Shown in pieces: positions 1 to 64,000 of a stretch of DNA of 64,000 bases (positions are counted from its first letter, which is position 1; every line of letters begins with the position of its first letter). Source of the DNA: Fusibacter sp. A1 (GTDB lineage Bacteria; Bacillota; Clostridia; Peptostreptococcales; Acidaminobacteraceae); assembly GCF_004125825.1 (NCBI RefSeq), contig NZ_QQWI01000005.1, positions 304,414 through 368,413 of the forward strand, in the 5' to 3' direction. The notes under the pieces are model-generated. The model did no database searches. It saw only the letters and a list, made by a program, of their open reading frames with translations, and was not told the origin of the DNA. Both the position numbers and the translations under genes were made by a program.

Positions 1-366
1 TTGCACGGCTTAAATCAGCCGTAATCATCATCTTTTCAACCTGAGTAGTAGTTAGTCTTTCATCCCAATAAACCACATCGACGTCCCAGTCTATGCGTTT
101 ACCGTATCTGATTTTCTTTTCAATCTGCTTGACAAAGGCTTCGACCTTTTCAGTCTGAGGACCTTTTGAAGCGTTCATATTCAGAGGTAAACCGACCACT
201 AACTTTGTCACATGGTATTCCTCGATGTAGTCGATCATATGGTTTACATCTTCTTTAACACTCACGCGCCTGTAGTTTTCCAACCCTTGTGCGGTATAAC
301 CAAGCGGATCGCTGATCGCTATGCCGACTGTGGCGTCCCCCACATCTAGTCCTAAAAATCTTATCA
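1..366 (-). CDS. ruvX: Putative pre-16S rRNA nuclease / Holliday-junction resolvase-like RuvX (YqgF), 3' part runs off window
   Basis: Reverse translation begins MIRFLGLDVGDATVGIAISDPLGYTAQGLENYRRV..., the typical YqgF/RuvX N-terminus. ATG at 364-366. Conserved alaS-yrzL-ruvX neighbourhood. Confidence 0.8.
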
Positions 367-374
367 TCCTTACC

Positions 375-1331
375 TCATATTATCTTTATACAAAAATCGG
401 CGCATTTTTTACTGCAATATCCGCATAAGACACATTTACCGCGGTCGACAACCATCTTATCGGATAATGCGTCAAAACTTAGCGCTCCATGCTGACAAGC
501 GCTTATACAAGCCTTGCATCTGGTGCACCACGGGTCAATGCTGATTCTTTTCTTCTTTGATTTCAATCGTTCATATAGTTCAGGTTCGATGTCTTCGCCA
601 CTGATCCGCTTTACGTTAAAGTCGATCTCGTCTTCGTGCTGCATGCCTAAGGCGTAACTGTGAAAACACGTCTGACTTAATGCGAAATCAAACGCCGCAT
701 CCCTATCCGAAAGCAGATTTCCGCCTCCTAAAACCTTCATGCCGTAGATCCCTCTACCGCTGTCATAGGCTTTTGTGATAGCAGCGTGCATTTCATCCCT
801 AGTACCACCCTGAATTCCTATACCTGCGATATTGAAGATCGGATGAATCACTTCTATTTCAGGGTAGTTCAACGCTGCAGAAACAGCATCCACATAATGT
901 GTGCTGATCCCCACCGCCCTGATCTTTCCTTCTTTTTTTAGTTGATGATAGGTCTCAAGAGCTTCGTAGTGACCTCTTATGGTATGATCGCTTTCCTGCT
1001 CGTGCATGAGCCAGATATCTATGTACTCCCTGCCAAGTTCTTTTAAAGCCCGCTCGACAGTCTGTCTAGCGCCCTTCTCATCATAAGCGTATGACTTTGA
1101 TGCGATGACCATGTTATGCTTTCCTATAAGGTCAAGCGCATTTTTGATATGGGCATAATTATCATACAAATCAGCGGTGTCAATAAAATTGACACCGCGA
1201 TCATATGCATAGGCTATTAATTGTCCAGCACGGTCAACAGGTAGATTGGCTTGTAAAGGCCCAAGTGTCAAAGACCCGTAGCAAAGCCTGGATACCTCGA
1301 TGCCCGTATTACCGAGGATTTGCTTACGCAT
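375..1331 (-). CDS. Aldo/keto reductase fused to a C-terminal 2x[4Fe-4S] ferredoxin domain
   Basis: N-terminal AKR motifs ([19 protein letters not shown]). C-terminal cysteine clusters [11 protein letters not shown] and [11 protein letters not shown]. 318 aa. Confidence 0.75.
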
Positions 1332-1575
1332 TTTCCTCAGCCAGGAATTCTTTTAAAAGTTCTTCAAGGATTTCATCACGTTCTACGCGTCTGATCAGAT
1401 TACGCGCGTTTCCCTGTGAGGTAATATAGGTTGGATCACCAGAAATAAGATAACCGACCATTTGATTGATGGGATTATATCCTTTAGCTTCTAGTGCGCG
1501 ATGTACCTCAGAGAGGATTTCTTTAATTTCGATTGACTTATCTTTTTCAACTGTAAATCTTACTGTTTTTGACAT
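1324..1575 (-). CDS. IreB/UPF0297 (YrzL-like) small regulatory protein
   Basis: 83 aa. MSKTVRFTV...[35 protein letters not shown] matches the UPF0297 family. Sits between alaS and ruvX as in Bacillus. Confidence 0.7.
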
Positions 1576-1616
1576 CTAATCACCCCTTTATTGTAGTATT
1601 ACCCTTTTACTTTATT

Positions 1617-4241
1617 TTAAACCAATGTAGGCAATAGTGCGAGTGCATCTTTCAATTTAGAAGCATCTTTTCCACCTGCTTGCGCCATGTTAGGACGGCC
1701 GCCGCCGCCACCGCCACAAGCTTTTGCCAATTCTCTTACAATATTACCACAATGCGCACTATTTTTTACAGCGCTTTCATTGGCTTTTGCGATAAAGTTT
1801 ACTTTATCTCCTGTAACATTTGCGATGACAACAAGAACAGCCTCTTCCTTACTCGTCATTTGATCAGCGATGTTTCTGAGTACGTCTTGCTCTTGATCTT
1901 CAAATTCAACAACAATCACCTTCGTGCCATTGATGATCTGTGCATTCTTCTCGATATCTGAAAGACTTGCATTTGCTACAGCCTGCTTCATTTTTGTGAA
2001 TTCTCTAGTGAGTGTTTTGTTCTCGTCAACTAAAGCTACCGCTTTTTGTACTACGTCTTCTCTTTTGCTCTTAAGTGCAGTAACGGTATCATCAAGAATC
2101 GATTCCACTTGATTGAGGTAATGATAGACACCACGGCCTGTAATGGCTTCAATTCGCCTCACGCCAGCTGCGACACCAGCCTCTGAAGTGATTTTGAAAA
2201 GACCGATTTCTGAAGCATGTTTAAGGTGCGTACCACCGCAAAGTTCCATGCTATAATCGCCGATAGTGACCATACGGACAAGCTCACCGTACTTTTCACC
2301 AAAGAGAGCCATAGCTCCGCGTTTTTTCGCCTCTGCGATCGGCAGTTCCTCTACTGTGACAGGCATACCAAGGAATACTTTTTCATTGACGATTTGCTCC
2401 ACCTTTGACACTTCCTCAAAGCTCAGACCTTGGAAGTGGGTAAAGTCAAATCTTAGACGATCCACTTCAACTAGTGAACCAGCCTGTTCGATGTGTCCGC
2501 CAAGCACATCCTTAAGCGCCTGATGTAAAAGATGAGTCGCCGTATGGTTTCTAGCGATATCAAGTCGTTTGTCCTCACCGACCTCAGCAGAAATCATATC
2601 TCCTTTTTTCAGGCTACCTTCAATTAACGAAACGTGATGCAAGATCGTACCTGTTTTCGCCTTTTGAGTATCGGTAACCATAAGTTTTGCAGTAGTCGAA
2701 GTCAATACACCGGTGTCGCCCGATTGTCCACCGCTCTCAGCATAAAAAGGAGTACAATCAAGAACAACAAGCCCTTTTGTTTCGCCCGAAAGCTCATCAA
2801 CCAGCTGACCGTCTTTAAGGATTGCGATAACAGTAGCATCATATTGCGTCTTTTCATAACCTACAAACTCTGTAGCAAGTCCGACAAGCGCTTCTGTCGC
2901 ATCACCTGACCAACCTAAGGAATCCGAATCCCTGGAACTTCTAGCACGTTCCTTTTGAGCTTCCATTTCACTTTCAAAAGCTTTCTCGTCTACGCTAAGC
3001 TGATGTTCCTTAACAATTTCAAGCGTCAGGTCAAGCGGGAATCCGTAAGTGTCATATAATTTGAATGCGAGTTCGCCAGTCAATACATTTTTACCAGCAT
3101 CGATAGTATCTTTGATATAGCCTTCTAAAATGGTAAGCCCCTGATCAATCGTCTGTTCGAAGCGATCTTCTTCAATGGCAATCACTTTTTTAGTGTAATC
3201 CTGTCTTGCAATCAGCTCAGGATATGCTTCTCCGAACACTTCAATCACCGTATCAACCAGTTCAAATAAGAACGCGCCTTGTATACCAATCAGTCTACCG
3301 TGTCTTGCAGCACGTCTTAATAGCCTTCTAAGAACATAACCCCTGCCCTCGTTGTTAGGCATTACCCCATCGGTAACCAGGAAGGTCACCGCACGTATGT
3401 GGTCTGTGATGATTCTTATCGACGTATCCGTCTTATGATCGGCACCGTAAACTTTTCCGCTTCTTTGTGCGATCTGATTTCTAATATGCACCATGGTATC
3501 GATATCGAATATCGAGGTCACATCCTGCATCAGGCAAGCGATACGCTCAAGGCCCATGCCGGTATCGATGTTGGGATTCTTAAGAGGAGTCATCTCGCCT
3601 TTTTCGTCCTTTTCGAATTGAGTGAATACTAGGTTCCAAAACTCAACAAACCTGTCACAGTCACAACCTGGCTTGCAATCAGGGTCACCACAACCGTAAG
3701 CTTCGCCTCTGTCGTAATAGATTTCAGAACATGGACCGCATGGGCCTGTTCCTGTTCCGATTTCCCAGAAGTTATCTTCTTTTCCTAGTCTGACAATCCT
3801 ATCGGCGGGAACATTCTCTTGTTTCAACCAGATGTCATACGCTTCGTCGTCTTCAAGGTAAACCGTTACCCAAAGCTTATCAAGCGATAGTTCCAGTTCC
3901 TGCGTGATGAACTCCCAGCTGTATCGGATCGCTTCTTTTTTGAAGTAATCACCAAAAGCGAAGTTACCAAGCATCTCGAAGAATGACGCGTGTCTTGAAG
4001 TATGTCCTACATTGTCGATATCGTTCGTTCTGATACACTTTTGGCAAGTTGCCATGTTCTTGCTTGGCGGTTCTTGAACGCCGGTGAAAAAGTCTTTTAA
4101 AGGCACCATGCCGGCATTTATAAGCAGAAGCGTCTTATCCGATTGCGGTACTAGGGGGTAGGACGGTTGAACTAGATGTCCGTTTCTTTCAAAGTAATCT
4201 AAGAATCGTTTTCGTATTTCGTTTAGACTCATGGTTTTCAT
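1617..4241 (-). CDS. alaS: Alanine--tRNA ligase
   Basis: 874 aa. N-terminal class II aaRS catalytic core, editing domain, and C-terminal GGG-rich segment before the DHHA1-like end. Confidence 0.95.
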   Translation of the reverse strand: MKTMSLNEIRKRFLDYFERNGHLVQPSYPLVPQSDKTLLLINAGMVPLKDFFTGVQEPPSKNMATCQKCIRTNDIDNVGHTSRHASFFEMLGNFAFGDYFKKEAIRYSWEFITQELELSLDKLWVTVYLEDDEAYDIWLKQENVPADRIVRLGKEDNFWEIGTGTGPCGPCSEIYYDRGEAYGCGDPDCKPGCDCDRFVEFWNLVFTQFEKDEKGEMTPLKNPNIDTGMGLERIACLMQDVTSIFDIDTMVHIRNQIAQRSGKVYGADHKTDTSIRIITDHIRAVTFLVTDGVMPNNEGRGYVLRRLLRRAARHGRLIGIQGAFLFELVDTVIEVFGEAYPELIARQDYTKKVIAIEEDRFEQTIDQGLTILEGYIKDTIDAGKNVLTGELAFKLYDTYGFPLDLTLEIVKEHQLSVDEKAFESEMEAQKERARSSRDSDSLGWSGDATEALVGLATEFVGYEKTQYDATVIAILKDGQLVDELSGETKGLVVLDCTPFYAESGGQSGDTGVLTSTTAKLMVTDTQKAKTGTILHHVSLIEGSLKKGDMISAEVGEDKRLDIARNHTATHLLHQALKDVLGGHIEQAGSLVEVDRLRFDFTHFQGLSFEEVSKVEQIVNEKVFLGMPVTVEELPIAEAKKRGAMALFGEKYGELVRMVTIGDYSMELCGGTHLKHASEIGLFKITSEAGVAAGVRRIEAITGRGVYHYLNQVESILDDTVTALKSKREDVVQKAVALVDENKTLTREFTKMKQAVANASLSDIEKNAQIINGTKVIVVEFEDQEQDVLRNIADQMTSKEEAVLVVIANVTGDKVNFIAKANESAVKNSAHCGNIVRELAKACGGGGGGRPNMAQAGGKDASKLKDALALLPTLV

Positions 4242-4261
4242 GGGGGGTATCTCCTTTGTTT

Positions 4262-4716
4262 GTGTTTTTTGTGGAGTTTTTGGGTTGTTTGTTTTTTTTG
4301 CTTGTTGCGTTTAGTTTGTGTGGTTAGTTAGTTACATTAAAATTTTGTGGCATCGTTATTACTGCTCCGGTCCGTCAATAAAAGACATTGACTTACACCG
4401 GTTACGAACAAAGTACGTTCGTAAATGACTTACACCGGTTACGAACAAAAAGCGTTCGTAAGCAAAAACAAAAAATACCCTCCAGTGACGTACTGACTTA
4501 GGGACGAGCAAATGCCCGCGGTACCACCCTAATTATCTGTGATCACTCAGAAGGTTCTAAACCTATCAATTTAACGCATTGCTACGGGTTTGGCTACAAA
4601 TCAGGTTCACCAATCCAGCTCGGAAGCTGCTTCTATCCTTTTGAAAGCTTTCAGCATGTTTCACTTTCTCTCTAGTGTTAAGGAATTCTCTCTTCGTCTT
4701 CGCTTTTTATTATTCA
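4262..4716 (-). promoter_or_regulatory. T-box riboswitch leader of alaS
   Basis: Minus strand contains the canonical T-box sequence AATTAGGGTGGTACCGCGGG (plus 4515-4534), followed by a U-run. C/A-rich spacer to the GGAG RBS. Confidence 0.65.
4393..4461 (-). repeat. Tandem duplicated ~34-nt hairpin module inside the alaS leader
   Basis: Two near-identical units GACTTACACCGGTTACGAACAAA(G/A)...GTTCGTAA. Each forms a TTACGAAC/GTTCGTAA stem. Confidence 0.5.
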
Positions 4717-4724
4717 ATGAATAT

Positions 4725-4753
4725 ATAGTATCAGAAGTTGCGCGGATTGGCAA
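4725..4753 (-). promoter_or_regulatory. Candidate sigma-A promoter for the alaS leader
   Basis: On the minus strand: TTGCCA, 17 nt, TACTAT. Confidence 0.4.
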
Positions 4754-4758
4754 GTAGA

Positions 4759-4792
4759 AAGAGGTACAGCCCTCTTTTACAGGCTGTACCTC
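4759..4792 (-). terminator. Stem-loop terminator downstream of mnmA
   Basis: Perfect 12-bp stem AGAGGTACAGCC / GGCTGTACCTCT with a 10-nt loop, followed by a T-rich stretch. Confidence 0.45.
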
Positions 4793-4805
4793 TAGTTATT
4801 TCTGA

Positions 4806-5915
4806 TTATCTGACTACTGATTCGATAAATCCGCCACCGATGACTTCATCGCCCACGTAGAAAGCAACTGCCTGCCCTGGGGTGATGGCCCTTTGAGGCT
4901 CATCGAAGATGACTTCGTATTTTCCATTTCCTAGAGGCCTGATCACAGCAGGTGACTCTCGTTTTGTGTGACGTATCTTTGCGGCAATCTGCATCTCACC
5001 ATTTAACTCGTCAAAGCTGATCCAATTCACTTCGCGTGCTATAAGCCCCTTTGCAAACACGTCGTCATTTGAACCTAAAATAACATCGTTTGTCACATGG
5101 TTGATCGCAACGACATACATGGGTTTCCCAAAGGTCATGCCTAAGCCCTTACGTTGACCGACCGTATAGTAGATGATCCCCCTATGTCTACCCAAGACAT
5201 TTCCGTCAAGATCGACAAAGTTACCTTCTGGCACCATCTCTTCAATATTTTTGACAAGAAAGTTCGCATAGTCGTTGTCTGGAATAAAACAGATTTCCTG
5301 GCTATCCGCTTTCCTTGCGATAACAAAATCGAGCTTCTCAGCGATTTGTCGTACTTCTTCCTTGGTTTCAAACTCACCGATTGGCATTAATGTATGGGCA
5401 AGCTGGTCCTGCGTAAAGTTCGTGAGCATGTAGGTCTGGTCCTTGCTCATTTCCTTTGAACGCATCAGCTTATATCGATTGCTCTCTTCATCATGGACAA
5501 TCTTAGCATAGTGGCCTGTAGCCACATAGTATGCGCCAAGTTCTTTTGCCTTTTGAAGCAGTTTATCAAATTTGATGTACTTATTGCACATCACGCATGG
5601 ATTAGGCGTTTCACCTTCCTCATACGAGTCTACAAAGTAATCGATGACATGCTCTTTAAATGGCGCCTTAAAATTAACCACATAAAAAGGTATATCCAAG
5701 CTTGCTGCCACTCGTCTCGCATCCTCGACAGCAGACAAACTACAGCATCCACCGTAATTTTCAACATACTCGTCATTGGGGTCATCCCAAAGCTTCATGG
5801 TGACGCCGATAACCTCATATCCCTGTTCTTTTAACAGATAAGCTGCCACAGTGCTGTCCACACCGCCCGACATGCCTATTACCACTTTTTTCTTATCAAG
5901 CATAAATGCCATCAA
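4806..5915 (-). CDS. mnmA: tRNA 2-thiouridine(34) synthase
   Basis: 369 aa. PP-loop SGGVDS, catalytic Cys motifs. Last gene of the isc operon as in Clostridia and Bacilli. Confidence 0.9.
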   Translation of the reverse strand: MMAFMLDKKKVVIGMSGGVDSTVAAYLLKEQGYEVIGVTMKLWDDPNDEYVENYGGCCSLSAVEDARRVAASLDIPFYVVNFKAPFKEHVIDYFVDSYEEGETPNPCVMCNKYIKFDKLLQKAKELGAYYVATGHYAKIVHDEESNRYKLMRSKEMSKDQTYMLTNFTQDQLAHTLMPIGEFETKEEVRQIAEKLDFVIARKADSQEICFIPDNDYANFLVKNIEEMVPEGNFVDLDGNVLGRHRGIIYYTVGQRKGLGMTFGKPMYVVAINHVTNDVILGSNDDVFAKGLIAREVNWISFDELNGEMQIAAKIRHTKRESPAVIRPLGNGKYEVIFDEPQRAITPGQAVAFYVGDEVIGGGFIESVVR

Positions 5916-6010
5916 CCTTTCTCGCTACGGTTAAAAGCCGCGCTACTCATTCTTAATTCATGTTAACCTATTAATCTTACTTGAAACGTACTGATTTGTA
6001 AACATCCAGT

Positions 6011-6036
6011 AAAAAAGCACCCGCATTCGGGTGCTT
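6011..6036 (-). terminator. Rho-independent terminator after iscU
   Basis: AGCACCCGCATTCGGGTGCT hairpin followed by a U-run on the minus strand. Confidence 0.6.
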
Positions 6037-6046
6037 CAGTTGAATT

Positions 6047-6502
6047 CTAGTGATCATGTCCATCTTCATCACCATGGTCGTGGTGATCGTCATCAGCATT
6101 AGGGTCAAAACCTTCTAATGCGTCGTAGTGCTTACCGTTTTTTTGAGCGTAGTCATAAACTGCCGACTTAAGCGCTTGCTCCGCAAGTACCGAACAATGG
6201 ACCTTTACAGCAGGTAGTCCGCCTAGTGCTTCTAAAACGTCCTTATTGGTAATTTGAAGAGCTTCTTCAACTGTTTTTCCTTTGATGATGACAGTAGCCA
6301 TCGATGAAGATGCCACTGCCGAACCGCAACCGAAAGTCTTGAACTTGATGTCCTCGATCACTTCATCCGCAGAAATCTTCAAATAGATCTTCATGATATC
6401 GCCGCACTTGACATTGCCGACTTGGCCTACGCCATCCGCGTCTTCGATTACGCCAACATTCTGAGGGTTCATAAAGTGTTCCATTACTATATCGTTATAC
6501 AT
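6047..6502 (-). CDS. iscU: Fe-S cluster assembly scaffold IscU/NifU-like, with acidic His-rich C-terminal tail
   Basis: 151 aa. GNVKCGDIMKI...FGCGSA scaffold motifs. Tail DPNADDDHHDHGDEDGHDH. Confidence 0.85.
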   Translation of the reverse strand: MYNDIVMEHFMNPQNVGVIEDADGVGQVGNVKCGDIMKIYLKISADEVIEDIKFKTFGCGSAVASSSMATVIIKGKTVEEALQITNKDVLEALGGLPAVKVHCSVLAEQALKSAVYDYAQKNGKHYDALEGFDPNADDDHHDHGDEDGHDH

Positions 6503-7683
6503 TAGTTACCTCCGTTAAGCACCGCTTCATATAAGGGTGACATTTGTCTTAGACGATCAACAATTCCAACAAGTGCTTCTATAGTATAGTCTATATCCTC
6601 TTCGGTCGTAAAATCACCGACTGTCAGTCGTAATGATCCATGAGCGATTTCATGAGAAAGTCCGATAGCCATTAGTACGTGTGAAGGATCCAAAGAGCCT
6701 GATGTGCATGCAGATCCGCTTGAACCCGCTACGCCCATGATATCAAGGCTTAAAAGTAACGATTCACCTTCGATGAACTCAAAGGAGATATTCACATTTC
6801 CTGGGTGTCTCTTTGTAGGATGACCGTTGTGCTTTGTATAAGGAATTCTTTCTAAGATTCCGTTCGCAAGCTTGTCCCTAAGCATGATCGAATGCGCGCG
6901 ATGTTCTTCTAACGTTTCATCAGCCAGTTGTGCCGCTTTTGCAAAACCGATGATTCCAGGTACATTTTCTGTGCCTGGTCTACGTTTTCTTTCTTGCGCT
7001 CCACCATAAATCATATTGGCGATTCGAACGCCTTTTTTGATATATAGCGCACCAATACCTTTAGGTCCATATATTTTATGAGCAGATATCGACAAGAGGT
7101 CGATATTGTCTTCGTTGACATCGATTTTGAAGTTTCCATAGGCTTGTACAGCATCCGTATGGAAGATCACGCCTTTTTCCTTACAGATGGCACCGATTGA
7201 CTTTATATCTTGGGCGGTACCGATTTCGTTGTTTACATACATGATCGAAACCAGCACTGTTGTGTCTTTGATCGCAGCCTTTAGGTCATCTAGATTGATC
7301 AGTCCGTCTCCGTCTACAGGAAGATATGTAACTTCAACACCTTCTTTTTCAAGAGCCTGACAAGTATGCAGCATCGCGTGATGTTCCACAGTTGTCGTGA
7401 TCATATGATTTCCTTTTTTAGCGTTTGCAGCCATCACACCGCGCACTGCCCAGTTGTCGGCCTCAGTGCCGCCAGCTGTAAAGTAAATCTCTTCTTGTTT
7501 GCCACCTAGCGTATTTGCAATAGTCTCTCGTGCCACTGTGATCGCATTCTTGTTCTCGCGACCGAAGCGGTGAACACTTGATGGATTACCGAAGTGTTCT
7601 GTGAAATATGGAAGCATTGCATCAACGACTTCCTTTTTTGTAGGTGTAGTTGCCGAGTAATCTAAATATACTCTCTTTGACAT
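6502..7683 (-). CDS. iscS: Cysteine desulfurase (NifS/IscS type)
   Basis: 393 aa. PLP-lysine motif SISAHKIYGPKGIGALY, active-site Cys SSGSACTSGS. Confidence 0.9.
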   Translation of the reverse strand: MSKRVYLDYSATTPTKKEVVDAMLPYFTEHFGNPSSVHRFGRENKNAITVARETIANTLGGKQEEIYFTAGGTEADNWAVRGVMAANAKKGNHMITTTVEHHAMLHTCQALEKEGVEVTYLPVDGDGLINLDDLKAAIKDTTVLVSIMYVNNEIGTAQDIKSIGAICKEKGVIFHTDAVQAYGNFKIDVNEDNIDLLSISAHKIYGPKGIGALYIKKGVRIANMIYGGAQERKRRPGTENVPGIIGFAKAAQLADETLEEHRAHSIMLRDKLANGILERIPYTKHNGHPTKRHPGNVNISFEFIEGESLLLSLDIMGVAGSSGSACTSGSLDPSHVLMAIGLSHEIAHGSLRLTVGDFTTEEDIDYTIEALVGIVDRLRQMSPLYEAVLNGGN

Positions 7684-7684
7684 C

Positions 7685-8122
7685 CTAAAGCCCCTCCTCG
7701 ATTCCTGATATGGTAAACTGATCTTTGACCATATCTGCTAAAGTGATAGATTCAATCACATCATCAACTGCATCTGTGATTTTCTCCCAAATAAGTCTTG
7801 TAACGCAGTAACTTGCATTGCCGCAATCCGAGTCATCTTCAATCACACATTCAGAAGCGAGAATCGGTCCTTCAAGTGTTTTTAGAATACTACCCACAGT
7901 AATTGCAGATGGTTCATCATTAAGCATATAACCGCCATGAGCTCCGCGGACACTTTTGACAAGGCCGTTTTTTCGTAGCGGTAAAAATAACTGTTCTAAA
8001 TAGTTTACAGAGATTGATTGTCTTTCTGCAATTGTAGATAGCGGCACAGGCCCTTGCCCGTATTGTAGTGCCAGTACAAACATCGCTTTCAAACCATATC
8101 TGCCTTTTGTTGACAAAATCAT
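7685..8122 (-). CDS. iscR: Rrf2-family transcriptional regulator (IscR/CymR-like)
   Basis: 145 aa. MILSTKGRYGLKAM...SISVNYLEQL wHTH typical of Rrf2. Three Cys near the C-terminus. Confidence 0.85.
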   Translation of the reverse strand: MILSTKGRYGLKAMFVLALQYGQGPVPLSTIAERQSISVNYLEQLFLPLRKNGLVKSVRGAHGGYMLNDEPSAITVGSILKTLEGPILASECVIEDDSDCGNASYCVTRLIWEKITDAVDDVIESITLADMVKDQFTISGIEEGL

Positions 8123-8293
8123 AACATCACCTGTTTCCTACTAATTTAATCCCTACTAGTCTACTTGGAATTCATATTCAGTATAGTATACCCTAGTATT
8201 TGTGTCAAGATTATTGATAGCATATTAACGAAGTATTTTTCACTTGAGATTCATCTAATAAAAAGAACATGCCATAGACATGTTCCTTATCAA

Positions 8294-9550
8294 CTACAAA
8301 GAGAACTCAAGATCCAGTCGATTCAAGTCCTCATAGGTTTCCCTTCTACTCACAAGCTGATGTCTGCCGTCCTTTATAAACACTACAGGGTTTCTTCCAT
8401 GCTTGTTGTAATTGCTTGCCATACTTTGATGATAGGCTCCAGTATCGTGAATGACTAGCAGATCGCCCGGTTCTGGGGTGGTAAGAGTCATGTCCCTAAT
8501 CAATATGTCACCAGACTCGCAACAACTTCCCGCTATATCAAATCGCCTCACCTCGCTATTTCTCGGTTCGACAAGCGTTGCTCGATACTTGGCATCGTAA
8601 AGGGCAGGTCTCATGTTCTCATAAAGTCCACCATCAACATTGATGTAGTTCTTCTCAAGTCCAAGCGCTTTAACATGCCCTACCTCATATAGGGTGATGC
8701 CGGCTTTTGCGACCAAAGACCTGCCTGGTTCAATGATGATAGTAGGTTCCAACAGATTGCATCTTTTAAAAGAAGACTCCACTTGACCAAAAATTCTTTC
8801 CAGGTAATCGCCCAGATCATAAGGGGCTTCGTCAGAAAGATAATCGATTCCGAATCCACCACCGATGTTGAGCTCTTTAATGAAGATCTGCTCTTCTTCT
8901 AGTGCTTTATATAAAGGTTCAAGCGATTCAACCGCATCGATATGCGATGTCGGGGTCATCAACTGGCTACCGACATGAAAATGAAGACCTAAAAACTCAA
9001 ATCTTGAATCTTCTACCAAACCCTTTACAAGTTTGACAATACGGTTCACATCTAATGGAAATCCAAATTTAGATGCCTTATGACCTGTTGAAATATGTTG
9101 ATGGGTATCCACTTTGACTTCAGGATTGATACGAATCAGTACCGGCTGTACTTTGTCCTTAGCATGTAAAATCTGTTTTAAAAGCTCTATTTCATGCTCG
9201 TTATCTATGACAATACGGCCTACACCCGCATCAACGGCTTCTGTCAGCTCTTTCAACGTTTTGTTATTGCCGTGCATCACTACTTTTTCAGCCTTCATTC
9301 CAGCACTCAATACCGTGTTTAGTTCACCGCCAGAAACCACATCGATCAGTAAGTCCATTCTATCGACAAGTTGTGCCATTCCCTTAATTAAGAACGCTTT
9401 ACTGGCATAGGCGATTTTCGCATTTCTTTTTTTGGTGACATCCTTCATCTTCTCAATCGTTTCCTCAATCAGGCCGACATCCACCAAATAAGTCGGCGTT
9501 CCATATGCCGCTTTTATCACCTTTAAATCAACATTACCGAATGTAATCAT
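8294..9550 (-). CDS. lysA: Diaminopimelate decarboxylase
   Basis: Fold-III PLP decarboxylase. CESGD motif (AGSCCESGDIL). Start chosen at MITFGN with GGAGGAAGCT RBS, not the longer ORF start at 9637. Confidence 0.8.
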   Translation of the reverse strand: MITFGNVDLKVIKAAYGTPTYLVDVGLIEETIEKMKDVTKKRNAKIAYASKAFLIKGMAQLVDRMDLLIDVVSGGELNTVLSAGMKAEKVVMHGNNKTLKELTEAVDAGVGRIVIDNEHEIELLKQILHAKDKVQPVLIRINPEVKVDTHQHISTGHKASKFGFPLDVNRIVKLVKGLVEDSRFEFLGLHFHVGSQLMTPTSHIDAVESLEPLYKALEEEQIFIKELNIGGGFGIDYLSDEAPYDLGDYLERIFGQVESSFKRCNLLEPTIIIEPGRSLVAKAGITLYEVGHVKALGLEKNYINVDGGLYENMRPALYDAKYRATLVEPRNSEVRRFDIAGSCCESGDILIRDMTLTTPEPGDLLVIHDTGAYHQSMASNYNKHGRNPVVFIKDGRHQLVSRRETYEDLNRLDLEFSL

Positions 9551-9783
9551 AGCTTCCTCCTTAAAATAGTAGTAGTTTAGCTTATCCTTCCTTTGATTAC
9601 AAGTATTCTTGATAAGAAAACGTAAGTGTTTCGCCACTCTGTACTAGAACAGGTAAAATGGCCTTTAAATCATACGAGAATTATCAGAATATTCAACTCT
9701 TTTGTGGATGAAGTATTCTAAACATGGTAAAGTTAATCAAGAGCAAAAGGACTTGAACCTATCAAGAACTTACAGGAGGGACT

Positions 9784-11445
9784 ATGGATTTTAATTTTCT
9801 AAGAAATGAAACAATCGGCTATGGATCTACAATCCAAACGCCGTTCGGGACACGCCTAATGACTTACGCTGATTACACGGCATCCGGAAAACAGTTGCGA
9901 TTTATCGAAAATTACATACTTCACTTATCTGAGCATTACGCAAACAGCCATACTGAAGATAGCTACACCGGCAGAAGGACTACAGAATACTACCATCAGG
10001 CAAAAGAGAAAATGCATCAATACCTTGGCGCCAATGAGAATTACTCCATATTGCCCGTAGGTACCGGAGCAACCGCCGCTATTGACAAGTTATCAAGAAT
10101 ACTTGGCATTTATGAGACACCCGAACTCTTAAAGCAGACAAAAAAAGAACTATGCTCATCCAACATGCCGGCCTACGCCTGTGACAAGCCCGTTGTGTTC
10201 ATCTCATCCTATGAACATCATTCAAACGAACTTCAGTGGCGCTTAGGTTACGCCGAAGTTGTCAAAATCGAACTAACTGATGAAGGACTTTTCGACCTCA
10301 ATGATTTAGAGCACAAACTCAACCTACCTGTGTACAAACACCGCAAAAAAATCGGCTCCTTCTCCGCCGCTTCCAATGTTACAGGAATCAAAACTCCAGT
10401 CTACGAAGTGGCCCGACTGATGCACCTTCATGGCGGACTTGTCTTTTTTGATTTCGCCGCTAGCGGTCCTTATGTCGAAATAAATATGACAAGGGACGAA
10501 AACTCCTATTTTGATGGGATCTACTTATCACTGCATAAGTTCTTAGGAGGGCCGGGGTCCTCAGGTCTACTGGTAATCAACAACGCAGTCTATCCTTCTA
10601 AAAACATTCCTACAATCGCAGGTGGTGGCACAGTAACCTTTGTAACAGAAGACGATCAGTGCTTCGTCGATTCTTACGAAGACCGCGAAGATGCAGGCAC
10701 ACCAGGCATCTTTCAGGTCATAAGAGGAGCTTTGTGTCTAGAAGTCAAGCACAGATTGGGACAGCAGGCGATATCGGATAGAGAACATGCACTCACACGA
10801 AAAGGAATGGAGCAACTTACGACTGTTCCATCAATTCAAGTTCTAGGAAACCTCGACCCGGAAAATCGCGTCGGAATCGTATCCTTTGTGGTCAAGTACA
10901 AAGAAGCCTACCTTCATCATGGTTTCATCACTACACTGATCAACGACCTGTTCGGCATACAGTTGAGAGCCGGATGTACTTGTGCCGGTCCATATGGTAT
11001 TAAGCTGCTTAATATCGATGATGAGCATGCTACAAAATATAAGAAGGCGATCATGGATGGCGTTCATTCGATGAAGCCTGGTTGGGTAAGAGTCAATTTT
11101 CACTATACCTACGATGACGAGACTTTCAACTACATTATAAAAGCGATACTATTCGCAGCTGAGAACGCTTACTTGTTTTTAAGTGACTACGAAGTGGACA
11201 CATTGAAAGGAACATGGGCAAAGAAAGGCGTTGCGCCACAGACTAAAACACTGGATATCGACCATGCGCTTGTTATGGATAGACTCACCCTGACTAGCCT
11301 TGACAAAAACTATTCCGATTTATATGAACAGTACCTTCAAGAAGCTAATCTGATGAAAGAGGAACGCCTAGCAAAACCTATAGACCATGAGTTGTTCGCT
11401 GCTAAAACGATGAGTGACATCGCCTGGTTTTACCATTCAAAATAG
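9784..11445 (+). CDS. Class V aminotransferase-fold PLP enzyme (cysteine desulfurase / selenocysteine lyase-like)
   Basis: 553 aa. PLP-Lys motif LSLHKFLGGPGSSG aligns with SxHKxxGPxG of NifS/Csd. Divergent from lysA. Confidence 0.7.
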   Translation: MDFNFLRNETIGYGSTIQTPFGTRLMTYADYTASGKQLRFIENYILHLSEHYANSHTEDSYTGRRTTEYYHQAKEKMHQYLGANENYSILPVGTGATAAIDKLSRILGIYETPELLKQTKKELCSSNMPAYACDKPVVFISSYEHHSNELQWRLGYAEVVKIELTDEGLFDLNDLEHKLNLPVYKHRKKIGSFSAASNVTGIKTPVYEVARLMHLHGGLVFFDFAASGPYVEINMTRDENSYFDGIYLSLHKFLGGPGSSGLLVINNAVYPSKNIPTIAGGGTVTFVTEDDQCFVDSYEDREDAGTPGIFQVIRGALCLEVKHRLGQQAISDREHALTRKGMEQLTTVPSIQVLGNLDPENRVGIVSFVVKYKEAYLHHGFITTLINDLFGIQLRAGCTCAGPYGIKLLNIDDEHATKYKKAIMDGVHSMKPGWVRVNFHYTYDDETFNYIIKAILFAAENAYLFLSDYEVDTLKGTWAKKGVAPQTKTLDIDHALVMDRLTLTSLDKNYSDLYEQYLQEANLMKEERLAKPIDHELFAAKTMSDIAWFYHSK

Positions 11446-11640
11446 CACACCCAAAAATGCGGAGCACCCCAAACAGGGAGGCTCCGTATCGTTTCTTAGA
11501 GTTTTCTTAGAATACGATTATAGATTAGTGTAAGCCCTCTTTTATCGTAAATTGCATGCTATAATAAGTTATCAAATCAAAATGACAACACAGAAGATTT
11601 TGTGTTAAAATAACTGGTAGGTTTTTAAGGAGGGAGCATT

Positions 11641-12723
11641 ATGAACAAACGTTCATCGTCTTTTATATTTGGGGTTGTAATCGTCATCGTAGGTCTTTAT
11701 CTACTGGCTGACAACTTAAATCTTGGCATTGTAAATACCATCGATTTTGTAGACATCATCAGTGTCTTGTGGCCGATGCTCTTTATCGGTTGGGGATACG
11801 AGGCACTACAAAAAAGAAATTATGTGGTCGGAGCGATTTTCAGCAGCATCGGCTTACATTTCTTACTGGACAACCTGACATTCATCAGTCCGATTTTCGG
11901 ATTTGCGTCAAGCATAGTATGGCCGGCTTTCATCATCATATTGGGTGTCTACATTATGCTCGCTCCTCCTAAGGAAAAGCAGGTTAAAAGAAACAGCGAC
12001 TTCTCTTCAAGAGGCAGAAGCAGCAATAGCAGTCATAAGTTCAGAGAGTTCGATCCTGACACAGACAATACTGTCATCAGACCAGCAAAGGTTCAACGAC
12101 ACACAGGTAAAACTTCAGAAGCTAGCTTCTCCGATTCAATCGATCAAGTAATCTCATCGGTTGACGAGGTAGTTTCAAACATCAGTAGAAACGTGAAAGA
12201 AAATATTAAGGGTCACAGCGACACGACTTACACAGTGACTCTCTCAAAAGACTCGGATAAGCCAACTGTAGAAAGAATCTACGATGCAACACCAAAACCT
12301 GAGAGCTCAAAAGTCAATCTAAATAAAGAGACACCTAAACAAGAACAAGTTGAAACACAAGCTACAACAAAGACAAATCAAGAAGCTAATCAGAACCAGC
12401 AGCGTAAAGCTAAGAAAATGCGTTCCTATTCCGCAAGCTTTAATTCTAAAAAGCTTTTATTCAAAGAAGAAGACTTTGTAGACGGAGATAACACGATTGA
12501 TATCACTTGTGTATTTGGTGAAGTAAAACTAGGCATTCCAAGAGACGTCAATATCGAACTAGAAGGACAAGTCACACTTGGTGATTTGAAGTTCTTAAAT
12601 GAAAAATATGAAGGTTTCTCATCAGCGATAACTGACAGATATGTCTCCCCTAGCGGCGCGACAAAAACTGTACACATCAACGCTACTGTAATTTTAGGCG
12701 ACATAAAAATTAAATTGATTTAA
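11641..12723 (+). CDS. LiaF-like cell-wall-active-antibiotic response membrane protein (DUF2154-type C-terminus)
   Basis: N-terminal 4 TM helices and a low-complexity linker. C-terminal beta-rich domain with VFGEVKLGIP...ILGDIKIKL pattern. Confidence 0.5.
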   Translation: MNKRSSSFIFGVVIVIVGLYLLADNLNLGIVNTIDFVDIISVLWPMLFIGWGYEALQKRNYVVGAIFSSIGLHFLLDNLTFISPIFGFASSIVWPAFIIILGVYIMLAPPKEKQVKRNSDFSSRGRSSNSSHKFREFDPDTDNTVIRPAKVQRHTGKTSEASFSDSIDQVISSVDEVVSNISRNVKENIKGHSDTTYTVTLSKDSDKPTVERIYDATPKPESSKVNLNKETPKQEQVETQATTKTNQEANQNQQRKAKKMRSYSASFNSKKLLFKEEDFVDGDNTIDITCVFGEVKLGIPRDVNIELEGQVTLGDLKFLNEKYEGFSSAITDRYVSPSGATKTVHINATVILGDIKIKLI

Positions 12724-12771
12724 CACAAATGCCTCTCATGACGATATAATCTAGTGAGAGGTGTTTTTTAT

Positions 12772-13761
12772 ATGAAAAATGATAAATTTGATGAATTCTA
12801 TATGAAGCAGACCCAAGCCAAGAACAAGGAAAAAATGGGTAGAAGCAGCGAAGCTCTAAAATTGTATTTGGACATCATTGAAAATTACTTTCCCGACACA
12901 GATTATTCATTTGAACATGCAGTATTGCTACTAGAAAAAGCTAATCGTTTAGACGAAGCAAAATCAATTTGCACCACGGCGCTGGAGCGTATCAAATCCG
13001 GTGAAATGAAAGGCAATAAGTTTTTTTTTGAAACCCATCTCCTAAAGATAGACGAAAAAACATCAAGCAAAAAATCTGATCACCACTGGGACATACCTGC
13101 TTTTTTTAAAAACAGACCCTTAATTGTGGTAAGTGTATTTTATCTGCTTGCCGCGTTGATCTATTCCTTGCCCTCAAAAATATATAAGTTCATATTTATT
13201 GTTTTTATCGGAGTGGCGCTTGTCGTTCTATTTGAACTCTTAAAGAGTGCAAGAAAAAGCCTGTCGATCAAATTTCAATCCATAGCACTGATTTTTTCTT
13301 TGTTCATCGCGATGGCGGCTGCCGCACAACTCCCCCCACCCGACTGGACCAATTTCTTTTCATTACAATCAATAAGTGAAATGAATACCGAAACGACAAT
13401 AGAGCGATCCGTAGCACCTAATGAAGATAAGGATTCCAGCATCTCATCACAAGATGTAGATACCCTTGAAGCCATGTTTGAAAGCGACCTGGTGGTAAGT
13501 GAGTTATACATTGAGATTGATGATAATCTTATCAGCATATCCCTTTACCTTAAACCTGCCGCTACCACCGAAGAAGCAAAGAACGCCGTAAAATCGATAC
13601 TGCTGGAACTCAACAGCATTAAAGGCTATGAGCGACCAGATGATAATAGGATGGGCGACTTATACAAGGATTACAGCACCCAGATTCAAGTCTTCGACAG
13701 TTTCAGCAATCGTATCTTAAGAGGACAAGTTAGAAGATTCAATCAGAAGTTGAACTGGTAA
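12772..13761 (+). CDS. Hypothetical membrane protein (TPR-like N-terminus, 2-3 TM, C-terminal soluble domain)
   Basis: Start at MKNDKF behind a GAGAGGTG RBS. No recognisable catalytic motif. Confidence 0.4.
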   Translation: MKNDKFDEFYMKQTQAKNKEKMGRSSEALKLYLDIIENYFPDTDYSFEHAVLLLEKANRLDEAKSICTTALERIKSGEMKGNKFFFETHLLKIDEKTSSKKSDHHWDIPAFFKNRPLIVVSVFYLLAALIYSLPSKIYKFIFIVFIGVALVVLFELLKSARKSLSIKFQSIALIFSLFIAMAAAAQLPPPDWTNFFSLQSISEMNTETTIERSVAPNEDKDSSISSQDVDTLEAMFESDLVVSELYIEIDDNLISISLYLKPAATTEEAKNAVKSILLELNSIKGYERPDDNRMGDLYKDYSTQIQVFDSFSNRILRGQVRRFNQKLNW

Positions 13762-13846
13762 CTGAATTACAAGTAAATCAGTAAATAGAAAAGCCATCAC
13801 AACAACGTATTTTATATACGTATTGTGATGGCTTTTCTTGATAGGT

Positions 13847-14638
13847 TCAATCCATATTCTCAGGTGAAAAATCTCCTTTTGGCCCATGCCAACGAAATTT
13901 ATCTATCGTAGATTTTCCTATCTGAATCGCTTCTGCAGGGCAGTTATGTATGCATCTCATGCAAAGATAGCACCGATTGTTAAATGTCACTTTATGATCT
14001 ACGACAATGTTTGCACTAGGACAAATCCTTTGACATCTCCCACATAGAATACACCGTTCATCTGTTTTGAACTTCTTTTGTAGCATGTTTTCAAGAAGTG
14101 GATAGACGCCTTTGATTAGGTCTCCCAGTAGATAATCGCCGATTTTGGGCTTGTGGGAATAGTTATTGCCGTCCCCACTGATAATTGCTTTTGTAAAATC
14201 GGATACAACCTCAATTTCATCAAAATTCATCATGCTGATTGATTTTACCATACTTGAGTCTCTATCCTTAAAAGCCAATGCATCAGAACCGGGCATGAAT
14301 ACTTCAACCACACCTTTTACTTCGTACCCCTTTTTCTTAAACAGTTTTTCAGCAACTCTAAGCGCGTTGCCACTAAGAAAAGCCTTTGTAGCAAATAGAT
14401 AGACAGGCAGTTTGTTCACAGGTTCCATTTCTATAATAAACTTCTTAATGAACTTAGGTATGTCGCATGCGTAAATAGGAAACCCGAACACGAGAATGTC
14501 GCCTATCGACATGTCATTTGTAAAAGATTCAATGGAATTTCGTTTTACCAGCAAGTCAGCCGATTGCAAATTGCGTTCGATTATTTTACTGACGTATTCC
14601 GTATTGCCCGTCCCGCTAAAATAAAGTACTTGTATCAT
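13847..14638 (-). CDS. Flavodoxin-domain protein fused to 2x[4Fe-4S] ferredoxin (EFR1-like)
   Basis: MIQVLYFSGTGNTE flavodoxin loop. CILCGRCQRICP and CYLCMRCIHNCP clusters. GGAGGAGGAG RBS before the ATG at 14638. Confidence 0.7.
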   Translation of the reverse strand: MIQVLYFSGTGNTEYVSKIIERNLQSADLLVKRNSIESFTNDMSIGDILVFGFPIYACDIPKFIKKFIIEMEPVNKLPVYLFATKAFLSGNALRVAEKLFKKKGYEVKGVVEVFMPGSDALAFKDRDSSMVKSISMMNFDEIEVVSDFTKAIISGDGNNYSHKPKIGDYLLGDLIKGVYPLLENMLQKKFKTDERCILCGRCQRICPSANIVVDHKVTFNNRCYLCMRCIHNCPAEAIQIGKSTIDKFRWHGPKGDFSPENMD

Positions 14639-14798
14639 TTCTCCTCCTCCACTACTATAGATCCCTTCTTTCATCTATTCCCCTTTAATCCTTACTAATT
14701 GCAATTATTTGACTTGCATCACCCAAAACACGCATTGACATTAACGCAGCGTCATCGGGTATAATTGAATTGAAGTACTTCAAGAAAAGAGGATATCA

Positions 14799-14909
14799 AT
14801 GCTAATAACCGATGTATCTAAAAAGTATGCTGTCTCTACTAGAACCTTAAGATATTATGAAGAGCTTGGACTGATCACCTGCTCCGAAAATTGCTCTACC
14901 ATCAGTTAA
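14799..14909 (+). pseudogene. MerR-family HTH fragment (36 codons, truncated)
   Basis: MLITDVSKKYAVSTRTLRYYEELGLI is a classic MerR N-terminal HTH, then a stop. Upstream TTGACA-19 nt-TATAAT promoter with the MerR-type long spacer. Confidence 0.45.
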
Positions 14910-15367
14910 ATAGACTTGATACTTCAATCATCGACTTGAAGTATAAGCGTCAACTGGTGCGGTCTACACTGCAAACATTCGGTTCTGATGATTTAACTAA
15001 AGTGAATCTTAAGGCATTCCTAAGTCAACAGCTATTTTTTAGGTCATCCGATGAAAGGTGGACCAACATGATAGAAAATGATAGTCATATCACCATAGAT
15101 ATCGGCAAAGACTTAATCCCGATAGCCCTAGACGATGCAAAGTGCTCATTATTCAGTTCCATCAAAGAACTTAGAGAAACCCTATTAAAAGACTACGGCA
15201 TCGATTTGAAAAAAATCAGAGTAAAAGACAATCTAAATGACCTGTCTCCAAACGAATTTCAGATCTTAAACGACGATAAGGTCCTCATAAGAAAGCAAAT
15301 CAACTCTGAAAATCAACAGCTACAGGTTGATCAGATCATCACACAGTTGAAGGCGATAGTGCTGTAG
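14891..15367 (+). pseudogene. Orphan ORF with an FlhA/FHIPEP-like cytoplasmic-linker segment (likely relic of a type III/flagellar export gene)
   Basis: ITIDIGKDLIPIALD...LRETLLKDYGIDLKKIRVKDNLNDLSPNEFQILNDDKVLIRKQI aligns with the FlhA motifs LELEIGYGLIPLVD...IRRQ..ELG..VPPIRIRDNLQL.PNEY.I...G. No TM domain and no remaining cytoplasmic domain. Confidence 0.4.
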
Positions 15368-15402
15368 GACGATTGATGGCTAATCACACTTCATCTATAG
15401 TT

Positions 15403-15939
15403 CTATGCTTTAGCTAATTTTTTTACTTCTTGAAGCAGTAAAACACTAAAAACAACTTCAACTGCAATCATCAATACGGCTACTGTGACCGAAGTATAAA
15501 AACTACCAACGATCAGTGCCATCAGTGGAATAATAATTGCAAACACCTTATAGCTGGTTGATTTATAGATCCAACTATAGGGTAGTAAGTGTGCACCAAA
15601 TATCATCGCCATCACCATTACAAATTTATCAGGGCTTGTCGCATAGACCCACATGGCAATCAGCAGGTAAAGCATCTGGTTCATGGAAACTAAAAATCCC
15701 AACTGATCAATCGGATTATCCTTGCTGCTAAACTTGATGTTCATTAACTTTGAAATCAGGAATGAAACAGGCAATAATAACGATGTCGCACAGAAGGTCA
15801 ACAGATTCTTGGTTTCTATGACAAGCCCTGTACTATGGATAACGGCAATCACTGACCAGATGATAACAGAAGTCAGAATGAAGTGGATACCCTTCTTTTG
15901 ACTTTTCATACATTGGAGTCGTAATGTTTCTAATTTCAT
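15403..15939 (-). CDS. Hypothetical 5-TM membrane protein
   Basis: Hydrophobic, no motif recognised. Confidence 0.5.
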   Translation of the reverse strand: MKLETLRLQCMKSQKKGIHFILTSVIIWSVIAVIHSTGLVIETKNLLTFCATSLLLPVSFLISKLMNIKFSSKDNPIDQLGFLVSMNQMLYLLIAMWVYATSPDKFVMVMAMIFGAHLLPYSWIYKSTSYKVFAIIIPLMALIVGSFYTSVTVAVLMIAVEVVFSVLLLQEVKKLAKA

Positions 15940-16046
15940 GTTTTCCCCTTGATGTTCAAATAAGTTTGATCATACTCAACATTCTAATTATACTTGAATC
16001 AAAACATAGGATGTGGATTTTAAGGTAATTGTAATACTCAAAAACA

Positions 16047-16095
16047 GAGAAATCCCCGATAAATGACGCTTAGTCAACTATCGGGGATTTCTCTT
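16047..16095 (-). terminator. Terminator after the VOC gene
   Basis: 16-bp stem AGAGAAATCCCCGATA / TATCGGGGATTTCTCT, with a U-run on the minus strand. Confidence 0.55.
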
Positions 16096-16112
16096 GTAGT
16101 TTATCTAAACTG

Positions 16113-16478
16113 CTACCGACGGTCTTCAACAAACTGAACCTTGAATCCGTCCGGATCTTTGACATAAAAAAACCTCATCATAGGATTTGGTACATATACT
16201 TCTGATTGATCGTTGAATCCATTTTCAGTTAGTGTTGCCATCACATCTTCAAGCGTGCTATCCACCATAAAACCTACTGAGATGCCTTTTACTGGCGATT
16301 CAGGTTCGCCAGAATCGCAAATCAGTTCAAGTTCAGTCGTGCCACCGCCAAGAAAAGCGAGTTCAACATGCTCATTAGGCTTAAACCGCCTGTTCAACTC
16401 AAGTCCCACAATCCTTTGGTAAAAGTCGAGTGATACGTCAAGATCCTTTACATGTAGCGTGGTCCAGCAAAATCTCAT
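16113..16478 (-). CDS. VOC (glyoxalase/bleomycin-resistance) family protein
   Basis: 121 aa. MRFCWTTLHVKDLDVSLDFY ... typical paired beta-alpha-beta-beta-beta modules. Confidence 0.75.
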   Translation of the reverse strand: MRFCWTTLHVKDLDVSLDFYQRIVGLELNRRFKPNEHVELAFLGGGTTELELICDSGEPESPVKGISVGFMVDSTLEDVMATLTENGFNDQSEVYVPNPMMRFFYVKDPDGFKVQFVEDRR

Positions 16479-17860
16479 ACTGCTTCCTCCTTCAAAATCG
16501 CCTTGTCGGCTTGTATACCTTCGTGTGAGTCTTCCAAATGCCTTAGTTCGTTGAATAAGAATATCGCAGTCACTACAGATGCTGTAAAATCAGCAGTCGG
16601 ACCAGCAAGCCAGACTCCTGTAAGACCGATGAACTGCGGTAGTAAGATCAAGAGCGGAATCAGCACAAGCACTTGTCTTAATAAGCTTAAGAACATAGCC
16701 TTGGGAGCTTTCCCCACCGCCTGAAAATAGTTTGCACTGATAATCTGAAACCCGATGACAGGAAGCATAGATAAAAACAGCTTCATCCCTTTTGACGCCA
16801 GATCCACAAGTGCAGGATCATTATTGAAAAGACTGATTAGCCCTGTGGTCCAAAACTGTGTTAAAAGAAAACCGAATGATGAGAGTGCCGTACCGGCAAG
16901 TATCGCAAGTAAAAGGGTTTTTTTAACCCTATCAAACGCCTTTGCACCGTAGTTAAAACCGATGATCGGTTGTGAACCTTGGTTGATACCGAAGATAGGC
17001 ATTAAAAAGAAAATCGCAATTGCGTTAATCACAGTCATCGCACTAATCGCTAAATCCCCGCCTGTGGCCTTAAGTGCATTGTTCGCAAGTATGGTAACCA
17101 CACTTGCAGCAACTTGCATAGAGAATGGTGACATGCCTATGGAAAGAATGCTAAGTACTGTTTTTCCATCTAAAACAAGGTTTTTCAGTTTTAATTTAAG
17201 TTTACTCTTTGAAGATGTAAAGTGCATCAGAACCCATGTGGCTGTCAGTAACTGAGAAAAGACGGTTGCGACTGCGGCACCCTGTATTCCCATCCCGAAT
17301 CCAAAAATTAAAATCGGATCCAGTATGATATTGACTATCGCTCCGATAAGGACCGTATACATGGCAATTTTAGGACTTCCTTCGGATCTGACAATTGAAT
17401 TAAGTCCAAATCCCAATCCTTGAAAAATCGCACCTATAAGTATAACCGTCAAATACTGATCTGCAAAGCCGATGGTTACATCACTTGCCCCAAAAATTCT
17501 TAGTAGAGGCAGTTTGAAAATCAGACCTAGTACAGAAAGTGAACCCATGATAAGGATCAGTAGCGTCACCGCATTACCTAAGATTCTTTCAGCCAGTTCC
17601 TTATTGTTTTGCCCCAGCCTTATGGAAACCCTTGCGCCTGCACCGATGCCCACAAGCATCCCAAAGCCCATTAAAAGCGTCATTAGAGGCATGGATAAGC
17701 CTATGCCTGTCATAGGTAGCGGTCCAAGCTTACCGATGTAGATTCTGTCCACCACATTGTAAAGGGCGTTTACCATCATGCCGATAATCGCCGGTAGGGA
17801 ATACTTCCAAAGCAGTTTACCGACGGGTTCGTTTAAAAGTTGTTCATTCTGTCTCATCAT
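16475..17860 (-). CDS. MATE-family efflux transporter
   Basis: 461 aa. 12 TM. N-terminus LWKYSLPAIIGMMVNALYNVVDRIYIGK. 4-bp overlap with the VOC gene. Confidence 0.85.
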   Translation of the reverse strand: MMRQNEQLLNEPVGKLLWKYSLPAIIGMMVNALYNVVDRIYIGKLGPLPMTGIGLSMPLMTLLMGFGMLVGIGAGARVSIRLGQNNKELAERILGNAVTLLILIMGSLSVLGLIFKLPLLRIFGASDVTIGFADQYLTVILIGAIFQGLGFGLNSIVRSEGSPKIAMYTVLIGAIVNIILDPILIFGFGMGIQGAAVATVFSQLLTATWVLMHFTSSKSKLKLKLKNLVLDGKTVLSILSIGMSPFSMQVAASVVTILANNALKATGGDLAISAMTVINAIAIFFLMPIFGINQGSQPIIGFNYGAKAFDRVKKTLLLAILAGTALSSFGFLLTQFWTTGLISLFNNDPALVDLASKGMKLFLSMLPVIGFQIISANYFQAVGKAPKAMFLSLLRQVLVLIPLLILLPQFIGLTGVWLAGPTADFTASVVTAIFLFNELRHLEDSHEGIQADKAILKEEAV

Positions 17861-18317
17861 TCACCTTGTTGTCCTTTTCATCACAGCCTACATTTTTATA
17901 CACGCGGGCATTCTCACTCATCAAGTTGATTAGTCTAGTCAGTTCATTCAAATCATGCTCTGACATTCCTTTAGTTAATGTATTGTGCCAGTCACTAGCC
18001 ACATTTTTTAGCTCAGCATGAAGTTCCATGCCTCTTTGAGTCAAATAAAGCCTCAACATCCTACTATCCGATTCGTCTCTTTTTCTTTCTATAATTCCGC
18101 TCTTTTCAAGTTTCATCGCCGCCCTGGTCACTGTTGTCTTGTCAAGTTCAAGTCGTCTTGAAACATCTTCCTGAGAACTTCCAGGATTCAGATGGAGAGT
18201 AAAAATGAAGGCCAGCTGTCCTCCACCTATTTCTGAAGTTTTTGTACGTTCGGCAAAGAAGGCTTGTTGCGCTCGATATAATAATGAAATATGTCTACCT
18301 ATTGGAAAGTTACTCAT
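17844..18317 (-). CDS. MarR-family transcriptional regulator
   Basis: 157 aa. wHTH LELDKTTVTRAAMKLEKSGIIERKRDESDSRMLRLYLT. Overlaps the MATE gene start, so it probably regulates the pump. Confidence 0.8.
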   Translation of the reverse strand: MSNFPIGRHISLLYRAQQAFFAERTKTSEIGGGQLAFIFTLHLNPGSSQEDVSRRLELDKTTVTRAAMKLEKSGIIERKRDESDSRMLRLYLTQRGMELHAELKNVASDWHNTLTKGMSEHDLNELTRLINLMSENARVYKNVGCDEKDNKVNDETE

Positions 18318-18336
18318 TTTAAACCTTTCTTACAGT

Positions 18337-18392
18337 AATATAGTTGACAATACAACTATATATAGATTTAGTTGTATTGTCAACTATATTAT
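18337..18392. promoter_or_regulatory. 54-bp palindromic operator upstream of the marR-MATE operon
   Basis: 22-bp inverted arms AATATAGTTGACAATACAACTA / TAGTTGTATTGTCAACTATATT with a 10-bp spacer. Each arm is internally symmetric (TAGTTG...CAACTA). Confidence 0.55.
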
Positions 18393-18401
18393 TTCGCCCC
18401 T

Positions 18402-19115
18402 CTAATTAATCTCTTTTCTAATGACAAATAACTGAATACTACCAAATGCGCCTACAATTTTCCGCTCGTAAGTGCAACCGCGGTTATCTAGGATAGCTCC
18501 TATATCCTTAATGATGTCTCCGCTCCGCTCGATGAGCTTTACAAAAAGGTAACCAAATAAATTGTCATCTAAGGGATAGTCATAGTCCATCAAGAGTAAA
18601 ATGCCATCTTTTTTTAACACACGAAGTAGTTCTGTCATTGCAATATCGCCGTCTGCATATCCGGAGAAAGCCATCGTACAGACCACTGTGTCAAAAGACT
18701 CATCAGGATATGGCATTTGCTCCACGTTACCCTTAACAAAGTTGACTGGTCTATTGAGTTTTCTCATTTTGGCAATTGCCCTATCCACCATGGTCTGGTT
18801 ATAGTCAAGCGCATGAATCATAAACTCAGGTGGGTATAGTGACAAAAGATAGCCTGGTCCAAAGGAAACTTCAAGTAGCTTCTCGCCTTTAAGATAAGGA
18901 AGAACTGACCGCAACCACTTTTTCCACAGTGGAAAACAAGCCATGAATCCGTCATAAGCTTTTGCATAACGGGTATAAATCTCATTTCTTCTGTTGGTAT
19001 AATCAAGTCGGTCTACAGGTGCTTGCGTATACCTGAATTTGCTTCTAGAAACCTTAAACATACTGACCACTTCCCTTTCGATACTCATTCTATACCCCTT
19101 TGAGAGGTCTTTCAA
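18402..19115 (-). CDS. Class I SAM-dependent methyltransferase
   Basis: Motif I LEVSFGPGY, post-I acidic residue, VVCTMAF motif. Confidence 0.7.
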   Translation of the reverse strand: MKDLSKGYRMSIEREVVSMFKVSRSKFRYTQAPVDRLDYTNRRNEIYTRYAKAYDGFMACFPLWKKWLRSVLPYLKGEKLLEVSFGPGYLLSLYPPEFMIHALDYNQTMVDRAIAKMRKLNRPVNFVKGNVEQMPYPDESFDTVVCTMAFSGYADGDIAMTELLRVLKKDGILLLMDYDYPLDDNLFGYLFVKLIERSGDIIKDIGAILDNRGCTYERKIVGAFGSIQLFVIRKEIN

Positions 19116-19182
19116 ATGAGCTGTTTTTTTCTTTTGTGATTAGTGGTACAATAAAGTATAATTCGACAAAAGGAGAAACATA

Positions 19183-19629
19183 ATGGACATGACGAGTATG
19201 ATTTTAATTGGTGTGGTAACAAGTTTAATGATCGGGGGCGCTGTCGCAGTACATTTTTACAAGAAGAAAAATATTGCTAAGTTATTCGAGCAAGTTTATG
19301 AATCTTCAAAACAAGTTCCAAAGCAAAAGAAAAACAGTTTTCTATTACTAATGTTCAAAGAAGCGATGACTCCACCAGCTAAGCCGGTAAAATCAAAAGA
19401 CAAATCAAAAGGTAAAGGCAAAGGCAAATCAAAGGCAAAACCAGCAACAACACCAAATCAAAGCAAATTCAACAACCCAAAATATGTAGAAATTCAGTTG
19501 ATGCAGATGGCAAAAGTCCTCAAAGACAATTCTATCGCTAAAGATAAGCCGATGAAGCAGTCACTTCGCTTACTAAAAGATTACCTTGCTTGGGAAGCAG
19601 AAAAGAATTCCCAGAGCAAAAGCGCTTAA
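19183..19629 (+). CDS. Hypothetical single-TM protein with Lys-rich (KSKDKSKGKGKGKSKAK) segment
   Basis: ORF with AGGAG RBS, no homology recognised. Confidence 0.4.
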   Translation: MDMTSMILIGVVTSLMIGGAVAVHFYKKKNIAKLFEQVYESSKQVPKQKKNSFLLLMFKEAMTPPAKPVKSKDKSKGKGKGKSKAKPATTPNQSKFNNPKYVEIQLMQMAKVLKDNSIAKDKPMKQSLRLLKDYLAWEAEKNSQSKSA

Positions 19630-19637
19630 TAAAAATA

Positions 19638-19685
19638 AAGCCCGAAGCATGTCTATTTAGGTTAGACAAGCTTCGGGCTTTTTTA
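19638..19685. terminator. Bidirectional rho-independent terminator
   Basis: AAAGCCCGAAGC...GCTTCGGGCTTTTTTAT. Confidence 0.6.
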
Positions 19686-19687
19686 TA

Positions 19688-20938
19688 TTAGACATCCACT
19701 TTTTCAATCAACCTTAACAGGTATTTCGACTGGAATTTCTCACTCACAAGCAGTTGCTTTACCGGTGGCAACTTTAAAAACGCACCTGTAAAAGCAGCCA
19801 TAAACTTGTGGCTGGTCATCGCCTGGTTATCAAAAATCAAATTGTGTAGGGTATCGGTCTCGATTGCTTCAAGTACCAACTTATGAACTGTGTTGACAGG
19901 CGTAAAGATTCTAATTTCTCTCGGTTTCATCTCAATCGCATCAAGTTTACATACCCTTTGGCATACACCACAACCTAGACAGAGTTCATCATCAAAACTG
20001 ACTTTTCCATCGTCGTTTTTAGTAAAGCACCCTACCGGACAGACCGCAATACACTTTTTACAGCTGACGCATTTGTCATTCATCGCAGCAATAAAATTTG
20101 ATGAGCTGATCGCCTGGGGTATTCCCATCTTTTTTGCGCCCTTTAAAGCCATACAGCAGCAAGAGCAGCAGTTACAGATGAATCCGACTCCTTCTTTTAC
20201 ATTTTCTGCAAACTGTATCAGATTATTGTCGTAGGACACTTTTAAGATCTCAAATGCTTTTTCTTTAGAAATCAACTTGGAATAGCCGTGTTTTGACAGT
20301 GAATGCGATAACCCGTTGATAGATAAACATACTTCTTGTGGCGCGTCGCAGTTCTCACCTAAATGTTCTGCCTTGTGCCTGCAGTAGCATCTGCTTACGC
20401 CAACACTTTCTGCGTTTTCAATAATTTTTGTGGCTCTCTCGTAGTCGAGTACATACACTTCATCTGATGGCTTAACCGTGTTCTCATTCACAAGGATTCT
20501 TCCTATCGGCGTTTTTAACGACAATAGCTTTCTCATAAAATCCTCTTCTGTCTCCAAATACTGATGAAACAGTTCACTTAAAAGCTTCTGATCAAAATGA
20601 CCGCCGGTTCTCATCAGAGCGAACTCGAAAAAACCGATCATCGGTGGTGGTACTACGTATTTTTGCTCTTTGGTGTCATTCATATCCAGTAAAAGCGCTT
20701 TTTCAGCAAGCCCTTCTAGAATTTTGAATGTCTCCTCTTCAGTCATCTTCCAAATCTTTGCCGCATTCTTCACACTGAATGGTTTTATTGGAAGCAAAGA
20801 GACTAAAGAAGCCTCCTCATGGGTAAACATGACCTTAAGTATCTCATATAAGACCTCCGCTTCTGGTGCCCCTTGAGGAAATCTATTATATCTGTCGATC
20901 AGTTCTTTGTAACCTGTTCTGCCTGTTAAGTGAGCCAT
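19688..20938 (-). CDS. Fe-S protein: unknown N-terminal domain + CxxCxxCC (YkgJ-type) motif + 2x[4Fe-4S] ferredoxin motifs
   Basis: CNCCSCCC fits CxxCxxCC. CVSCKKCIAVCP and CLGCGVCQRVCK are ferredoxin motifs. Confidence 0.6.
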   Translation of the reverse strand: MAHLTGRTGYKELIDRYNRFPQGAPEAEVLYEILKVMFTHEEASLVSLLPIKPFSVKNAAKIWKMTEEETFKILEGLAEKALLLDMNDTKEQKYVVPPPMIGFFEFALMRTGGHFDQKLLSELFHQYLETEEDFMRKLLSLKTPIGRILVNENTVKPSDEVYVLDYERATKIIENAESVGVSRCYCRHKAEHLGENCDAPQEVCLSINGLSHSLSKHGYSKLISKEKAFEILKVSYDNNLIQFAENVKEGVGFICNCCSCCCMALKGAKKMGIPQAISSSNFIAAMNDKCVSCKKCIAVCPVGCFTKNDDGKVSFDDELCLGCGVCQRVCKLDAIEMKPREIRIFTPVNTVHKLVLEAIETDTLHNLIFDNQAMTSHKFMAAFTGAFLKLPPVKQLLVSEKFQSKYLLRLIEKVDV

Positions 20939-21019
20939 TGTTCTTCTCCGTTTGCTGTCGATTTGCTTTGGTTGATTAAGGGGCTAGCACAAGGCTAGCT
21001 ACTACGCGAGAGTTTGTTT

Positions 21020-21571
21020 CTATTTGTCATCTGGATTGATCAGGCCTTTGGGATCGTCAAAGATAGCACCCATCTTGCCAAAATGATGATAGATAGATAA
21101 CTCATTCAGATAACCTTGTATCTCAAGTTCAGGATCACCACTTGCGATAGCTATCTGATCCACAAAATTGTCCTTAGGATAAAATGCAGTCAATAATACC
21201 GATTCTCCAGGTGCTATGTTTAGCTTATTGCCAGTCATTTCGACCTTACATTTATTCGTAGTTCTAGAGTTTTCACCGGTGATTATCGGATAATACAAGT
21301 ATACGTTGTTCTGAACAATGGTATGTTTACTTTCGTTCTTGAGCTGAACAGTATAGACATTGCCCTCAGGCAGCTGTGAATACTCTACCAGTTCAAATTT
21401 AATATGGTCAAGCGCGTATGGATCAATTATAACAGCTTCTACAGCTTCATTACTTACGATGACTTTATCTTCAATAGTCTCAGTCATCTGCGTATTTGGA
21501 TTCACTTGAATGGTAATCATCAAGGCAATACAAGCAACGATTGTGATTATCACGGTTATCAAGTACTTCAT
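21020..21571 (-). CDS. Hypothetical signal-anchored protein
   Basis: N-terminal TM. 4-bp overlap with the upstream VOC gene. Confidence 0.4.
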   Translation of the reverse strand: MKYLITVIITIVACIALMITIQVNPNTQMTETIEDKVIVSNEAVEAVIIDPYALDHIKFELVEYSQLPEGNVYTVQLKNESKHTIVQNNVYLYYPIITGENSRTTNKCKVEMTGNKLNIAPGESVLLTAFYPKDNFVDQIAIASGDPELEIQGYLNELSIYHHFGKMGAIFDDPKGLINPDDK

Positions 21572-21936
21572 ATGCTCGCACCAAAAAAATTTACGATATT
21601 TCCGTCAGGATCCCTAAACCAAAACGATCTGGTTCCCCATGGGTAAGATTGTGGTAGTTTCAGTATTTCAATATCCATCCCTTTAATCCTTTCATATGCT
21701 TCATCTACCTGATCTACTTTTACTCCTACAGTAAAGTTCCCTGATCCCGCACCATGCATCGAACCGGGAGCCATTTCTTCCATTCCTTCAACACAAAATA
21801 TAGTAAGGGATGCGCCGGTCGTCTTGATTTCTGCGTGATAATCATCCCCCTCAGATCTTGTGTTTAATATCTTACAGTAAAAATCCACTAACAAGGGTAC
21901 GTTATTTGTGATTATGCTTATACCTACAAATTCCAT
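21568..21936 (-). CDS. VOC family protein
   Basis: 122 aa glyoxalase-fold (GASLTIFCVEG...FRDPDGNIVNF). Confidence 0.7.
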   Translation of the reverse strand: MEFVGISIITNNVPLLVDFYCKILNTRSEGDDYHAEIKTTGASLTIFCVEGMEEMAPGSMHGAGSGNFTVGVKVDQVDEAYERIKGMDIEILKLPQSYPWGTRSFWFRDPDGNIVNFFGASI

Positions 21937-22134
21937 GTGAATCCTCGCTTTCTGTATTTATATTCACTTATGATTCTATTTTACTAAATCAAAAGGCAAT
22001 AATATACGATTTAAGAAAAACGTAATAGATTGAATTACAATTACCTTAAATTAAGCAAATAGCAACCCATATGATATATAATTGACCTATATGGCGTTAT
22101 TATACATGTCTTGTGCATTCAGAAAGGAACACTC

Positions 22135-23940
22135 ATGAAAAAGGCTCTTTTTATTTTACTCATCCTGTCCGCATCATTGACTATAGCCTGTGATTCATCA
22201 GTGGATACACCTACTACGAATTTTGATGAAGCAGCCCAGATAGAGCAACTTCAACCCATCGATACAAAACGCTTTGAAGAACTTTTCGACGCAAACGACT
22301 TCTCTGTCCTCTTAGACGAATATACGCTTGAAACGGTAGCAACCATGTCTGAGCAAGCTAAAATCGATTATGTACACGCAGCACTTGCCAGTCAGGATTA
22401 TCAGCTTGCTCTAAAGTTTTTAACTGAGTTGACTCTCCCTTTCTCAGTCTTACAAGACCTTCTTGGCAATAAGGTGATCTTGCTAAGCGGTGAAGCTTTT
22501 CTAGAGGATTTGGTCGTCTATCAGGATAACTTCGCAGACGACCCAGACTACAATGTCTTACTTAGTCAGTTCACCTATGAGTTTCAGTCAGAAGTCGAAG
22601 GCAAGAATATTCTACTGAGAAGCTTTAAAACGAATCCACAACATTCCCCTACGTTACGACTGCTCACCTTTATGAAAATGGGAGAAAATCTTAAGCGAAC
22701 GATAGCATTTTTAAACGAATCCCTTACCACCTATGACAATAAATCCGAAGTTTACGAACTGATGGCTGAGGCCTACCGTACGTATACGTTTTATTACGAA
22801 GGCATGACTTGCTATGAAAAGGCCAATGAACTGGATTCTGAGCTGTATCTTGAACGTTATATTCTCTCGTGCATTGATGCTAAGCGATCAATAAAGGCTT
22901 ATGAACTCTTTATCAATAATGAATCATTTGATTTTGAAGACGTAACGATCCAACGAGTAGTCGAATCTCTGATCGGTCGTGGCGCGTTTGATGAAGCATC
23001 AGACTTGATTGCAAAAATGCAAGCGGATACTCCAGAACGAATGATCTGGTATCTGATGGAAGCCATTACAAAGATACGTCAGGGTGAACTAGACGAAATA
23101 GAAGCGGTTCTTGACCGCGCAGAGTCAAATGGAGTGGATAGGAAAAGCTTAGTATCCACTATCGGATTAGGAGACTTTGAGGACATAGCCGCGGATGATT
23201 GGATGGTAGAGGTCTTTAAGGACAATTACTTGTATACACCTGGAGACTATACCCCACCACAAGAAGACTTGACTAGGGAAGAACTTGCTAGAAATGCCTT
23301 TGATGCTTTAAAAGACCCCGAGGACCGATTCACCTTCTTACTTGATGAAGAAGAGATGGCGATGACCTTTGAAGCTCCCGAATTTTTAAAGAAAGACCAA
23401 CTACTCTATTTCAAGTTCAGCATCTTCGACGAGGCTGTCGACGACTGGATCATCGCTACACTTGACGAGGTAGCCCGAGATGACTCGCAGTGGTTGATTC
23501 TAGACATGCGTGGAAACCACGGCGGCATGTTGCAAACGGCATACGCCATAATAGACGAACTGACAGGCAGAGCTAATCTTTTTTATCAAGTAGATAAAAA
23601 CGGAAGACAGACGCCCTATTCCGCTACAGCATCCAGGCGTCCTTTTGAGAAAATCATCGTACTGCTCGATCATGAATCCGCAAGCTCGTCAGAAGTAGTC
23701 GCCCTTTCACTAAAAAAGCGTCTTAAAAATGTGACTATCGTCGGTGAAACAAGTTTTGGAAAAGGTGTCGGACAGCACGTCTTTTATGACCAAAAGTCAG
23801 GACTCACCTTATATCTGGTATCCTTCTACTGGAACGTGATAGAAGAAAACATACAAGAGGTCGGTATAGATCCGGATATAATCTATGATTTTTCTACTGA
23901 GGAAAATGTGATTGATAAGGTACTTGAACTGGTTCGGTAG
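22135..23940 (+). CDS. Lipoprotein with C-terminal S41 (tail-specific/CtpA-like) peptidase domain
   Basis: Lipobox LTIAC after the signal peptide. Ser/Lys dyad motifs HESASSSEVVALSLKK and TSFGKGVGQ. Start at MKKALF (AAAGGAA RBS), not the longer ORF start at 22111. Confidence 0.7.
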   Translation: MKKALFILLILSASLTIACDSSVDTPTTNFDEAAQIEQLQPIDTKRFEELFDANDFSVLLDEYTLETVATMSEQAKIDYVHAALASQDYQLALKFLTELTLPFSVLQDLLGNKVILLSGEAFLEDLVVYQDNFADDPDYNVLLSQFTYEFQSEVEGKNILLRSFKTNPQHSPTLRLLTFMKMGENLKRTIAFLNESLTTYDNKSEVYELMAEAYRTYTFYYEGMTCYEKANELDSELYLERYILSCIDAKRSIKAYELFINNESFDFEDVTIQRVVESLIGRGAFDEASDLIAKMQADTPERMIWYLMEAITKIRQGELDEIEAVLDRAESNGVDRKSLVSTIGLGDFEDIAADDWMVEVFKDNYLYTPGDYTPPQEDLTREELARNAFDALKDPEDRFTFLLDEEEMAMTFEAPEFLKKDQLLYFKFSIFDEAVDDWIIATLDEVARDDSQWLILDMRGNHGGMLQTAYAIIDELTGRANLFYQVDKNGRQTPYSATASRRPFEKIIVLLDHESASSSEVVALSLKKRLKNVTIVGETSFGKGVGQHVFYDQKSGLTLYLVSFYWNVIEENIQEVGIDPDIIYDFSTEENVIDKVLELVR

Positions 23941-24017
23941 AAGATAGAAGGTAGATGAGGATCTTTGAGGATTAACGATTAGTGACTACAGATTAGGGAT
24001 TGATAACCGCCCCCTAT

Positions 24018-25757
24018 TCACTCCATATTAAACGGATACTGATTCAGCACTAGGTAAAACATGACAGGTTCTAACGATTGAACAAGCTCGGCATCTTCAC
24101 CTAAAAGGGCTAACTCATCGCCATAGACCACTACCTTGTCTAACTTGCCTTCTTTGTATAATTCAATATTTTCTTGGATTTCATCACTAAACATGTAACT
24201 GACTTCATCCATCACCACATGCTGTGCATCCCAGTAAGCTTCGTTCTTGACCATCCTAAACACGTCGTTCATGGTCATGCTATAATCTTGGTTGTCTTTC
24301 CAATCGCTTACTATAAAAGGTCCATTATAAAGCGTCGTATCAGCACTTGTACCAAACGACTCCCCCATACTCTCTGCAAAGGCTTGATTCACAGGATAAA
24401 AGCTTGGAAAAGTCAACAGCTTTTCAAAGTAAGGTATCGGTCGTTCAAGAGTCACTTGTAAGGTGTGATCATCAATAGGCTTTACACCAAGCTCACTTGG
24501 ATCCACATCTCCATTCATCACTGTTTCATAGTTCTTAAACGCTGCAATTTCAATCATAAACTGATACATCATCTGGGTCTTAGGATCAGCAAGTCTCTTC
24601 CATGAATAGGCAAAATCCTCAGCGGTAACAGGTGCGCCATTCGACCACACCGCATTTTCCCTCAACTTAAAGGTATAGTTCAGTCCATCCTCGCTTTTAT
24701 GATAAGACTTTGCTACACCAAATTCCAAAACCTCTTTTTCACCAAGCGAAAATAGGCCCTCCATGGTATTCCCCAAGATTTCGAATGAAAATAAATCGGT
24801 GGCTTTATTCGTATCCAAGCTAGGAATATCCGTCCGTGTTGCAAGATGAAGCACTTGCCTTCCTTGGTCGTCTGCTTGTGTGCTTGCTTGCTTGTAAGAA
24901 ACCCGTCCTCCAAAGGAATGACCCACGATCCCTTTCACATAGGACTTTACCAGTTCAAAACGACGCCTCTGGTAAAGCGGAACAATTACGGCTTCCTCTT
25001 CAATCAACATCCTCTCAAGACTCTGAACCGCCAACACTCTTTCAACATAGCTATTGGCAAGGTCTGAATGCTTAATATGATCCACTACCTCATCATAGAT
25101 TTCATTTGAAAATCCAGCAGTATTATAATCACCATCCGTAACCCACATTTCTAAAAAAGTCATCGGGTCTGGATAATCAGGTCCCCACCCTTCATATAGC
25201 ATATGAATAGGAACATCCTTGGGATATCTTTGCGATGAAAATGGTCTTTGAATCAGCTCGACGGTCATTCCATCCAAAGTGGATTCAATACTTTCTTTTA
25301 TTCTATCTGATATGCTGTAAATACTAGGACCATCAAACGAGTAGAAGTGAATATGTGCATTTGTGAAACTTAGCTCTTCTTTTGCCATATTCCAGTACTC
25401 TCTAGCTAGAACAGGATTGTAATGCATCCAACCTTCCTGATTGAAAGCCCTATAGTCCGTTCCCTTATCAAACACAAAGTTTTTAGGCACAAGATAATCA
25501 GCAGTAATAAAGTCATCATAGCCAGCCATATGAATAAAACTTCCTTTATCAATTGCTAAAGAAATAGCCTTTCTTGCATGAACATTCTTCATCAAAACAT
25601 AAGGATCCACATATGTTTCTTCTTCACTCTCAATCGCAACTGGCTCATCGACTACCTGAAGTGTATTTTCCTCATTAGACCTGGTGGTACAAGCCGTCAG
25701 TAAAAATAGCATCATAAAGATAATCAGTATCCTTTGAAAAAACTTCATTCTTAGCAC
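24018..25757 (-). CDS. Family-5 (Opp/Dpp-type) ABC substrate-binding lipoprotein, apparently circularly permuted
   Basis: Lipobox LLTAC. Residues ~60-290 match the C-terminal half of SBP_bac_5 (VHARKAISLAIDK...VPLYQ). Residues ~300-579 match the N-terminal half (NYTFKLRENAVWSNGAPVTAEDFAYSWKR...NGPF...YW). Confidence 0.65.
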   Translation of the reverse strand: MLRMKFFQRILIIFMMLFLLTACTTRSNEENTLQVVDEPVAIESEEETYVDPYVLMKNVHARKAISLAIDKGSFIHMAGYDDFITADYLVPKNFVFDKGTDYRAFNQEGWMHYNPVLAREYWNMAKEELSFTNAHIHFYSFDGPSIYSISDRIKESIESTLDGMTVELIQRPFSSQRYPKDVPIHMLYEGWGPDYPDPMTFLEMWVTDGDYNTAGFSNEIYDEVVDHIKHSDLANSYVERVLAVQSLERMLIEEEAVIVPLYQRRRFELVKSYVKGIVGHSFGGRVSYKQASTQADDQGRQVLHLATRTDIPSLDTNKATDLFSFEILGNTMEGLFSLGEKEVLEFGVAKSYHKSEDGLNYTFKLRENAVWSNGAPVTAEDFAYSWKRLADPKTQMMYQFMIEIAAFKNYETVMNGDVDPSELGVKPIDDHTLQVTLERPIPYFEKLLTFPSFYPVNQAFAESMGESFGTSADTTLYNGPFIVSDWKDNQDYSMTMNDVFRMVKNEAYWDAQHVVMDEVSYMFSDEIQENIELYKEGKLDKVVVYGDELALLGEDAELVQSLEPVMFYLVLNQYPFNME

Positions 25758-25881
25758 GATTCCTTTCTACTAGTCATTTCTAGTCAACCTCTCGAGTATG
25801 AATTTTCAATTTTCACTCCTAACATTTCGTATAAGATACAGCTGATGTAGTGAATGCAACTCTACTAAAACTCAATATCCT

Positions 25882-26706
25882 CTATTGCTTTTTTGGCCCT
25901 TTTGCAACAAAAACTCCGCTATTTTTTGTAATCTTGATGTAGCCTTCATTTAGAATACGGTCATTCAATAGTTCGTATAATTCATTGATACGTTCATTTG
26001 TCATTACCTCGTCGATATTAAGGTGACCTTTCATCGATAGCATGTAATCGATAAGGGGCTGTGCATCGGTTATCTGTAATGAATCCTCATAATACCTTAC
26101 TTCAACCGAATCAAAATATTCCCTTAGTTGCGCTTGCCCGTTCTCTAGACCGAACTCATGGGCAACAGAAAAAGTTTTAGCATCAAGTCGAGAGTCAAAA
26201 TCCGAAAGGATTTCTTTCATCTCTCTCAAATGGTCCAGTCCGTTTGTAGAAGCATAAAATGTTCCGTTTGATTTTAATATTCTGGCCACTTCTCCAATGG
26301 CTATCTTGCGGTCAGATACATGATATAACATATGGTTTGCTATCACACAGTCAGCATGGTTGGACGCAAACCGTGAATTTTGAATATCGTCGACTTCGTA
26401 ATTGCATACTTGACCGATTTCATTCAAGTTCTCCTTGGCTGAAAGAATCATTCCTTGTGAAATATCAGAAAGGCTAATCTTTATATTTTGAGGGATTCTT
26501 TCTATGTTTTCCTTCCATATGCTCCCATTGCCGCATCCGAATTCTACTACAACATGGTTTGAGTTCAATTCATATTGATCATAGATCCAGTTTTGCCAAC
26601 TATAATGATTCGTACTATAGATTTTGTGCAGATTTTGTCTCGTGGATAAGTTATTCTCTGTGCTGTATTGCTTTTTTACAATTTCTCTATCATTTGCTCT
26701 AGACAT
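25882..26706 (-). CDS. Class I SAM-dependent methyltransferase
   Basis: VVEFGCGNGS motif I. Confidence 0.7.
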   Translation of the reverse strand: MSRANDREIVKKQYSTENNLSTRQNLHKIYSTNHYSWQNWIYDQYELNSNHVVVEFGCGNGSIWKENIERIPQNIKISLSDISQGMILSAKENLNEIGQVCNYEVDDIQNSRFASNHADCVIANHMLYHVSDRKIAIGEVARILKSNGTFYASTNGLDHLREMKEILSDFDSRLDAKTFSVAHEFGLENGQAQLREYFDSVEVRYYEDSLQITDAQPLIDYMLSMKGHLNIDEVMTNERINELYELLNDRILNEGYIKITKNSGVFVAKGPKKQ

Positions 26707-26814
26707 GTTTTACCTAATCCTTCATTTAGTCTCATCCATACGCCAGCTTATACCATTATACCAATTTAAAAGGATTTAATACTTGATTTATGGTAATTGT
26801 AAAAATAGAATAAA

Positions 26815-26840
26815 AACGACATCACAAGTGTGATGTCGAC
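26815..26840 (-). terminator. Terminator after the GGDEF gene
   Basis: GACATCACAC-TTGT-GTGATGTC hairpin plus a U-run on the minus strand. Confidence 0.5.
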
Positions 26841-26855
26841 CTCATAAGGCTCAAT

Positions 26856-27575
26856 TCAATTACTTTCGATATCAGAATCATTCTTCTCAAAAGCAACAAC
26901 TCTATTTCTCCCTGTTTGCTTTGCCTTATAAAGGGCTTGATCTACATAACTAATAATATCTTCAAAATCAATTTTACTTTCATCTGAATAGTTGATTACT
27001 CCAAAACTTGAGGTTACTTGAGTTACTGGAGAAAAATCAAAGTTTGAAATAAGTTGTCTTATAGCTTCAGAAAGTTTGAGTGCTGTCTCTAATGTGCTTT
27101 GTGGCATTAAGATCATGAACTCCTCGCCACCCCAGCGAGCAAAGGTATCTGACTCTCTGAGTCTACTTTGCACCAATTCAGAAAGTTTCTTTAAAACAAA
27201 ATCACCAATATCATGGCCATAGGTATCATTAACATTTTTAAAATGATCAATGTCAAACATGATAATCGAAAATCCTATACCATATCGTCCTATTCTACTA
27301 AATTCATATTTGAGTACTTCAATAAATCGTCTTCTGTTGAATATTCCTGTCAGTTGGTCTGTTACAGATAACCGTTTGATTTCTTTTAAATTTTCTTCTA
27401 GTTCTCTATAAAGCAAGATATTCCTATGTACAACATCGAACAGCAAATCTCTCATTATTCTATTATCATTATCTACTGCGATGGACTCCAATATTGCTTG
27501 AACAAACATGTTTTGGCGGCCTTCACTGTCTTCATGGTTAAGAATATCGATTAATCCTTGCATTGAAGTTACCAT
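26856..27575 (-). CDS. GGDEF-domain diguanylate cyclase
   Basis: Active-site GGEEF (ARWGGEEFMIL), I-site-like RxxD, FDIDHFKNVND. Confidence 0.85.
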   Translation of the reverse strand: MVTSMQGLIDILNHEDSEGRQNMFVQAILESIAVDNDNRIMRDLLFDVVHRNILLYRELEENLKEIKRLSVTDQLTGIFNRRRFIEVLKYEFSRIGRYGIGFSIIMFDIDHFKNVNDTYGHDIGDFVLKKLSELVQSRLRESDTFARWGGEEFMILMPQSTLETALKLSEAIRQLISNFDFSPVTQVTSSFGVINYSDESKIDFEDIISYVDQALYKAKQTGRNRVVAFEKNDSDIESN

Positions 27576-28423
27576 ATGTGATCTTCTCCATTCGCCTCAA
27601 TCCCATCAATTCCTATGTCGGTAATATCATACAACTTATCAATAATCACCTTAACCTGTTCCGCACCTCTTATCAGACTGCCATGTTGAGGTGCGATGAG
27701 TTCAATGTCAAGTTCCCTACATTTATCTAGTGTCTTTCTAAGTGCAAGATTTGATGTCATAATAATTTGATGAAATCTAATAATTCCCGGCATAAAGCAT
27801 GTATCTCTACCAATTGGGCAATCATCATAGCTCGAGCATTCGCTACATTTCTCACTGACATCCATAAATAAATCCCAGTGCTTCCCATACGCGCCGAAAA
27901 TATCTGAACTGAAAAGTGTCTTTGTCTGCTCATCATAAGTTACAAAACTTCCTGGTGAATGGGTATAAGGTGTATTTATGAATTTTAGTCTTCTTCCCGT
28001 TCTAAATCCCCATGAGTTTCTAATCTTGTTAATACACACTAATTTTGATGTTGTAGAGTAATGTTGAATAAAGATATTGTTTTGTTTTTGAGAAATAATC
28101 TCTAATTCATTATTACTGATAATACTTTCAAAATTTGAAACACTTCCTACTAGATCGGGATCATAATGCTGATAAATCAAGCGTACAATTTGGTCAGGAA
28201 GTATACCAGTCATCAATACTTTCATCATCACACTACTAAAATCCGGTCTGCTACCACCATCGATCAAGACCCCTTCATCGCCTTCATAGATCAGGTAGGG
28301 GTTGGAATGTAAACCGTTCTCTTTGTCGTTGTAGCCTACCCAGTATATCCCTTGTGCCACTTCAGCCGCTTTATCATAATCCATAAGTTTCCTCCTGCTA
28401 TTATTCATCCGAAGATTACTCAT
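27569..28423 (-). CDS. MBL-fold diiron-type (flavodiiron-protein N-domain / ODP-like) sensor protein, translationally coupled to GGDEF
   Basis: GIYWVGYNDKENGLHSNPYLIYEGDEGVLIDGG matches the FDP beta-lactamase-like domain. Candidate ligands are QHYDPD, YTHSPGS, SSDIFG and APQHG. 7-bp overlap with the cyclase. Confidence 0.55.
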   Translation of the reverse strand: MSNLRMNNSRRKLMDYDKAAEVAQGIYWVGYNDKENGLHSNPYLIYEGDEGVLIDGGSRPDFSSVMMKVLMTGILPDQIVRLIYQHYDPDLVGSVSNFESIISNNELEIISQKQNNIFIQHYSTTSKLVCINKIRNSWGFRTGRRLKFINTPYTHSPGSFVTYDEQTKTLFSSDIFGAYGKHWDLFMDVSEKCSECSSYDDCPIGRDTCFMPGIIRFHQIIMTSNLALRKTLDKCRELDIELIAPQHGSLIRGAEQVKVIIDKLYDITDIGIDGIEANGEDHIW

Positions 28424-28508
28424 GTAAATGGGATTGAATAATTACTATTATGTGTTATGTACCCTAAATGGCTTGATTTCAACTACTTCTTAAAAAATCG
28501 CTAAAAAA

Positions 28509-29123
28509 TCAAAGCAAACCGATAGAATCAAGAAGTTCTTCGACCAGCTCCTCAGTGGATTGCTTGCCTTCCATTACCAGTAGCTTAAATCCAAACTTCT
28601 CAGCTTCATTAGCAATGTAGCCGGCAAAGCCGATATCCCTTTCCATCCAGTTATTAAACGCTACTTTTGGATCATACGCGTCATTTAGAATATCAAAAGC
28701 CCATGTTCTCAGCGCGTACTTTTCTCTCTGAAAAGTTTCTGTAGGAACTATGAAGAATAGTCGGGCATCATCAATCAAATTGGTTGCCAAAGCTGGTAAC
28801 AGCGCACAGCCTTCAATAATCACCTTATCGCTTCTAATATCACAAAGAATATCTCGCTTAACTAGTTCCCACTCCTCATGATAAAACGCGATTTCTTCCT
28901 TTAACTGCACATCAACCTCACGTGAAAACAGCTCATGCCACGGCTCTGTTTTCCATCGGTACATGATCGGTTGAGTTTTTTCATCTGCCTCTTCGATATG
29001 CCTAAACATATAGTCATCGGCTTTGATCACTTGATAATTATATTTTTTGCCTAAGTAGGCACTCAACGTACTTTTTCCTGCACACGGCGACCCGCCTATC
29101 AGAATTGCTTTTGTTTTCATCAT
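28509..29123 (-). CDS. P-loop NTPase / nucleoside-kinase-like protein
   Basis: Walker A GGSPCAGKST. Confidence 0.5.
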   Translation of the reverse strand: MMKTKAILIGGSPCAGKSTLSAYLGKKYNYQVIKADDYMFRHIEEADEKTQPIMYRWKTEPWHELFSREVDVQLKEEIAFYHEEWELVKRDILCDIRSDKVIIEGCALLPALATNLIDDARLFFIVPTETFQREKYALRTWAFDILNDAYDPKVAFNNWMERDIGFAGYIANEAEKFGFKLLVMEGKQSTEELVEELLDSIGLL

Positions 29124-29251
29124 GTTCTCCTAACTGCCTTCGCAATCCGTGCTAAAGACAACCTATTTTACCACTAGTTTGACTGGAGAAAACGGAAAAA
29201 TCAATTTGATAAATTTCTTCCCTACATAGTAGACCATGAAAGTAAACCATG

Positions 29252-29300
29252 AAAAAAACCTGTGACCGAACGTATGCCTATACGTCATGTCGCAGGTTTT
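29252..29300 (-). terminator. Terminator after the bgl-ROK operon
   Basis: Long imperfect hairpin flanked by A/T runs. Confidence 0.45.
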
Positions 29301-29317
29301 CTTTATTTTTGAATCAA

Positions 29318-30223
29318 TCAGAGTGATTTATGTCTATTTAAATGATGGTATACGGCGCCAATCAAATTGGCATCTGCCTCAAAAGTACAACGTCTAACAG
29401 TGGGCATGCTTACAGCCACTTTAAAATGTTCGTATAACTTAGAGAGTTCAATATTAATTTCATCAACGATATCTTCTCTAGCACTGATTCCACCGCCTAT
29501 TAGGATAACTTGCGGATCGTATACATGTTGAACATTGTGTATTCCCACAGCAAACATGCGGTAGAACTCACGAATACAGGCACTAGCGATCTCGTCACCC
29601 GATTCAGCCAGGTCAAAAATTTGCTTACCGTTTACCGAGTCATGTGCGATATTCATCGTATCCGCATAGTGCTTCACCAGCGCAAAAGTCGATCCAGTAT
29701 CACTCCAGACAATCGGAACTCCGGTGTTCTGTTCAAAACCTGTGATCATAATTCCGAACTCACCGGCAAACTTATGCGCACCGCTATGAATGACCCTATT
29801 TTTTACGACAGCACCACCGACGCCTGTTCCACATACGACAAATGCCATATCGGATACATCCTTTGCAGAACCCAGCCAGACTTCTGCAAGTGCGGCGCAG
29901 TTACCATCGTTATCCGCAGAATAAGGTAAATCGAACATCGTGCCCATATCCTTTGCAGGATTCTTTCCCTTGATATAAATAAGTGCGCCTTCACTTAAAG
30001 CCTGAGACGTTTCCTCATCGGTGACGCATGGTTGACTAAGTGCGACACCTTCTATTGGTGCGACTGTTTGCCCCCATTCCACAAGACTCGATAAACTCTT
30101 TAACAGGGCTGCATAAGTGTTCAAAGGCGTTTTTTCAGCTGATCGATCGATGATATCGCCGCTAGCGCTGATTACAGCGGCTTTGATCATGGATCCACCA
30201 ATGTCAATTGCAATATAAGCCAT
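29318..30223 (-). CDS. ROK-family sugar kinase
   Basis: MAYIAIDIGGSMIKAAV. Cys/His zinc motif absent or weak, so a glucokinase-like ROK. Confidence 0.8.
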   Translation of the reverse strand: MAYIAIDIGGSMIKAAVISASGDIIDRSAEKTPLNTYAALLKSLSSLVEWGQTVAPIEGVALSQPCVTDEETSQALSEGALIYIKGKNPAKDMGTMFDLPYSADNDGNCAALAEVWLGSAKDVSDMAFVVCGTGVGGAVVKNRVIHSGAHKFAGEFGIMITGFEQNTGVPIVWSDTGSTFALVKHYADTMNIAHDSVNGKQIFDLAESGDEIASACIREFYRMFAVGIHNVQHVYDPQVILIGGGISAREDIVDEINIELSKLYEHFKVAVSMPTVRRCTFEADANLIGAVYHHLNRHKSL

Positions 30224-31657
<1,434 letters not shown>

Positions 31658-31798
31658 CTAGCTATTGTTTGACTCCGCCTAAAGCATCATGCTTTCCACT
31701 GCAAAGTCAGGTTTACCATTTGTCAATAGGAATGGATTATCAGACGTTTCATACGCCAAACAGCGATTTAATACTTATATCATGATAATATCCTTTTC

Positions 31799-32809
31799 TT
31801 AAAGTCTTGGTTGTTGACAAGTTTCACCTTTGATGAGTTCAACACTTACAGAAAGTCTAGTTACATCTGTCAGTTTAGATTCAACTAATTGAATACATTT
31901 TAGAGCTGCTTCCTTACCTAGTCTTACGGTATTTTGCTTCATCGTCGTAAGACGAGGATACATCATTTCACCTATTTCTAAGCCGTCAAACCCGGCCACA
32001 GAAACATCTTCTGGAACTCTGACTCCTAATCTTCTGAATGTGTTGATCGCCCATACTGCACAGTAATCATCAGGAAACATAACCGCTGTAGGCAAGTCTC
32101 CCCTACTGACTAGTTTTTCAACCGTGCTTATTGCAGCTTCTCTGTCGTTGAATCTTGACTCGATAATATTTTCTTCAAGAATTACCAAATCAGCATCTTT
32201 CATACTTCTCTTAAAGCCGTTTAATCGTTCAGTAGTGACATGAGACCTATGTCCGAAAGCATATGCGATATTTGTGTGACCAAGACTTATCAGATACGAT
32301 GTCAACTCGTACATCCCGGCAAAATTCTCTGACATGATAGAACTGGTATGATCTGATAAATGATCAATGACGACTACTGGAATCTCACTTGCCATCAGTT
32401 CCTTAACCTGCTTGCTTTCAAAATCGATACAAGCGATTACGACGCCATCCGTCTTTCTTCGTCTACAATGTTCCAAATAAGACGTTTCCTCACCACCAAA
32501 ATTCTTTGAAATGAAGGTAATGTCATAGCCTTTCTCTTCAGCTTGTTCCTTTACGGATTGCAAGATTGGAGCAAAATAGTAATGATTCAAACCGCTATGG
32601 TTCTCGTCTTCGAATAATACTCCAATATTCCAGGTTTTTTTTGTACTAAGTGCTCTAGCTTGGGAGTTTGGAGTAAAACCCATTTCTCTCGCCATTTTCA
32701 AAATTCGTTCTTTTGTGTTGATGTTTACATCAGGATAATTGTTAAGTGCCTTTGAAACGGTAGCGCTTGAACAACCGCATGCCTTTGCAATGTCGTATAT
32801 TGTAATCAT
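31799..32809 (-). CDS. LacI-family transcriptional regulator
   Basis: MITIYDIAKACGCSSATVSKALN HTH plus a periplasmic-binding-fold effector domain. Start at MITIYD, not the longer ORF start at 32881. Confidence 0.85.
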   Translation of the reverse strand: MITIYDIAKACGCSSATVSKALNNYPDVNINTKERILKMAREMGFTPNSQARALSTKKTWNIGVLFEDENHSGLNHYYFAPILQSVKEQAEEKGYDITFISKNFGGEETSYLEHCRRRKTDGVVIACIDFESKQVKELMASEIPVVVIDHLSDHTSSIMSENFAGMYELTSYLISLGHTNIAYAFGHRSHVTTERLNGFKRSMKDADLVILEENIIESRFNDREAAISTVEKLVSRGDLPTAVMFPDDYCAVWAINTFRRLGVRVPEDVSVAGFDGLEIGEMMYPRLTTMKQNTVRLGKEAALKCIQLVESKLTDVTRLSVSVELIKGETCQQPRL

Positions 32810-32827
32810 AAGGCACCTACCTCTCTT

Positions 32828-32909
32828 TCGAAACCGCTTTCGTAAAGCGGCTAAAAAAAAGGATAACATATGGACTATCACGCACCTTAAATACCGAAAC
32901 CGCTTTCGA
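32828..32909. promoter_or_regulatory. Two copies of near-palindrome TCGAAACCGCTTTCGA (LacI-type operator candidates)
   Basis: 32828-32842 and 32894-32909. Half-sites TCGAAA / TTTCGA around a CCGC core. Confidence 0.45.
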
Positions 32910-33080
32910 CAATTAGATTATAGCACTACGTTTTCCTACTCGTCAAGACAAAATTTTACGCTTTCTTAACACAAGTTCTTACTAGTACGATCAAGTCGTT
33001 GATATGACATTTATACAGCTGTTGTGAACTTCATCGATAAATGAAATCGATTTCGTCAAACAATGAGATCAATTCATTTA

Positions 33081-33407
33081 TCACCTCCTGTGCATTTCGA
33101 AAATGAAAGATGCATAATCATAAGTGATTTCAGTTACATTAAGAAACGCATTTGTCATATGCCATATTGACGTACCTTCGATTGGTTTCATCTGGTTGCG
33201 CTTGTAGTCGTAACCATGAGCGTTGCCTAGTACAACCACATTTTCAGTCTGTTCATTTCCTCTATAGATCAACGTCACATTCGAGTAGTTGGTATCGACC
33301 GGTTCAATCACCGGGTATCCAATTTTAAGAACTCAGTGACGAATTCGGCCTCAGATAACCTTCTATCTTTCAAATCACTCGTCAACTCCATCAGTCCATT
33401 TGACATT
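33081..33407 (-). pseudogene. Possible frameshifted small gene (~110 aa if restored)
   Basis: MSNGLMELTSDLKDRRLSEAEFVTEFLK(frameshift)IGYPVIEPVDTNYSNVTLIYRGNEQ...VVVLGNAHGYDYK. Two frames are needed, no homology recognised. Confidence 0.25.
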
Positions 33408-33456
33408 CTGTCCCATTTTTAAAGTTATACACTGGTTAAAATTTCTTTTAGATACA

Positions 33457-33482
33457 AATTTATTGTACAATAAATTGTACAA
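33457..33482. promoter_or_regulatory. 20-bp perfect palindrome AATTTATTGTACAATAAATT plus a second TTGTACAA box upstream of the radical SAM gene
   Basis: Perfect dyad symmetry, ~100 bp upstream of 33584. Confidence 0.45.
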
Positions 33483-33583
33483 ATGTTATCCTTGATGTAT
33501 GCGATTTAGTATTTTTATTTATAAGTTTCAATCAGAACTACCAGATGAAGTATCAATGAAATTTCACATAGTAAGGAGAAACC

Positions 33584-34525
33584 ATGCACGCTTTTAAAAA
33601 CTTGAACAGAATTGAATTTATGGTTACCCATACCTGCTCAGGACAATGTAAACACTGTTCTGTATCAGATAGGCTTAAAACCACCATCGAAGATGTCGCT
33701 TCAATAGACCAGCTGACTAGCGCGCTTCGCGATGTGACAAAACACGCTGAAATCGAATCAGTGATGACTTTTGGCGGCGAGCCCCTTTTGAGACATGAAA
33801 CGGTATGTGCAGTCCACCAAACCGCAAAGGAGCTTGGTATTAAAGACAGGCACCTGATCACAAACGGATTCTTTACAAAGGACAGAAGCACCATAAAGAA
33901 AGTCGCGCAAAATCTGGCAACTTGCGGTATCACTTCAATTTGCGTCTCTGTTGACGCATTCCATCAAGAAACGATACCAATTGAACTAGTGGAATACTTC
34001 ATTCAGTCCTTACTTGAAGCTGACTTCAATAACATTCACCTGCACCCTGCCTGGGTGGTAAATAAAGAGCATGACAATCCTTATAACAAGGAGACGAAAA
34101 GACTTCTTCGGCAATTGGCTCCACTTCAAGTCAATGAATCGAATGGGAACACTATCACCCTAAAGGGTAACGCAAAAAAATACTTAAGTGATTACTATAC
34201 ACCGTCAGTGACTGACTTATCTGTCAAATGCGGTGAGATGAAGTATGCTAACTCGCTGGATGACGTGCGTTTTTTATCTATTCAGCCAAACGGGGATATT
34301 GAACTATGCAAAGCTTTTAAGATTGGCAACGTCCAGACTGAAACCGTGAAAGAAATGCTACTTACCTACAATCCGATGTCAAACGAAAACATTAGACTGA
34401 TTACAGAACATGGCGTCCAAGGACTTGTAGAACATGCGAAACGCATGAATCTTACACCGAATTTTGATCCAAGTGATTCCATGTGCAGCATTTGCACTTC
34501 TTTACAGAAAACATTGTCGTGTTAA
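33584..34525 (+). CDS. Radical SAM protein
   Basis: CSGQCKHC = CxxxCxxC; FGGEPLL glycine-rich SAM motif. Confidence 0.75.
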   Translation: MHAFKNLNRIEFMVTHTCSGQCKHCSVSDRLKTTIEDVASIDQLTSALRDVTKHAEIESVMTFGGEPLLRHETVCAVHQTAKELGIKDRHLITNGFFTKDRSTIKKVAQNLATCGITSICVSVDAFHQETIPIELVEYFIQSLLEADFNNIHLHPAWVVNKEHDNPYNKETKRLLRQLAPLQVNESNGNTITLKGNAKKYLSDYYTPSVTDLSVKCGEMKYANSLDDVRFLSIQPNGDIELCKAFKIGNVQTETVKEMLLTYNPMSNENIRLITEHGVQGLVEHAKRMNLTPNFDPSDSMCSICTSLQKTLSC

Positions 34526-35304
34526 CTTAACTCCCTTAAAAGAAATCTTAGATGCGTTACATCATCAATGATATAATCGGGTTTGTATACTGCATTCTCA
34601 TTTGAAGCTTCACTGTACACGCCCGTTTTCACTTGTATGGCAATCGCATTGATTTTTTTTGCCCCAAATATATCTGTCGCAATGTCGTCTCCAATAACCA
34701 TGGTTTTCTCAGGTAAGCTATTGGTACGTGCAAGCGCCATATTAAAATACTCGCTTGCCGGTTTACCCATAAGCTTCGCCTTTTTATTACACGCGGTCTC
34801 GAACATACTTACAAAAGCACCGGTGTTGATGCTGTCCCCATCTCTGTCGATATACCATAGGGTATTCGATAGTGAGATTATCTCAGCACCATTTTTTATC
34901 AGTCTAAACGCCTTGTTGATCACATCGTAGTTCATCTTATCGTTAAAATCGCCAATCACCACATAATCAGGAGTTTGATCATCTCTAATCGCACCTTCAA
35001 AATCGGCAAGCACGTCGTCATGAACTAAAAAGTGATATCTTTTCTCAGGCTCCATAGCAATCATTTGCTTCACTGCCGATACCGGTGTAAAAAGTTCATC
35101 CTCTTGAATATCAATCCCCAGCCTTGTTACCCGTTTATGTACATCACCAATACTTCTACCATCCGTGTTAGTGATAAAATTCAAGTGATATCCTTCTTCT
35201 CTTAAGTTACTGATAAGTTCTGCAACACCTTTGACCATCACACCTTTTTCATATAGTGTCCCGTTCAAATCAAAAATAAGTGTATCAATATTTTTAAACT
35301 TCAT
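34522..35304 (-). CDS. HAD-IIA family sugar-phosphatase-like hydrolase
   Basis: Motif I FDLNGTLY, motif II ITNTD, motif IV GDDIATD. Confidence 0.75.
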   Translation of the reverse strand: MKFKNIDTLIFDLNGTLYEKGVMVKGVAELISNLREEGYHLNFITNTDGRSIGDVHKRVTRLGIDIQEDELFTPVSAVKQMIAMEPEKRYHFLVHDDVLADFEGAIRDDQTPDYVVIGDFNDKMNYDVINKAFRLIKNGAEIISLSNTLWYIDRDGDSINTGAFVSMFETACNKKAKLMGKPASEYFNMALARTNSLPEKTMVIGDDIATDIFGAKKINAIAIQVKTGVYSEASNENAVYKPDYIIDDVTHLRFLLRELS

Positions 35305-35432
35305 TGTTCCTCCTATAGCTCATCGTCTAGACTACTTTAACTATGCTGTAAAAGTCAGGTCGCTATTTATTTTCAACTACTACTAGTTTACTAAAACAAA
35401 ATCGATATTTCACAGTTTTAAGTTAAATATAA

Positions 35433-35466
35433 TAAAAAAGCGATATCACTTACGAGTGATATCGCC
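35433..35466 (-). terminator. Terminator after the GH94-like gene
   Basis: GCGATATCACT-TACG-AGTGATATCGC plus a U-run on the minus strand. Confidence 0.55.
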
Positions 35467-35514
35467 ATTCCATTTAATCCTGATAAGCTGCATCAAGAAG
35501 AAAGTCACTTACTA

Positions 35515-38500
35515 CTACTTCAGTTTGCTGCTATCAACACTAACTTCAATTCTATCAATCTGATGATTGCGCATGAAAATTCGTTGACTGATTGACTTAT
35601 TAAGCATGTTGGTAGCTTCGAACTCACCTGATGTTCCATCGTTGTAATAGACTGTAATCTTGCGCTCAAGAGCAAACTTGTAAACAACCGGAACCGCACA
35701 GAACGTAAAGGCTAAGGAACCAGGCTCAAGTTGTATTGCCGTTTTTTGCGTCTTGTCACCTTTTGAAGGTAGAGTCCATAGGCTCGCATCTTTAAGAAAC
35801 TCAGACTTAGGAAGTAGTACTGGATCAAAAATAAGACAACCGCTTTTAACCTTGACGCCTAGTTCTCCGAACCGTGCGATGAAATCTTCCTTAACCTGCC
35901 CAGTCATTCCTGGTTGCTGCACTCCTGCAAAACCTGGAGTGTGAGAATAAGGATCTGTTGGGAACGCACCATAGTCTTCCGGCGACTTCTCTAGTCCGAT
36001 TCCCGCTTTTATGTCTTCATAATAATGCATTAGCTCTTTTGTCTCATGACTCATTCCACTCGTTGTGTACGCGTCAAAAAAGTTTTCCTGAGTGATCAAG
36101 GCTAATTTGGAAACCATATGCCAGTAGATGCATCCAAGGCCTTCATACTTGTAAAAAGTGCCCGAACGTCCTGTGAATGCGTGATGGTTGAACAGTCTAG
36201 TAAAGATTTCTCCAACCGCTTCTATATCCGAAACCTCATAATCATTTGATCTTTCAATCGCTTCAACCAACTCATCGCTGTTTCTGAATTGTCCATTAAA
36301 ATGATAGTTTCCATGAATATCTTTTTCAATAAATCTTGTCCGTCCAGCGTCGATTTCGGTTTTAAGTACTACTGAAGACATCACCTCAGCTGCTGGCACG
36401 ATATTCTTTTCTAAAAATTTTGGTAGCTCGCGGTTTGGATAAAGCATATAGCTGTTCTGATCCTCGCGGTAAATACTGCTGCTTCTTAGTGCCTTTAAGA
36501 CGCTTACAGCCTCTTTACTGTCAAGCGCCTTAGAACTGAGCACGGCGACCTGACCTTCTAGCATTTCATATAAATTAGAAACAGAACACGTATCACCGTC
36601 GAAGTGAATCAGGTTGTAAGAGTGATATAGACCATCTTCACGTTTATTCTTATTGATTGAATCCTTTAAGTGATCTGATGAAACCTCAATAAACGCCTTT
36701 AGCGATTCAGTCGGCAATGCTTTTTTTATACCTGTAAAACCATTGTCGTAGATCGAATTTCTATACGTCTGACCGATCTCACCAAGTGACTTGACTACTG
36801 CAAATCGATTCTCGTTTGAAATGTTCTGACCTAGTAACTGCCTATTCTCTTCAAGTACAGTCAAGGTATCGTTAAACATGTCAAGTACTTCTATAGAAAC
36901 TTCAATTTCCTGTTCGGTGATTCCTTCTACAAGATCGCGCATATATGCCAAGAACCGATGTAAGTAACCTAAAGTGACCATAGAGAGCCCATTACCGACA
37001 AGAGCGTTGTTCGCATCATTCCACTCAGGTCGCTGCGTATTCATCCAAATGCCACCTTCCGGTACATAGTTTGAAAATTTAGACAACATTGTTACCAGTA
37101 GCTTTTCCATCAGGTTCACCTTATAAGTCTCATCCCCCTGATATATCAGTTTTCCGTCTGATCCCACTACTTTTGTTTTATCATCAATACGTCTTCCTAG
37201 CTCGTCATCAAAGTCGATGCTGTTCCTTGGGTCTTTGACTAAAGATTTAAAATCTCTTATTCTATATGGCACATTCGCATAGACGAAAACATTTTTATGA
37301 AGAAGCTCTTTTAACTTGCTGGAATCATAATCATTGGAGAGTTCCAAAAGTTTAAGCAAGTAGATGATCTGATGGTCGCCCCAATAACCTATATTGGACC
37401 ATGGATCTTGCGGATCGTGCACCTCCCAATCAATTCCTTCTTTTGTGATTCTGTAAGGATTGTATCCATCCGCCGTCGAAGCATTTAGAAATTTGGCGAT
37501 GATACTTTCAATATACCCAGGGTATGAAATAGACAGCGCTTCCCAGTTTTGAAAAATATCACGCCAGTTTCCTTCAAATTTAAGTTTTTTACTTCCATCA
37601 TCCTTGAATAGATCAATATTGAATTTATTCCACGGACGACTTGGGTCTCCGTGTCTTCTGCTATAGGTAAGCGGTAAGTATTCGTACACCAGTCGTTCAA
37701 AATCTGGGCTGTTAAGTTCTTTTACCAGTGCCAACAACTCATGATACTCAATCGTCTCAGGTAACTGCTTTAAAACGTTAAGATGCATATCATAGACCGA
37801 CTTGTTCCAACCTTCGATGAACTCGTTAAAATCATCTGTATCGATTTTATATTCATCGGCGTAAATACCACCTCTCATGATATTGTAAAGGGTGTTCGAA
37901 AAATGACGGTAGCCCGCCTTCTCATTTGCAGTATGCTGAAAGCCGTCAGCTTCAAATACGAGCCTTCTTAACTTGTTATCACCCTTTAAAACGTCAGCAC
38001 TTAACTCTTGAATTATCATTTGATTCACTTTTAACGAATTTATGAGGCTCTCTACGGATGCGGCACTTTGGTTTAGCTCTGCAACAATCACCCATTCTCT
38101 TTTTTCGTTGCCGCTTAGTTCAAGGGTATCATGAACATAATAGGCGCCTCGTCTCCCTTTGACATCGTACTCCGTTTCAATGGAATTCCCCTTTGTAAAC
38201 ACAGCTAGCTGCTGTTCTGATAAAAGATAAGTCGGATTATCAAAGCCTTTTGACCAAACCGTCGTGGCTTTGAGCGACTCACTTGGTTCAGCCTTATCAG
38301 AAAGGATTGAGCTTAATGTGTATATTCCAAGACCTGTATCCGCATGTAGTTCACATCGTTTGTATCCGTCGACAAGCGTGCTTTTTGTGGTTTGCATCAG
38401 TGTATCTACACCATACGGAAGTATATTTCTAATTCCATCTAAAACCTTGACCTTTATAACTGATTCAGAAAGATTGATAAGTTCAGATGCTTTTACAAAT

Positions 38501-38982
38501 CCGAAAGTGTCGGAACTTTTCCATGTATAGCTAAAGCTCACATTCAAGTCATGATTGATTTCTTCAAAGATGATTTTATTACCTATCGCATTTTTGTAGA
38601 GATTACGCGAAATGACATAGACATCCGCATGTTGAGTAGAAAATGGCTTCCACAAAAACCGTTTCTCTTCTTTTTCGACGATCAAGACGGTATCAGAACC
38701 AGAAGTCTCAATGCTGTCATGTATCTTATCGTCCGTATAATATGGAAACAGCGCTGAATCGGCATTCTTACGTCCGCAAGTCACACCACCCGTGCTTGAT
38801 ATATACATCCAGTGGTCTACATCGCTGACTACAGACATAAAAAAGGGATCCATCTGATTAAAATTCTCAATCTTGAAGAAAGTCTCATCGGATCTTCTTA
38901 TCGTTTCAAGCGAAATCGATTTCGTAAATGGGTTTAAAAGATTGCTGCCAAAATACAAATCTTGTTCATTGCTCATTTTCAT
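35515..38982 (-). CDS. Large cytoplasmic GH94-like glycoside phosphorylase family protein (possibly beta-1,2-oligoglucan phosphorylase-like)
   Basis: 1155 aa, no signal peptide. RPEWNDANNAL resembles the GH94 catalytic-acid motif (G)DWND. Lies in a locus with GH1, ROK kinase, LacI and HAD phosphatase. Confidence 0.5.
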   Translation of the reverse strand: MKMSNEQDLYFGSNLLNPFTKSISLETIRRSDETFFKIENFNQMDPFFMSVVSDVDHWMYISSTGGVTCGRKNADSALFPYYTDDKIHDSIETSGSDTVLIVEKEEKRFLWKPFSTQHADVYVISRNLYKNAIGNKIIFEEINHDLNVSFSYTWKSSDTFGFVKASELINLSESVIKVKVLDGIRNILPYGVDTLMQTTKSTLVDGYKRCELHADTGLGIYTLSSILSDKAEPSESLKATTVWSKGFDNPTYLLSEQQLAVFTKGNSIETEYDVKGRRGAYYVHDTLELSGNEKREWVIVAELNQSAASVESLINSLKVNQMIIQELSADVLKGDNKLRRLVFEADGFQHTANEKAGYRHFSNTLYNIMRGGIYADEYKIDTDDFNEFIEGWNKSVYDMHLNVLKQLPETIEYHELLALVKELNSPDFERLVYEYLPLTYSRRHGDPSRPWNKFNIDLFKDDGSKKLKFEGNWRDIFQNWEALSISYPGYIESIIAKFLNASTADGYNPYRITKEGIDWEVHDPQDPWSNIGYWGDHQIIYLLKLLELSNDYDSSKLKELLHKNVFVYANVPYRIRDFKSLVKDPRNSIDFDDELGRRIDDKTKVVGSDGKLIYQGDETYKVNLMEKLLVTMLSKFSNYVPEGGIWMNTQRPEWNDANNALVGNGLSMVTLGYLHRFLAYMRDLVEGITEQEIEVSIEVLDMFNDTLTVLEENRQLLGQNISNENRFAVVKSLGEIGQTYRNSIYDNGFTGIKKALPTESLKAFIEVSSDHLKDSINKNKREDGLYHSYNLIHFDGDTCSVSNLYEMLEGQVAVLSSKALDSKEAVSVLKALRSSSIYREDQNSYMLYPNRELPKFLEKNIVPAAEVMSSVVLKTEIDAGRTRFIEKDIHGNYHFNGQFRNSDELVEAIERSNDYEVSDIEAVGEIFTRLFNHHAFTGRSGTFYKYEGLGCIYWHMVSKLALITQENFFDAYTTSGMSHETKELMHYYEDIKAGIGLEKSPEDYGAFPTDPYSHTPGFAGVQQPGMTGQVKEDFIARFGELGVKVKSGCLIFDPVLLPKSEFLKDASLWTLPSKGDKTQKTAIQLEPGSLAFTFCAVPVVYKFALERKITVYYNDGTSGEFEATNMLNKSISQRIFMRNHQIDRIEVSVDSSKLK

Positions 38983-39091
38983 GTTCCTTTCCCTATTTAA
39001 AATAACCTTTGTTTGTTATGTTGCACTACAATATTTTTTCTCATTGTATAATATCCATGCTAAAAATACAATAAGGCTATCAACGATCACA

Positions 39092-39874
39092 TTAGAGATG
39101 AAGTAGCGAATACTCAAAATTCATAGTACTTAAAAGATCAAAAACCATTTTCACCACTAAGATTAAAGATACCACAACAAATACCGGTTTAATAAACTTT
39201 GAGCCCTTTTTAAGTGCGAGTTTAGCTCCTACCTGACCACCCAACATCATCGAAAAGGCCATGGGTATTCCATAGGCATACATGACTTCCCCGTTGATTA
39301 GAAAAAGGATAAGCGCAGTTGCGTTTCCAGTCAGATTTAACATCTTGGCATTCGCAGACGCTTTTTTAAAATCAAATCCATAGATCGCAATAAGAGCAAA
39401 GATCAGAAATGATCCTGTACCTGGACCAAAAAAACCATTGTAGAATCCGATACCAAGCGCCATAAACATACCAAGTAAAATCGTTCTTTTTGTCAGGTTC
39501 TCAAACGTGCTCTTAAGTCCTAGTTCTTTGTGAAGCAGTGTATATAGTCCGATAGCAAGTACGAGTATGATAATAAGAATTCTAAGGAACTCAGGATCCA
39601 CCCTAAGTACCACCCACACTCCTACGGCTGACCCGATCAGTGAAAAGGGTAATAAATACTTCATCAGTCTAGTATTCACTTCACCGCTTCTGAAAAACTC
39701 GATTGTAGAAGAGATCGTACCTAATGAAGATGCGAACTTATTGGTCCCAAGTGCCAGATAAGTTGGCATACCTGTAGCCAGAAGTGCCGGTATAGTGATC
39801 AATCCGCCACCTCCAACGATAGCGTCTACGAGCGCACCAAAAAATCCTGCCAAGCAAATAATAAATAATGTCAA
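39092..39874 (-). CDS. TauE/SafE-family sulfite/anion exporter
   Basis: 260 aa. Duplicated 4-TM halves with GGGGLITIPAL and MLGGQVGA motifs. Confidence 0.8.
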   Translation of the reverse strand: MTLFIICLAGFFGALVDAIVGGGGLITIPALLATGMPTYLALGTNKFASSLGTISSTIEFFRSGEVNTRLMKYLLPFSLIGSAVGVWVVLRVDPEFLRILIIILVLAIGLYTLLHKELGLKSTFENLTKRTILLGMFMALGIGFYNGFFGPGTGSFLIFALIAIYGFDFKKASANAKMLNLTGNATALILFLINGEVMYAYGIPMAFSMMLGGQVGAKLALKKGSKFIKPVFVVVSLILVVKMVFDLLSTMNFEYSLLHL

Positions 39875-40123
39875 AATAGCCTCCTTGTTCAGTCATCCTA
39901 TTCTAGCATTTAAATCGGGTGGATAACAACAAGTATTCAAAGTGAAAGAAGTGGGAACTCTGTCCTGACTATTAGGGACTATTGTCACCAAACGGCTTCA
40001 ATCGCTTGCACGGTGACAAGACAAGGGCATATAATGTTAAAATAATATAATTGCAACCAGTGTAATTAACCGTTGAGCTGGCGATTGAAGGATAAACCGT
40101 AGTATGGATAAGGAGGTGCTGCT

Positions 40124-40474
40124 ATGAAATTCAAATATGTTTCGATCGTCTTGATCATCCTCCTTATTGGATTGATGGTTTCCTTAGATTATGCAGATCA
40201 ATACAAGCGTAGACAAATGACTGTAAAAATAGAAGGTCTTGTTGTTGAAGTGATGGAAAAAGAAGCAGCACTCATGGACAGCTCCCTTAACCTACTCAAT
40301 AAGACAAGTGAAAAACTTGAAGAAGAAATTGCAGACCTTAACTCAAAAATCAACAAGCTATCAAAGGAAATTGAAGTTTTCAAAGCACGTGAACTTCGGG
40401 CGTTTACAAGCAAAGCCATGAGTAATTTTTCTGAACTGATCAAAGATATCAAACACATGATTGGTGGTAGATAA
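40124..40474 (+). CDS. Hypothetical membrane-anchored coiled-coil protein
   Basis: N-terminal TM, heptad-rich remainder. GGAGGTG RBS. Confidence 0.4.
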   Translation: MKFKYVSIVLIILLIGLMVSLDYADQYKRRQMTVKIEGLVVEVMEKEAALMDSSLNLLNKTSEKLEEEIADLNSKINKLSKEIEVFKARELRAFTSKAMSNFSELIKDIKHMIGGR

Positions 40475-40509
40475 AAGTAGTCATAAGAACCGGTTATAAT
40501 TTCTATAAT

Positions 40510-40541
40510 AAAAGCACCTTGATTGGGTCAAGGTGCTTTTT
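40510..40541. terminator. Bidirectional terminator
   Basis: AAAAGCACCTTGA-TTGGG-TCAAGGTGCTTTTT. Confidence 0.6.
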
Positions 40542-40569
40542 GATATTCATTTAGTTTTACTAGCTCTGT

Positions 40570-40856
40570 CTATGCCGCTTTCGGATCTGAACCGAAGGTA
40601 TTCCCACCAAGCGTGCCTTCTGTAACCATTAAGATGAAGAACCAGATTTGTCCGATAAGTGGTATCCATGAAATGAGAATCCACCAAGCCGACTTGTTGA
40701 TATCGTGTAATCTTCTGAACGTCAATGCAAAACTTGGAATAACAACAATCAACGCATATAGATAATACAACGCTGCGAAGTTGAAATACCACTAATTTTT
40801 CTATATTTTTTTTTCATATCTTGCAAACTCATAGTGGTCTTCCAGTATGAACTTAT
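40570..40856 (-). pseudogene. DUF805-family membrane protein, N-terminus frameshifted and overlapping the GNAT gene
   Basis: C-terminal 70 aa (RRLHDINKSAWWILISWIPLIGQIWFFIL...GSDP) is a typical DUF805. The upstream N-terminal region sits in another frame as KYRKISGISTSQ, corresponding to KYANFSGRASRSE. Confidence 0.4.
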
Positions 40857-41283
40857 CATAGAGTTCAAAACCGTTGTGTTCATATATGCTTCTAAGAAAG
40901 ACGTTTCCCCACGCTGTATCAAGACGCAACTTATCCACTTTTCGTTTTTTGCATTCATCCACGGCATAATTGATCAGATGTCCGGTTAAGCCTTGACCTG
41001 AAAAACTTCTTCTCACGCTCATATGGTGTAGATAACCTGCATCATTTTTATCAAATTCCGGCCAAAACTGATGATCTTCCCACTGCATGATCATCGCAGC
41101 TGCATCTTCGCCATCGACCGTGATCAAGTAAAACTCATCTTCAGAATAATAGTTCAATAAATTTTCACGATTCAACTCTTGTTCGTTCCATATATTTCTG
41201 CCGATATTTTTTCCCCAGTGAGCGACTTCTTTCATGATTGCGATCGATCGGTCTACTTCACCAACATGTAGTTCTATTGTCAT
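40801..41283 (-). CDS. GNAT-family N-acetyltransferase (YuaI-like by position)
   Basis: Acetyl-CoA motif A (RSFSGQGLTGHLINYAV). Confidence 0.8.
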   Translation of the reverse strand: MTIELHVGEVDRSIAIMKEVAHWGKNIGRNIWNEQELNRENLLNYYSEDEFYLITVDGEDAAAMIMQWEDHQFWPEFDKNDAGYLHHMSVRRSFSGQGLTGHLINYAVDECKKRKVDKLRLDTAWGNVFLRSIYEHNGFELYDKFILEDHYEFARYEKKI

Positions 41284-41397
41284 AGGTACCCCTCCTTAAC
41301 TGTCTTATCCACTACAACGAAGTATTTCCCTATGTTATATGTATACCTTGCTCGTGCTCTTTTAATCATTACCCTCACTAGTCAATTAGAGGAATAA

Positions 41398-41434
41398 GCA
41401 AAAGCGACGTCACTTTTTATGAGACGCCGCTTTC
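41398..41434 (-). terminator. Terminator after the giant ATPase gene
   Basis: AAGCGACGTC...GACGCCGCTT hairpin plus a U-run on the minus strand. Confidence 0.45.
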
Positions 41435-41449
41435 ATAACCTTTTACTTT

Positions 41450-44400
41450 TTAACTTTCATTCACAGCAACTTCGAATACGTCTTTGATCTTACATAAGCT
41501 ATCTCGAAGATCGCTCAGTACAACTACCGCTTGACCCATTTTATCATCACTTCCAGCCAATTTACTCTTTTGGTAGACTTGCTTGATCTCTGAATATCTG
41601 GCTGATTCATGTTCATTCATATGGCCTGTGATTTCTTTCCATTTCAGAAGGTTGGATTCAGCTCCAGTAGTCAGTGTTTGGCAATCATTTTCATAGCTTG
41701 CTATGATTTGTTCTGTCAACTCAGTATCATTCATCACAGATACGACGCGTTGAGCGATCTTGTTCATGTTTCTGTAAGACCCTTGAAGCTTAAACGGCGG
41801 CTCATTTCTGTATTCGTCAGACTGAGCTGCAGAATGGATATACTCCATATTGACTCTTAAAACAATGTCTCTGACATGACTTAACTTGGTAATCACTTGA
41901 GTGTACTCATTAAGTTCATCGGCCGTATAACTACTTTCCAATGTGATCGACTCCCTATCGACGCCGTTTGCCATCTGCACAAGACCGTATAAGTCAGACT
42001 GGCTTCGACTTGAAAGCTTTGATAAGACAGGGTTAGACGTCAAGCTGTTCTCAATGTAACTAAGCTTGAAGGCTTCCTCATTCTCACGTAGCATGTCCCC
42101 TAGGTTATAAACATCAGCCCTATTGGCAAGCATATCCGGTATTTTAAACTTGGCGCCACTTTCAGTATAAGGATTACCGGCCATGACAACCGCTATTTTC
42201 TTACCTCTCAAATCGTATGTCTGACCGACTCCATTGTAGACACCTTCAATCTTACGCTGCCCGTCGCAAAGGGAGATAAATTTTTGCAAGAACTCAGGGT
42301 CGCAGTGTTGAATATCATCAAGATACAACATCACATTGTTCCCCATTTTAAGCGCTAGATTCAACTTTCTCAGTTCTTCCTTGGCACTCGAATGTGAAGC
42401 CTTGTCAGGATCAAGCGAAGTGATTTCGTTTCCAAGGGAAGGACCATTGATCTTTACAAGAATTATGCCTAATCTGCTGGCGATATATTCCATCAGTGTC
42501 GTCTTACCATAACCAGGCGGCGATACTAAAAGTAGTAATCCCATAAGATCCGTTCGCTTATCATCACCCACTACACCCATTTGCTTAGCAAGATTCTCTC
42601 CTACTAAGGGTAGATACACCTTGTCGATCAGTCTATTTCTGACAAACGATGTCAGCACATTGGGTTTAAAGTCGTCAAGACGAAGTACCTCTTTGAAGTT
42701 TTTGATCAACTCACTTTTAAGTGCGTTGAACTTCAGATAATCATCTACCACTTCTTCGCTGAATAAACGCATTTTTGACATGAACTTTGTATAGCTAAGT
42801 TCGTAAGTTCCATCTGCGATTACGCCGTGCGAGCCTACAAGACCTTCAATAACCGTTTTAGTCGGTACTTGTATGACACCGCTCATGTTCACATCTTCTT
42901 CAAGGAGCAGAACGACCACTTCGTTCAATATGCCTGGCCAATCCTCAGCCTCAATATCCATAGGTGTCTTAAGGCTAGCCGTCTGCTCGTTCCAGTATGC
43001 CAAGACCCATTCCTTAACTAGGAAGAATTGTCCTTCCAGATCGGCTTTACTTGCCTTTAAAGACGCTTCAAAGCTTTCCAGCGCATGATTATCTCTAATA
43101 AACGCTTTAAATCCATCATAGACTTGTTTTGCTTCTAGACTTATCACAAAGGATGTCCCTTGCATTAACTCCTTGCACAAGTATTCCGATGAGGCTTCGA
43201 TACTCACCTTGTCATAAAAACCAAGGGTGTCAAACGCCTTTTCCAGGTTTTCTACAACTAAGGGAAGATAGTTATCCAGACTTGGCGCTGATTTGAAAAA
43301 TGTGCCTACTTTAGTCAAGTGATTCAACCGCGTACTTAACAACGTCTTCGTCTGCTCATCTACAAGACGACTCCAGAATAACCTCGCCATTGATCTTACA
43401 TCGCTTTGATAAGTCAACAGGTTGATATGGTGATGAAGATGAAGTAGCGCGCTTAATATCTTTGTCGCATCCTCATCATGCACCCCTTTTGTATACCCTT
43501 CCTGATACCTTGTCTCCATAAACGTCCTGACACGGTCTAAAAGTTGTGAATCCGACATATCGTATAACGTCTGTAAACTTTCAATTTGTAGATTCCTTGA
43601 TGCTTCAAAAGCAGTATATGCCAGATACTCTCCCCTATAGACATCAGCATTTTCAGAAACGAGTGTCTGTTCAAATACATGCTGATACCCGCTCAATTCA
43701 CGGTGGACCACCCTATCCCAAAAATCAGTTCCTGTGATGTGGTAGTAAAGCTGATTATCCTTTTGAACAATGGATAGGTCAATCGCCTTTCTGTTCACAG
43801 AAAAATGATGGTTGCCAAATTTGATGACATCCTGTCCATTCAGGTAGAGGTCTTGCTTGTCTTTCAACTGACGTATGGCATTTTCTTTGAGTGATTTGAG
43901 CTTGGCACTTACTTCATCCGCTTTGACGCTGTCTCCAAGTGACCTTAGTTCAGAAATGATATCTCTGACTTTTTCGGCCATGATATCAGATGCAAGATAA
44001 CCGTTGATCATTTCAATCGTATCAAGGCCCATCAAACGATTTTGAATACCACCGATGATACGCTGTGAAGAATCGAAAAGTGCGACCAACCGCTTATTAA
44101 GCTTATCTAGTAGCGTCTGCTTTCTCGATTCGAATGCGCTGTAGATCTCTTCTCTTTTTTCATCAAGCTTTATAAGATACTCTTCAAACTCAGAAAACTT
44201 ACCTTCAAGCTCCTGAAGCTGTACCATCACCTTATTCAGGTAATTGTCACACTTGTCTTCTGTATCAGCTATTTCAAGATAGTTCAAAACAGCCTGACCA
44301 AGCAGCTTCATTTGAGCGTTAAACTGAATCGTCATCTCGGTTTTTGTGAAGGTTTCGATTCTGACTTTCAGTTTGGCTTTCGCATTATTCATCAAGGAGA

Positions 44401-46336
44401 AGAGAGCAGAAATCTTTTCGATAAGTTCTGTTGTCACTGTCGGGTCTTCGATTTTAAAATTGCTTACTATTTCCATCAACAACTCTAAATCGGTGGACGT
44501 CTTGTCCATTTTTACAGCAAGTTCATTTCCCTCTAGCGACTTTTCGACCGATTCGATCGAACTATGCAACTCATCTACAACCATCTCATACGGCTTCAGG
44601 CCGTCTGGGCTTACGATGAACGCGACACATTTTTCAGAAAATGCGTCATTTTTTTCTTTGACGCGATCCTCTAATTTCTGAACCACGTCAAGGTCTGTAT
44701 ACATCAGATCTCTCAACGAGACTATTTCACCGCGTATGTTTCTGATTTCGCCAAGTACATCGACGTATTCATTGATGTTCTCAAAGGTTCCATATTCAAT
44801 CTTTTTAAGCAGCTCCTCCGTTGTCTTTCCAACTAGTTCGATTTGCTTCTTTGCTACTTCCTTCATTCGAATGACTTTTTCGAATTCTCCAATTGCAAAA
44901 GTGGATGTCTCTTTGATCTCCTTAAGCACCTGAGCAAGATTGAAAGCCTCATCCTTATCCACCCAAAAGTAGGAATCCAAAATGTTTTGAGTTTCCTTTA
45001 CAATATCAAGGTACACGCTTTGATAGCTGTCCCCCTTTTGTACAAGTTTTCCGACACCTCTGCAGGCCGCTATACAGTCAACGACATCCTTATTGCCTAT
45101 CTTGTAGAGTACCGAATCCCTATTCCCCTGAGCAACATGATTCTTGCCGACATAAGGTGTCTGCCATACTTGAAGTGAATGGTTTTTTCTGGGTTCATTC
45201 TCATGTCTGAATACGATCATCTCACCACTATTAAAATGTGAATAGCCACTACAGACGATAGGCATTTCTATTGTCTGCTCAATCATATTATACGAGTACA
45301 TCAGATAGGTACCGCTATCCATATTATAAAAGATATACTGATAGTCCTCGCCGTTTGTAGAACTGATAATCTGATCAAACACCGCATTTTCTAGGGGCAC
45401 GTCAAAGAGCTTATATTCCCCACTTCTCAAGTAATACCCTTGAGGAAAGATCAAGCCATGTCCTCCTGGCAAAAGCTTGCACGTATGTTCCATTGAATCA
45501 ACTCGAACCACATTCTTCAACTTGTTGTTGAAGACAAAGTAACGGTAGGCTTTTTCCTTATAGGGAAGAATCTTAAGCAGGATCAGCTGATCCAAGTCCA
45601 CATAGTAGATCTCGGCATCGTCAAGGTTTTGGTCCTTATCCTCAACAACCTCAGAATAGATACCTTTTCCCGTTTCGGTATTGTCCTCAACCTTAATCGT
45701 AAGGTCTCCACCTATAGTTTCGACAAATACCTTATCCAGAATGGAAACATGGGGGTGGATACCTGTTCTTTGCTGGTCTCTTGTCGCCCTCTGAAAGTCG
45801 AAATCATTGCCTAGGTTGAACTTTACTTCGTGCTCGCTTCTGTTATCGACATAAATCAAACGACGACCTTCGATCAGCCACTTGAACACTTTAATATCCG
45901 TCGCAGCTTTTCCGGTCTGAAAGACCATGTAAAAGTAAGGTTCAGAGATTGTGAACTTGGCAAAGAAGGTGTTCTTGTAGTACTGATACAGATCATCAAA
46001 ATCCTTTTTGAAAAGGTCATCGTTGATCAGTTCGAGGGATTCCTTTATGAATCCCTCTTCACCATACTTGTAAATTGAGAAAACATCCTCAAGTTCAACC
46101 TTTTGCTTCAAGCCGATATGAACGTTGTATCCAAAAAGGAAGCAATCGTCCACAGGTGCCATATCACGAGGGATGCAGTTGTTCTCTGTAAGAATCCTCT
46201 CACTGGCAAGTAGTTTTGTATCAACGGACCCAAAAACATCTTTTCTAGTAGCATTCAATTTCTCCGCTCTTGTTTTTAAGTCGACACCTTGTTTTTCCAG
46301 ACGACTCTTAATTACCTCATAAGTCCCTGAATCCAT
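41450..46336 (-). CDS. Giant (≈1630 aa) uncharacterised AAA_5-type ATPase
   Basis: Start at the ATG 1 nt after the flotillin stop, with a TTGGAG RBS. N-terminal ~450 aa beta-rich, ~750 aa helical/coiled-coil, then Walker A SPPGYGKTT, Walker B VMLYLDDIQH and sensor VVMAGNPY near residues 1250-1420. Function unknown, although the ORF itself is near-certain. Confidence 0.5.
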   Translation of the reverse strand: MDSGTYEVIKSRLEKQGVDLKTRAEKLNATRKDVFGSVDTKLLASERILTENNCIPRDMAPVDDCFLFGYNVHIGLKQKVELEDVFSIYKYGEEGFIKESLELINDDLFKKDFDDLYQYYKNTFFAKFTISEPYFYMVFQTGKAATDIKVFKWLIEGRRLIYVDNRSEHEVKFNLGNDFDFQRATRDQQRTGIHPHVSILDKVFVETIGGDLTIKVEDNTETGKGIYSEVVEDKDQNLDDAEIYYVDLDQLILLKILPYKEKAYRYFVFNNKLKNVVRVDSMEHTCKLLPGGHGLIFPQGYYLRSGEYKLFDVPLENAVFDQIISSTNGEDYQYIFYNMDSGTYLMYSYNMIEQTIEMPIVCSGYSHFNSGEMIVFRHENEPRKNHSLQVWQTPYVGKNHVAQGNRDSVLYKIGNKDVVDCIAACRGVGKLVQKGDSYQSVYLDIVKETQNILDSYFWVDKDEAFNLAQVLKEIKETSTFAIGEFEKVIRMKEVAKKQIELVGKTTEELLKKIEYGTFENINEYVDVLGEIRNIRGEIVSLRDLMYTDLDVVQKLEDRVKEKNDAFSEKCVAFIVSPDGLKPYEMVVDELHSSIESVEKSLEGNELAVKMDKTSTDLELLMEIVSNFKIEDPTVTTELIEKISALFSLMNNAKAKLKVRIETFTKTEMTIQFNAQMKLLGQAVLNYLEIADTEDKCDNYLNKVMVQLQELEGKFSEFEEYLIKLDEKREEIYSAFESRKQTLLDKLNKRLVALFDSSQRIIGGIQNRLMGLDTIEMINGYLASDIMAEKVRDIISELRSLGDSVKADEVSAKLKSLKENAIRQLKDKQDLYLNGQDVIKFGNHHFSVNRKAIDLSIVQKDNQLYYHITGTDFWDRVVHRELSGYQHVFEQTLVSENADVYRGEYLAYTAFEASRNLQIESLQTLYDMSDSQLLDRVRTFMETRYQEGYTKGVHDEDATKILSALLHLHHHINLLTYQSDVRSMARLFWSRLVDEQTKTLLSTRLNHLTKVGTFFKSAPSLDNYLPLVVENLEKAFDTLGFYDKVSIEASSEYLCKELMQGTSFVISLEAKQVYDGFKAFIRDNHALESFEASLKASKADLEGQFFLVKEWVLAYWNEQTASLKTPMDIEAEDWPGILNEVVVLLLEEDVNMSGVIQVPTKTVIEGLVGSHGVIADGTYELSYTKFMSKMRLFSEEVVDDYLKFNALKSELIKNFKEVLRLDDFKPNVLTSFVRNRLIDKVYLPLVGENLAKQMGVVGDDKRTDLMGLLLLVSPPGYGKTTLMEYIASRLGIILVKINGPSLGNEITSLDPDKASHSSAKEELRKLNLALKMGNNVMLYLDDIQHCDPEFLQKFISLCDGQRKIEGVYNGVGQTYDLRGKKIAVVMAGNPYTESGAKFKIPDMLANRADVYNLGDMLRENEEAFKLSYIENSLTSNPVLSKLSSRSQSDLYGLVQMANGVDRESITLESSYTADELNEYTQVITKLSHVRDIVLRVNMEYIHSAAQSDEYRNEPPFKLQGSYRNMNKIAQRVVSVMNDTELTEQIIASYENDCQTLTTGAESNLLKWKEITGHMNEHESARYSEIKQVYQKSKLAGSDDKMGQAVVVLSDLRDSLCKIKDVFEVAVNES

Positions 46337-46337
46337 A

Positions 46338-48362
46338 TTATGCTCCAATTACATTTTCAATTAGATTGGCTGGTAGATTTGCAACACCCGCCTTGTTTAC
46401 AGTATCAAGTAGCTTAGTCAACATCGCATGGTCGTTTCCTTCTGCAGTCTTCATCATTTTTCCTATAGCACCCGAAATGGTGATGTTCATCAGGTCTTGA
46501 GAAGATAAGTTGAATCTTCCTACCATCGTTTTAAGCTGCTGCTGGAAGTAGTCCGCGTCTCCTGTGATGAGGGTCTCTTTGATATCCTTTAGCACTTCAC
46601 TGTTGTTTACAACACGGTCAACCGCCTTACCTTGCGCGATCGAACCGATAATTTTGTCAAAGAACATCGTTTCTCCACCGACAATATCGATCTTAGCTGA
46701 TTTAAGCGCTTCTCTGATAACAGACGCTTGAGCATCTGCAATATCCTTTTGAATGGTGATTTGAGCAAGTTCGATCTGTTTTTCCTTATCAAGCTTGAGT
46801 TTGAACTCTTCATGATCTCTGCCTACAGCATCAAGTAATTTCATGCTATTGGCCTTTTCCTTGATACCTTCAGCTTCTGAAAGGTACATTCTCTTAAGGT
46901 TTGCAGCTTCGACAGTACCGTCTTTCTCTTTTACTTCTACTTTGGCGGTTTCGCCTTTGGCTTCTGCAAGTGCTTTCGCTTCAATCACTTTCGATGCGGC
47001 AATACCTTCGACAGAACCTTCCAGCACTCTGGCATCAACAATCACCTTGATCGCTTCCGCTTCTTTATGAGCGGCTTTCAGATTTGCATCTGCGTCGATA
47101 ATTGTCTTTTCGGCTTCTTTTTCAGCAGCCATCTTGGCGGCTTCCGCACCTTTAACAACAAGAATTTGCTTTGTTTCCGCCTCTTCTTCTGCTTTTCTGA
47201 GCGCTACATTTTTTGTACGGTTTGCATCCGCAAGCGCACGCGTGTCTTTGATTTTTTCTTCTTCCACCACGGTATCTTTTTCGACAGTCACTCTTTCTCT
47301 AATTACCGTCTGTATATTCTTCTTCTCAACTTCTACTAGCTTTTCCTTATCGATGATAGCAAGCTCGACAAGCTTTTCCTTTTCAGTTCTCTCAAGCAGT
47401 CTTTTTCTTTCTACACGTTCAGTTTCGATGGCTTCTGTGCTTTCCTTGGACTTTGCCGCAATGATGATCTGTCTTTGCTTGTTCTCCTCGGCTACACCAA
47501 TCTCTTCTTCTGTCTTCACTCTGGCAAGCTCAGACTTATAGCGTTCTTCTTGAGCGACCTTTTCAGCTTCGGCGATTTCACGTGAATTGATGATCGAAAT
47601 CTCTCTAAGCTGTTTGGCTTCGGCTTCGGCGTTTTGCTTTTCAAGTTCTAAAATAGCTTCTCTTGCCGATACGTCTTGTCGCTTGATTGTCTTTTCGCGT
47701 TCTCTTTCAATCTCGTTGGCCAATATTCTTTGAGTTGAAGTCAGTTCTGTGATCTTCTTGATCCCCTCAGAATCCAAAATGTTGTCAGGATTCAACAAGC
47801 GAATGTCGGTTTGCTCCAGATAATCGATCGCGGCATCATCCAACACATAACCGTTTAAGTCCGTGCCGATGATCTGCAGGATTTCACTCTTAAAAGTCTC
47901 ACGGTCCGTATATAACTGAACAAAATCAAACTTTTTGCCTACAGTCTTAAGCGCTTCAGAGAATTTTGCATCAAAGAAGGCCATTAGGGTTTCCGGATCG
48001 GATGCTTTTTGACAACCCAGCAGCTGTGCGACTTTTAAAACGTCATCTGTCGTCTGATTGACACGAACGAAGAATGCGACACGGATATCCGCCCTTAAGT
48101 TGTCTTTACAGATCAAGCCGTCCTTGCCTTCTCTAGCGATTTCGACACGTTTGATCGAAATATCCATCTCCTCTTTGCGGTGGATGATGGGTACTACCAT
48201 GATGCCGCCAAAGCAGACAACCTGATTGCCGATACCGTTTCTAATGATTACCTTCGACTGCTCCACCTTGTGATAGAAACTGGCAAATAAGGCCAGTAGT
48301 CCAACCACAATGACGATTGATGCTCCTACCGTGACAAGGGTTCCTTGTAATAAAACATTCAT
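46338..48362 (-). CDS. floT: Flotillin-family (SPFH/band-7, FloT/YqiK-like) protein
   Basis: N-terminal TM + SPFH domain, then a long EA/K-rich coiled-coil. Start at MNVLLQG with GGAGGAA RBS, not the longer ORF start at 48377. Confidence 0.85.
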   Translation of the reverse strand: MNVLLQGTLVTVGASIVIVVGLLALFASFYHKVEQSKVIIRNGIGNQVVCFGGIMVVPIIHRKEEMDISIKRVEIAREGKDGLICKDNLRADIRVAFFVRVNQTTDDVLKVAQLLGCQKASDPETLMAFFDAKFSEALKTVGKKFDFVQLYTDRETFKSEILQIIGTDLNGYVLDDAAIDYLEQTDIRLLNPDNILDSEGIKKITELTSTQRILANEIEREREKTIKRQDVSAREAILELEKQNAEAEAKQLREISIINSREIAEAEKVAQEERYKSELARVKTEEEIGVAEENKQRQIIIAAKSKESTEAIETERVERKRLLERTEKEKLVELAIIDKEKLVEVEKKNIQTVIRERVTVEKDTVVEEEKIKDTRALADANRTKNVALRKAEEEAETKQILVVKGAEAAKMAAEKEAEKTIIDADANLKAAHKEAEAIKVIVDARVLEGSVEGIAASKVIEAKALAEAKGETAKVEVKEKDGTVEAANLKRMYLSEAEGIKEKANSMKLLDAVGRDHEEFKLKLDKEKQIELAQITIQKDIADAQASVIREALKSAKIDIVGGETMFFDKIIGSIAQGKAVDRVVNNSEVLKDIKETLITGDADYFQQQLKTMVGRFNLSSQDLMNITISGAIGKMMKTAEGNDHAMLTKLLDTVNKAGVANLPANLIENVIGA

Positions 48363-48380
48363 ATAGTATTCCTCCATAAG

Positions 48381-49082
48381 TTAAATAGTGTTGCCATCGT
48401 TCATCAGTGGTGTGGTGATAAAGTACACATCGTCCACCTTATCCTTGCTAAATACAAATACGGTCTCACCTTTTTTATAAACAAGATGTTTGTCGGCTGT
48501 GGTGACATTAATGACAATCGATACTCCGTCCTGCATGATCTCTGCCTGTCCGAGCCGTCCATATTCCACATCGCTTTTCAAAGTGCATCTTTTGTAAAGC
48601 ACCCTATGGGCAATGTCTTCCTCATTTTTCCTTTCAAAAAAAAGCTTTCTTATCGGAATAAGCTCAAGTTTCGTTATGTAAAGGCTCAAAAAAAATGCCG
48701 GTATCAAAAGCACCGCGCTGATCAGACCGCCCGCTTGAATCGGAAGGACATACAAGAGCATGCTTGATATCCAGAAGTTCAGAAAAATCATACTGAGTAC
48801 CAGGGCGAATGGGATATCACCGCTGTTAACAAGCACCGCGATACCGCTAAGCGGTCCTGACGCATCAGCACCTTCCACATCGAGATCGACATCAAACAAA
48901 TCAAAATCCAGAAAGCCTGTGATAGCCACCAACCAATATAGCTGCATCAAAATCAGCAGTGCGGTAGGTATGACATTTATTCCTGTAAAAGCAAATCTTA
49001 TTAATTCCGTAACAATCACCTCCATCGTACAATCATCGTAAGAACAGGTAACGACTAGGCCTAGAGTATCAGGCTTTAGCAT
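48381..49082 (-). CDS. NfeD-like (YuaF/YqiJ-type) membrane protein
   Basis: Multi-TM N-terminus, C-terminal OB-like soluble domain. Immediately upstream of flotillin as in yuaF-floT and yqiJ-yqiK. Confidence 0.6.
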   Translation of the reverse strand: MLKPDTLGLVVTCSYDDCTMEVIVTELIRFAFTGINVIPTALLILMQLYWLVAITGFLDFDLFDVDLDVEGADASGPLSGIAVLVNSGDIPFALVLSMIFLNFWISSMLLYVLPIQAGGLISAVLLIPAFFLSLYITKLELIPIRKLFFERKNEEDIAHRVLYKRCTLKSDVEYGRLGQAEIMQDGVSIVINVTTADKHLVYKKGETVFVFSKDKVDDVYFITTPLMNDGNTI

Positions 49083-49196
49083 TACTTCCTAAGTATACAC
49101 AAATCACCGGATTATATAAGGATTCCACCTGCGATTTAAGGTTAATTTAAGGTTGTTGGTCCTTACGAGTCCTGAAGGACACACGCGCTACAAGCA

Positions 49197-49227
49197 AGAA
49201 AAAACAGACTACTTTACTAGTCTGTTC
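49197..49227 (-). terminator. Terminator separating the upstream gene from the nfeD-floT operon
   Basis: AACAGACTAC-TTT-ACTAGTCTGTT plus a U-run on the minus strand. Confidence 0.55.
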
Positions 49228-49295
49228 CTTGCTGTACATGGTTATTCATGATTATCGTCTAGACAAGCCCTTAGCAACCCAAGTCACAACTATCG

Positions 49296-50243
49296 TCATA
49301 GACTTTCAAAATCGGTTTCTATGATCCTTTGGTATTCCTTTTTATCGTATCGCTTTAAAACCTTGAGCGCCCTAAGTGTATTGAACCTGCCTGCCCTTGA
49401 ATCTTCAAGCCTAAAGTGCAGTTCTCCCCCATATTGAGAGCCTTTTGGCATAAAGCCTTTTCGCATGTTCTTTTTGATCAGATCAAGCCCCTCTTTCATG
49501 CGTTCATCATAATGCCTCTTCACCGATGCGAAATATTCGAGCGCGCGTAGATAGTCGTACTTCCATCTTGGCGGGTAATGTGCCCTCAGAAAATCCTTCT
49601 TGATGACTTCTCCAGTACTTACCGTATGGAATAGCCTTCTTTCAAGCAGGTATTCCTCGCCTTCGTATGATTTTTCCTGCATTTCCTCCGACCTGTATCC
49701 GTCACCCCATGTTCCATAGTCTCTAAAGGCCTCAAGTACTGTCAAGGTCGTATGGATGGATCCCCTTGTGGAAAGGTGCTTCTTATAATTCCACTCGCAG
49801 TTCCAACCCCCATCCTCCATCTGGTGATCTAAGAGTTCATCGACCATTTCGTGAGTCCGTACCTCAGTGAATCTTCCATAAGCTGCCAGACTCAGCACCA
49901 TAGCAACCACACAAAGATCAGGCCGCTTCCACATGGACTTGTAGTCTTGTGAACGCCACAACTGATCCACTAGCTTCACCATCGCCTTTTGATAATAGGG
50001 GTGCTGAAAATCGATTTCCATATACTTCAGTTCCCGCATCGTATAGTGGGTTGAGATCCATTTGGGGCTGTATATGCCCTTTCCCCATAATCCCGAGTCA
50101 TCGTCAAAAAGATCGATGTATTTCTTGATGTAACCATCTTCTGTAGAGGGAAGTTCCACCTCTAGCAAATAGGTAGAAGTCAGTCTACGTATCACCGGAT
50201 CGCCTTGCATCAACCAATCAATCACTTTCATAGGAGCCTCCAT
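49296..50243 (-). CDS. Hypothetical protein (possible alpha/alpha-toroid, QxxDGGW-like repeats)
   Basis: HQMEDGGWNCEWN and DSGLWGKG are reminiscent of prenyltransferase/terpene-cyclase repeats. Weak evidence. Confidence 0.35.
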   Translation of the reverse strand: MEAPMKVIDWLMQGDPVIRRLTSTYLLEVELPSTEDGYIKKYIDLFDDDSGLWGKGIYSPKWISTHYTMRELKYMEIDFQHPYYQKAMVKLVDQLWRSQDYKSMWKRPDLCVVAMVLSLAAYGRFTEVRTHEMVDELLDHQMEDGGWNCEWNYKKHLSTRGSIHTTLTVLEAFRDYGTWGDGYRSEEMQEKSYEGEEYLLERRLFHTVSTGEVIKKDFLRAHYPPRWKYDYLRALEYFASVKRHYDERMKEGLDLIKKNMRKGFMPKGSQYGGELHFRLEDSRAGRFNTLRALKVLKRYDKKEYQRIIETDFESL

Positions 50244-50321
50244 TCTTTACTGGATTCCATACCCACCTAGTGACCGGTTACACTTCTTTTTATGGTCCTT
50301 CGACACCAAACGCATAAAAAT

Positions 50322-50356
50322 AAAACCAGGCTGCAGTTTAGCAGCCTGATTTTTTC
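50322..50356. terminator. Bidirectional terminator
   Basis: CCAGGCTGC-AGTTTA-GCAGCCTG flanked by A/T runs. Confidence 0.5.
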
Positions 50357-52106
50357 AGATTACTTGCATTTGATCATTTAGTCCAGATAAATACGTCTTC
50401 CACATCTTACTGAAGTGCCTATCATTCGCATGAAGCTCATCAAGCGTGCCTGATTCAACGATTTGCCCTTGATCCATTACGATAATCAGATCAAACATTT
50501 CAAGTAGGTGCAGTTGATGAATCGGCGTGATGATCGTACGATCCTTGAACTCATTGAGAATCTGACTGAAGATCATTTTTTCATTCAACGCATCGACACT
50601 GCTGCTGATCTCGTCAAGCAAGAGCATTGATTTATGCCTGGCAAAGAACAAGGCTCTTGCAAGTGCTAAGCGTTGTTTTTAACCACCAGACAAATTGACG
50701 CCTTTCTCCCTGATATCGGTATCAAGTCCCTTTGGGAATCCTTTCAACACTTCTGAAAATCTTGATATGACGAGTATTTTTTCCATATACTTCTCATCGT
50801 AGTCCATACCGAATGTGATATTATACCGAATTGTATTTTCAAAAATTTCGATATCCTGAGGCGCCAGCAGACTCATTTGATTGATGCAGTGAAAGTCATT
50901 GATTTTGATGCCGTCAATGATAAGGTCTCCATTACTTGGAGTATGAAACCCTGCAAGCAAATGAATCAGCGTGCTTTTTCCAGATCCGCTACTTCCGATT
51001 ATCGCCACTTTACTTCCAGTACGGAGATCCAGGTTGATGTTGCGAAGCGTACTCTCCTGATTATCATAGCTGAAGTGAAGATTCCTATTTGCAATGTGCT
51101 CCCATGACTCTACTTCTACTGAAACGCTCTTAGCAGTTAATTCGTCGGAAGTTGTGACAATCTGCGAAACTGATTGTAGTGAAGTTTTCCAATCCATCGT
51201 ATCGTAGAAGGTATTTGTAATGTCAAAAAATGATGTGCTCATGGTTTTAAAGTAATTGACAATGGCGATCAGCGATCCAATGATGATCACTCCACCCGCT
51301 TCGCTAGCCGACCACAAGAAAAACAAAATGAGAACAAGTTCTGTTATGAAAGTCCCGGATGCGCTTATGAAGCAGCGCGGTTGGTTTATTTTGAATTCCC
51401 GCATTCTTTCGTGAACATAATGATTGAACTTGTGATTCAGAACCTCATTGGTCTCCTCTTTTAAATGCAGGTTGATCACAGTACGAATGTTGACGATAAA
51501 ATCGAACAACTTAGCAGTATAAGCATGAGTCTCTTCGTTGATACTGTGTAGTATCGGTTGAATAAGCAAATTCATTTTGGTAACTACAACTAAGTTGACC
51601 AGAGTCAAACCGATACATATCATCGAATACTTCCACGAGTAGTTGATGAGTATGAACACCGGTCCGACCGATAATAAAAGATTTCCAAGCATTTCGTGCT
51701 GCATGAACCCATAATCCCTAAGTGAAAAGCTGGCAGTATTGATTCGATTGACAAGCTCTCCAGAATGATTGTTGGTATGCCATTGTATTGGCAAGGAATA
51801 CACTCTACCATACATGTCATCTACAAAGTTCTTTTGCATCGTATATGCCACGGTTAATTCAAAATATCTTGCAGTATGATGAAAAACTTGAAAAGCCAGA
51901 AATCCTACCAGATACATGGACAGCCAAAATAGCGTTGGTCGAATATTTCCAATTCCATTTACTTGCAGCAAGTTGATCGCTTTACCAAATGAATAGGGCT
52001 GAAAAAGAACCCCTGCAAAAGACAAGCTGTGTAAAAAGTATAAAAGAACAATCTTCCAACGTTCTTTTTCCGCATAAATCCATGCTGTTTTAAAAAGATA
52101 TAACAT
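50355..52106 (-). pseudogene. Fused TMD-NBD ABC exporter interrupted by an in-frame TAA in the LSGGQ signature
   Basis: Walker A GSSGSGKST and signature LSGG, then TAA (50679-50681) where Gln is expected. Downstream in-frame KQRLALARALF...LLLDEISSSVD (Walker B). Confidence 0.6.
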
Positions 52107-52410
52107 AGTTCCCTCCTAATTATCCGATTGATTGAAAATTACAGCAAACAGATAAGATAGGCGGCGGTCTAGCTACATAGGGTCAACGTCAATGTTTTGT
52201 AAACTTAGCTTTCATAGTATTTCCTCCTTTGATTAATTACAAATATTGTAACATAACTCATCTGATCCACCAATAATATTTCACTTGATTAATCTTTCAT
52301 CACTTTCCTATGTTTATAAATTACGTATCACGAAATATTATGTTGTTTTATTTTACTTATTGGTTTAGAGTATATTAGAGTATATTTGTGAAAATGCAAC
52401 GGAGGCGTTT

Positions 52411-53751
52411 ATGAATAAAGCACGAATCATTTTATTAAAAAGCATTTTAATCATCGCAGCACCTGCGATTATAGAAATGAGTCTAAATACGATGTTGATG
52501 GTCGCCGATACCATCATGGTTGGTCAGTTGATCGACAAGCAGGCATTATCAGCCGTAGGAATAGCAAACTCCATCATGTTTACCATGATCTTTGTGTTTT
52601 CCTCTTTCAACACAGGAGCAATCGCCATGATTTCAAGGAGTTTTGGCGAAAAGAACATGCCAAAGGCAAAGGATGTGGCACAAACAAATTTAGCGCTTAA
52701 TCTTATCATTGGTATAGCAGTGGCACTTTTGGCGTTTTTATTGAAACCAATTCTTTTTATGCCCTATCAGATCGAACCACTAGTTACATCGCATCTGCAT
52801 ATCTACTATGACATTGTCGTCGCCGGCATGCTCTTTCAGTTCTTGTCCTTTGCCTTCGCGTCCATCTCAAGAGGTGTGGGAGATACGAAAACACCAATGT
52901 ACATTACGGGCTTTGCGGTTGTCACCAACATCATTTTAAACTACGTGCTCATCGCAGGATGGTCTGTGTTTCCTGAAATGGGCATCGCAGGTGCGGCGCT
53001 TGCCACGACGATCGCAAGGATCATGAGTTTTTCGATTTATGTTTTCATCATTTTCGGCGGCAGACATAAACTGAGTTTGTCACTAAAAAACATTCATCTA
53101 AATCGCAGCATCTTAAAACCACTATGGAAGATTTCATACCCAGGAGCGGTAGAACAGTTTCTGATGCAAACGGCATTTTTAGTCCTTGGCATCATCATCA
53201 CCACATTAAGCACAGATTCAGAAGCGCTTTTTAGAATTTTATTAAATATCGAATCGACTAGTTTTATGCCCGCGGTCGGTATTTCCATCGCAGCAGCCAC
53301 ACTTGTCGGTCAATCTTTAGGCGAAAAAGACCCAGACAAAGCGTATGAGATCGGACTACTCTCCGGTTACATTAGCGTGATGTGGGGTGTTATCATCGGC
53401 ATCATCTTCTTCGTCTTCCCAAAGAGCATCTTGGGCCTGTTCACACCAGACCAGGTGATCATTCAAATGGGCATAGTCGTAATGATGGTCTTCGCGTTCA
53501 ACCAACCGCTTCTAAACTTCAATATTGCCATGTCAGGCGCGTTAAGAGGTGCTGGAGATACAAGTATCGTGATGCGTTTGACCTCGATGAGGCTATGGCT
53601 GATCTTCATACCAGGCACCTACCTTTGCGTCATGGTCTTAAAAACAGGCGTAGTCGGTCTTTGGTACGCAGAAATTCTATCATTTTTGCTCTTTAGCTTC
53701 ATCATGCTTAAGCGCTTTAAAAGTAGAAAATGGGCTTATATCGAGCTTTAA
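52411..53751 (+). CDS. MATE-family efflux transporter
   Basis: 446 aa, 12 TM. LIIAAPAIIEMSLNTMLMVADTIMVGQL. Confidence 0.85.
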   Translation: MNKARIILLKSILIIAAPAIIEMSLNTMLMVADTIMVGQLIDKQALSAVGIANSIMFTMIFVFSSFNTGAIAMISRSFGEKNMPKAKDVAQTNLALNLIIGIAVALLAFLLKPILFMPYQIEPLVTSHLHIYYDIVVAGMLFQFLSFAFASISRGVGDTKTPMYITGFAVVTNIILNYVLIAGWSVFPEMGIAGAALATTIARIMSFSIYVFIIFGGRHKLSLSLKNIHLNRSILKPLWKISYPGAVEQFLMQTAFLVLGIIITTLSTDSEALFRILLNIESTSFMPAVGISIAAATLVGQSLGEKDPDKAYEIGLLSGYISVMWGVIIGIIFFVFPKSILGLFTPDQVIIQMGIVVMMVFAFNQPLLNFNIAMSGALRGAGDTSIVMRLTSMRLWLIFIPGTYLCVMVLKTGVVGLWYAEILSFLLFSFIMLKRFKSRKWAYIEL

Positions 53752-53776
53752 AAAGGATCACATAGCTTACTAATGA

Positions 53777-53810
53777 AACGACCTCTTGGATTAACTCCAA
53801 GAGGTCGTTT
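53777..53810. terminator. Bidirectional terminator
   Basis: AAACGACCTCTTGGA-TTAAC-TCCAAGAGGTCGTTT. Confidence 0.6.
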
Positions 53811-55688
53811 CTAGTAAGGGCTAAAGAAGCTAAGCGATGCATCGTGTCTAAAACTAAAGTAGTCCAAATAATTCAAGTCGCTGACTCTCGTGATCACTCC
53901 GCTTTTTAAATCAATGGAATACAACCTGCCTGAATCCAAATGAAGTAGTAATCCTTGAACTTCCTGTTCGTCTTCATATAGTAGACGGAAGTGCTCAGAA
54001 GACATTCTTTTGAAGCTTTGCTGATCGATATCATATTGATAAAAACCTGACTCGTCGTCATATCGATTATAAAAAAGAGTATTTCTTATCTGCTCTAATT
54101 GATTGAATTCACCTTGTGCTATCAAACTGTAATCTCTGTCAATCAGCTGATAAAGTCCAGCTTCATCGCCCGCTGTCGCTGCAAAATCGTTTGTAGCGTT
54201 TTTTACGTGTTCAAGGCTGTTAGTTTTACCTTTTAAGGTTACCTCTTCATCAACACCTATCACCATATCGTTGTTCCACGTAGTATGTTGAGCAGGCAGT
54301 TCCCAGTCAGGATAGGTCTGGTGGCCCTTGATATCAGATATGACATAACTTATCACTGCAAAGGAATCATCCAGCAATAGTAAGATATCAAAATCACCAA
54401 TCAGGTATTCCGCTTTATAGCCTTGATATAGCTCATCATATTCAAGAATTGATAGCTTCATAGGTTTTCCTAAAACAGCTTCCACTTCACCAAGTTTCAT
54501 TCCCTTTCGAACGCCGAACAGCGGTTCATCTCCCCGATAGAACAAGGTGATAATTATCGAATCCTGCTCATCTATTTCACGATTGAACTCCGAAAGGAAT
54601 GAGAATGAACCGATGATACCGTAGTGGGCTCCCCAAAAGAAATCAAACGATACTTGATCATGTTCTACATTCAAAGCCTCTTCCAATTCCCTTACGGTCA
54701 TTCCCAGTCCGATTTCTACATTTGAGATGTCATCAAAGTACTTGCCAAGTGATAGATAATTACCGCTATCCATACCCACCACCTGTAGGTCCTCATTCAA
54801 TGTAACTCTTCTGATTTTGTTACCGCTTCTGAAGCTCAGTTGATTTTCACTATAAATCACAGGTTCAAATTTCATTCCATAGTGACGATCAACCATCAAT
54901 AGCCTATTAGTGATCAAATTCCAGGCATAAAGATTGATTGTATAAGGTTGCTTTAAAAAGTGCTCGTAGTCATCAACATCACTGAACTGAGGATAACTCG
55001 AATAGACTATCCAGTTGGATTCTGCATTAAACACAACTTCAGATCCAAACTGATCAGGTATGCTTATCAAACTGATACTTTGTTCCTCAATATCTAAAAT
55101 CGCCACCTTATCCCATTGGTATACGTTCATCGGGTGCCGATCGGGTACGCAGGTAAGCCTACCGCCCTCATCATTGACATAAAAATCAGAATAACTTCCA
55201 AAGGATTCGATATTGAACTGTGTCGTATCGTATTTGTCATAATCAAAGTCACTTGATGTCAAGTCGACGACATAGATTTCTTGATCAAAGACAACAACCA
55301 TTACTGACTCGTTTTTGTTTACGCTAAAATCGAAAAAATTATCATTCCTCTTGCTGAACACCTCAAGAGGTTTTTCTGACCTTGTAGTCTTCCATATGAC
55401 ACAACTGTTGTCATGCTTCAACTTAATATATTTTGTTCCATTATGCATATCTAGTATATCGTTTGTGTAAGCCAGATAGCCGTCACTGTAACGATGCGCT
55501 GACTTTTCTGATAGGTTCTCAGCCTCTACCTTGTTCAGGCTCTCTTCAAGTTCAAGGATCCTTTGCTTTAGCTCGGTGCTTGTCTGTTTGTACAGTCGTG
55601 AGTCCTGATACAGACTGAATGATAAATAGGATGTCACTACCGATAGTAGGCATAATAACAACACAACCAATCTTACGTTCTTGCTCAT
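53811..55688 (-). CDS. Hypothetical signal-anchored extracytoplasmic protein (625 aa)
   Basis: N-terminal TM then coiled-coil then a large beta-rich domain. Confidence 0.4.
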   Translation of the reverse strand: MSKNVRLVVLLLCLLSVVTSYLSFSLYQDSRLYKQTSTELKQRILELEESLNKVEAENLSEKSAHRYSDGYLAYTNDILDMHNGTKYIKLKHDNSCVIWKTTRSEKPLEVFSKRNDNFFDFSVNKNESVMVVVFDQEIYVVDLTSSDFDYDKYDTTQFNIESFGSYSDFYVNDEGGRLTCVPDRHPMNVYQWDKVAILDIEEQSISLISIPDQFGSEVVFNAESNWIVYSSYPQFSDVDDYEHFLKQPYTINLYAWNLITNRLLMVDRHYGMKFEPVIYSENQLSFRSGNKIRRVTLNEDLQVVGMDSGNYLSLGKYFDDISNVEIGLGMTVRELEEALNVEHDQVSFDFFWGAHYGIIGSFSFLSEFNREIDEQDSIIITLFYRGDEPLFGVRKGMKLGEVEAVLGKPMKLSILEYDELYQGYKAEYLIGDFDILLLLDDSFAVISYVISDIKGHQTYPDWELPAQHTTWNNDMVIGVDEEVTLKGKTNSLEHVKNATNDFAATAGDEAGLYQLIDRDYSLIAQGEFNQLEQIRNTLFYNRYDDESGFYQYDIDQQSFKRMSSEHFRLLYEDEQEVQGLLLHLDSGRLYSIDLKSGVITRVSDLNYLDYFSFRHDASLSFFSPY

Positions 55689-56020
55689 TTAAACCTCCAT
55701 ATCAAAAGTAAAACACACGGTTATCGACCGCATGATCTTAAGACGTCCTGCTGTCTCTAAACACAACCCCTCTCAGACTTTCCATTACAATTTTACTAAA
55801 TTAATGCATTCCTTAGTGCGTTTTAAGAAAAACGTAATATAAGAACATAAGCGGTTTCCTCACTCGACTATCTCAGACATTCGTTCAAATCCGATATAAA
55901 TCCTGCATTTATTTGCTTACGCACTAAAATTAATACCACAACGTGGTAATATTTTACTATAATTGCTTTAAGGACATAATCAAACAGGAACTATTGTTAC
56001 TATAAGAATCGGAGACGAAC

Positions 56021-58525
56021 ATGAAAAACAAGACTGTTCAAACCTATGATGAGGTTCTAAAACATCATCGCCAATCCTTAGCAGCACTCGAAGAAAAGCT
56101 TCAATCACTCGGCATAGAACAAGTGGCTAAGGAGAATGAGGAATTAAAGGACATGAAGGAGGAGTTGGATGAAAAGTTCAAGTCCCTGTCTAAAGAATAC
56201 AATGAGTTGAAAAAGGATTATACGGACCTTAAAGTGGGGTTTATGAGTCATCTAGCTTCTGAAAAAATGGTCCATATCACCCACTCAAAATCCAGAATGG
56301 ATCTACTCTTCAAGCAAGCGGAAGACCGTGTCTATAACCATCTTGAAAAGATTACTATTGAAATGGAAAGCCATATCGATGCTTATACGCAAAAGGCTGA
56401 AATCTTAACTGAATCCTTAAAGGAAAAGTACCAAAATGAATTGAATGCGATAAAGGATCACCTAAAACCTGATGTGCTTGCTGCTAGAGCAGAACTTGAC
56501 AGACTTTTGCAGCTTGAAAAAGCATCTATGGAAGCCTATGATAATCAAGAACTGCAAGCCGTTACAGAGGCGATGCTTATAAAGGAATCCAAACCTTCAG
56601 TTCTCGAATTCAAATGGGGCCTTTCTATTGTAAATAAGATCGGCGCGCTGCTTATCGTGCTGGCGGTCGTACTTGCAGGACAATACACCTATTCCAACTT
56701 CTTTAATGATATTGCAAAAGGGATCACTTTTTATAGTATCGGAATTGTCATGATCGTCATCGGTGAGCTATTTAGCCGAAAAAAATATAAGGCCCTTTCC
56801 ATGTCATTGCTGGGAGGCGGTATCGGTATCTTATATGCGTCCACCTTTATCAGCACGTTCTACCTAAACATATTGGACTTGTGGCCGGCACTAGGTATCG
56901 CTGTTGTCATCGCGATTTGCTCGATTGTTCTTTCATGGCAACATAAATCGCAAACGCTGGCTGCCATCTCGTTGATTGGCGGTTACTTGCCTGTGTTCGC
57001 CTATGTGGTAGTAGAAGGAATAGATACCCTACCTGTACTTGGAGCTGTCACTTATCTAATGGTTCTTAACTTTGTAATCCTTGCAATGTCACTGCGCCAC
57101 GACTGGAAACTGTCTATCATCATCGGTTTCGCATTCAATCTGATCTGTGTGGATGCGCTGGTCATGCTGATGGATGCCGTCTACCTGCAGCTAGCCGTCC
57201 TTGCAATCAACTTTTTGACCTATTTTGAAGTAATCACTTACCGTATGTTAAACAAGACGATCAGGATTGCGGTAGAAGATACTTTGATCACACTGTTTAA
57301 CACCATCGGCCATATTTCCATGATCTATCTTGTACTGAACATCGATAAGGAATTTGCCTATAATGGAGTCATCGCCATCATCTTCGGTACCTTATATCTA
57401 GCTATCGGTATTGTCGCACAAAAAAGAAGGATAGAACCTAAACAGTTGGAACTCTATTACTTGATTTCTGCGGTTTTCGGTGTGCTTGTCGTCCCATTAC
57501 AACTCGAGTTGGAGTGGTGGTTTATCGCATGGCTGCTTCAGTCGGTCGCCTTTCTTGCAGTCGGTAGACGCAACGGGATAGCAAGTATTCAAGTCGGTGG
57601 AATAGTCTTATTGATTATTTCGCATTACATGTTCTACCTAGACAACTTTGACGTATTGATGCCGCTGTCTGACTTCACTTGGAGCGGTGATCTCAATTAC
57701 CTGGCACTTATTTTAGGTGAGCTCTCGGTCTTCTACCTATACAGGGATGAAAGCAAACTGAACAGCGCGTTTTCAAGCATCAACAGATTCTTCAGATACT
57801 TTGTGCTCGCCCATATCATCTATTTTGTTACGATAGAACTTATGAAGACTGTGAACAGCCTATCGGGTGATCTTTACATGGTCGAGTCCGTCGTACTCTT
57901 CATGACCTCCGGTATCTTGATGGTTAAGATGCTCAAGTACTTTGATCTTGATAAGTATATCCATATGGACATGTTTAAAAAAGCCGCCTATTCGCTAATA
58001 GCAATCACAGCCCTTATCAGTAACTTTGAACCTGCAATGCCCGTGGGCATAAGATGGAGCATCGATATCCTTGCACTCATCCTGCTCAACTACTTCATCA
58101 TTCGGGTGATGGTCATGTGGTTTAAAGACGATAGGATCGGCACTCGCATTCCGACAGGTGTGAGCAGTGTCGTCATCGGTTTATACTGCTTATTTGCCTA
58201 CTATGTGAACTTCGCACAGCGGATCGATACGAATTACGATGATGTGCTGCTAAACCTCTCGCTCATCCTATTTGCTATCGCCTATGTCCTTCTCGGCTTC
58301 CTCAAATACAACAGTTCACTCAGAAAAGTAGGCTTACTACTGGCTTTAGTGACAACCGCCAAACTCCTGTTATGGGATTCCATGCACTTTGAACTTGGAC
58401 AGCGCATTGTAAGCTACTTTGCTTTTGGCATTATACTAATAGCCATGTCCTATGTCTACCAAAGAATCAATGCAAAACTTGAAGAACAACTGGATGGAGG
58501 TGACGTTGATGACAAGGAAAATTAA
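56021..58525 (+). CDS. Large polytopic membrane protein with ~190-aa N-terminal cytoplasmic coiled-coil (DUF2339-like architecture)
   Basis: 834 aa, ~20 predicted TM helices after a heptad-rich N-terminus. Confidence 0.5.
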   Translation: MKNKTVQTYDEVLKHHRQSLAALEEKLQSLGIEQVAKENEELKDMKEELDEKFKSLSKEYNELKKDYTDLKVGFMSHLASEKMVHITHSKSRMDLLFKQAEDRVYNHLEKITIEMESHIDAYTQKAEILTESLKEKYQNELNAIKDHLKPDVLAARAELDRLLQLEKASMEAYDNQELQAVTEAMLIKESKPSVLEFKWGLSIVNKIGALLIVLAVVLAGQYTYSNFFNDIAKGITFYSIGIVMIVIGELFSRKKYKALSMSLLGGGIGILYASTFISTFYLNILDLWPALGIAVVIAICSIVLSWQHKSQTLAAISLIGGYLPVFAYVVVEGIDTLPVLGAVTYLMVLNFVILAMSLRHDWKLSIIIGFAFNLICVDALVMLMDAVYLQLAVLAINFLTYFEVITYRMLNKTIRIAVEDTLITLFNTIGHISMIYLVLNIDKEFAYNGVIAIIFGTLYLAIGIVAQKRRIEPKQLELYYLISAVFGVLVVPLQLELEWWFIAWLLQSVAFLAVGRRNGIASIQVGGIVLLIISHYMFYLDNFDVLMPLSDFTWSGDLNYLALILGELSVFYLYRDESKLNSAFSSINRFFRYFVLAHIIYFVTIELMKTVNSLSGDLYMVESVVLFMTSGILMVKMLKYFDLDKYIHMDMFKKAAYSLIAITALISNFEPAMPVGIRWSIDILALILLNYFIIRVMVMWFKDDRIGTRIPTGVSSVVIGLYCLFAYYVNFAQRIDTNYDDVLLNLSLILFAIAYVLLGFLKYNSSLRKVGLLLALVTTAKLLLWDSMHFELGQRIVSYFAFGIILIAMSYVYQRINAKLEEQLDGGDVDDKEN

Positions 58526-59732
58526 TCTGCTCCTACTGCTGTTCCTAATCGCAGGTATTACCTTCGCTGAAACTCCAATTATCTACCAAGCTTCAATAGA
58601 AGTGTTGACTCCACAAGAGTTCAACTGCTTTGCCATCACTCCGGAACTTTATCATTTGAGTAGGAATCAGCTTGGCGATATTAGAATTTTTAATCAAAGC
58701 AAGATCGAAATTCCTTATTTCATCCAAAGGCTTGAACCTAAGAAGATGAATATCATATCAGAAAGCACTTTGACACCTATCGGTGCTAGACGAGAAAAAG
58801 ATAGAGATGTATACGACTTTAAGACCGCATCGACAGAAGATCAAGATATCTTCCTAAGCGCACTTGAGGTTCAGGTGAATACACCTGCCGACTATCTCTT
58901 TGAAGCTCAGATTTGGGGCAGCTATAACCAAGAGGATTTCACATGGATAACAACAGAACCCATCTACAGGGTCACAGGTGGTAAGCAGTCATTGATCACC
59001 TTCAAAAGCGAAGTCGATTATATCTACTACAGGGTAACAACCGATCAAGCCAAATCAGATCTTGTAGATATGTCAGTACAAGGTATCAGGTATACAGACA
59101 AGCTTCTTATGCCAAGTAGCTCGTCGATCATCCAAGCTGATTATCAAGTCGAAGAACAGGAAAAACAGACACAAATCACAATCACCGACTATGCGAACTT
59201 GCCGATAACCAAACTGATCCTTCACGCTGACGGAAGGTTTTTTAGAAACGTGACCGTAGACTATTACTCTTTAGATATGAAATTCAAGACCTATAGGGCC
59301 ACCTTAAGCCAAACACCTGAAATGGGAAGCGGTGCAATCAAACTACCCGAAACCTTCACAGACTACCAGAAAATAGTGCTGACTATTAGCAATGGTGATA
59401 ACGCACCTCTTGACTTAAGTAGCATCGACCTTGAATATACACCAGATTACTTGTATTTTGAGAATCAAACCGATGGAACGTTTCGCTTACAGCTAGGAGA
59501 TGAGTCAGTTGAAGCTCCCGTATATGACATTGGCTATTTCAAAGATGAGATCAGTGCAAAGACCCAAGTGAACTCCAAAGTCGCACACGTGGAGAAAATC
59601 GATAAATCCGATGAGGAACTCCTTGATTCATCGATGAGTGACAGACTCAAACGAACCCTTCTTAACGGTGTCATTATTCTCGCAGGAGCCGTACTTATTT
59701 TCATAAGTCTCAAAGCAGTGAAAAACAAATGA
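58509..59732 (+). CDS. Hypothetical secreted protein with C-terminal TM anchor, translationally coupled to the upstream membrane protein
   Basis: Start at MTRKINLLLLLFLIAGITFA (signal peptide) behind a GGAGGTG RBS, not the longer ORF start at 58452. C-terminal VIILAGAVLIFISL...KNK. 17-nt overlap with the previous gene. Confidence 0.45.
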   Translation: MTRKINLLLLLFLIAGITFAETPIIYQASIEVLTPQEFNCFAITPELYHLSRNQLGDIRIFNQSKIEIPYFIQRLEPKKMNIISESTLTPIGARREKDRDVYDFKTASTEDQDIFLSALEVQVNTPADYLFEAQIWGSYNQEDFTWITTEPIYRVTGGKQSLITFKSEVDYIYYRVTTDQAKSDLVDMSVQGIRYTDKLLMPSSSSIIQADYQVEEQEKQTQITITDYANLPITKLILHADGRFFRNVTVDYYSLDMKFKTYRATLSQTPEMGSGAIKLPETFTDYQKIVLTISNGDNAPLDLSSIDLEYTPDYLYFENQTDGTFRLQLGDESVEAPVYDIGYFKDEISAKTQVNSKVAHVEKIDKSDEELLDSSMSDRLKRTLLNGVIILAGAVLIFISLKAVKNK

Positions 59733-59749
59733 TTTTCACCATAAATATA

Positions 59750-59781
59750 AAGCGGTATCACGACTACTCGTGATACCGCTT
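59750..59781. terminator. Bidirectional terminator
   Basis: AAGCGGTATCACGA-CTA-CTCGTGATACCGCTT. Confidence 0.6.
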
Positions 59782-59821
59782 ATGATCGGTTGAATACCAT
59801 ATACTATAACACGGCTTGACT

Positions 59822-60703
59822 TTAAACCTCTGCAAAGGCAACGCGTTCTACTGACATCAGTTCAATTTCACGTCCGATCGGCAAAAAGTATCTTTCCAAA
59901 AATTCGACTTTACCGATATCCTCAATAAGCTTGAGACCATAATGGTCAAGGTACTCAGGCATCTGACTGGGATCGAGTACGTAAATCCATGCCGCCCCCA
60001 TCATATTGATTTGCTTTTTAAGTGACTTATATTCAGGAAACAGCTCTGGGTTTGTCAATAAGGCTTTGAGTATGTAGGTAAAAACAATCTTGCTTCCATT
60101 TTTTGCTGACGCAACTTACTTTAAGGTATCTGAAACCGCCTCTTCGCTTATGTACTGGGTGACCGCTTCCCAGATGAAAAGTGTTTTTGAACGCTTGTCA
60201 TAACCTGAATTCGAAAGCACCTCCGCTAGGCTTTGCTTGTCAAAATCAATTGAGACAAATCGAACATTATCGGGTATGCCCATTGGCAACTTCGCCATAT
60301 TCTTACTAAACTTATCGATTACTTCCGCTTGATCGACATGATAATAATCAATTTCTTTCATCCTTCCGATTCTGAGGCATCTTGTATCATAACCGCCCCC
60401 CAGATTCACGATGGTTTCCATACCTTCCCCCAACGCCTTATCTATCACATCATCGATATAACGTGTTCTTGCAATAAGCCCCCCATAAACACCTGGAGCT
60501 ATCTTTTCTGACAAGTCGGCCATCCAATGAAGTAGCCGTTTTGATTGCAACATACTTATGAAAGGACGATTGAAAGCAGAAATGAACTTAACGGAGTATT
60601 CATCTTCAAACAATCGTTCCTCGGGAGAAAACATATGCTCCATCGCTTTTGAAGCCGCTGTTTGGTCAGCTAAAGTGGTCTTTTTCATCTTTACCTCCTG
60701 CAA
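59822..60703 (-). pseudogene. LCMT/TcmP-like class I SAM-dependent O-methyltransferase split by a frameshift
   Basis: The first ORF ends ...ISEEAVSDTLK. The continuation VASAKNGSKIVFTYILKALL TNPELFPEYK... is in another frame, with the break around 60105-60120. Confidence 0.5.
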
Positions 60704-60798
60704 CTATCGAAATAGGCTTATAGATCGCTTAAGTATCCCTATACCCATTCACAAGATGAAATCACTCAAAGCAAGCCTTGCGGTGACAAGTATTCAAA

Positions 60799-62427
60799 TC
60801 AAGCGATGATTACCCTGTTCCTGCCCGCACTTTTAGCCTGATAAAGACACTTATCCGCTTCCTCAATATAGCGGTTCAGATTTTCATTTGCCATCCTATC
60901 TATGCAACCACCTATACTGACCGTAATGCTTCTCTGACCCTTCGGTGTATCATAGTAAAGATTAAGACTTGAGACCGATTCTTTAATCTTCAATCCAATT
61001 TCCATCGCCTCGTCTTTGTCTTTAACTTTCATATAGCATAAGAATTCCTCACCACCATACCTACCAATAAAGTAATCCTCATACTTCAGGTGTTTAAGCT
61101 GTTCAGTAATTTGCTGCAAGCATGTATCACCTTTTACATGACCCCACGTGTCATTATAGAGTTTAAAGTAATCGATATCGATAATGAACACTAAGTCCAT
61201 CAGCGGTCCTTTTACGCTAGTCTTTTGAGATAACATCTGGGTAATGCCTCTTCGGTTATAGATTTGGGTCAGCTCATCAATGATACTGACTTCAATCAGT
61301 TTCTCATTTTCAAGCTTGATTTCTTGCAGCTCTTTTTTAGATTCACTTACTTCATGTTTAAGCTTCTCACTTAATAACTTGTTCTGCTCTTTTTCGTTTT
61401 TTTCTTTATAGTAACTGAATTCCACGGAGATCAACTCGAGCTTCATCGATAAATTGCTAGCTTCTATTTCTCTTTCTTTTTGATGATACAACTTAAAATA
61501 ATCAAACGCCTTCTTGTAATCATCATTTGCCTCATGGTATGCGATGAGTTGCTTATAGATTTCTGAAATCTTTGAACCTAAGTTATTTTCAATCGCATAA
61601 TCTAGGGCTTCCATAAGATGAGGCTTCGGATTAAGTTTCATCGCCATGTCTAGTTGTGCGAAGTCCATCAATAATTCAACCATGTAAAATCTGTTGTTCA
61701 CTTTATTAAAATGCTTTAACGCTGACAAATAGTGCTCTCTTGCTTTTTCATAGTCGCCTTGCGCAAGCATCAAACGACCAAGTTTTGTCTGTACTTCGCC
61801 GTGAGTGATGATATCATTACTGCGTTTTGAATATTCCTCACAATTGATCATTTGAACTAGCGCTTTTACATACTCTTTTTGTAAATAGTAGATTTGACCG
61901 ATATTCATATAGATGACAGCTATATTCATTTCTAAATGATTCTCGAATGAAATTTCTAGGGCCCTCTTGTAATAATCGAGCGCTTTTTCAAAATCTTCAG
62001 CGACTCTATGAATTTCACCGATATTGTTCAACACACTCGATTCAAGTCGCGGATCCTTTATCTTTTCGAGTATTTCTATTGCGATCATAAAATTTTCAAG
62101 AGAGCTTTTATAATCACTATAATAAAAATAGACTATCCCTATGATATTTCTTACCTTCAATATTCCACTCAAGTCATTATGACCATTAAAGATATCTAGA
62201 GCTTTAAGTGCATAGATAAGACCATTTGAATAATCCGACATCACCCTGCACGAATAGGCCATACAATAATAGGCATTCGCCTTTTCAATTTCCAAATCAT
62301 TTTCGCATGCAAGAGCAAATGCTTCTTTTGCCAAACTATAGGAAGCCTGAGGATTCTCAAGCGCTTGCTTTTTTGAAATGTCCAACATCGTTTTAATCTT
62401 TGTGATCATATTGCCTCCTAATACCAT
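60799..62427 (-). CDS. TPR-repeat sensor fused to coiled-coil and GGDEF diguanylate cyclase
   Basis: N-terminal TPR units (AYYCMAYS..., ALDYYKRALEI...). C-terminal RYGGEEFL active site. Confidence 0.8.
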   Translation of the reverse strand: MVLGGNMITKIKTMLDISKKQALENPQASYSLAKEAFALACENDLEIEKANAYYCMAYSCRVMSDYSNGLIYALKALDIFNGHNDLSGILKVRNIIGIVYFYYSDYKSSLENFMIAIEILEKIKDPRLESSVLNNIGEIHRVAEDFEKALDYYKRALEISFENHLEMNIAVIYMNIGQIYYLQKEYVKALVQMINCEEYSKRSNDIITHGEVQTKLGRLMLAQGDYEKAREHYLSALKHFNKVNNRFYMVELLMDFAQLDMAMKLNPKPHLMEALDYAIENNLGSKISEIYKQLIAYHEANDDYKKAFDYFKLYHQKEREIEASNLSMKLELISVEFSYYKEKNEKEQNKLLSEKLKHEVSESKKELQEIKLENEKLIEVSIIDELTQIYNRRGITQMLSQKTSVKGPLMDLVFIIDIDYFKLYNDTWGHVKGDTCLQQITEQLKHLKYEDYFIGRYGGEEFLCYMKVKDKDEAMEIGLKIKESVSSLNLYYDTPKGQRSITVSIGGCIDRMANENLNRYIEEADKCLYQAKSAGRNRVIIA

Positions 62428-62512
62428 TTAGTATTCATAATTGATTATATCATTAATTATGTTGTCATTGAGCGACAGACCTTAATGAAAATTAATTTAA
62501 CTCAGCTTTCGT

Positions 62513-62546
62513 AAAAACCACTCGCAAACTGATACGAGTGGTTTTT
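62513..62546 (+). terminator. Orphan terminator-like hairpin in the divergent promoter region upstream of the yczE-like gene
   Basis: AAAAACCACTCG-CAAACTGATA-CGAGTGGTTTTT. Confidence 0.35.
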
Positions 62547-62638
62547 ACTTTACCCACTTAGGTGCGTATGCTAGTATTATGTTAGCAACTACAAAAATGA
62601 TCACCCATAGGCTGATAGACAATAGGAGATAAAGCAAA

Positions 62639-63253
62639 TTGAAAACACTAAAACTCATGCCTCGAATGCTATTAGGACTCTTCTTATACGCACTCGGAAT
62701 TGGCATTACGATTAAAGCTCACCTAGGCGTCTCTCCATGGACGGTATTCCATCAGGGAATGAGTAATGTATTTCCGATATCCCTAGGACAGGCAGTCATT
62801 TTGACTGGACTGATTATCGTTGTTTTAAACTATCTTTTTAAAGAAAAAATCGGATTGGGAACCTTACTGAATATGTCGCTGATCGGTGTGTTCATCGACT
62901 GGCTATTCAAGTTGAATCTGATACCTAATTCAACTACTATGGTTACCGGTATTTTAATGCTTGTCAGTGGAATGTTTACCATCGCAATTGCATCCTGGCT
63001 TTACATAGGTGCAGGACTTGGCGCAGGTCCTAGAGACGGCCTCATGGTCATTCTTACTAAAAAGACCAACAAGCCGGTAGGATTAATTCGCGCACTCATT
63101 GAGTTCGCAGCACTTATGCTCGGCATACTGATGGGGGGAAAGGTTGGAATTGGTACCGCTATTCTTGTATTCGGTATCGGTCCTATCATCCAGTTGACAT
63201 TCAAACTCGTTAGATTTGATGTAAAGAAAGTTGAACACCGTTATCTAGGTTAA
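62639..63253 (+). CDS. YczE/YitT-type membrane protein
   Basis: 204 aa. GIGITIKAHLGVSPWTVFHQG and GAGPRDGLMV motifs. Confidence 0.7.
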   Translation: MKTLKLMPRMLLGLFLYALGIGITIKAHLGVSPWTVFHQGMSNVFPISLGQAVILTGLIIVVLNYLFKEKIGLGTLLNMSLIGVFIDWLFKLNLIPNSTTMVTGILMLVSGMFTIAIASWLYIGAGLGAGPRDGLMVILTKKTNKPVGLIRALIEFAALMLGILMGGKVGIGTAILVFGIGPIIQLTFKLVRFDVKKVEHRYLG

Positions 63254-63292
63254 GAGACTAAATCTCAACCGTTTAAGCTCGTAAAATCGAAA

Positions 63293-63345
63293 TCTTGATA
63301 ACAGTCAAATTTTATACAACTGTTATCAAGATTTTCTTTTTATAT
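63293..63345 (+). terminator. Rho-independent terminator
   Basis: TCTTGATAACAGT-loop-ACTGTTATCAAGA followed by TTTTCTTTTT. Confidence 0.6.
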
Positions 63346-63421
63346 CAGTGACTTTATGAACACAGAATAATTCATAAAGAAAAGCAGTCTTCAGAATTTC
63401 TCTAAAGACTGCTAATTGTAA

Positions 63422-64000
63422 CTATTTCTTTCTGAACACCCAGCCTAATGCAATTAATCCAGTACCGAATGTATAAACTCTCCAAGGTAAACTTTCACTA
63501 GTTTTAGGTAATGAACCGTTTCCTAATGGAATTTCAATATCAAGAATAATCTCTGGTTCATCTTCTACTAAATGGGAATCATTTACCGGAGGATCAATTG
63601 ATCCGAGTGCTATTTCTCCATCATCAAATGTCGCAAACTCATCAAGATCAGCACTTTCACTTGAAGTTGGTTCAATGATAGATATCACATTATCTTCAAT
63701 TACTGGTACTTCAGTGGTTAATGGAGTTGTCGATGTAGACTTTGTTTTCGAAGGTGATTTTGTTTTTTCTACTACCTTAGTTGTAGCTTCAGTTGATTCT
63801 GGTGCAACTGTTACAGGTGGTTGTGTTACTTCCGGAGTAGCAGTTGTTGGAGCTTGCGTTACCACTGGCGTTGCAGTCGTTGGAGCTTGCGTTACCACTG
63901 GCGTTGCAGTCGTTGGAGCTTGCGTTACCACTGGCGTTGCAGTCGTTGGAGCTTGCGTTACCACTGGCGTTGCAGTCGTTGGAGCTTGCGTTACCACTGG
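63422..64000 (-). CDS. Cell-wall-anchored surface protein, C-terminal part (N-terminus beyond window), with Pro/Thr tandem repeats and LPKTS-type sorting signal
   Basis: Ends ...LPKTSESLPWRVYTFGTGLIALGWVFRKK (motif, hydrophobic span, basic tail). Upstream (PVVTQAPTTAT)n repeats. Confidence 0.6.
   Translation of the reverse strand, partial: PVVTQAPTTATPVVTQAPTTATPVVTQAPTTATPVVTQAPTTATPVVTQAPTTATPEVTQPPVTVAPESTEATTKVVEKTKSPSKTKSTSTTPLTTEVPVIEDNVISIIEPTSSESADLDEFATFDDGEIALGSIDPPVNDSHLVEDEPEIILDIEIPLGNGSLPKTSESLPWRVYTFGTGLIALGWVFRKK
63858..64000 (-). repeat. Perfect 33-bp tandem coding repeats (>=4 copies, continue past window)
   Basis: GTTACCACTGGCGTTGCAGTCGTTGGAGCTTGC repeated head-to-tail. 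Degenerate copies from ~63825. Confidence 0.8.

Follow-up and report, generated by a model that had tools for sequence, protein, structure and literature searches.

The closest described system is an operon reported from comparative genomics (Ravi et al., mSystems 2024, PMC11237479), in which a "Betapropeller+Coiled-coil+AAA-ATPase" is encoded beside flotillin and YqiJ/YuaF in CesT/Tir-PspA operons, some of whose proteobacterial versions also include a gene for phospholipase D. In Pfam and RefSeq terms the published protein is DUF3686 + DUF7902 + AAA and 'DNA repair ATPase', respectively; the paper contains no motif analysis, structure or experiment. The giant ATPase of Fusibacter sp. A1 described here shares with the published operon its domain order as well as both partner genes upstream, those of flotillin and of the YqiJ-like protein, and its flavobacterial and alphaproteobacterial relatives reproduce the published order HTH / CesT_Tir / PspA / YqiJ / flotillin / ATPase. 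The window (the whole stretch of DNA analysed, 64,000 nucleotides of contig NZ_QQWI01000005.1, to which all positions refer) differs from it in holding no PspA or CesT gene anywhere, and since the CesT/Tir-PspA dyad is absent within these 64 kb, the locus represents the published 'abbreviated' form with three genes. Any PspA link in Fusibacter sp. A1 would, given this absence, have to act in trans.

Pfam, RefSeq and the 2024 paper between them already cover this widespread family, its architecture and the operon, so that the finding is not novel, and as a discovery the giant ATPase adds little. What goes beyond PMC11237479 is the invariant Asp-Asp Walker B motif, a predicted MoxR-like fold that includes a pre-sensor-1 hairpin, and two further domains, one beta and one alpha, that separate the stalk from the ATPase module. 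In the literature searched we found no experimental study of any family member and no papers under DUF3686, PF12458 or 'DNA repair ATPase' together with flotillin; a preprint on a flotillin-associated rhodopsin was set aside as irrelevant to the giant ATPase.

More distant parallels are offered by HflK/C-FtsH, prohibitin with the m-AAA protease, and Vps4 with ESCRT-III, in each of which an SPFH or ESCRT-III polymer is attached to the membrane and a ring ATPase works on it or inside it. The giant ATPase resembles these systems, by analogy only, in being linked genetically to an SPFH protein and, in a subset of phyla, to PspA. FtsH and Vps4 are AAA+ enzymes of the classical clade; the giant ATPase belongs to another clade and lacks a protease domain, a transmembrane anchor and an MIT domain.

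The three-gene cassette and its conservation

The gene of the giant ATPase (DUF3686 family; ORF scan, RefSeq, Pfam) occupies 41450..46336 on the minus strand and encodes 1628 aa plus the stop. Its reading frame runs without interruption through 41450..46348, where a TTG start would give 1632 aa and the ATG at 46336 gives 1628 aa. The ATG is the likely start, because a Shine-Dalgarno sequence read as GGAG (46343..46346, minus strand) lies 6 nt upstream and because the TAA stop of the flotillin gene (46338-46340) precedes it by 1 nt, a spacing that also suggests translational coupling. RefSeq contains a Fusibacter protein, entered as "DNA repair ATPase", that is 100% identical to the 1628-aa product, and together with the uninterrupted frame and the Shine-Dalgarno sequence this bears out the gene proposed in the initial annotation, which had been made from the letters alone. 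No hydrophobic segment was found in the protein (maximal Kyte-Doolittle score over 19 residues, 1.19), and as a transmembrane segment is absent, the ATPase is expected to be cytoplasmic.

Directly upstream in the same operon lies the gene of a 679-aa YqiK-type flotillin (SPFH) membrane protein (46338..48377, minus strand). It gave no match in Pfam, NCBIfam or PDB sequence searches and was identified by a direct BLASTP comparison with E. coli YqiK, to which it is 30% identical over 438 aa (E=2e-43). The first cassette gene (48381..49082, minus strand) encodes a multi-pass membrane protein of 233 aa that is YqiJ/YuaF-like (NfeD-type); pairwise BLASTP against YqiJ was not significant and a family profile was required, which aligned with E. 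coli YqiJ in hhalign at a probability of 90.8% (E=1.2e-6), and Pfam YqiJ_N (PF21001) was matched by 8 of 14 members of this membrane-protein family. The order is thus YqiJ-like, flotillin and, last, ATPase, with 1-3 nt between genes. Upstream of the cassette, a pattern scan marked a terminator-like hairpin (49199..49230, minus strand) that is probably the end of the preceding transcription unit, although such sites are no more frequent in the region than in shuffled sequence, which makes the hairpin weak evidence.

The arrangement is widely kept. In 72 of 76 loci the gene that directly precedes the ATPase encodes a flotillin homolog, the other four being cut off at a contig edge, and YqiJ-like homologs occur in 62 of the 76. 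These loci span at least eight phyla and come from Clostridia, Halanaerobiales, Planctomycetota, Bacteroidota, Spirochaetota, Acidobacteriota, Lentisphaerota/Victivallales and Alphaproteobacteria, and the ATPase is also carried by tractable hosts, among them Proteus mirabilis, Vibrio campbellii and plasmid pQBR103 of Pseudomonas fluorescens SBW25. On this plasmid the flotillin/ATPase pair comes after genes for PspA, a rhomboid protease, DUF350 and a glutathionylspermidine synthase-family protein. PspA/IM30 (PF04012) adjoins in 11 related loci and CesT_Tir_1 (PF22550) in six; beyond flotillin, YqiJ-like, PspA, CesT and HTH proteins no neighbour recurs in the related loci, and no VWA-domain partner is among those that do. 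Between phyla the ATPases are 41-49% identical over ~1600 aa, and such strong conservation fits a core cellular machine.

Domain architecture of the giant ATPase

A Pfam scan of the ATPase returned DUF3686, DUF7902 and AAA/AAA_5, and the same set (DUF3686, DUF7902, C-terminal AAA) is found in all 240 homologs listed. By these profile matches the protein is a member of the Pfam DUF3686 (PF12458)/DUF7902 family, which RefSeq names "DNA repair ATPase". The DUF3686 head (44966..46282, minus strand; residues 19-457, from Pfam and AlphaFold2) covers profile positions 1-448 of 448 with 582.6 bits against a cut-off of 25 and E=5.5e-175. The N-terminus, part of the enormous appendage of the initial annotation, thus matches an existing Pfam family over its full length and is followed by DUF7902, which is the outcome that the annotation had itself named as refuting its reading. 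Among relatives the DUF3686 head is always N-terminal, in proteins of 1600-2036 aa.

In the AlphaFold2 model of residues 1-1200 (pLDDT 82.9, with a pTM of 0.47 that leaves the mutual placement of the domains uncertain) the head has an N-terminal helix at residues 5-35, then ~25 strands within residues 41-392, in agreement with the beta-rich head that had been predicted. The Foldseek matches of the head are propellers (IFT-A, Elp1, prolyl oligopeptidase, the clathrin terminal domain, WD40 and kelch proteins). The model of residues ~40-392 fits a beta-propeller-like fold, and the tentative earlier suggestion of a propeller gains from both the model and these matches.

The head is followed by a helical stalk (43850..44965, minus strand; residues 458-829), modelled as at least 10 helices joined by short loops and resembling spectrin-type bundles, with DUF7902 (44357-44602, minus strand; residues 579-660; Pfam E=1.6e-22) inside it. 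Counted from residue 409 to 829, the model holds at least 12 discrete helices of 15-58 aa each, and a crude heptad scan flagged only ~280 residues between 461 and 831. According to the model, then, the middle region is ~370-420 aa of broken, spectrin-like helical bundles. The ~750-aa coiled coil of the initial annotation was both too long and too uniform: the predicted helices are separate, they lie between residues 409 and 829, and a beta and an all-alpha domain come after them.

The first of these is a small beta domain (43712..43828, minus strand; residues 837-875, VIKFGNHHFSVN...HITGTDFW) with strands predicted by AlphaFold2. It includes some of the best-conserved residues of the family, His866, Gly869 and Thr870 being invariant in a 57-sequence alignment, and it supplied the pattern HI[TS]GTDFW that was used in the family-wide search. 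The second (42902..43636, minus strand; residues 901-1145) is modelled as an all-alpha globular domain with pLDDT mostly 88-94, and it has no Pfam match to any known family.

The AAA+ module and its clade

At its C-terminus the protein carries one complete AAA+ module of the MoxR/AAA_5 type (41747..42637, minus strand; residues 1234-1530), which comprises an alpha-0 helix, an alpha/beta core and a lid, with further helices running to residue 1628; its AlphaFold2 model has a pLDDT of 81.7 and a pTM of 0.69. The Walker A motif or P-loop, SPPGYGKTT, lies at 42497..42523 (minus strand; residues 1272-1280) and is present in 302 of 306 full-length relatives. Walker B, MLYLDDIQH, is placed at 42305..42331 (minus strand; residues 1336-1344), at the end of the predicted beta-3 strand. 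Asp1341 stands where the catalytic Glu of AAA+ proteins (hhhhDE) is expected, and the relatives likewise have Asp-Asp in 300 of 306 cases (DDIQH 298, DDVQH 2) and Asp-Glu in none, which makes Asp-Asp a family-wide trait.

The sensor-1 motif VMAGNPY (42167..42187, minus strand; residues 1384-1390) falls on the predicted beta-4 strand, with the candidate sensor-1 residue Asn1388 at the end of that strand, and the form xMAGNPYT is kept throughout the family. Ahead of it lies a predicted pre-sensor-1 beta-hairpin, KIEGVYNGVGQTYD (42212..42253, minus strand; residues 1362-1375), formed by model strands 213-218 and 221-226 and placed by AlphaFold2 between helix alpha-3 and the sensor-1 strand. Two conserved arginines stand out: Arg1406 in LANRAD (42113..42130, minus strand; residues 1403-1408), at the end of alpha-4 in the model, is a candidate arginine finger, and Arg1522 in GSYRNMNK (41759..41782, minus strand; residues 1519-1526), at the modelled start of a lid helix, is a candidate sensor-2 residue. 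The surrounding patterns L[AS]NR[AS]D and QGSYR[ND]MN occur in 287 and 272 of the 306 relatives, respectively.

Most of what had been read from the letters about this module is upheld. The Walker A, Walker B and sensor-1 motifs do cluster within residues ~1250-1420, the Asp-Asp of Walker B is as reported, and the motifs, which might have turned out to be spurious, are near-invariant in 306 relatives. Apart from SPPGYGKTT and MLYLDDIQH nothing in the protein resembles Walker A or Walker B, and no P-loop was found in residues 1-1200, as had been said of the N-terminal region. The layout is indeed the reverse of that of SMC/Rad50 proteins, with a single C-terminal AAA+ module behind a very large N-terminal appendage.

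Structure comparison places the module nearest to the MoxR family. The best Foldseek matches are NorQ, CbbQ and then MCM; at E<=1e-3 the PDB yields 788 matches, of which the 50 listed are without exception AAA+ ATPases, and the E-values of MoxR proteins (1e-7) are just ~10-50-fold better than those of spastin, RuvB and Lon. Of the Pfam AAA models only AAA_5 covers Walker A, sensor 1 and everything between them (residues 1268-1391); its score is marginal, 23.1 bits where the cut-off is 22, and an AAA_5 match was obtained for each of the 22 relatives tested at E<=0.01 (best 1.5e-6). Whether started from the protein or from a profile of 57 family sequences, PDB sequence searches gave only ~40-residue P-loop matches to RuvB, p97 and Rix7, from which no AAA+ clade can be assigned, and in NCBIfam only sub-threshold RuvB P-loop matches appeared (20 bits against cut-offs of 282-299). 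Of the resemblance to McrB/dynein/MoxR-type AAA_5 proteins suggested at the outset, the MoxR/AAA_5 part is supported by Foldseek and Pfam and the McrB part is not, since no McrB or McrC family was matched in Pfam, NCBIfam or PADLOC and no such neighbour recurs.

With the MoxR proteins NorQ, CbbQ and RavA the module shares, besides these structural matches, the 'NP' of sensor 1, the arginine at the end of alpha-4 and the predicted pre-sensor-1 hairpin. MoxR-type ATPases are usually paired with a VWA-domain protein; they are of ~250-500 aa and have an Asp-Glu Walker B (IVFLDEIWKA in RavA), whereas the giant ATPase has a 1230-aa N-terminal appendage, Asp-Asp, no VWA partner, marginal sequence similarity (23 bits) and no clear helix-2 insert in its model, where ~residues 1298-1315 between beta-2 and alpha-2 form a conserved loop and a short helix, without a beta-hairpin. 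The core hhhDDIQ of Walker B is identical to that of E. coli DnaA (ALLIDDIQFF), a slow, regulated ATPase and thus a precedent for the slow or switch-like hydrolysis that the initial annotation had considered possible alongside a GTPase-style function. In hmmsearch with the family AAA profile neither DnaA nor RavA showed meaningful similarity, DnaA even scoring negative, so the shared DDIQ is a parallel at the level of the motif and not homology; DnaA, of the initiator clade of AAA+, also differs from the giant ATPase in its sensor-1 motif and its fold neighbours.

Proposed function and competing readings

We consider it reasonably probable that the ATPase is the soluble subunit of a module made of a YqiJ/NfeD-like protein, flotillin and the AAA+ enzyme, and that this module remodels membrane-associated assemblies. 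As the gene of a flotillin scaffold adjoins that of the ATPase, remodelling of membrane assemblies, and not DNA repair, is the most likely function. The AAA+ modules would form a ring from which the long helical stalks would hold the propellers outward as docking or client-binding modules, and the complex would be recruited to flotillin assemblies on the cytoplasmic membrane face. Binding and hydrolysis of nucleotide might then power the building, dismantling or remodelling of polymers associated with the membrane, which could be flotillin itself and/or PspA/IM30 (ESCRT-III-like) proteins, with membrane maintenance or repair under envelope stress as the possible outcome; the arrangement would be analogous to Vps4/ESCRT-III and to FtsH enclosed in cages of HflK/C. 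Hydrolysis is probably slow or partner-gated, given the invariant Asp-Asp of Walker B, and contact of the ATPase with flotillin or PspA is something we infer from gene order only. Gene linkage, the identities of the partners, the adjacency of PspA and CesT and the conserved ATPase motifs speak for the remodelling reading; the lack at these loci of the VWA partner typical of MoxR-type ATPases and the absence of a PspA gene from the window count against it, as does the Asp-Asp motif, which could mean that the enzyme is no processive motor.

An alternative that seems unlikely to us is that the protein is a nucleotide-gated scaffold or coat and not a motor, its invariant Asp-Asp making the AAA+ module a slow ATP switch like that of DnaA, and its propeller and helical-repeat arm forming an element of a membrane-coat-like lattice that would polymerise with flotillin domes. 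Still somewhat less credible is a MoxR-style maturation chaperone that inserts a cofactor into, or matures, one membrane complex, with flotillin replacing the VWA adaptor. The pairs RavA-ViaA, NorQ-NorD and CbbQ-CbbO would be its models, and NorQ and CbbQ as best structural matches, the AAA_5 match and the JGI annotation of some homologs as 'MoxR-like ATPase' agree with it; the narrow Foldseek lead of MoxR proteins over spastin, RuvB and Lon weakens this argument, and nearby there is neither a conserved client gene nor a VWA protein, just flotillin, YqiJ and sometimes PspA/CesT recurring. Defence islands often encode giant ATPases that bear unusual appendages, which, with the PspA link that recalls the phage-shock response, would suit an anti-phage or abortive-infection module in which the protein is a membrane-associated sensor like other giant defence ATPases. 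A weak PADLOC match to IetA (P-loop only, 29 residues, 17.4 bits, E=5.6e-4) and the phospholipase D gene of some proteobacterial versions (Ravi et al., PMC11237479) point the same way. However, PADLOC gave no match beyond the P-loop and none for flotillin and the membrane protein, homologs are absent from 50,697 phage records, no defence genes recur among the neighbours of related loci, the window shows no composition anomaly at the locus, and very high cross-phylum conservation with a fixed architecture is atypical for defence genes. We hold the defence reading to be very improbable and, with the PADLOC, phage-record and neighbourhood searches negative beyond the P-loop, have rejected it.

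The chance that the protein is a true DNA repair ATPase, as it is named in Pfam and RefSeq, and kin to SMC/Rad50/SbcC/RecN, we put close to nil. Only the names given in databases ('DNA repair ATPase' or 'ATPase involved in DNA repair') and the long helical region favour this. The protein does resemble SMC/Rad50/SbcC/RecN and BrxC-type giants in being large and in having a long stretch of helices in its middle, but those have an N-terminal Walker A (in a split ABC head or a P-loop), whereas here the AAA+ module is C-terminal and the propeller N-terminal. The single AAA+ P-loop at residue 1272 comes without a split ABC-type head, Pfam and NCBIfam matched no SMC or ABC family, and Pfam, NCBIfam and PDB sequence searches detected no DNA-binding or nuclease domain; the RuvB matches cover ~45 residues of the P-loop at 19-20 bits against cut-offs of 27-299. 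The conserved neighbours, moreover, are all membrane proteins. The DNA-repair reading was therefore rejected, on its one C-terminal P-loop, the missing DNA-binding domain and its membrane-protein neighbours. The name may have been inherited from coiled-coil similarity to SbcC/RecN-type COGs, and for annotation this means that 'DNA repair ATPase' is being propagated without support and is probably misleading.

A more specific form of the remodelling proposal, which we offer as speculative and rather doubtful, is a MoxR-like ring with an Asp-Asp 'slow switch' whose six propeller-tipped, spectrin-like arms would grip flotillin domes and/or PspA (ESCRT-III) polymers. If this were true, the ATPase would be a functional equivalent, in prokaryotes, of Vps4 or coat-disassembly ATPases, as well as the first defined enzymatic partner for bacterial flotillins, whose function is still debated and to which, to our knowledge, no enzyme has been firmly tied. 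Owing to its conservation and its linkage to flotillin and PspA genes, the ATPase is a good experimental handle on the assembly and recycling of flotillin and PspA.

Domain architecture of the giant ATPase

The ATPase is encoded by an uninterrupted reading frame at 41450..46348 (-), and its start is likely the ATG at 46336, which gives 1628 aa; a GGAG lies 6 nt 5' of this ATG, and only 1 nt separates it from the TAA stop of the preceding gene. RefSeq contains this 1628-aa product at 100% identity, as "MULTISPECIES: DNA repair ATPase [unclassified Fusibacter]". The initial annotation had located its motifs exactly: Walker A SPPGYGKTT at residues 1272-1280, Walker B MLYLDDIQH at 1336-1344 and sensor-1 VMAGNPY at 1384-1390. 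A whole-protein scan returned no further Walker A- or Walker B-like match and no transmembrane-like segment; the ATPase is soluble and has a single complete AAA+ module.

In Pfam, DUF3686 (PF12458, "ATPase involved in DNA repair") covers residues 19-457 over its whole 448-position profile (E=5.5e-175), and DUF7902 covers residues 579-660 (E=1.6e-22). The AlphaFold2 model of residues 1-1200 (57-sequence cross-phylum alignment as input, pLDDT 82.9, pTM 0.47) begins with a helix (5-35) and a beta-rich domain of about 25 strands (41-392), which upholds the earlier view of a beta-rich head with a guessed propeller. Predicted next are at least 12 helices of 15-58 residues each (409-829), a small beta domain (837-875) and an all-alpha domain (901-1145). 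In place of the coiled coil of about 750 aa that had been proposed, the model has helical bundles, broken and spectrin-like, that take up about 370-420 aa, then two more globular domains.

Residues 1150-1628 are predicted to adopt an AAA+ fold (AlphaFold2, pLDDT 81.7, pTM 0.69), in which the beta-1 strand is followed by the P-loop, Walker B sits where beta-3 ends, and a pre-sensor-1 beta-hairpin (1362-1375) lies between alpha-3 and the sensor-1 strand; Asn1388 is found at the end of beta-4, LANRAD (Arg1406) closes alpha-4, and GSYRNMNK (Arg1522) is within the helical lid. When the PDB was searched with this model in Foldseek, the MoxR-type NorQ (E=1.1e-7) and CbbQ came top and MCM next, followed by spastin, RuvB and Lon, all within one or two orders of magnitude; sequence searches of the PDB matched the P-loop alone. 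AAA-type Pfam matches are weak and run from residue 1266 onward, and AAA_5, the sole Pfam AAA model spanning Walker A to sensor 1, scores 23.1 bits (cut-off 22) and matches all 22 relatives tested. It is reasonable to regard the module as AAA_5/MoxR-like, although the sequence scores are marginal and the structure is a prediction. The initial interpretation was partly right, in that a module of this type is joined to a very large N-terminal extension headed by a propeller.

Motifs were counted in 306 full-length relatives, with heads down to 27% identity: SPPGYGKTT is present in 302, DDIQH in 298 and DDVQH in 2, while an Asp-Glu Walker B occurs in none. Because of these counts, the Asp-Asp pair is, judged from sequence, an ancient and fixed family trait. 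E. coli DnaA has the same Walker B core (ALLIDDIQFF), with no similarity to the family detectable beyond it, whereas the MoxR-type RavA differs (IVFLDEIWKA). The Asp-Asp pair might make hydrolysis slow and partner-gated, or might alter nucleotide preference.

A described family and its cassette

Ravi et al. (mSystems 2024, PMC11237479; preprint 2020) described operons combining four elements, including a CesT/Tir-PspA dyad and a YqiJ/YuaF-type protein, and reported that abbreviated operons without PspA are more widespread; the gene order in the flavobacterial loci fetched here equals the published one (PMC11237479). The ATPase is the Fusibacter copy of this already described family: its N-terminus belongs to DUF3686, an outcome that the initial annotation had itself named as counting against its reading, and both architecture and operon have been published. 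No experimental study of the family was found in the literature searched, and the interest lies in its function and its tie to flotillin biology, the feature itself being known.

More than 4,000-5,000 database proteins match the ATPase at E<=1e-5, and all 240 homologues listed share its architecture (1446-1950 aa). The head domain forms 706 clusters at 50% identity and is N-terminal in every complete protein (1600-2036 aa). Genome loci, at 41-79% full-length identity, come from Clostridia, Halanaerobiales, Planctomycetota, Bacteroidota, Spirochaetota, Acidobacteriota, Lentisphaerota and Alphaproteobacteria. Records from the PLSDB plasmid collection extend the range to Proteus, Vibrio, Photobacterium, Halomonas, Pseudomonas, Hymenobacter, Nonomuraea, Streptomyces and Deinococcus, several of these records being 1.7-11.9 Mb and looking chromosome-sized; phage records gave no homologue. 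Among the homologues P0121-P0240, those of Planctomycetota, Acidobacteriota and Verrucomicrobiota reach about 1750-1900 aa, some 150-250 aa more than clostridial ones, and P0205 (1950 aa) has fused HEAT-repeat Pfam matches.

The cassette consists of genes for a 233-aa membrane protein (48381-49082, -), a 679-aa protein (46338-48377, -) and, last, the ATPase (41450-46336, -), with gaps of 1-3 nt. The 679-aa protein is identified as a YqiK-type flotillin by its alignment with E. coli YqiK (30% identity over 438 aa, E=2e-43). Searches of Pfam (Band_7/Flot), NCBIfam and PDB sequences gave zero matches to it, even at E=10, and profile libraries appear to have a blind spot for this subfamily; its identity across phyla, 50-87%, is higher than that of the ATPase. 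The 233-aa protein is assigned as YqiJ-like through its family profile (hhalign probability 90.8% against E. coli YqiJ) and through PF21001, matched by 8 of 14 family members.

A flotillin gene lies directly upstream of the ATPase in 72 of 76 related loci, the other four being cut by contig ends, and a YqiJ-like gene is present in 62. Clustering of all flanking ORFs in these loci yielded no other widely conserved neighbour bar PspA/IM30 (11 loci), a CesT_Tir_1 protein (6) and a divergent HTH regulator (5); PspA is absent from the window. Some Flavobacteriales and one Phycisphaerae locus have an additional gene, encoding about 205 aa, between flotillin and ATPase (L043:5323-5937, L064:5329-5946, L076:4980-5603; weak DUF3137 match, E=4.9e-4), and TerB-like genes of about 130-155 aa lie 3' of the ATPase in flavobacterial loci (L043:11022-11904, L064:11028-11971). 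On the P. fluorescens SBW25 plasmid pQBR103 (L079, 85452-104317), the genes that precede the SPFH-ATPase pair are those for PspA, a rhomboid protease, DUF2491, DUF350, DUF1190 and a member of the glutathionylspermidine-synthase family. Plasmids can therefore carry the module, and this host lends itself to genetic work. The plasmid is a 425-kb environmental megaplasmid, with an MvaT/MvaU-family gene immediately 3' of the cassette on the opposite strand.

Possible role at the membrane

The ATPase is in strict operon linkage with flotillin and a YqiJ/NfeD-type membrane protein, and its linkage with PspA is recurrent. We lean towards a machine that remodels flotillin and/or PspA assemblies at the membrane. 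Its AAA+ modules would make a ring, from which helical stalks may hold out the propellers to dock or to bind clients; the whole machine would be brought to flotillin assemblies at the inner membrane face, where nucleotide binding and hydrolysis could drive assembly, disassembly or remodelling of flotillin and/or PspA polymers, presumably during membrane maintenance or stress. Such action would parallel that of Vps4 with ESCRT-III and of FtsH with HflK/C.

A scaffold or coat working as a slow switch is unlikely, and a MoxR-style chaperone that matures one specific client slightly more so; we consider it improbable that the cassette is an anti-phage module. That the ATPase is a genuine DNA repair protein is the least credible reading, hardly to be entertained: the database name lacks support, because the protein is without a split ABC head, shows no detectable nuclease or DNA-binding domain, and has membrane proteins as its only conserved neighbours. 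The name was probably inherited via coiled-coil similarity to SbcC/RecN-type groups.

Other genes around the cassette

A GNAT acetyltransferase gene (160 aa, 40801-41283, -) lies 166 nt 3' of the ATPase and in the same orientation, an order that recalls yuaF-floT-yuaI of B. subtilis, in which yuaI encodes a GNAT; this adjacency is conserved in none of the 76 related loci. Further along, a 1155-aa protein (35515-38982, -) has no Pfam match and aligns end to end with the NCBIfam equivalog model for GH149 beta-1,3-glucan phosphorylase (1685 bits, cut-off 1150). Directly upstream of the cassette, beyond a terminator-like hairpin (49199-49230), is a 315-aa ORF (49296-50243, -) without a Pfam or NCBIfam family, its sole match being a weak similarity (E=0.012) to the N-terminal domain of squalene-hopene cyclase; its position beside the cassette is not conserved in other genomes. 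An ABC transporter gene with fused membrane and ATPase domains (50355-52106, -) carries an in-frame TAA at 50679-50681, on the signature Gln (LSGG*KQRLALARA, LSGGQ expected, CAA>TAA), and the frame runs on into a 98-aa ORF (50355-50651) with Walker B LLLDE; either the gene is a nonsense pseudogene or the TAA stems from a sequencing error.

What the first reader, a model, noticed from the sequence alone, without database searches (positions are those of the whole stretch)
50355..52106. ABC exporter with a single in-frame TAA replacing Gln in the LSGGQ signature
The reading frame runs uninterrupted through TMD, Walker A and LSGG. It then hits TAA (50679-50681) exactly at the signature Gln codon (CAA to TAA is one transition) and continues in-frame through KQRLALARALF and Walker B LLLDEISSSVD. 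Either this is a very recent nonsense mutation inactivating a drug/peptide exporter, a sequencing error, or a stop that is read through. An 8-codon uORF (MKAKFTKH, 52189-52215) with a perfect AAAGGAGG RBS sits ~80 nt upstream of the exporter, hinting at leader-peptide control.
Basis: seen in the sequence. Interest (0 to 1): 0.5.

Follow-up and report, generated by a model that had tools for sequence, protein, structure and literature searches.

The report
Dead ABC exporter with conserved leader
A Fusibacter drug-pump-like ABC exporter gene has been knocked out by one genuine stop codon, which is ordinary, but the tiny 8-codon reading frame in front of it belongs to a conserved, apparently undescribed regulatory leader shared by related clostridial exporters.

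Summary
A single in-frame TAA (50679-50681, minus strand) follows LSGG in an otherwise intact 583-codon ABC_membrane+ABC_tran gene (52106->50355). The window is Fusibacter. The same truncated 475-aa product is deposited under three GenBank accessions as 'MULTISPECIES, unclassified Fusibacter', and one assembly matches the window exactly over 13.4 kb. A random read error is therefore unlikely. The lost residue was probably Glu, not Gln: 33 of 37 nearest homologues carry LSGGE, and the sister locus uses GAA, so GAA->TAA is the likely change. TAA ends 19 of 42 long ORFs in the window. No homologue has a stop at this position, no stimulatory structure follows it, and no SD lies downstream. The best reading is a recent fixed nonsense mutation giving a pseudogene; the post-stop segment shows no significant decay. 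The uORF hint is strongly supported. Nine of ten homologue loci (42-61% protein identity) have an 8-codon uORF (consensus MKKx[F/L]NKL), a stop-NN-TTGAC box and a CCUCC anti-SD 45-51 nt downstream that pairs with the exporter's SD. Hairpin halves pair best with their own partner (0 of 20,000 permutations did as well). Rfam has no match. The window's leader carries a 27-nt deletion. How the uORF communicates with the hairpin is unresolved.

The parts
52245..52273 (-). Putative sigma-A promoter of the leader transcript: TTGGTG (52273-52268), a 17-nt spacer, then the extended -10 TGTTACAAT (52253-52245)
   Evidence: Read from the sequence. Inferred only: the consensus scan did not list it, because the -35 matches only 3 of 6 positions.
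52223..52230 (-). Shine-Dalgarno AAAGGAGG of the uORF, 7 nt before its ATG
   Evidence: A strong SD occupies the equivalent position in most homologue leaders, with weaker variants in some.
52189..52215 (-). 8-codon leader ORF MKAKFTKH plus its TGA stop
   Evidence: Nine of ten homologue loci have an ORF of exactly 8 codons here: MKKEFNNN, MKKEFDQL, (TTG)KKKLNKL, MKKLFNKL, MKKRLNKL, MKKVLNKL, MKRLFEKL and MRGKLDGL.
52182..52191 (-). Conserved stop-NN-TTGAC box (TGA CG TTGAC); function unexplained
   Evidence: Present in 10 of 10 homologue loci, including the GC-rich 38%-identity locus L096. TGACGTTGACCC is identical between the window and L003.
52179..52180 (-). Junction of a 27-nt deletion relative to all other leaders; it removes the 5' arm of the middle hairpin
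   Evidence: The distance from uORF stop to anti-SD is 21 nt here and 45-51 nt in nine other loci. MAFFT places a clean 27-column gap in the window only.
52160..52167 (-). Anti-SD box CCGCCGCC (CCUCC-type in the homologues)
52098..52178 (-). Predicted hairpin that sequesters the exporter's SD and start codon
   Evidence: Present in the minimum-free-energy fold of the window and of eight homologue leaders. Cognate versus non-cognate duplex test: -18.9 versus -13.5 kcal/mol, and 0 of 20,000 permutations did as well.
52112..52117 (-). Shine-Dalgarno AGGAGG of the exporter gene
50682..52106 (-). 5' part of the exporter gene (475 codons): six-helix ABC_membrane domain and the NBD through Walker A, the Q-loop and LSGG. 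Annotated at NCBI as WP_129487950.1
50679..50681 (-). Premature TAA at the fifth position of the ABC signature motif (Glu in 33 of 37 homologues, Gln in 4)
50355..50678 (-). 3' part of the exporter frame (107 codons plus TGA): KQRLALARA, Walker B LLLDE, D-loop, H-loop His530 and the C-terminus. NCBI annotates a 90-aa or 98-aa fragment here (WP_129487949.1 / NPE22036.1)
50322..50353 (-). Intrinsic terminator directly after the full-length frame
   Evidence: 13-pair stem, 6 of the pairs G-C, followed by a T-run.

Best explanation
The locus was a leader-controlled ABCB-type half-transporter (a homodimeric exporter of unknown substrate) that has been inactivated in this Fusibacter lineage by one real nonsense substitution, most likely GAA (Glu) to TAA, at the fifth position of the signature motif. 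Translation stops after LSGG. The 475-residue product keeps the membrane domain, Walker A and the Q-loop but lacks Walker B with its catalytic Glu, the D-loop and the H-loop. By established ABC enzymology it therefore cannot hydrolyse ATP, and the gene is a pseudogene that NCBI annotates as two CDSs. The event is recent relative to the family's divergence, because the 107 codons after the stop are still open and still carry the motifs. Upstream, the 8-codon uORF is not a chance ORF. It is the sensor ORF of a conserved 5' leader in which a CCUCC box pairs with the exporter's SD and holds translation off. The inferred logic is ribosome-dependent translational attenuation: an event on the efficiently translated uORF, probably drug-induced stalling or impaired termination, remodels the leader and exposes the SD. 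In the window this leader has also lost 27 nt. Shown here: the stop, its presence in several deposits, LSGGE as the family state, conservation of the uORF, box and spacing, and the locus-specific SD hairpin. Inferred: loss of function, the direction of the mutation, and the whole inducer and stalling mechanism.
For: Stop codon: it is in the sequence. The identical 475-aa product has accessions MCK8058960, NPE22037 and RXV61601 under WP_129487950 'MULTISPECIES [unclassified Fusibacter]'. Contig JALNQL010000002.1 matches the window exactly over 13,428 nt. Strain A1 is the separate accession JABKBY, and taxonomy lists sp. A1 and sp. A2. All other listed homologues are about 570-630 aa apart from one 515-aa entry. 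The signature column holds 33 Glu and 4 Gln. Codons there are GAA in five loci including the sister locus, GAG in three and CAA in one. The terminator follows the full-length frame. This is the only gene in the window split by a lone stop with homology continuing on both sides, and TAA ends 19 of 42 long ORFs. No structure or SD follows the stop. Departures from >=90%-conserved residues are 10/110 before the stop and 5/37 after it, p=0.53. Leader: 9 of 10 homologue loci chosen without regard to the leader have an 8-codon uORF, and 10 of 10 have the stop-NN-TTGAY box. Synonymous variation within the uORF (TTT/TTC, CTT/TTA, AAT/AAC, TTG/TTA) points to selection on the peptide. The stop-to-anti-SD distance is 45-51 nt. 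The SD is paired in every minimum-free-energy fold, with P(unpaired) 0.00-0.38. Cognate hairpin halves pair 5.5 kcal/mol better than non-cognate ones, permutation p about 5e-5. None of 79 distant relatives has the leader. Of 27 uORF-pattern matches in metagenomes, only the one true homologue has the exporter downstream.
Against: I could not see raw reads or the DNA of the other two deposits, so independence rests on accession records and differing contig lengths. A1 and A2 may be near-clonal siblings, so the stop could still be young. There is no close intact allele (the nearest full-length homologue is 61% identical), so the ancestral codon comes from parsimony only. For the leader, masking the uORF through stop+12 nt to mimic a stalled ribosome does not open the SD hairpin in the thermodynamic model. 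No alternative anti-anti-SD pairing was found consistently. The conserved TTGAC box is unexplained. Only ten loci were available. The window's own leader folds no better than shuffled sequence (z = +0.24).
Confidence: 0.78

Rival explanations
1. Sequencing or assembly error: the real codon is GAA or CAA and the exporter is intact.
For: Only a single base is involved. I could not inspect reads. The post-stop frame is undecayed, which would also be expected if the gene were intact.
Against: The identical truncation is deposited under three GenBank protein accessions, from assemblies with different contig structures and apparently from two named isolates. One assembly matches the window exactly over 13.4 kb. 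The site is not a homopolymer error hotspot of the kind that causes indels, and the change is a substitution. No other gene in the 64-kb window shows a comparable defect.
Confidence: 0.06
2. Programmed read-through or suppression: the TAA is decoded at a useful rate and a full-length exporter is made, possibly as a regulatory device.
For: The downstream frame and all its motifs are intact, and the terminator follows the full-length frame.
Against: UAA is read by both release factors and is the least leaky bacterial stop (established knowledge). TAA is the ordinary terminator of 19 of 42 long ORFs in the window. No homologue has a stop at this position, so nothing is conserved as a recoding site. 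The region after the stop folds no better than shuffles (z = -1.3 and -0.2). The window contains no tRNA gene.
Confidence: 0.03
3. Split gene: the 475-aa N-terminal piece and a separately translated C-terminal piece (from ATG 50627 or TTG 50651) reassemble into a working nucleotide-binding domain.
For: NCBI annotates the downstream piece as its own CDS of 90 or 98 aa. An ATG sits directly at Walker B (MLLLDE).
Against: No GGAGG lies anywhere between 50241 and 12 on the minus strand upstream of 52112, and only weak AG-rich stretches precede either candidate start. The split would cut the NBD between the signature helix and the Walker B strand. No homologue is split this way.
Confidence: 0.04
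4. Rival for the leader only: the uORF is not a stalling sensor. The SD hairpin is a constitutive translational damper or thermosensor, and the conserved TTGAC box is a DNA operator or a restart codon, so control is protein-mediated or works by termination-reinitiation rather than drug-induced stalling.
For: Masking the uORF does not open the SD hairpin. The box is conserved at nucleotide level even where the uORF is not (L096). In the +2 frame the box reads TTG/ATG followed by Thr/Ile codons with synonymous third-position changes, as a start codon would.
Against: The uORF's length (exactly 8 codons), its SD and its peptide are conserved with synonymous changes. No consistent -10 element follows the TTGAC box (my reading). 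No regulator gene is conserved next to the exporter. The putative second ORF ends at inconsistent positions.
Confidence: 0.2

Closest known systems
Unitary pseudogene created by a single nonsense substitution in a bacterial accessory gene
   Same: There is one premature stop, the rest of the frame is intact, essential catalytic motifs lie downstream of the stop, and automated annotation splits the gene into two CDSs.
   Different: Nothing unusual. The only notable point is that the stop falls exactly on the fifth signature residue, which looked designed but is not conserved in any homologue.
ABCB-type (type IV fold) bacterial half-transporters such as MsbA, BmrA and HepA-family exporters
   Same: It has an ABC_membrane plus ABC_tran architecture of about 580 aa, with Walker A, Q-loop, signature, Walker B and H-loop. 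The best NCBIfam and PDB matches are of this class.
   Different: No NCBIfam model reaches its curated cut-off (best is HepA_fam at 235 bits against 725). The subfamily signature is LSGGE rather than LSGGQ. The substrate is unknown. This copy is truncated.
BmrB leader peptide controlling the BmrCD ABC exporter of Bacillus subtilis (PMC4191407)
   Same: A translated upstream ORF acts as a ribosome-based sensor controlling a membrane ABC multidrug-type exporter in a Firmicute.
   Different: BmrB is 53 aa and works by transcriptional attenuation through an intrinsic terminator inside bmrB. Here the ORF has 8 codons, no terminator is found in the leader, and the controlled element is an SD-sequestering hairpin.
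uORF plus anti-SD leaders of ARE-ABCF genes (cplR MR[I/M], vmlR MIN, VmlR2 MK[L/Q], lsaA MAGN; PMC10201436), and cat/erm-type translational attenuators
   Same: A short conserved uORF with its own SD sits upstream of a hairpin that sequesters the main gene's SD, and these occur in Clostridia and Bacilli.
   Different: Those uORFs have 3-4 codons, the SD hairpin doubles as a poly-U terminator, and the regulated proteins are cytoplasmic ribosome-protection factors. Here there are 8 codons with a distinct consensus (MKKx[F/L]NKL), a fixed spacer of about 48 nt, an extra TTGAC box, no poly-U, and a membrane exporter.
toiL uORF of E. coli topAI-yjhQ (PMC12121999)
   Same: A short sensory uORF is combined with a structure that occludes the RBS of the downstream gene.
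   Different: In toiL the uORF sequence itself base-pairs with the RBS, so stalling anywhere in it opens the RBS. Here the anti-SD lies 45-51 nt downstream of the uORF, and masking the uORF does not open the hairpin in silico.

Membership tests
ABC exporter, ABCB-type half-transporter (functional member) | N-terminal six-helix ABC_membrane domain fused to an ABC_tran NBD | tested here: met
   PF00664 1.8e-12 (residues 29-292) and PF00005 1.9e-23 (residues 354-500) on the repaired frame.
ABC exporter, ABCB-type half-transporter (functional member) | Complete signature motif LSGG[Q/E] | tested here: not met
   LSGG is followed by TAA. Homologues have E (33) or Q (4) at this position.
ABC exporter, ABCB-type half-transporter (functional member) | Walker B with catalytic Glu, D-loop and H-loop on the same polypeptide as Walker A | tested here: not met
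   LLLDE (residues 495-499) and His530 lie after the stop. The encoded product ends at residue 475.
ABC exporter, ABCB-type half-transporter (functional member) | Membership of a named, curated equivalog family (MsbA, HepA, CydCD, etc.) | tested here: not met
   All NCBIfam hits fall far below their curated cut-offs.
Pseudogene by nonsense mutation | Premature stop relative to full-length homologues, with homology continuing in frame beyond it | tested here: met
Pseudogene by nonsense mutation | The lesion is real, i.e. reproducible in independent sequence data | tested here: inconclusive
Pseudogene by nonsense mutation | Relaxed selection downstream of the lesion | tested here: inconclusive
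   Departures from conserved residues are 5/37 after the stop and 10/110 before it, Fisher p=0.53. The post-stop rate is the highest of the 38 sequences but not significant.
Programmed stop-codon read-through / recoding | Stop codon conserved at the site among homologues | tested here: not met
   None of the 37 nearest homologues has a stop there.
Programmed stop-codon read-through / recoding | Stimulatory RNA structure or reassigned codon usage | tested here: not met
   Fold z-scores are -1.3 and -0.2. TAA ends 19 of 42 long ORFs.
Programmed stop-codon read-through / recoding | Cognate suppressor tRNA | not testable with these tools
   No tRNA gene in the window. The rest of the genome was not available.
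uORF / leader-peptide translational attenuator (erm, cat, cplR kind) | Short uORF with its own SD in the 5' leader, conserved among orthologous loci | tested here: met
   The 8-codon ORF is in 9 of 10 loci and in 0 of 79 distant relatives.
uORF / leader-peptide translational attenuator (erm, cat, cplR kind) | The main gene's SD is sequestered by a conserved complementary segment | tested here: met
   Minimum-free-energy folds of 9 of 9 leaders. Cognate-specific complementarity has permutation p of about 5e-5.
uORF / leader-peptide translational attenuator (erm, cat, cplR kind) | An alternative fold that frees the SD when a ribosome occupies the uORF | tested here: not met
   Masking the uORF through stop+12 leaves P(SD unpaired) unchanged in all nine leaders. 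This lowers 'works exactly like ermC', not 'is uORF-controlled'.
uORF / leader-peptide translational attenuator (erm, cat, cplR kind) | Inducer-dependent ribosome arrest on the uORF | not testable with these tools
   Needs toeprinting, reporters or ribosome profiling.
BmrB-type transcriptional attenuator | Intrinsic terminator within or after the leader ORF | tested here: not met
   The scan found no terminator in the window's leader. By my reading of the folds, no U-tract follows the hairpins of the homologue leaders.
Any Rfam cis-regulatory family | Match to a curated covariance model | tested here: not met
   Only noise at E>5 for the window's leader. Nothing falls in the leader regions of eight homologue loci at E<=1.

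The most novel reading that the evidence does not exclude
The 8-codon uORF (consensus M-K-K-x-[F/L]-N-K-L), the invariant stop-NN-TTGAY box, the fixed spacer of about 48 nt and the locus-specific anti-SD:SD hairpin together form an undescribed class of ribosome-sensing translational leader that controls a clostridial ABCB-type exporter subfamily. Its coupling mechanism may differ from erm, cat or toiL. One possibility is arrest at termination on a conserved ...KL-stop peptide. Another is termination-reinitiation at the TTG/ATG 2 nt after the stop. This is suggested because occupying the uORF does not open the hairpin in silico.
Probability: 0.4. Interest if true: 0.5.

Novelty: new member of a known kind. 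Interest (0 to 1): 0.3.

Why it matters
The stop codon itself matters little. It is one more accessory gene lost to a point mutation, plus an annotation fix: two CDSs, WP_129487950 and WP_129487949, should be a single pseudogene. It is also a reminder that LSGGE, not LSGGQ, is this subfamily's native signature. The leader matters more. Short sensory uORFs are how many Gram-positive bacteria switch on resistance genes, and each new conserved peptide is a candidate for a new context-specific ribosome-arrest rule and a clue to what the pump exports. A conserved 8-residue peptide with rigid spacing in front of an uncharacterised exporter family gives a directly testable reporter system. It could identify both the inducer and the substrate class of these pumps.

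Tried and rejected
It was useless for close orthologues and served only as a negative control (0 of 79 have the leader). (2) The metagenome scan with the degenerate uORF+box pattern gave 27 matches, but only one (L123, the same contig as L093) was a true leader; the rest were AT-rich background. It did not enlarge the leader set. (3) A tblastn search of plasmids and a viral-contig scan found no close homologues. (4) I found no intact allele. The 5.8-billion-protein search found nothing between 61% and 100% identity other than the truncated product. (5) DNA of the A1 (JABKBY) assembly could not be retrieved, because the 98-aa fragment is not indexed. (6) An ermC-type switch was rejected as a sufficient model, since ribosome masking does not open the hairpin. 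(7) TTGAC as a -35 box was rejected because no consistent -10 follows at 16-18 nt in any locus. (8) A +1 frameshift or tandem-stop reading of the box was considered and can be neither supported nor excluded with ten sequences. (9) Column-based covariation on the MAFFT alignment was abandoned because the 3' halves vary too much in length; the cognate/non-cognate duplex test replaced it. (10) Horizontal transfer was not indicated: gene GC is 0.396 against 0.407 for the window.
Full report
OBSERVATION. On the minus strand the window reads ...AAT TTG TCT GGT GGT TAA AAA CAA CGC TTA GCA CTT GCA AGA GCC..., that is NLSGG*KQRLALARA, with the TAA at 50681->50679. The frame from ATG 52106 to TGA 50357-50355 has 583 sense positions and this one internal stop. 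Mechanical ORF listing splits it into 475 aa (50679..52106) and 98 aa (50355..50651). With the stop repaired, Pfam finds ABC_membrane (residues 29-292) and ABC_tran (residues 354-500). Walker A GSSGSGKST (50970-50996) and Q417 precede the stop. Walker B MLLLDE (50610-50627) and H-loop His530 follow it. A strong intrinsic terminator (50353->50322) sits directly after the full-length frame.

WHERE THE WINDOW COMES FROM, AND WHETHER THE STOP IS REAL. The 475-aa product is in the public protein collection as WP_129487950.1, 'MULTISPECIES: ABC transporter ATP-binding protein [unclassified Fusibacter]', with GenBank accessions MCK8058960, NPE22037 (Fusibacter sp. A1) and RXV61601. The downstream fragment is annotated separately, as 90 aa (WP_129487949.1) or 98 aa (NPE22036.1). 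Contig JALNQL010000002.1 of GCA_023161605.1 (623 kb) is identical to the window over all 13,428 nt compared. The A1 fragment sits on a 368-kb contig, and A1's genome is the separate accession JABKBY. NCBI taxonomy lists both Fusibacter sp. A1 and sp. A2, which fits the MULTISPECIES label. So the TAA recurs in several deposits and, apparently, in two named isolates. I could not see reads or the DNA of the other assemblies, so a systematic artefact cannot be formally excluded, but a random error is very unlikely. No other gene in the 64 kb is interrupted by a lone stop with homology continuing on both sides. The other 'open | stop | open' cases are adjacent operon genes or antisense frames.

WHICH RESIDUE WAS LOST. 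In this subfamily the signature is LSGGE. Among the 37 nearest full-length homologues (39-61% identity) the column holds 33 Glu and 4 Gln. At the DNA level the sister locus (P0002, L003, 61%) uses GAA. Across nine loci the codon is GAA five times, GAG three times and CAA once. The window's GGTGGT-TAA-AAA-CAA lines up with L091's GGTGGT-GAA-AAA-CAG. Parsimony therefore favours GAA->TAA, a G->T transversion. LSGGE is a recognised natural variant of the motif in other ABC proteins (papers listed).

READ-THROUGH, RECODING OR A SPLIT GENE? TAA is the commonest genuine terminator in the window (19 of 42 long ORFs), so it has not been reassigned. No homologue has a stop at this site, so there is nothing conserved that a recoding site would require. 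The RNA after the stop folds no better than shuffled sequence (z = -1.3 and -0.2). The window holds no tRNA gene. On the minus strand no GGAGG occurs between 50241 and 52112, and only weak AG-rich stretches precede the candidate restart codons TTG 50651 and ATG 50627. UAA is read by both release factors and is the least leaky bacterial stop (established knowledge). I rate read-through at about 3% and a functional split at about 4%.

HOW OLD IS THE LESION? The 107 post-stop codons contain no further stop or frameshift. My estimate of the chance of that is about 1e-3 at this base composition. Against columns that are at least 90% conserved in the 37 homologues, the window departs at 10 of 110 positions before the stop and at 5 of 37 after it (T501S, R531Q in the H-loop HRL, F555L, G563R, L568M), Fisher p = 0.53. 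Identity to the sister protein is 61% before the stop and 55% after it. The post-stop departure rate is the highest of all 38 sequences, but the sister protein also departs often before the stop. The result is therefore 'no demonstrable decay': the mutation is recent relative to family divergence, and it cannot be dated more finely without an intact close allele. None exists in 5.8 billion proteins; nothing lies between 61% and 100% identity.

WHAT THE PROTEIN WAS. It is an ABCB-type (type IV fold) half-transporter. The best PDB matches are P-glycoprotein/ABCB1-class chains. The best NCBIfam hits are HepA-family, MsbA and type-I-secretion or bacteriocin exporters, but all fall far below their curated cut-offs (235 bits against 725 for the best). 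It is an unnamed subfamily of unknown substrate. Gene neighbourhoods of the homologues are not syntenic, but they repeatedly include resistance-type genes: an APH-family kinase next to the gene in L091 and L092, GNAT acetyltransferases near L003, L093 and L096, an MFS gene fused downstream in L096, an ABC-F gene in L092, and a divergent MATE pump in the window. This suggests a drug or toxin export role but does not prove one.

THE uORF IS A CONSERVED LEADER. I fetched ten homologue loci by exact protein look-up, without knowing anything about their upstream DNA. Every one has, upstream of the exporter, a stop codon followed by NN-TTGAY. Nine have an ORF of exactly 8 codons ending at that stop and preceded by an SD: window MKAKFTKH, L003 MKKEFNNN, L088 MKKEFDQL, L090 (TTG)KKKLNKL, L091 MKKLFNKL, L092 MKKRLNKL, L093 MKKVLNKL, L094 MKRLFEKL, L095 MRGKLDGL. 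The GC-rich locus L096 (38% identity) keeps TTG-TGA-CG-TTGACC but has a different uORF. Synonymous variation (Phe TTT/TTC, Leu CTT/TTA, Asn AAT/AAC, Leu TTG/TTA) argues for selection on the peptide. A CCUCC-type box lies 45-51 nt after the uORF stop, at exactly 48 nt in five loci. In every minimum-free-energy fold it pairs with the exporter's GGAGG, while the inner stems differ completely in sequence. P(SD unpaired) is 0.00-0.38.

As a covariation-style test, I paired the 5' half of each hairpin with the 3' half of every locus. Cognate pairs average -18.9 kcal/mol and non-cognate pairs -13.5, and none of 20,000 permutations matched the cognate mean. The bare CCUCC:GGAGG core is worth only -7.0. 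None of 79 distant relatives (34% identity or less) has the leader. Of 27 matches to the degenerate uORF pattern in 241 million metagenome records, only the single true homologue is followed by this exporter. Rfam 15 has no match to the window's leader or to eight intact leaders. The scan found no intrinsic terminator in the window's leader, and I see none in the homologue folds, so control is most likely translational.

THE WINDOW'S LEADER IS ALSO DAMAGED. In the window the distance from uORF stop to anti-SD is 21 nt, not 45-51. The flanks TGACGTTGACCC and TAGCTAGACC are identical to L003, but the roughly 31 nt between them in L003 are replaced by 4 nt. MAFFT places a clean 27-column gap in the window only. 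The deletion removes the 5' arm of the middle hairpin that several other leaders form (GUCUAGC/GCUAGAC in L003). The window's leader is also the only one that folds no better than shuffles (z = +0.24, against -2.0 to -4.5 for the others). I cannot tell whether this preceded or followed the nonsense mutation, or whether it alters regulation.

MECHANISM AND ITS WEAK POINT. The architecture is that of uORF-dependent translational attenuation: a well-translated short uORF, then an anti-SD:SD hairpin. Precedents are erm and cat leaders, the uORF plus anti-SD leaders of ABC-F genes (cplR MR[I/M], vmlR MIN, VmlR2 MK[L/Q], lsaA MAGN; PMC10201436), toiL (PMC12121999) and, for a membrane ABC exporter, BmrB-BmrCD (PMC4191407). 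I therefore propose that arrest of a ribosome on the uORF exposes the exporter's SD. The arrest could be by a ribosome-targeting compound, or at termination on the conserved ...KL-stop peptide. This step is inferred and has a real gap. Forcing the uORF through stop+12 nt to be single-stranded leaves the SD hairpin untouched in all nine leaders. Unlike toiL, the uORF does not pair with the RBS. Unlike cplR and BmrB, there is no terminator.

The invariant NN-TTGAY box is unexplained. It can be read as a tandem in-frame stop (NNT-TGA in 10 of 10). It can also be read as a restart codon 2 nt after the stop (TTG, or ATG in L088, followed by Thr/Ile codons with synonymous third positions). Or it could be an RNA or DNA site. 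The second-ORF reading gives products of 2-22 codons that end at inconsistent places, and no -10 element follows the box. Ten sequences cannot decide between these readings.

COMPARISON AND NOVELTY. The stop codon is an ordinary unitary pseudogene and is already visible in public annotation as two adjacent CDSs. As an ABC exporter the locus fails the functional-membership tests, with an incomplete signature and with Walker B and the H-loop on a different reading segment, although its ancestry is clear. The leader belongs to the known kind 'sensory uORF plus SD sequestration'. It differs from every member I could find in four respects: uORF length and consensus, the rigid spacer, the extra box and the class of gene controlled. 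It is absent from Rfam. I call it a new member of a known kind, with about a 40% chance that it proves to be a mechanistically distinct, undescribed leader family.

VERDICT. Interest is 0.3, low for the stop codon and moderate for the conserved leader.

Noticed in passing
L097 6038-6071 (+); the same sequence occurs in L101, L109 and L114: Four metagenome contigs share ATG AAA AAA GGT TTG GAA TTC TTG TAA CT TTGAC (the box is identical to L095) about 118 nt upstream of a 469-aa MATE efflux gene (PF01554, 1.2e-46). The SD is badly spaced for this frame and no CCUCC:GGAGG pair follows. It is unclear whether this is a relative of the exporter leader serving a different pump family or a coincidence.
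   Followed up: partly
window 50355-52106 (-) and public records WP_129487950.1 / WP_129487949.1: NCBI annotates the two halves of the interrupted gene as separate 'ABC transporter ATP-binding protein' CDSs (475 aa plus 90 or 98 aa) rather than as one pseudogene.
   Followed up: yes
window 52366-52385 (+): A perfect tandem repeat, TAGAGTATAT twice, lies 25-45 nt upstream of the divergent MATE gene (52411-53751). That gene has a plain GGAGG SD and no comparable uORF. The repeat could be an operator or promoter element.
   Followed up: no
window 4497-4709 (-): A T-box leader (RF00230, 93.4 bits, just above the gathering score of 93) lies upstream of an alanyl-tRNA synthetase gene (1617-4241, tRNA-synt_2c 2.6e-202).
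   Followed up: partly
L091 682-1638 and 5391-7731; L092 1937-2806 and 6970-7743; L093 3433-4227; L096 3255-4478: Homologue loci repeatedly carry resistance-type neighbours: APH-family kinases beside the exporter in two loci, GNAT acetyltransferases, an ABC-F gene, and an MFS gene overlapping the exporter's stop. L091 has a second paralogue of the exporter beyond a DDE transposase.
   Followed up: no
window 41450-49082 (-): Downstream of the dead exporter lies a conserved block also seen in the public contig: a 233-aa membrane protein and a 679-aa Glu/Lys-rich protein (neither has a Pfam match), followed by a 1632-aa DUF3686/DUF7902/AAA ATPase. Function is unknown. The starts and stops of the first two overlap or abut like an operon.
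   Followed up: no
L096 1190-1260 (+): In the most distant leader-bearing homologue (38% identity, GC-rich) the 8-codon uORF is replaced by either ATG-TTG-TGA or a 15-codon ORF that starts right at a TATAAT. The TTGTGACGTTGACC box is still identical to the window's, and the leader is about 240 nt long. So the box outlasts the uORF in evolution.
   Followed up: partly
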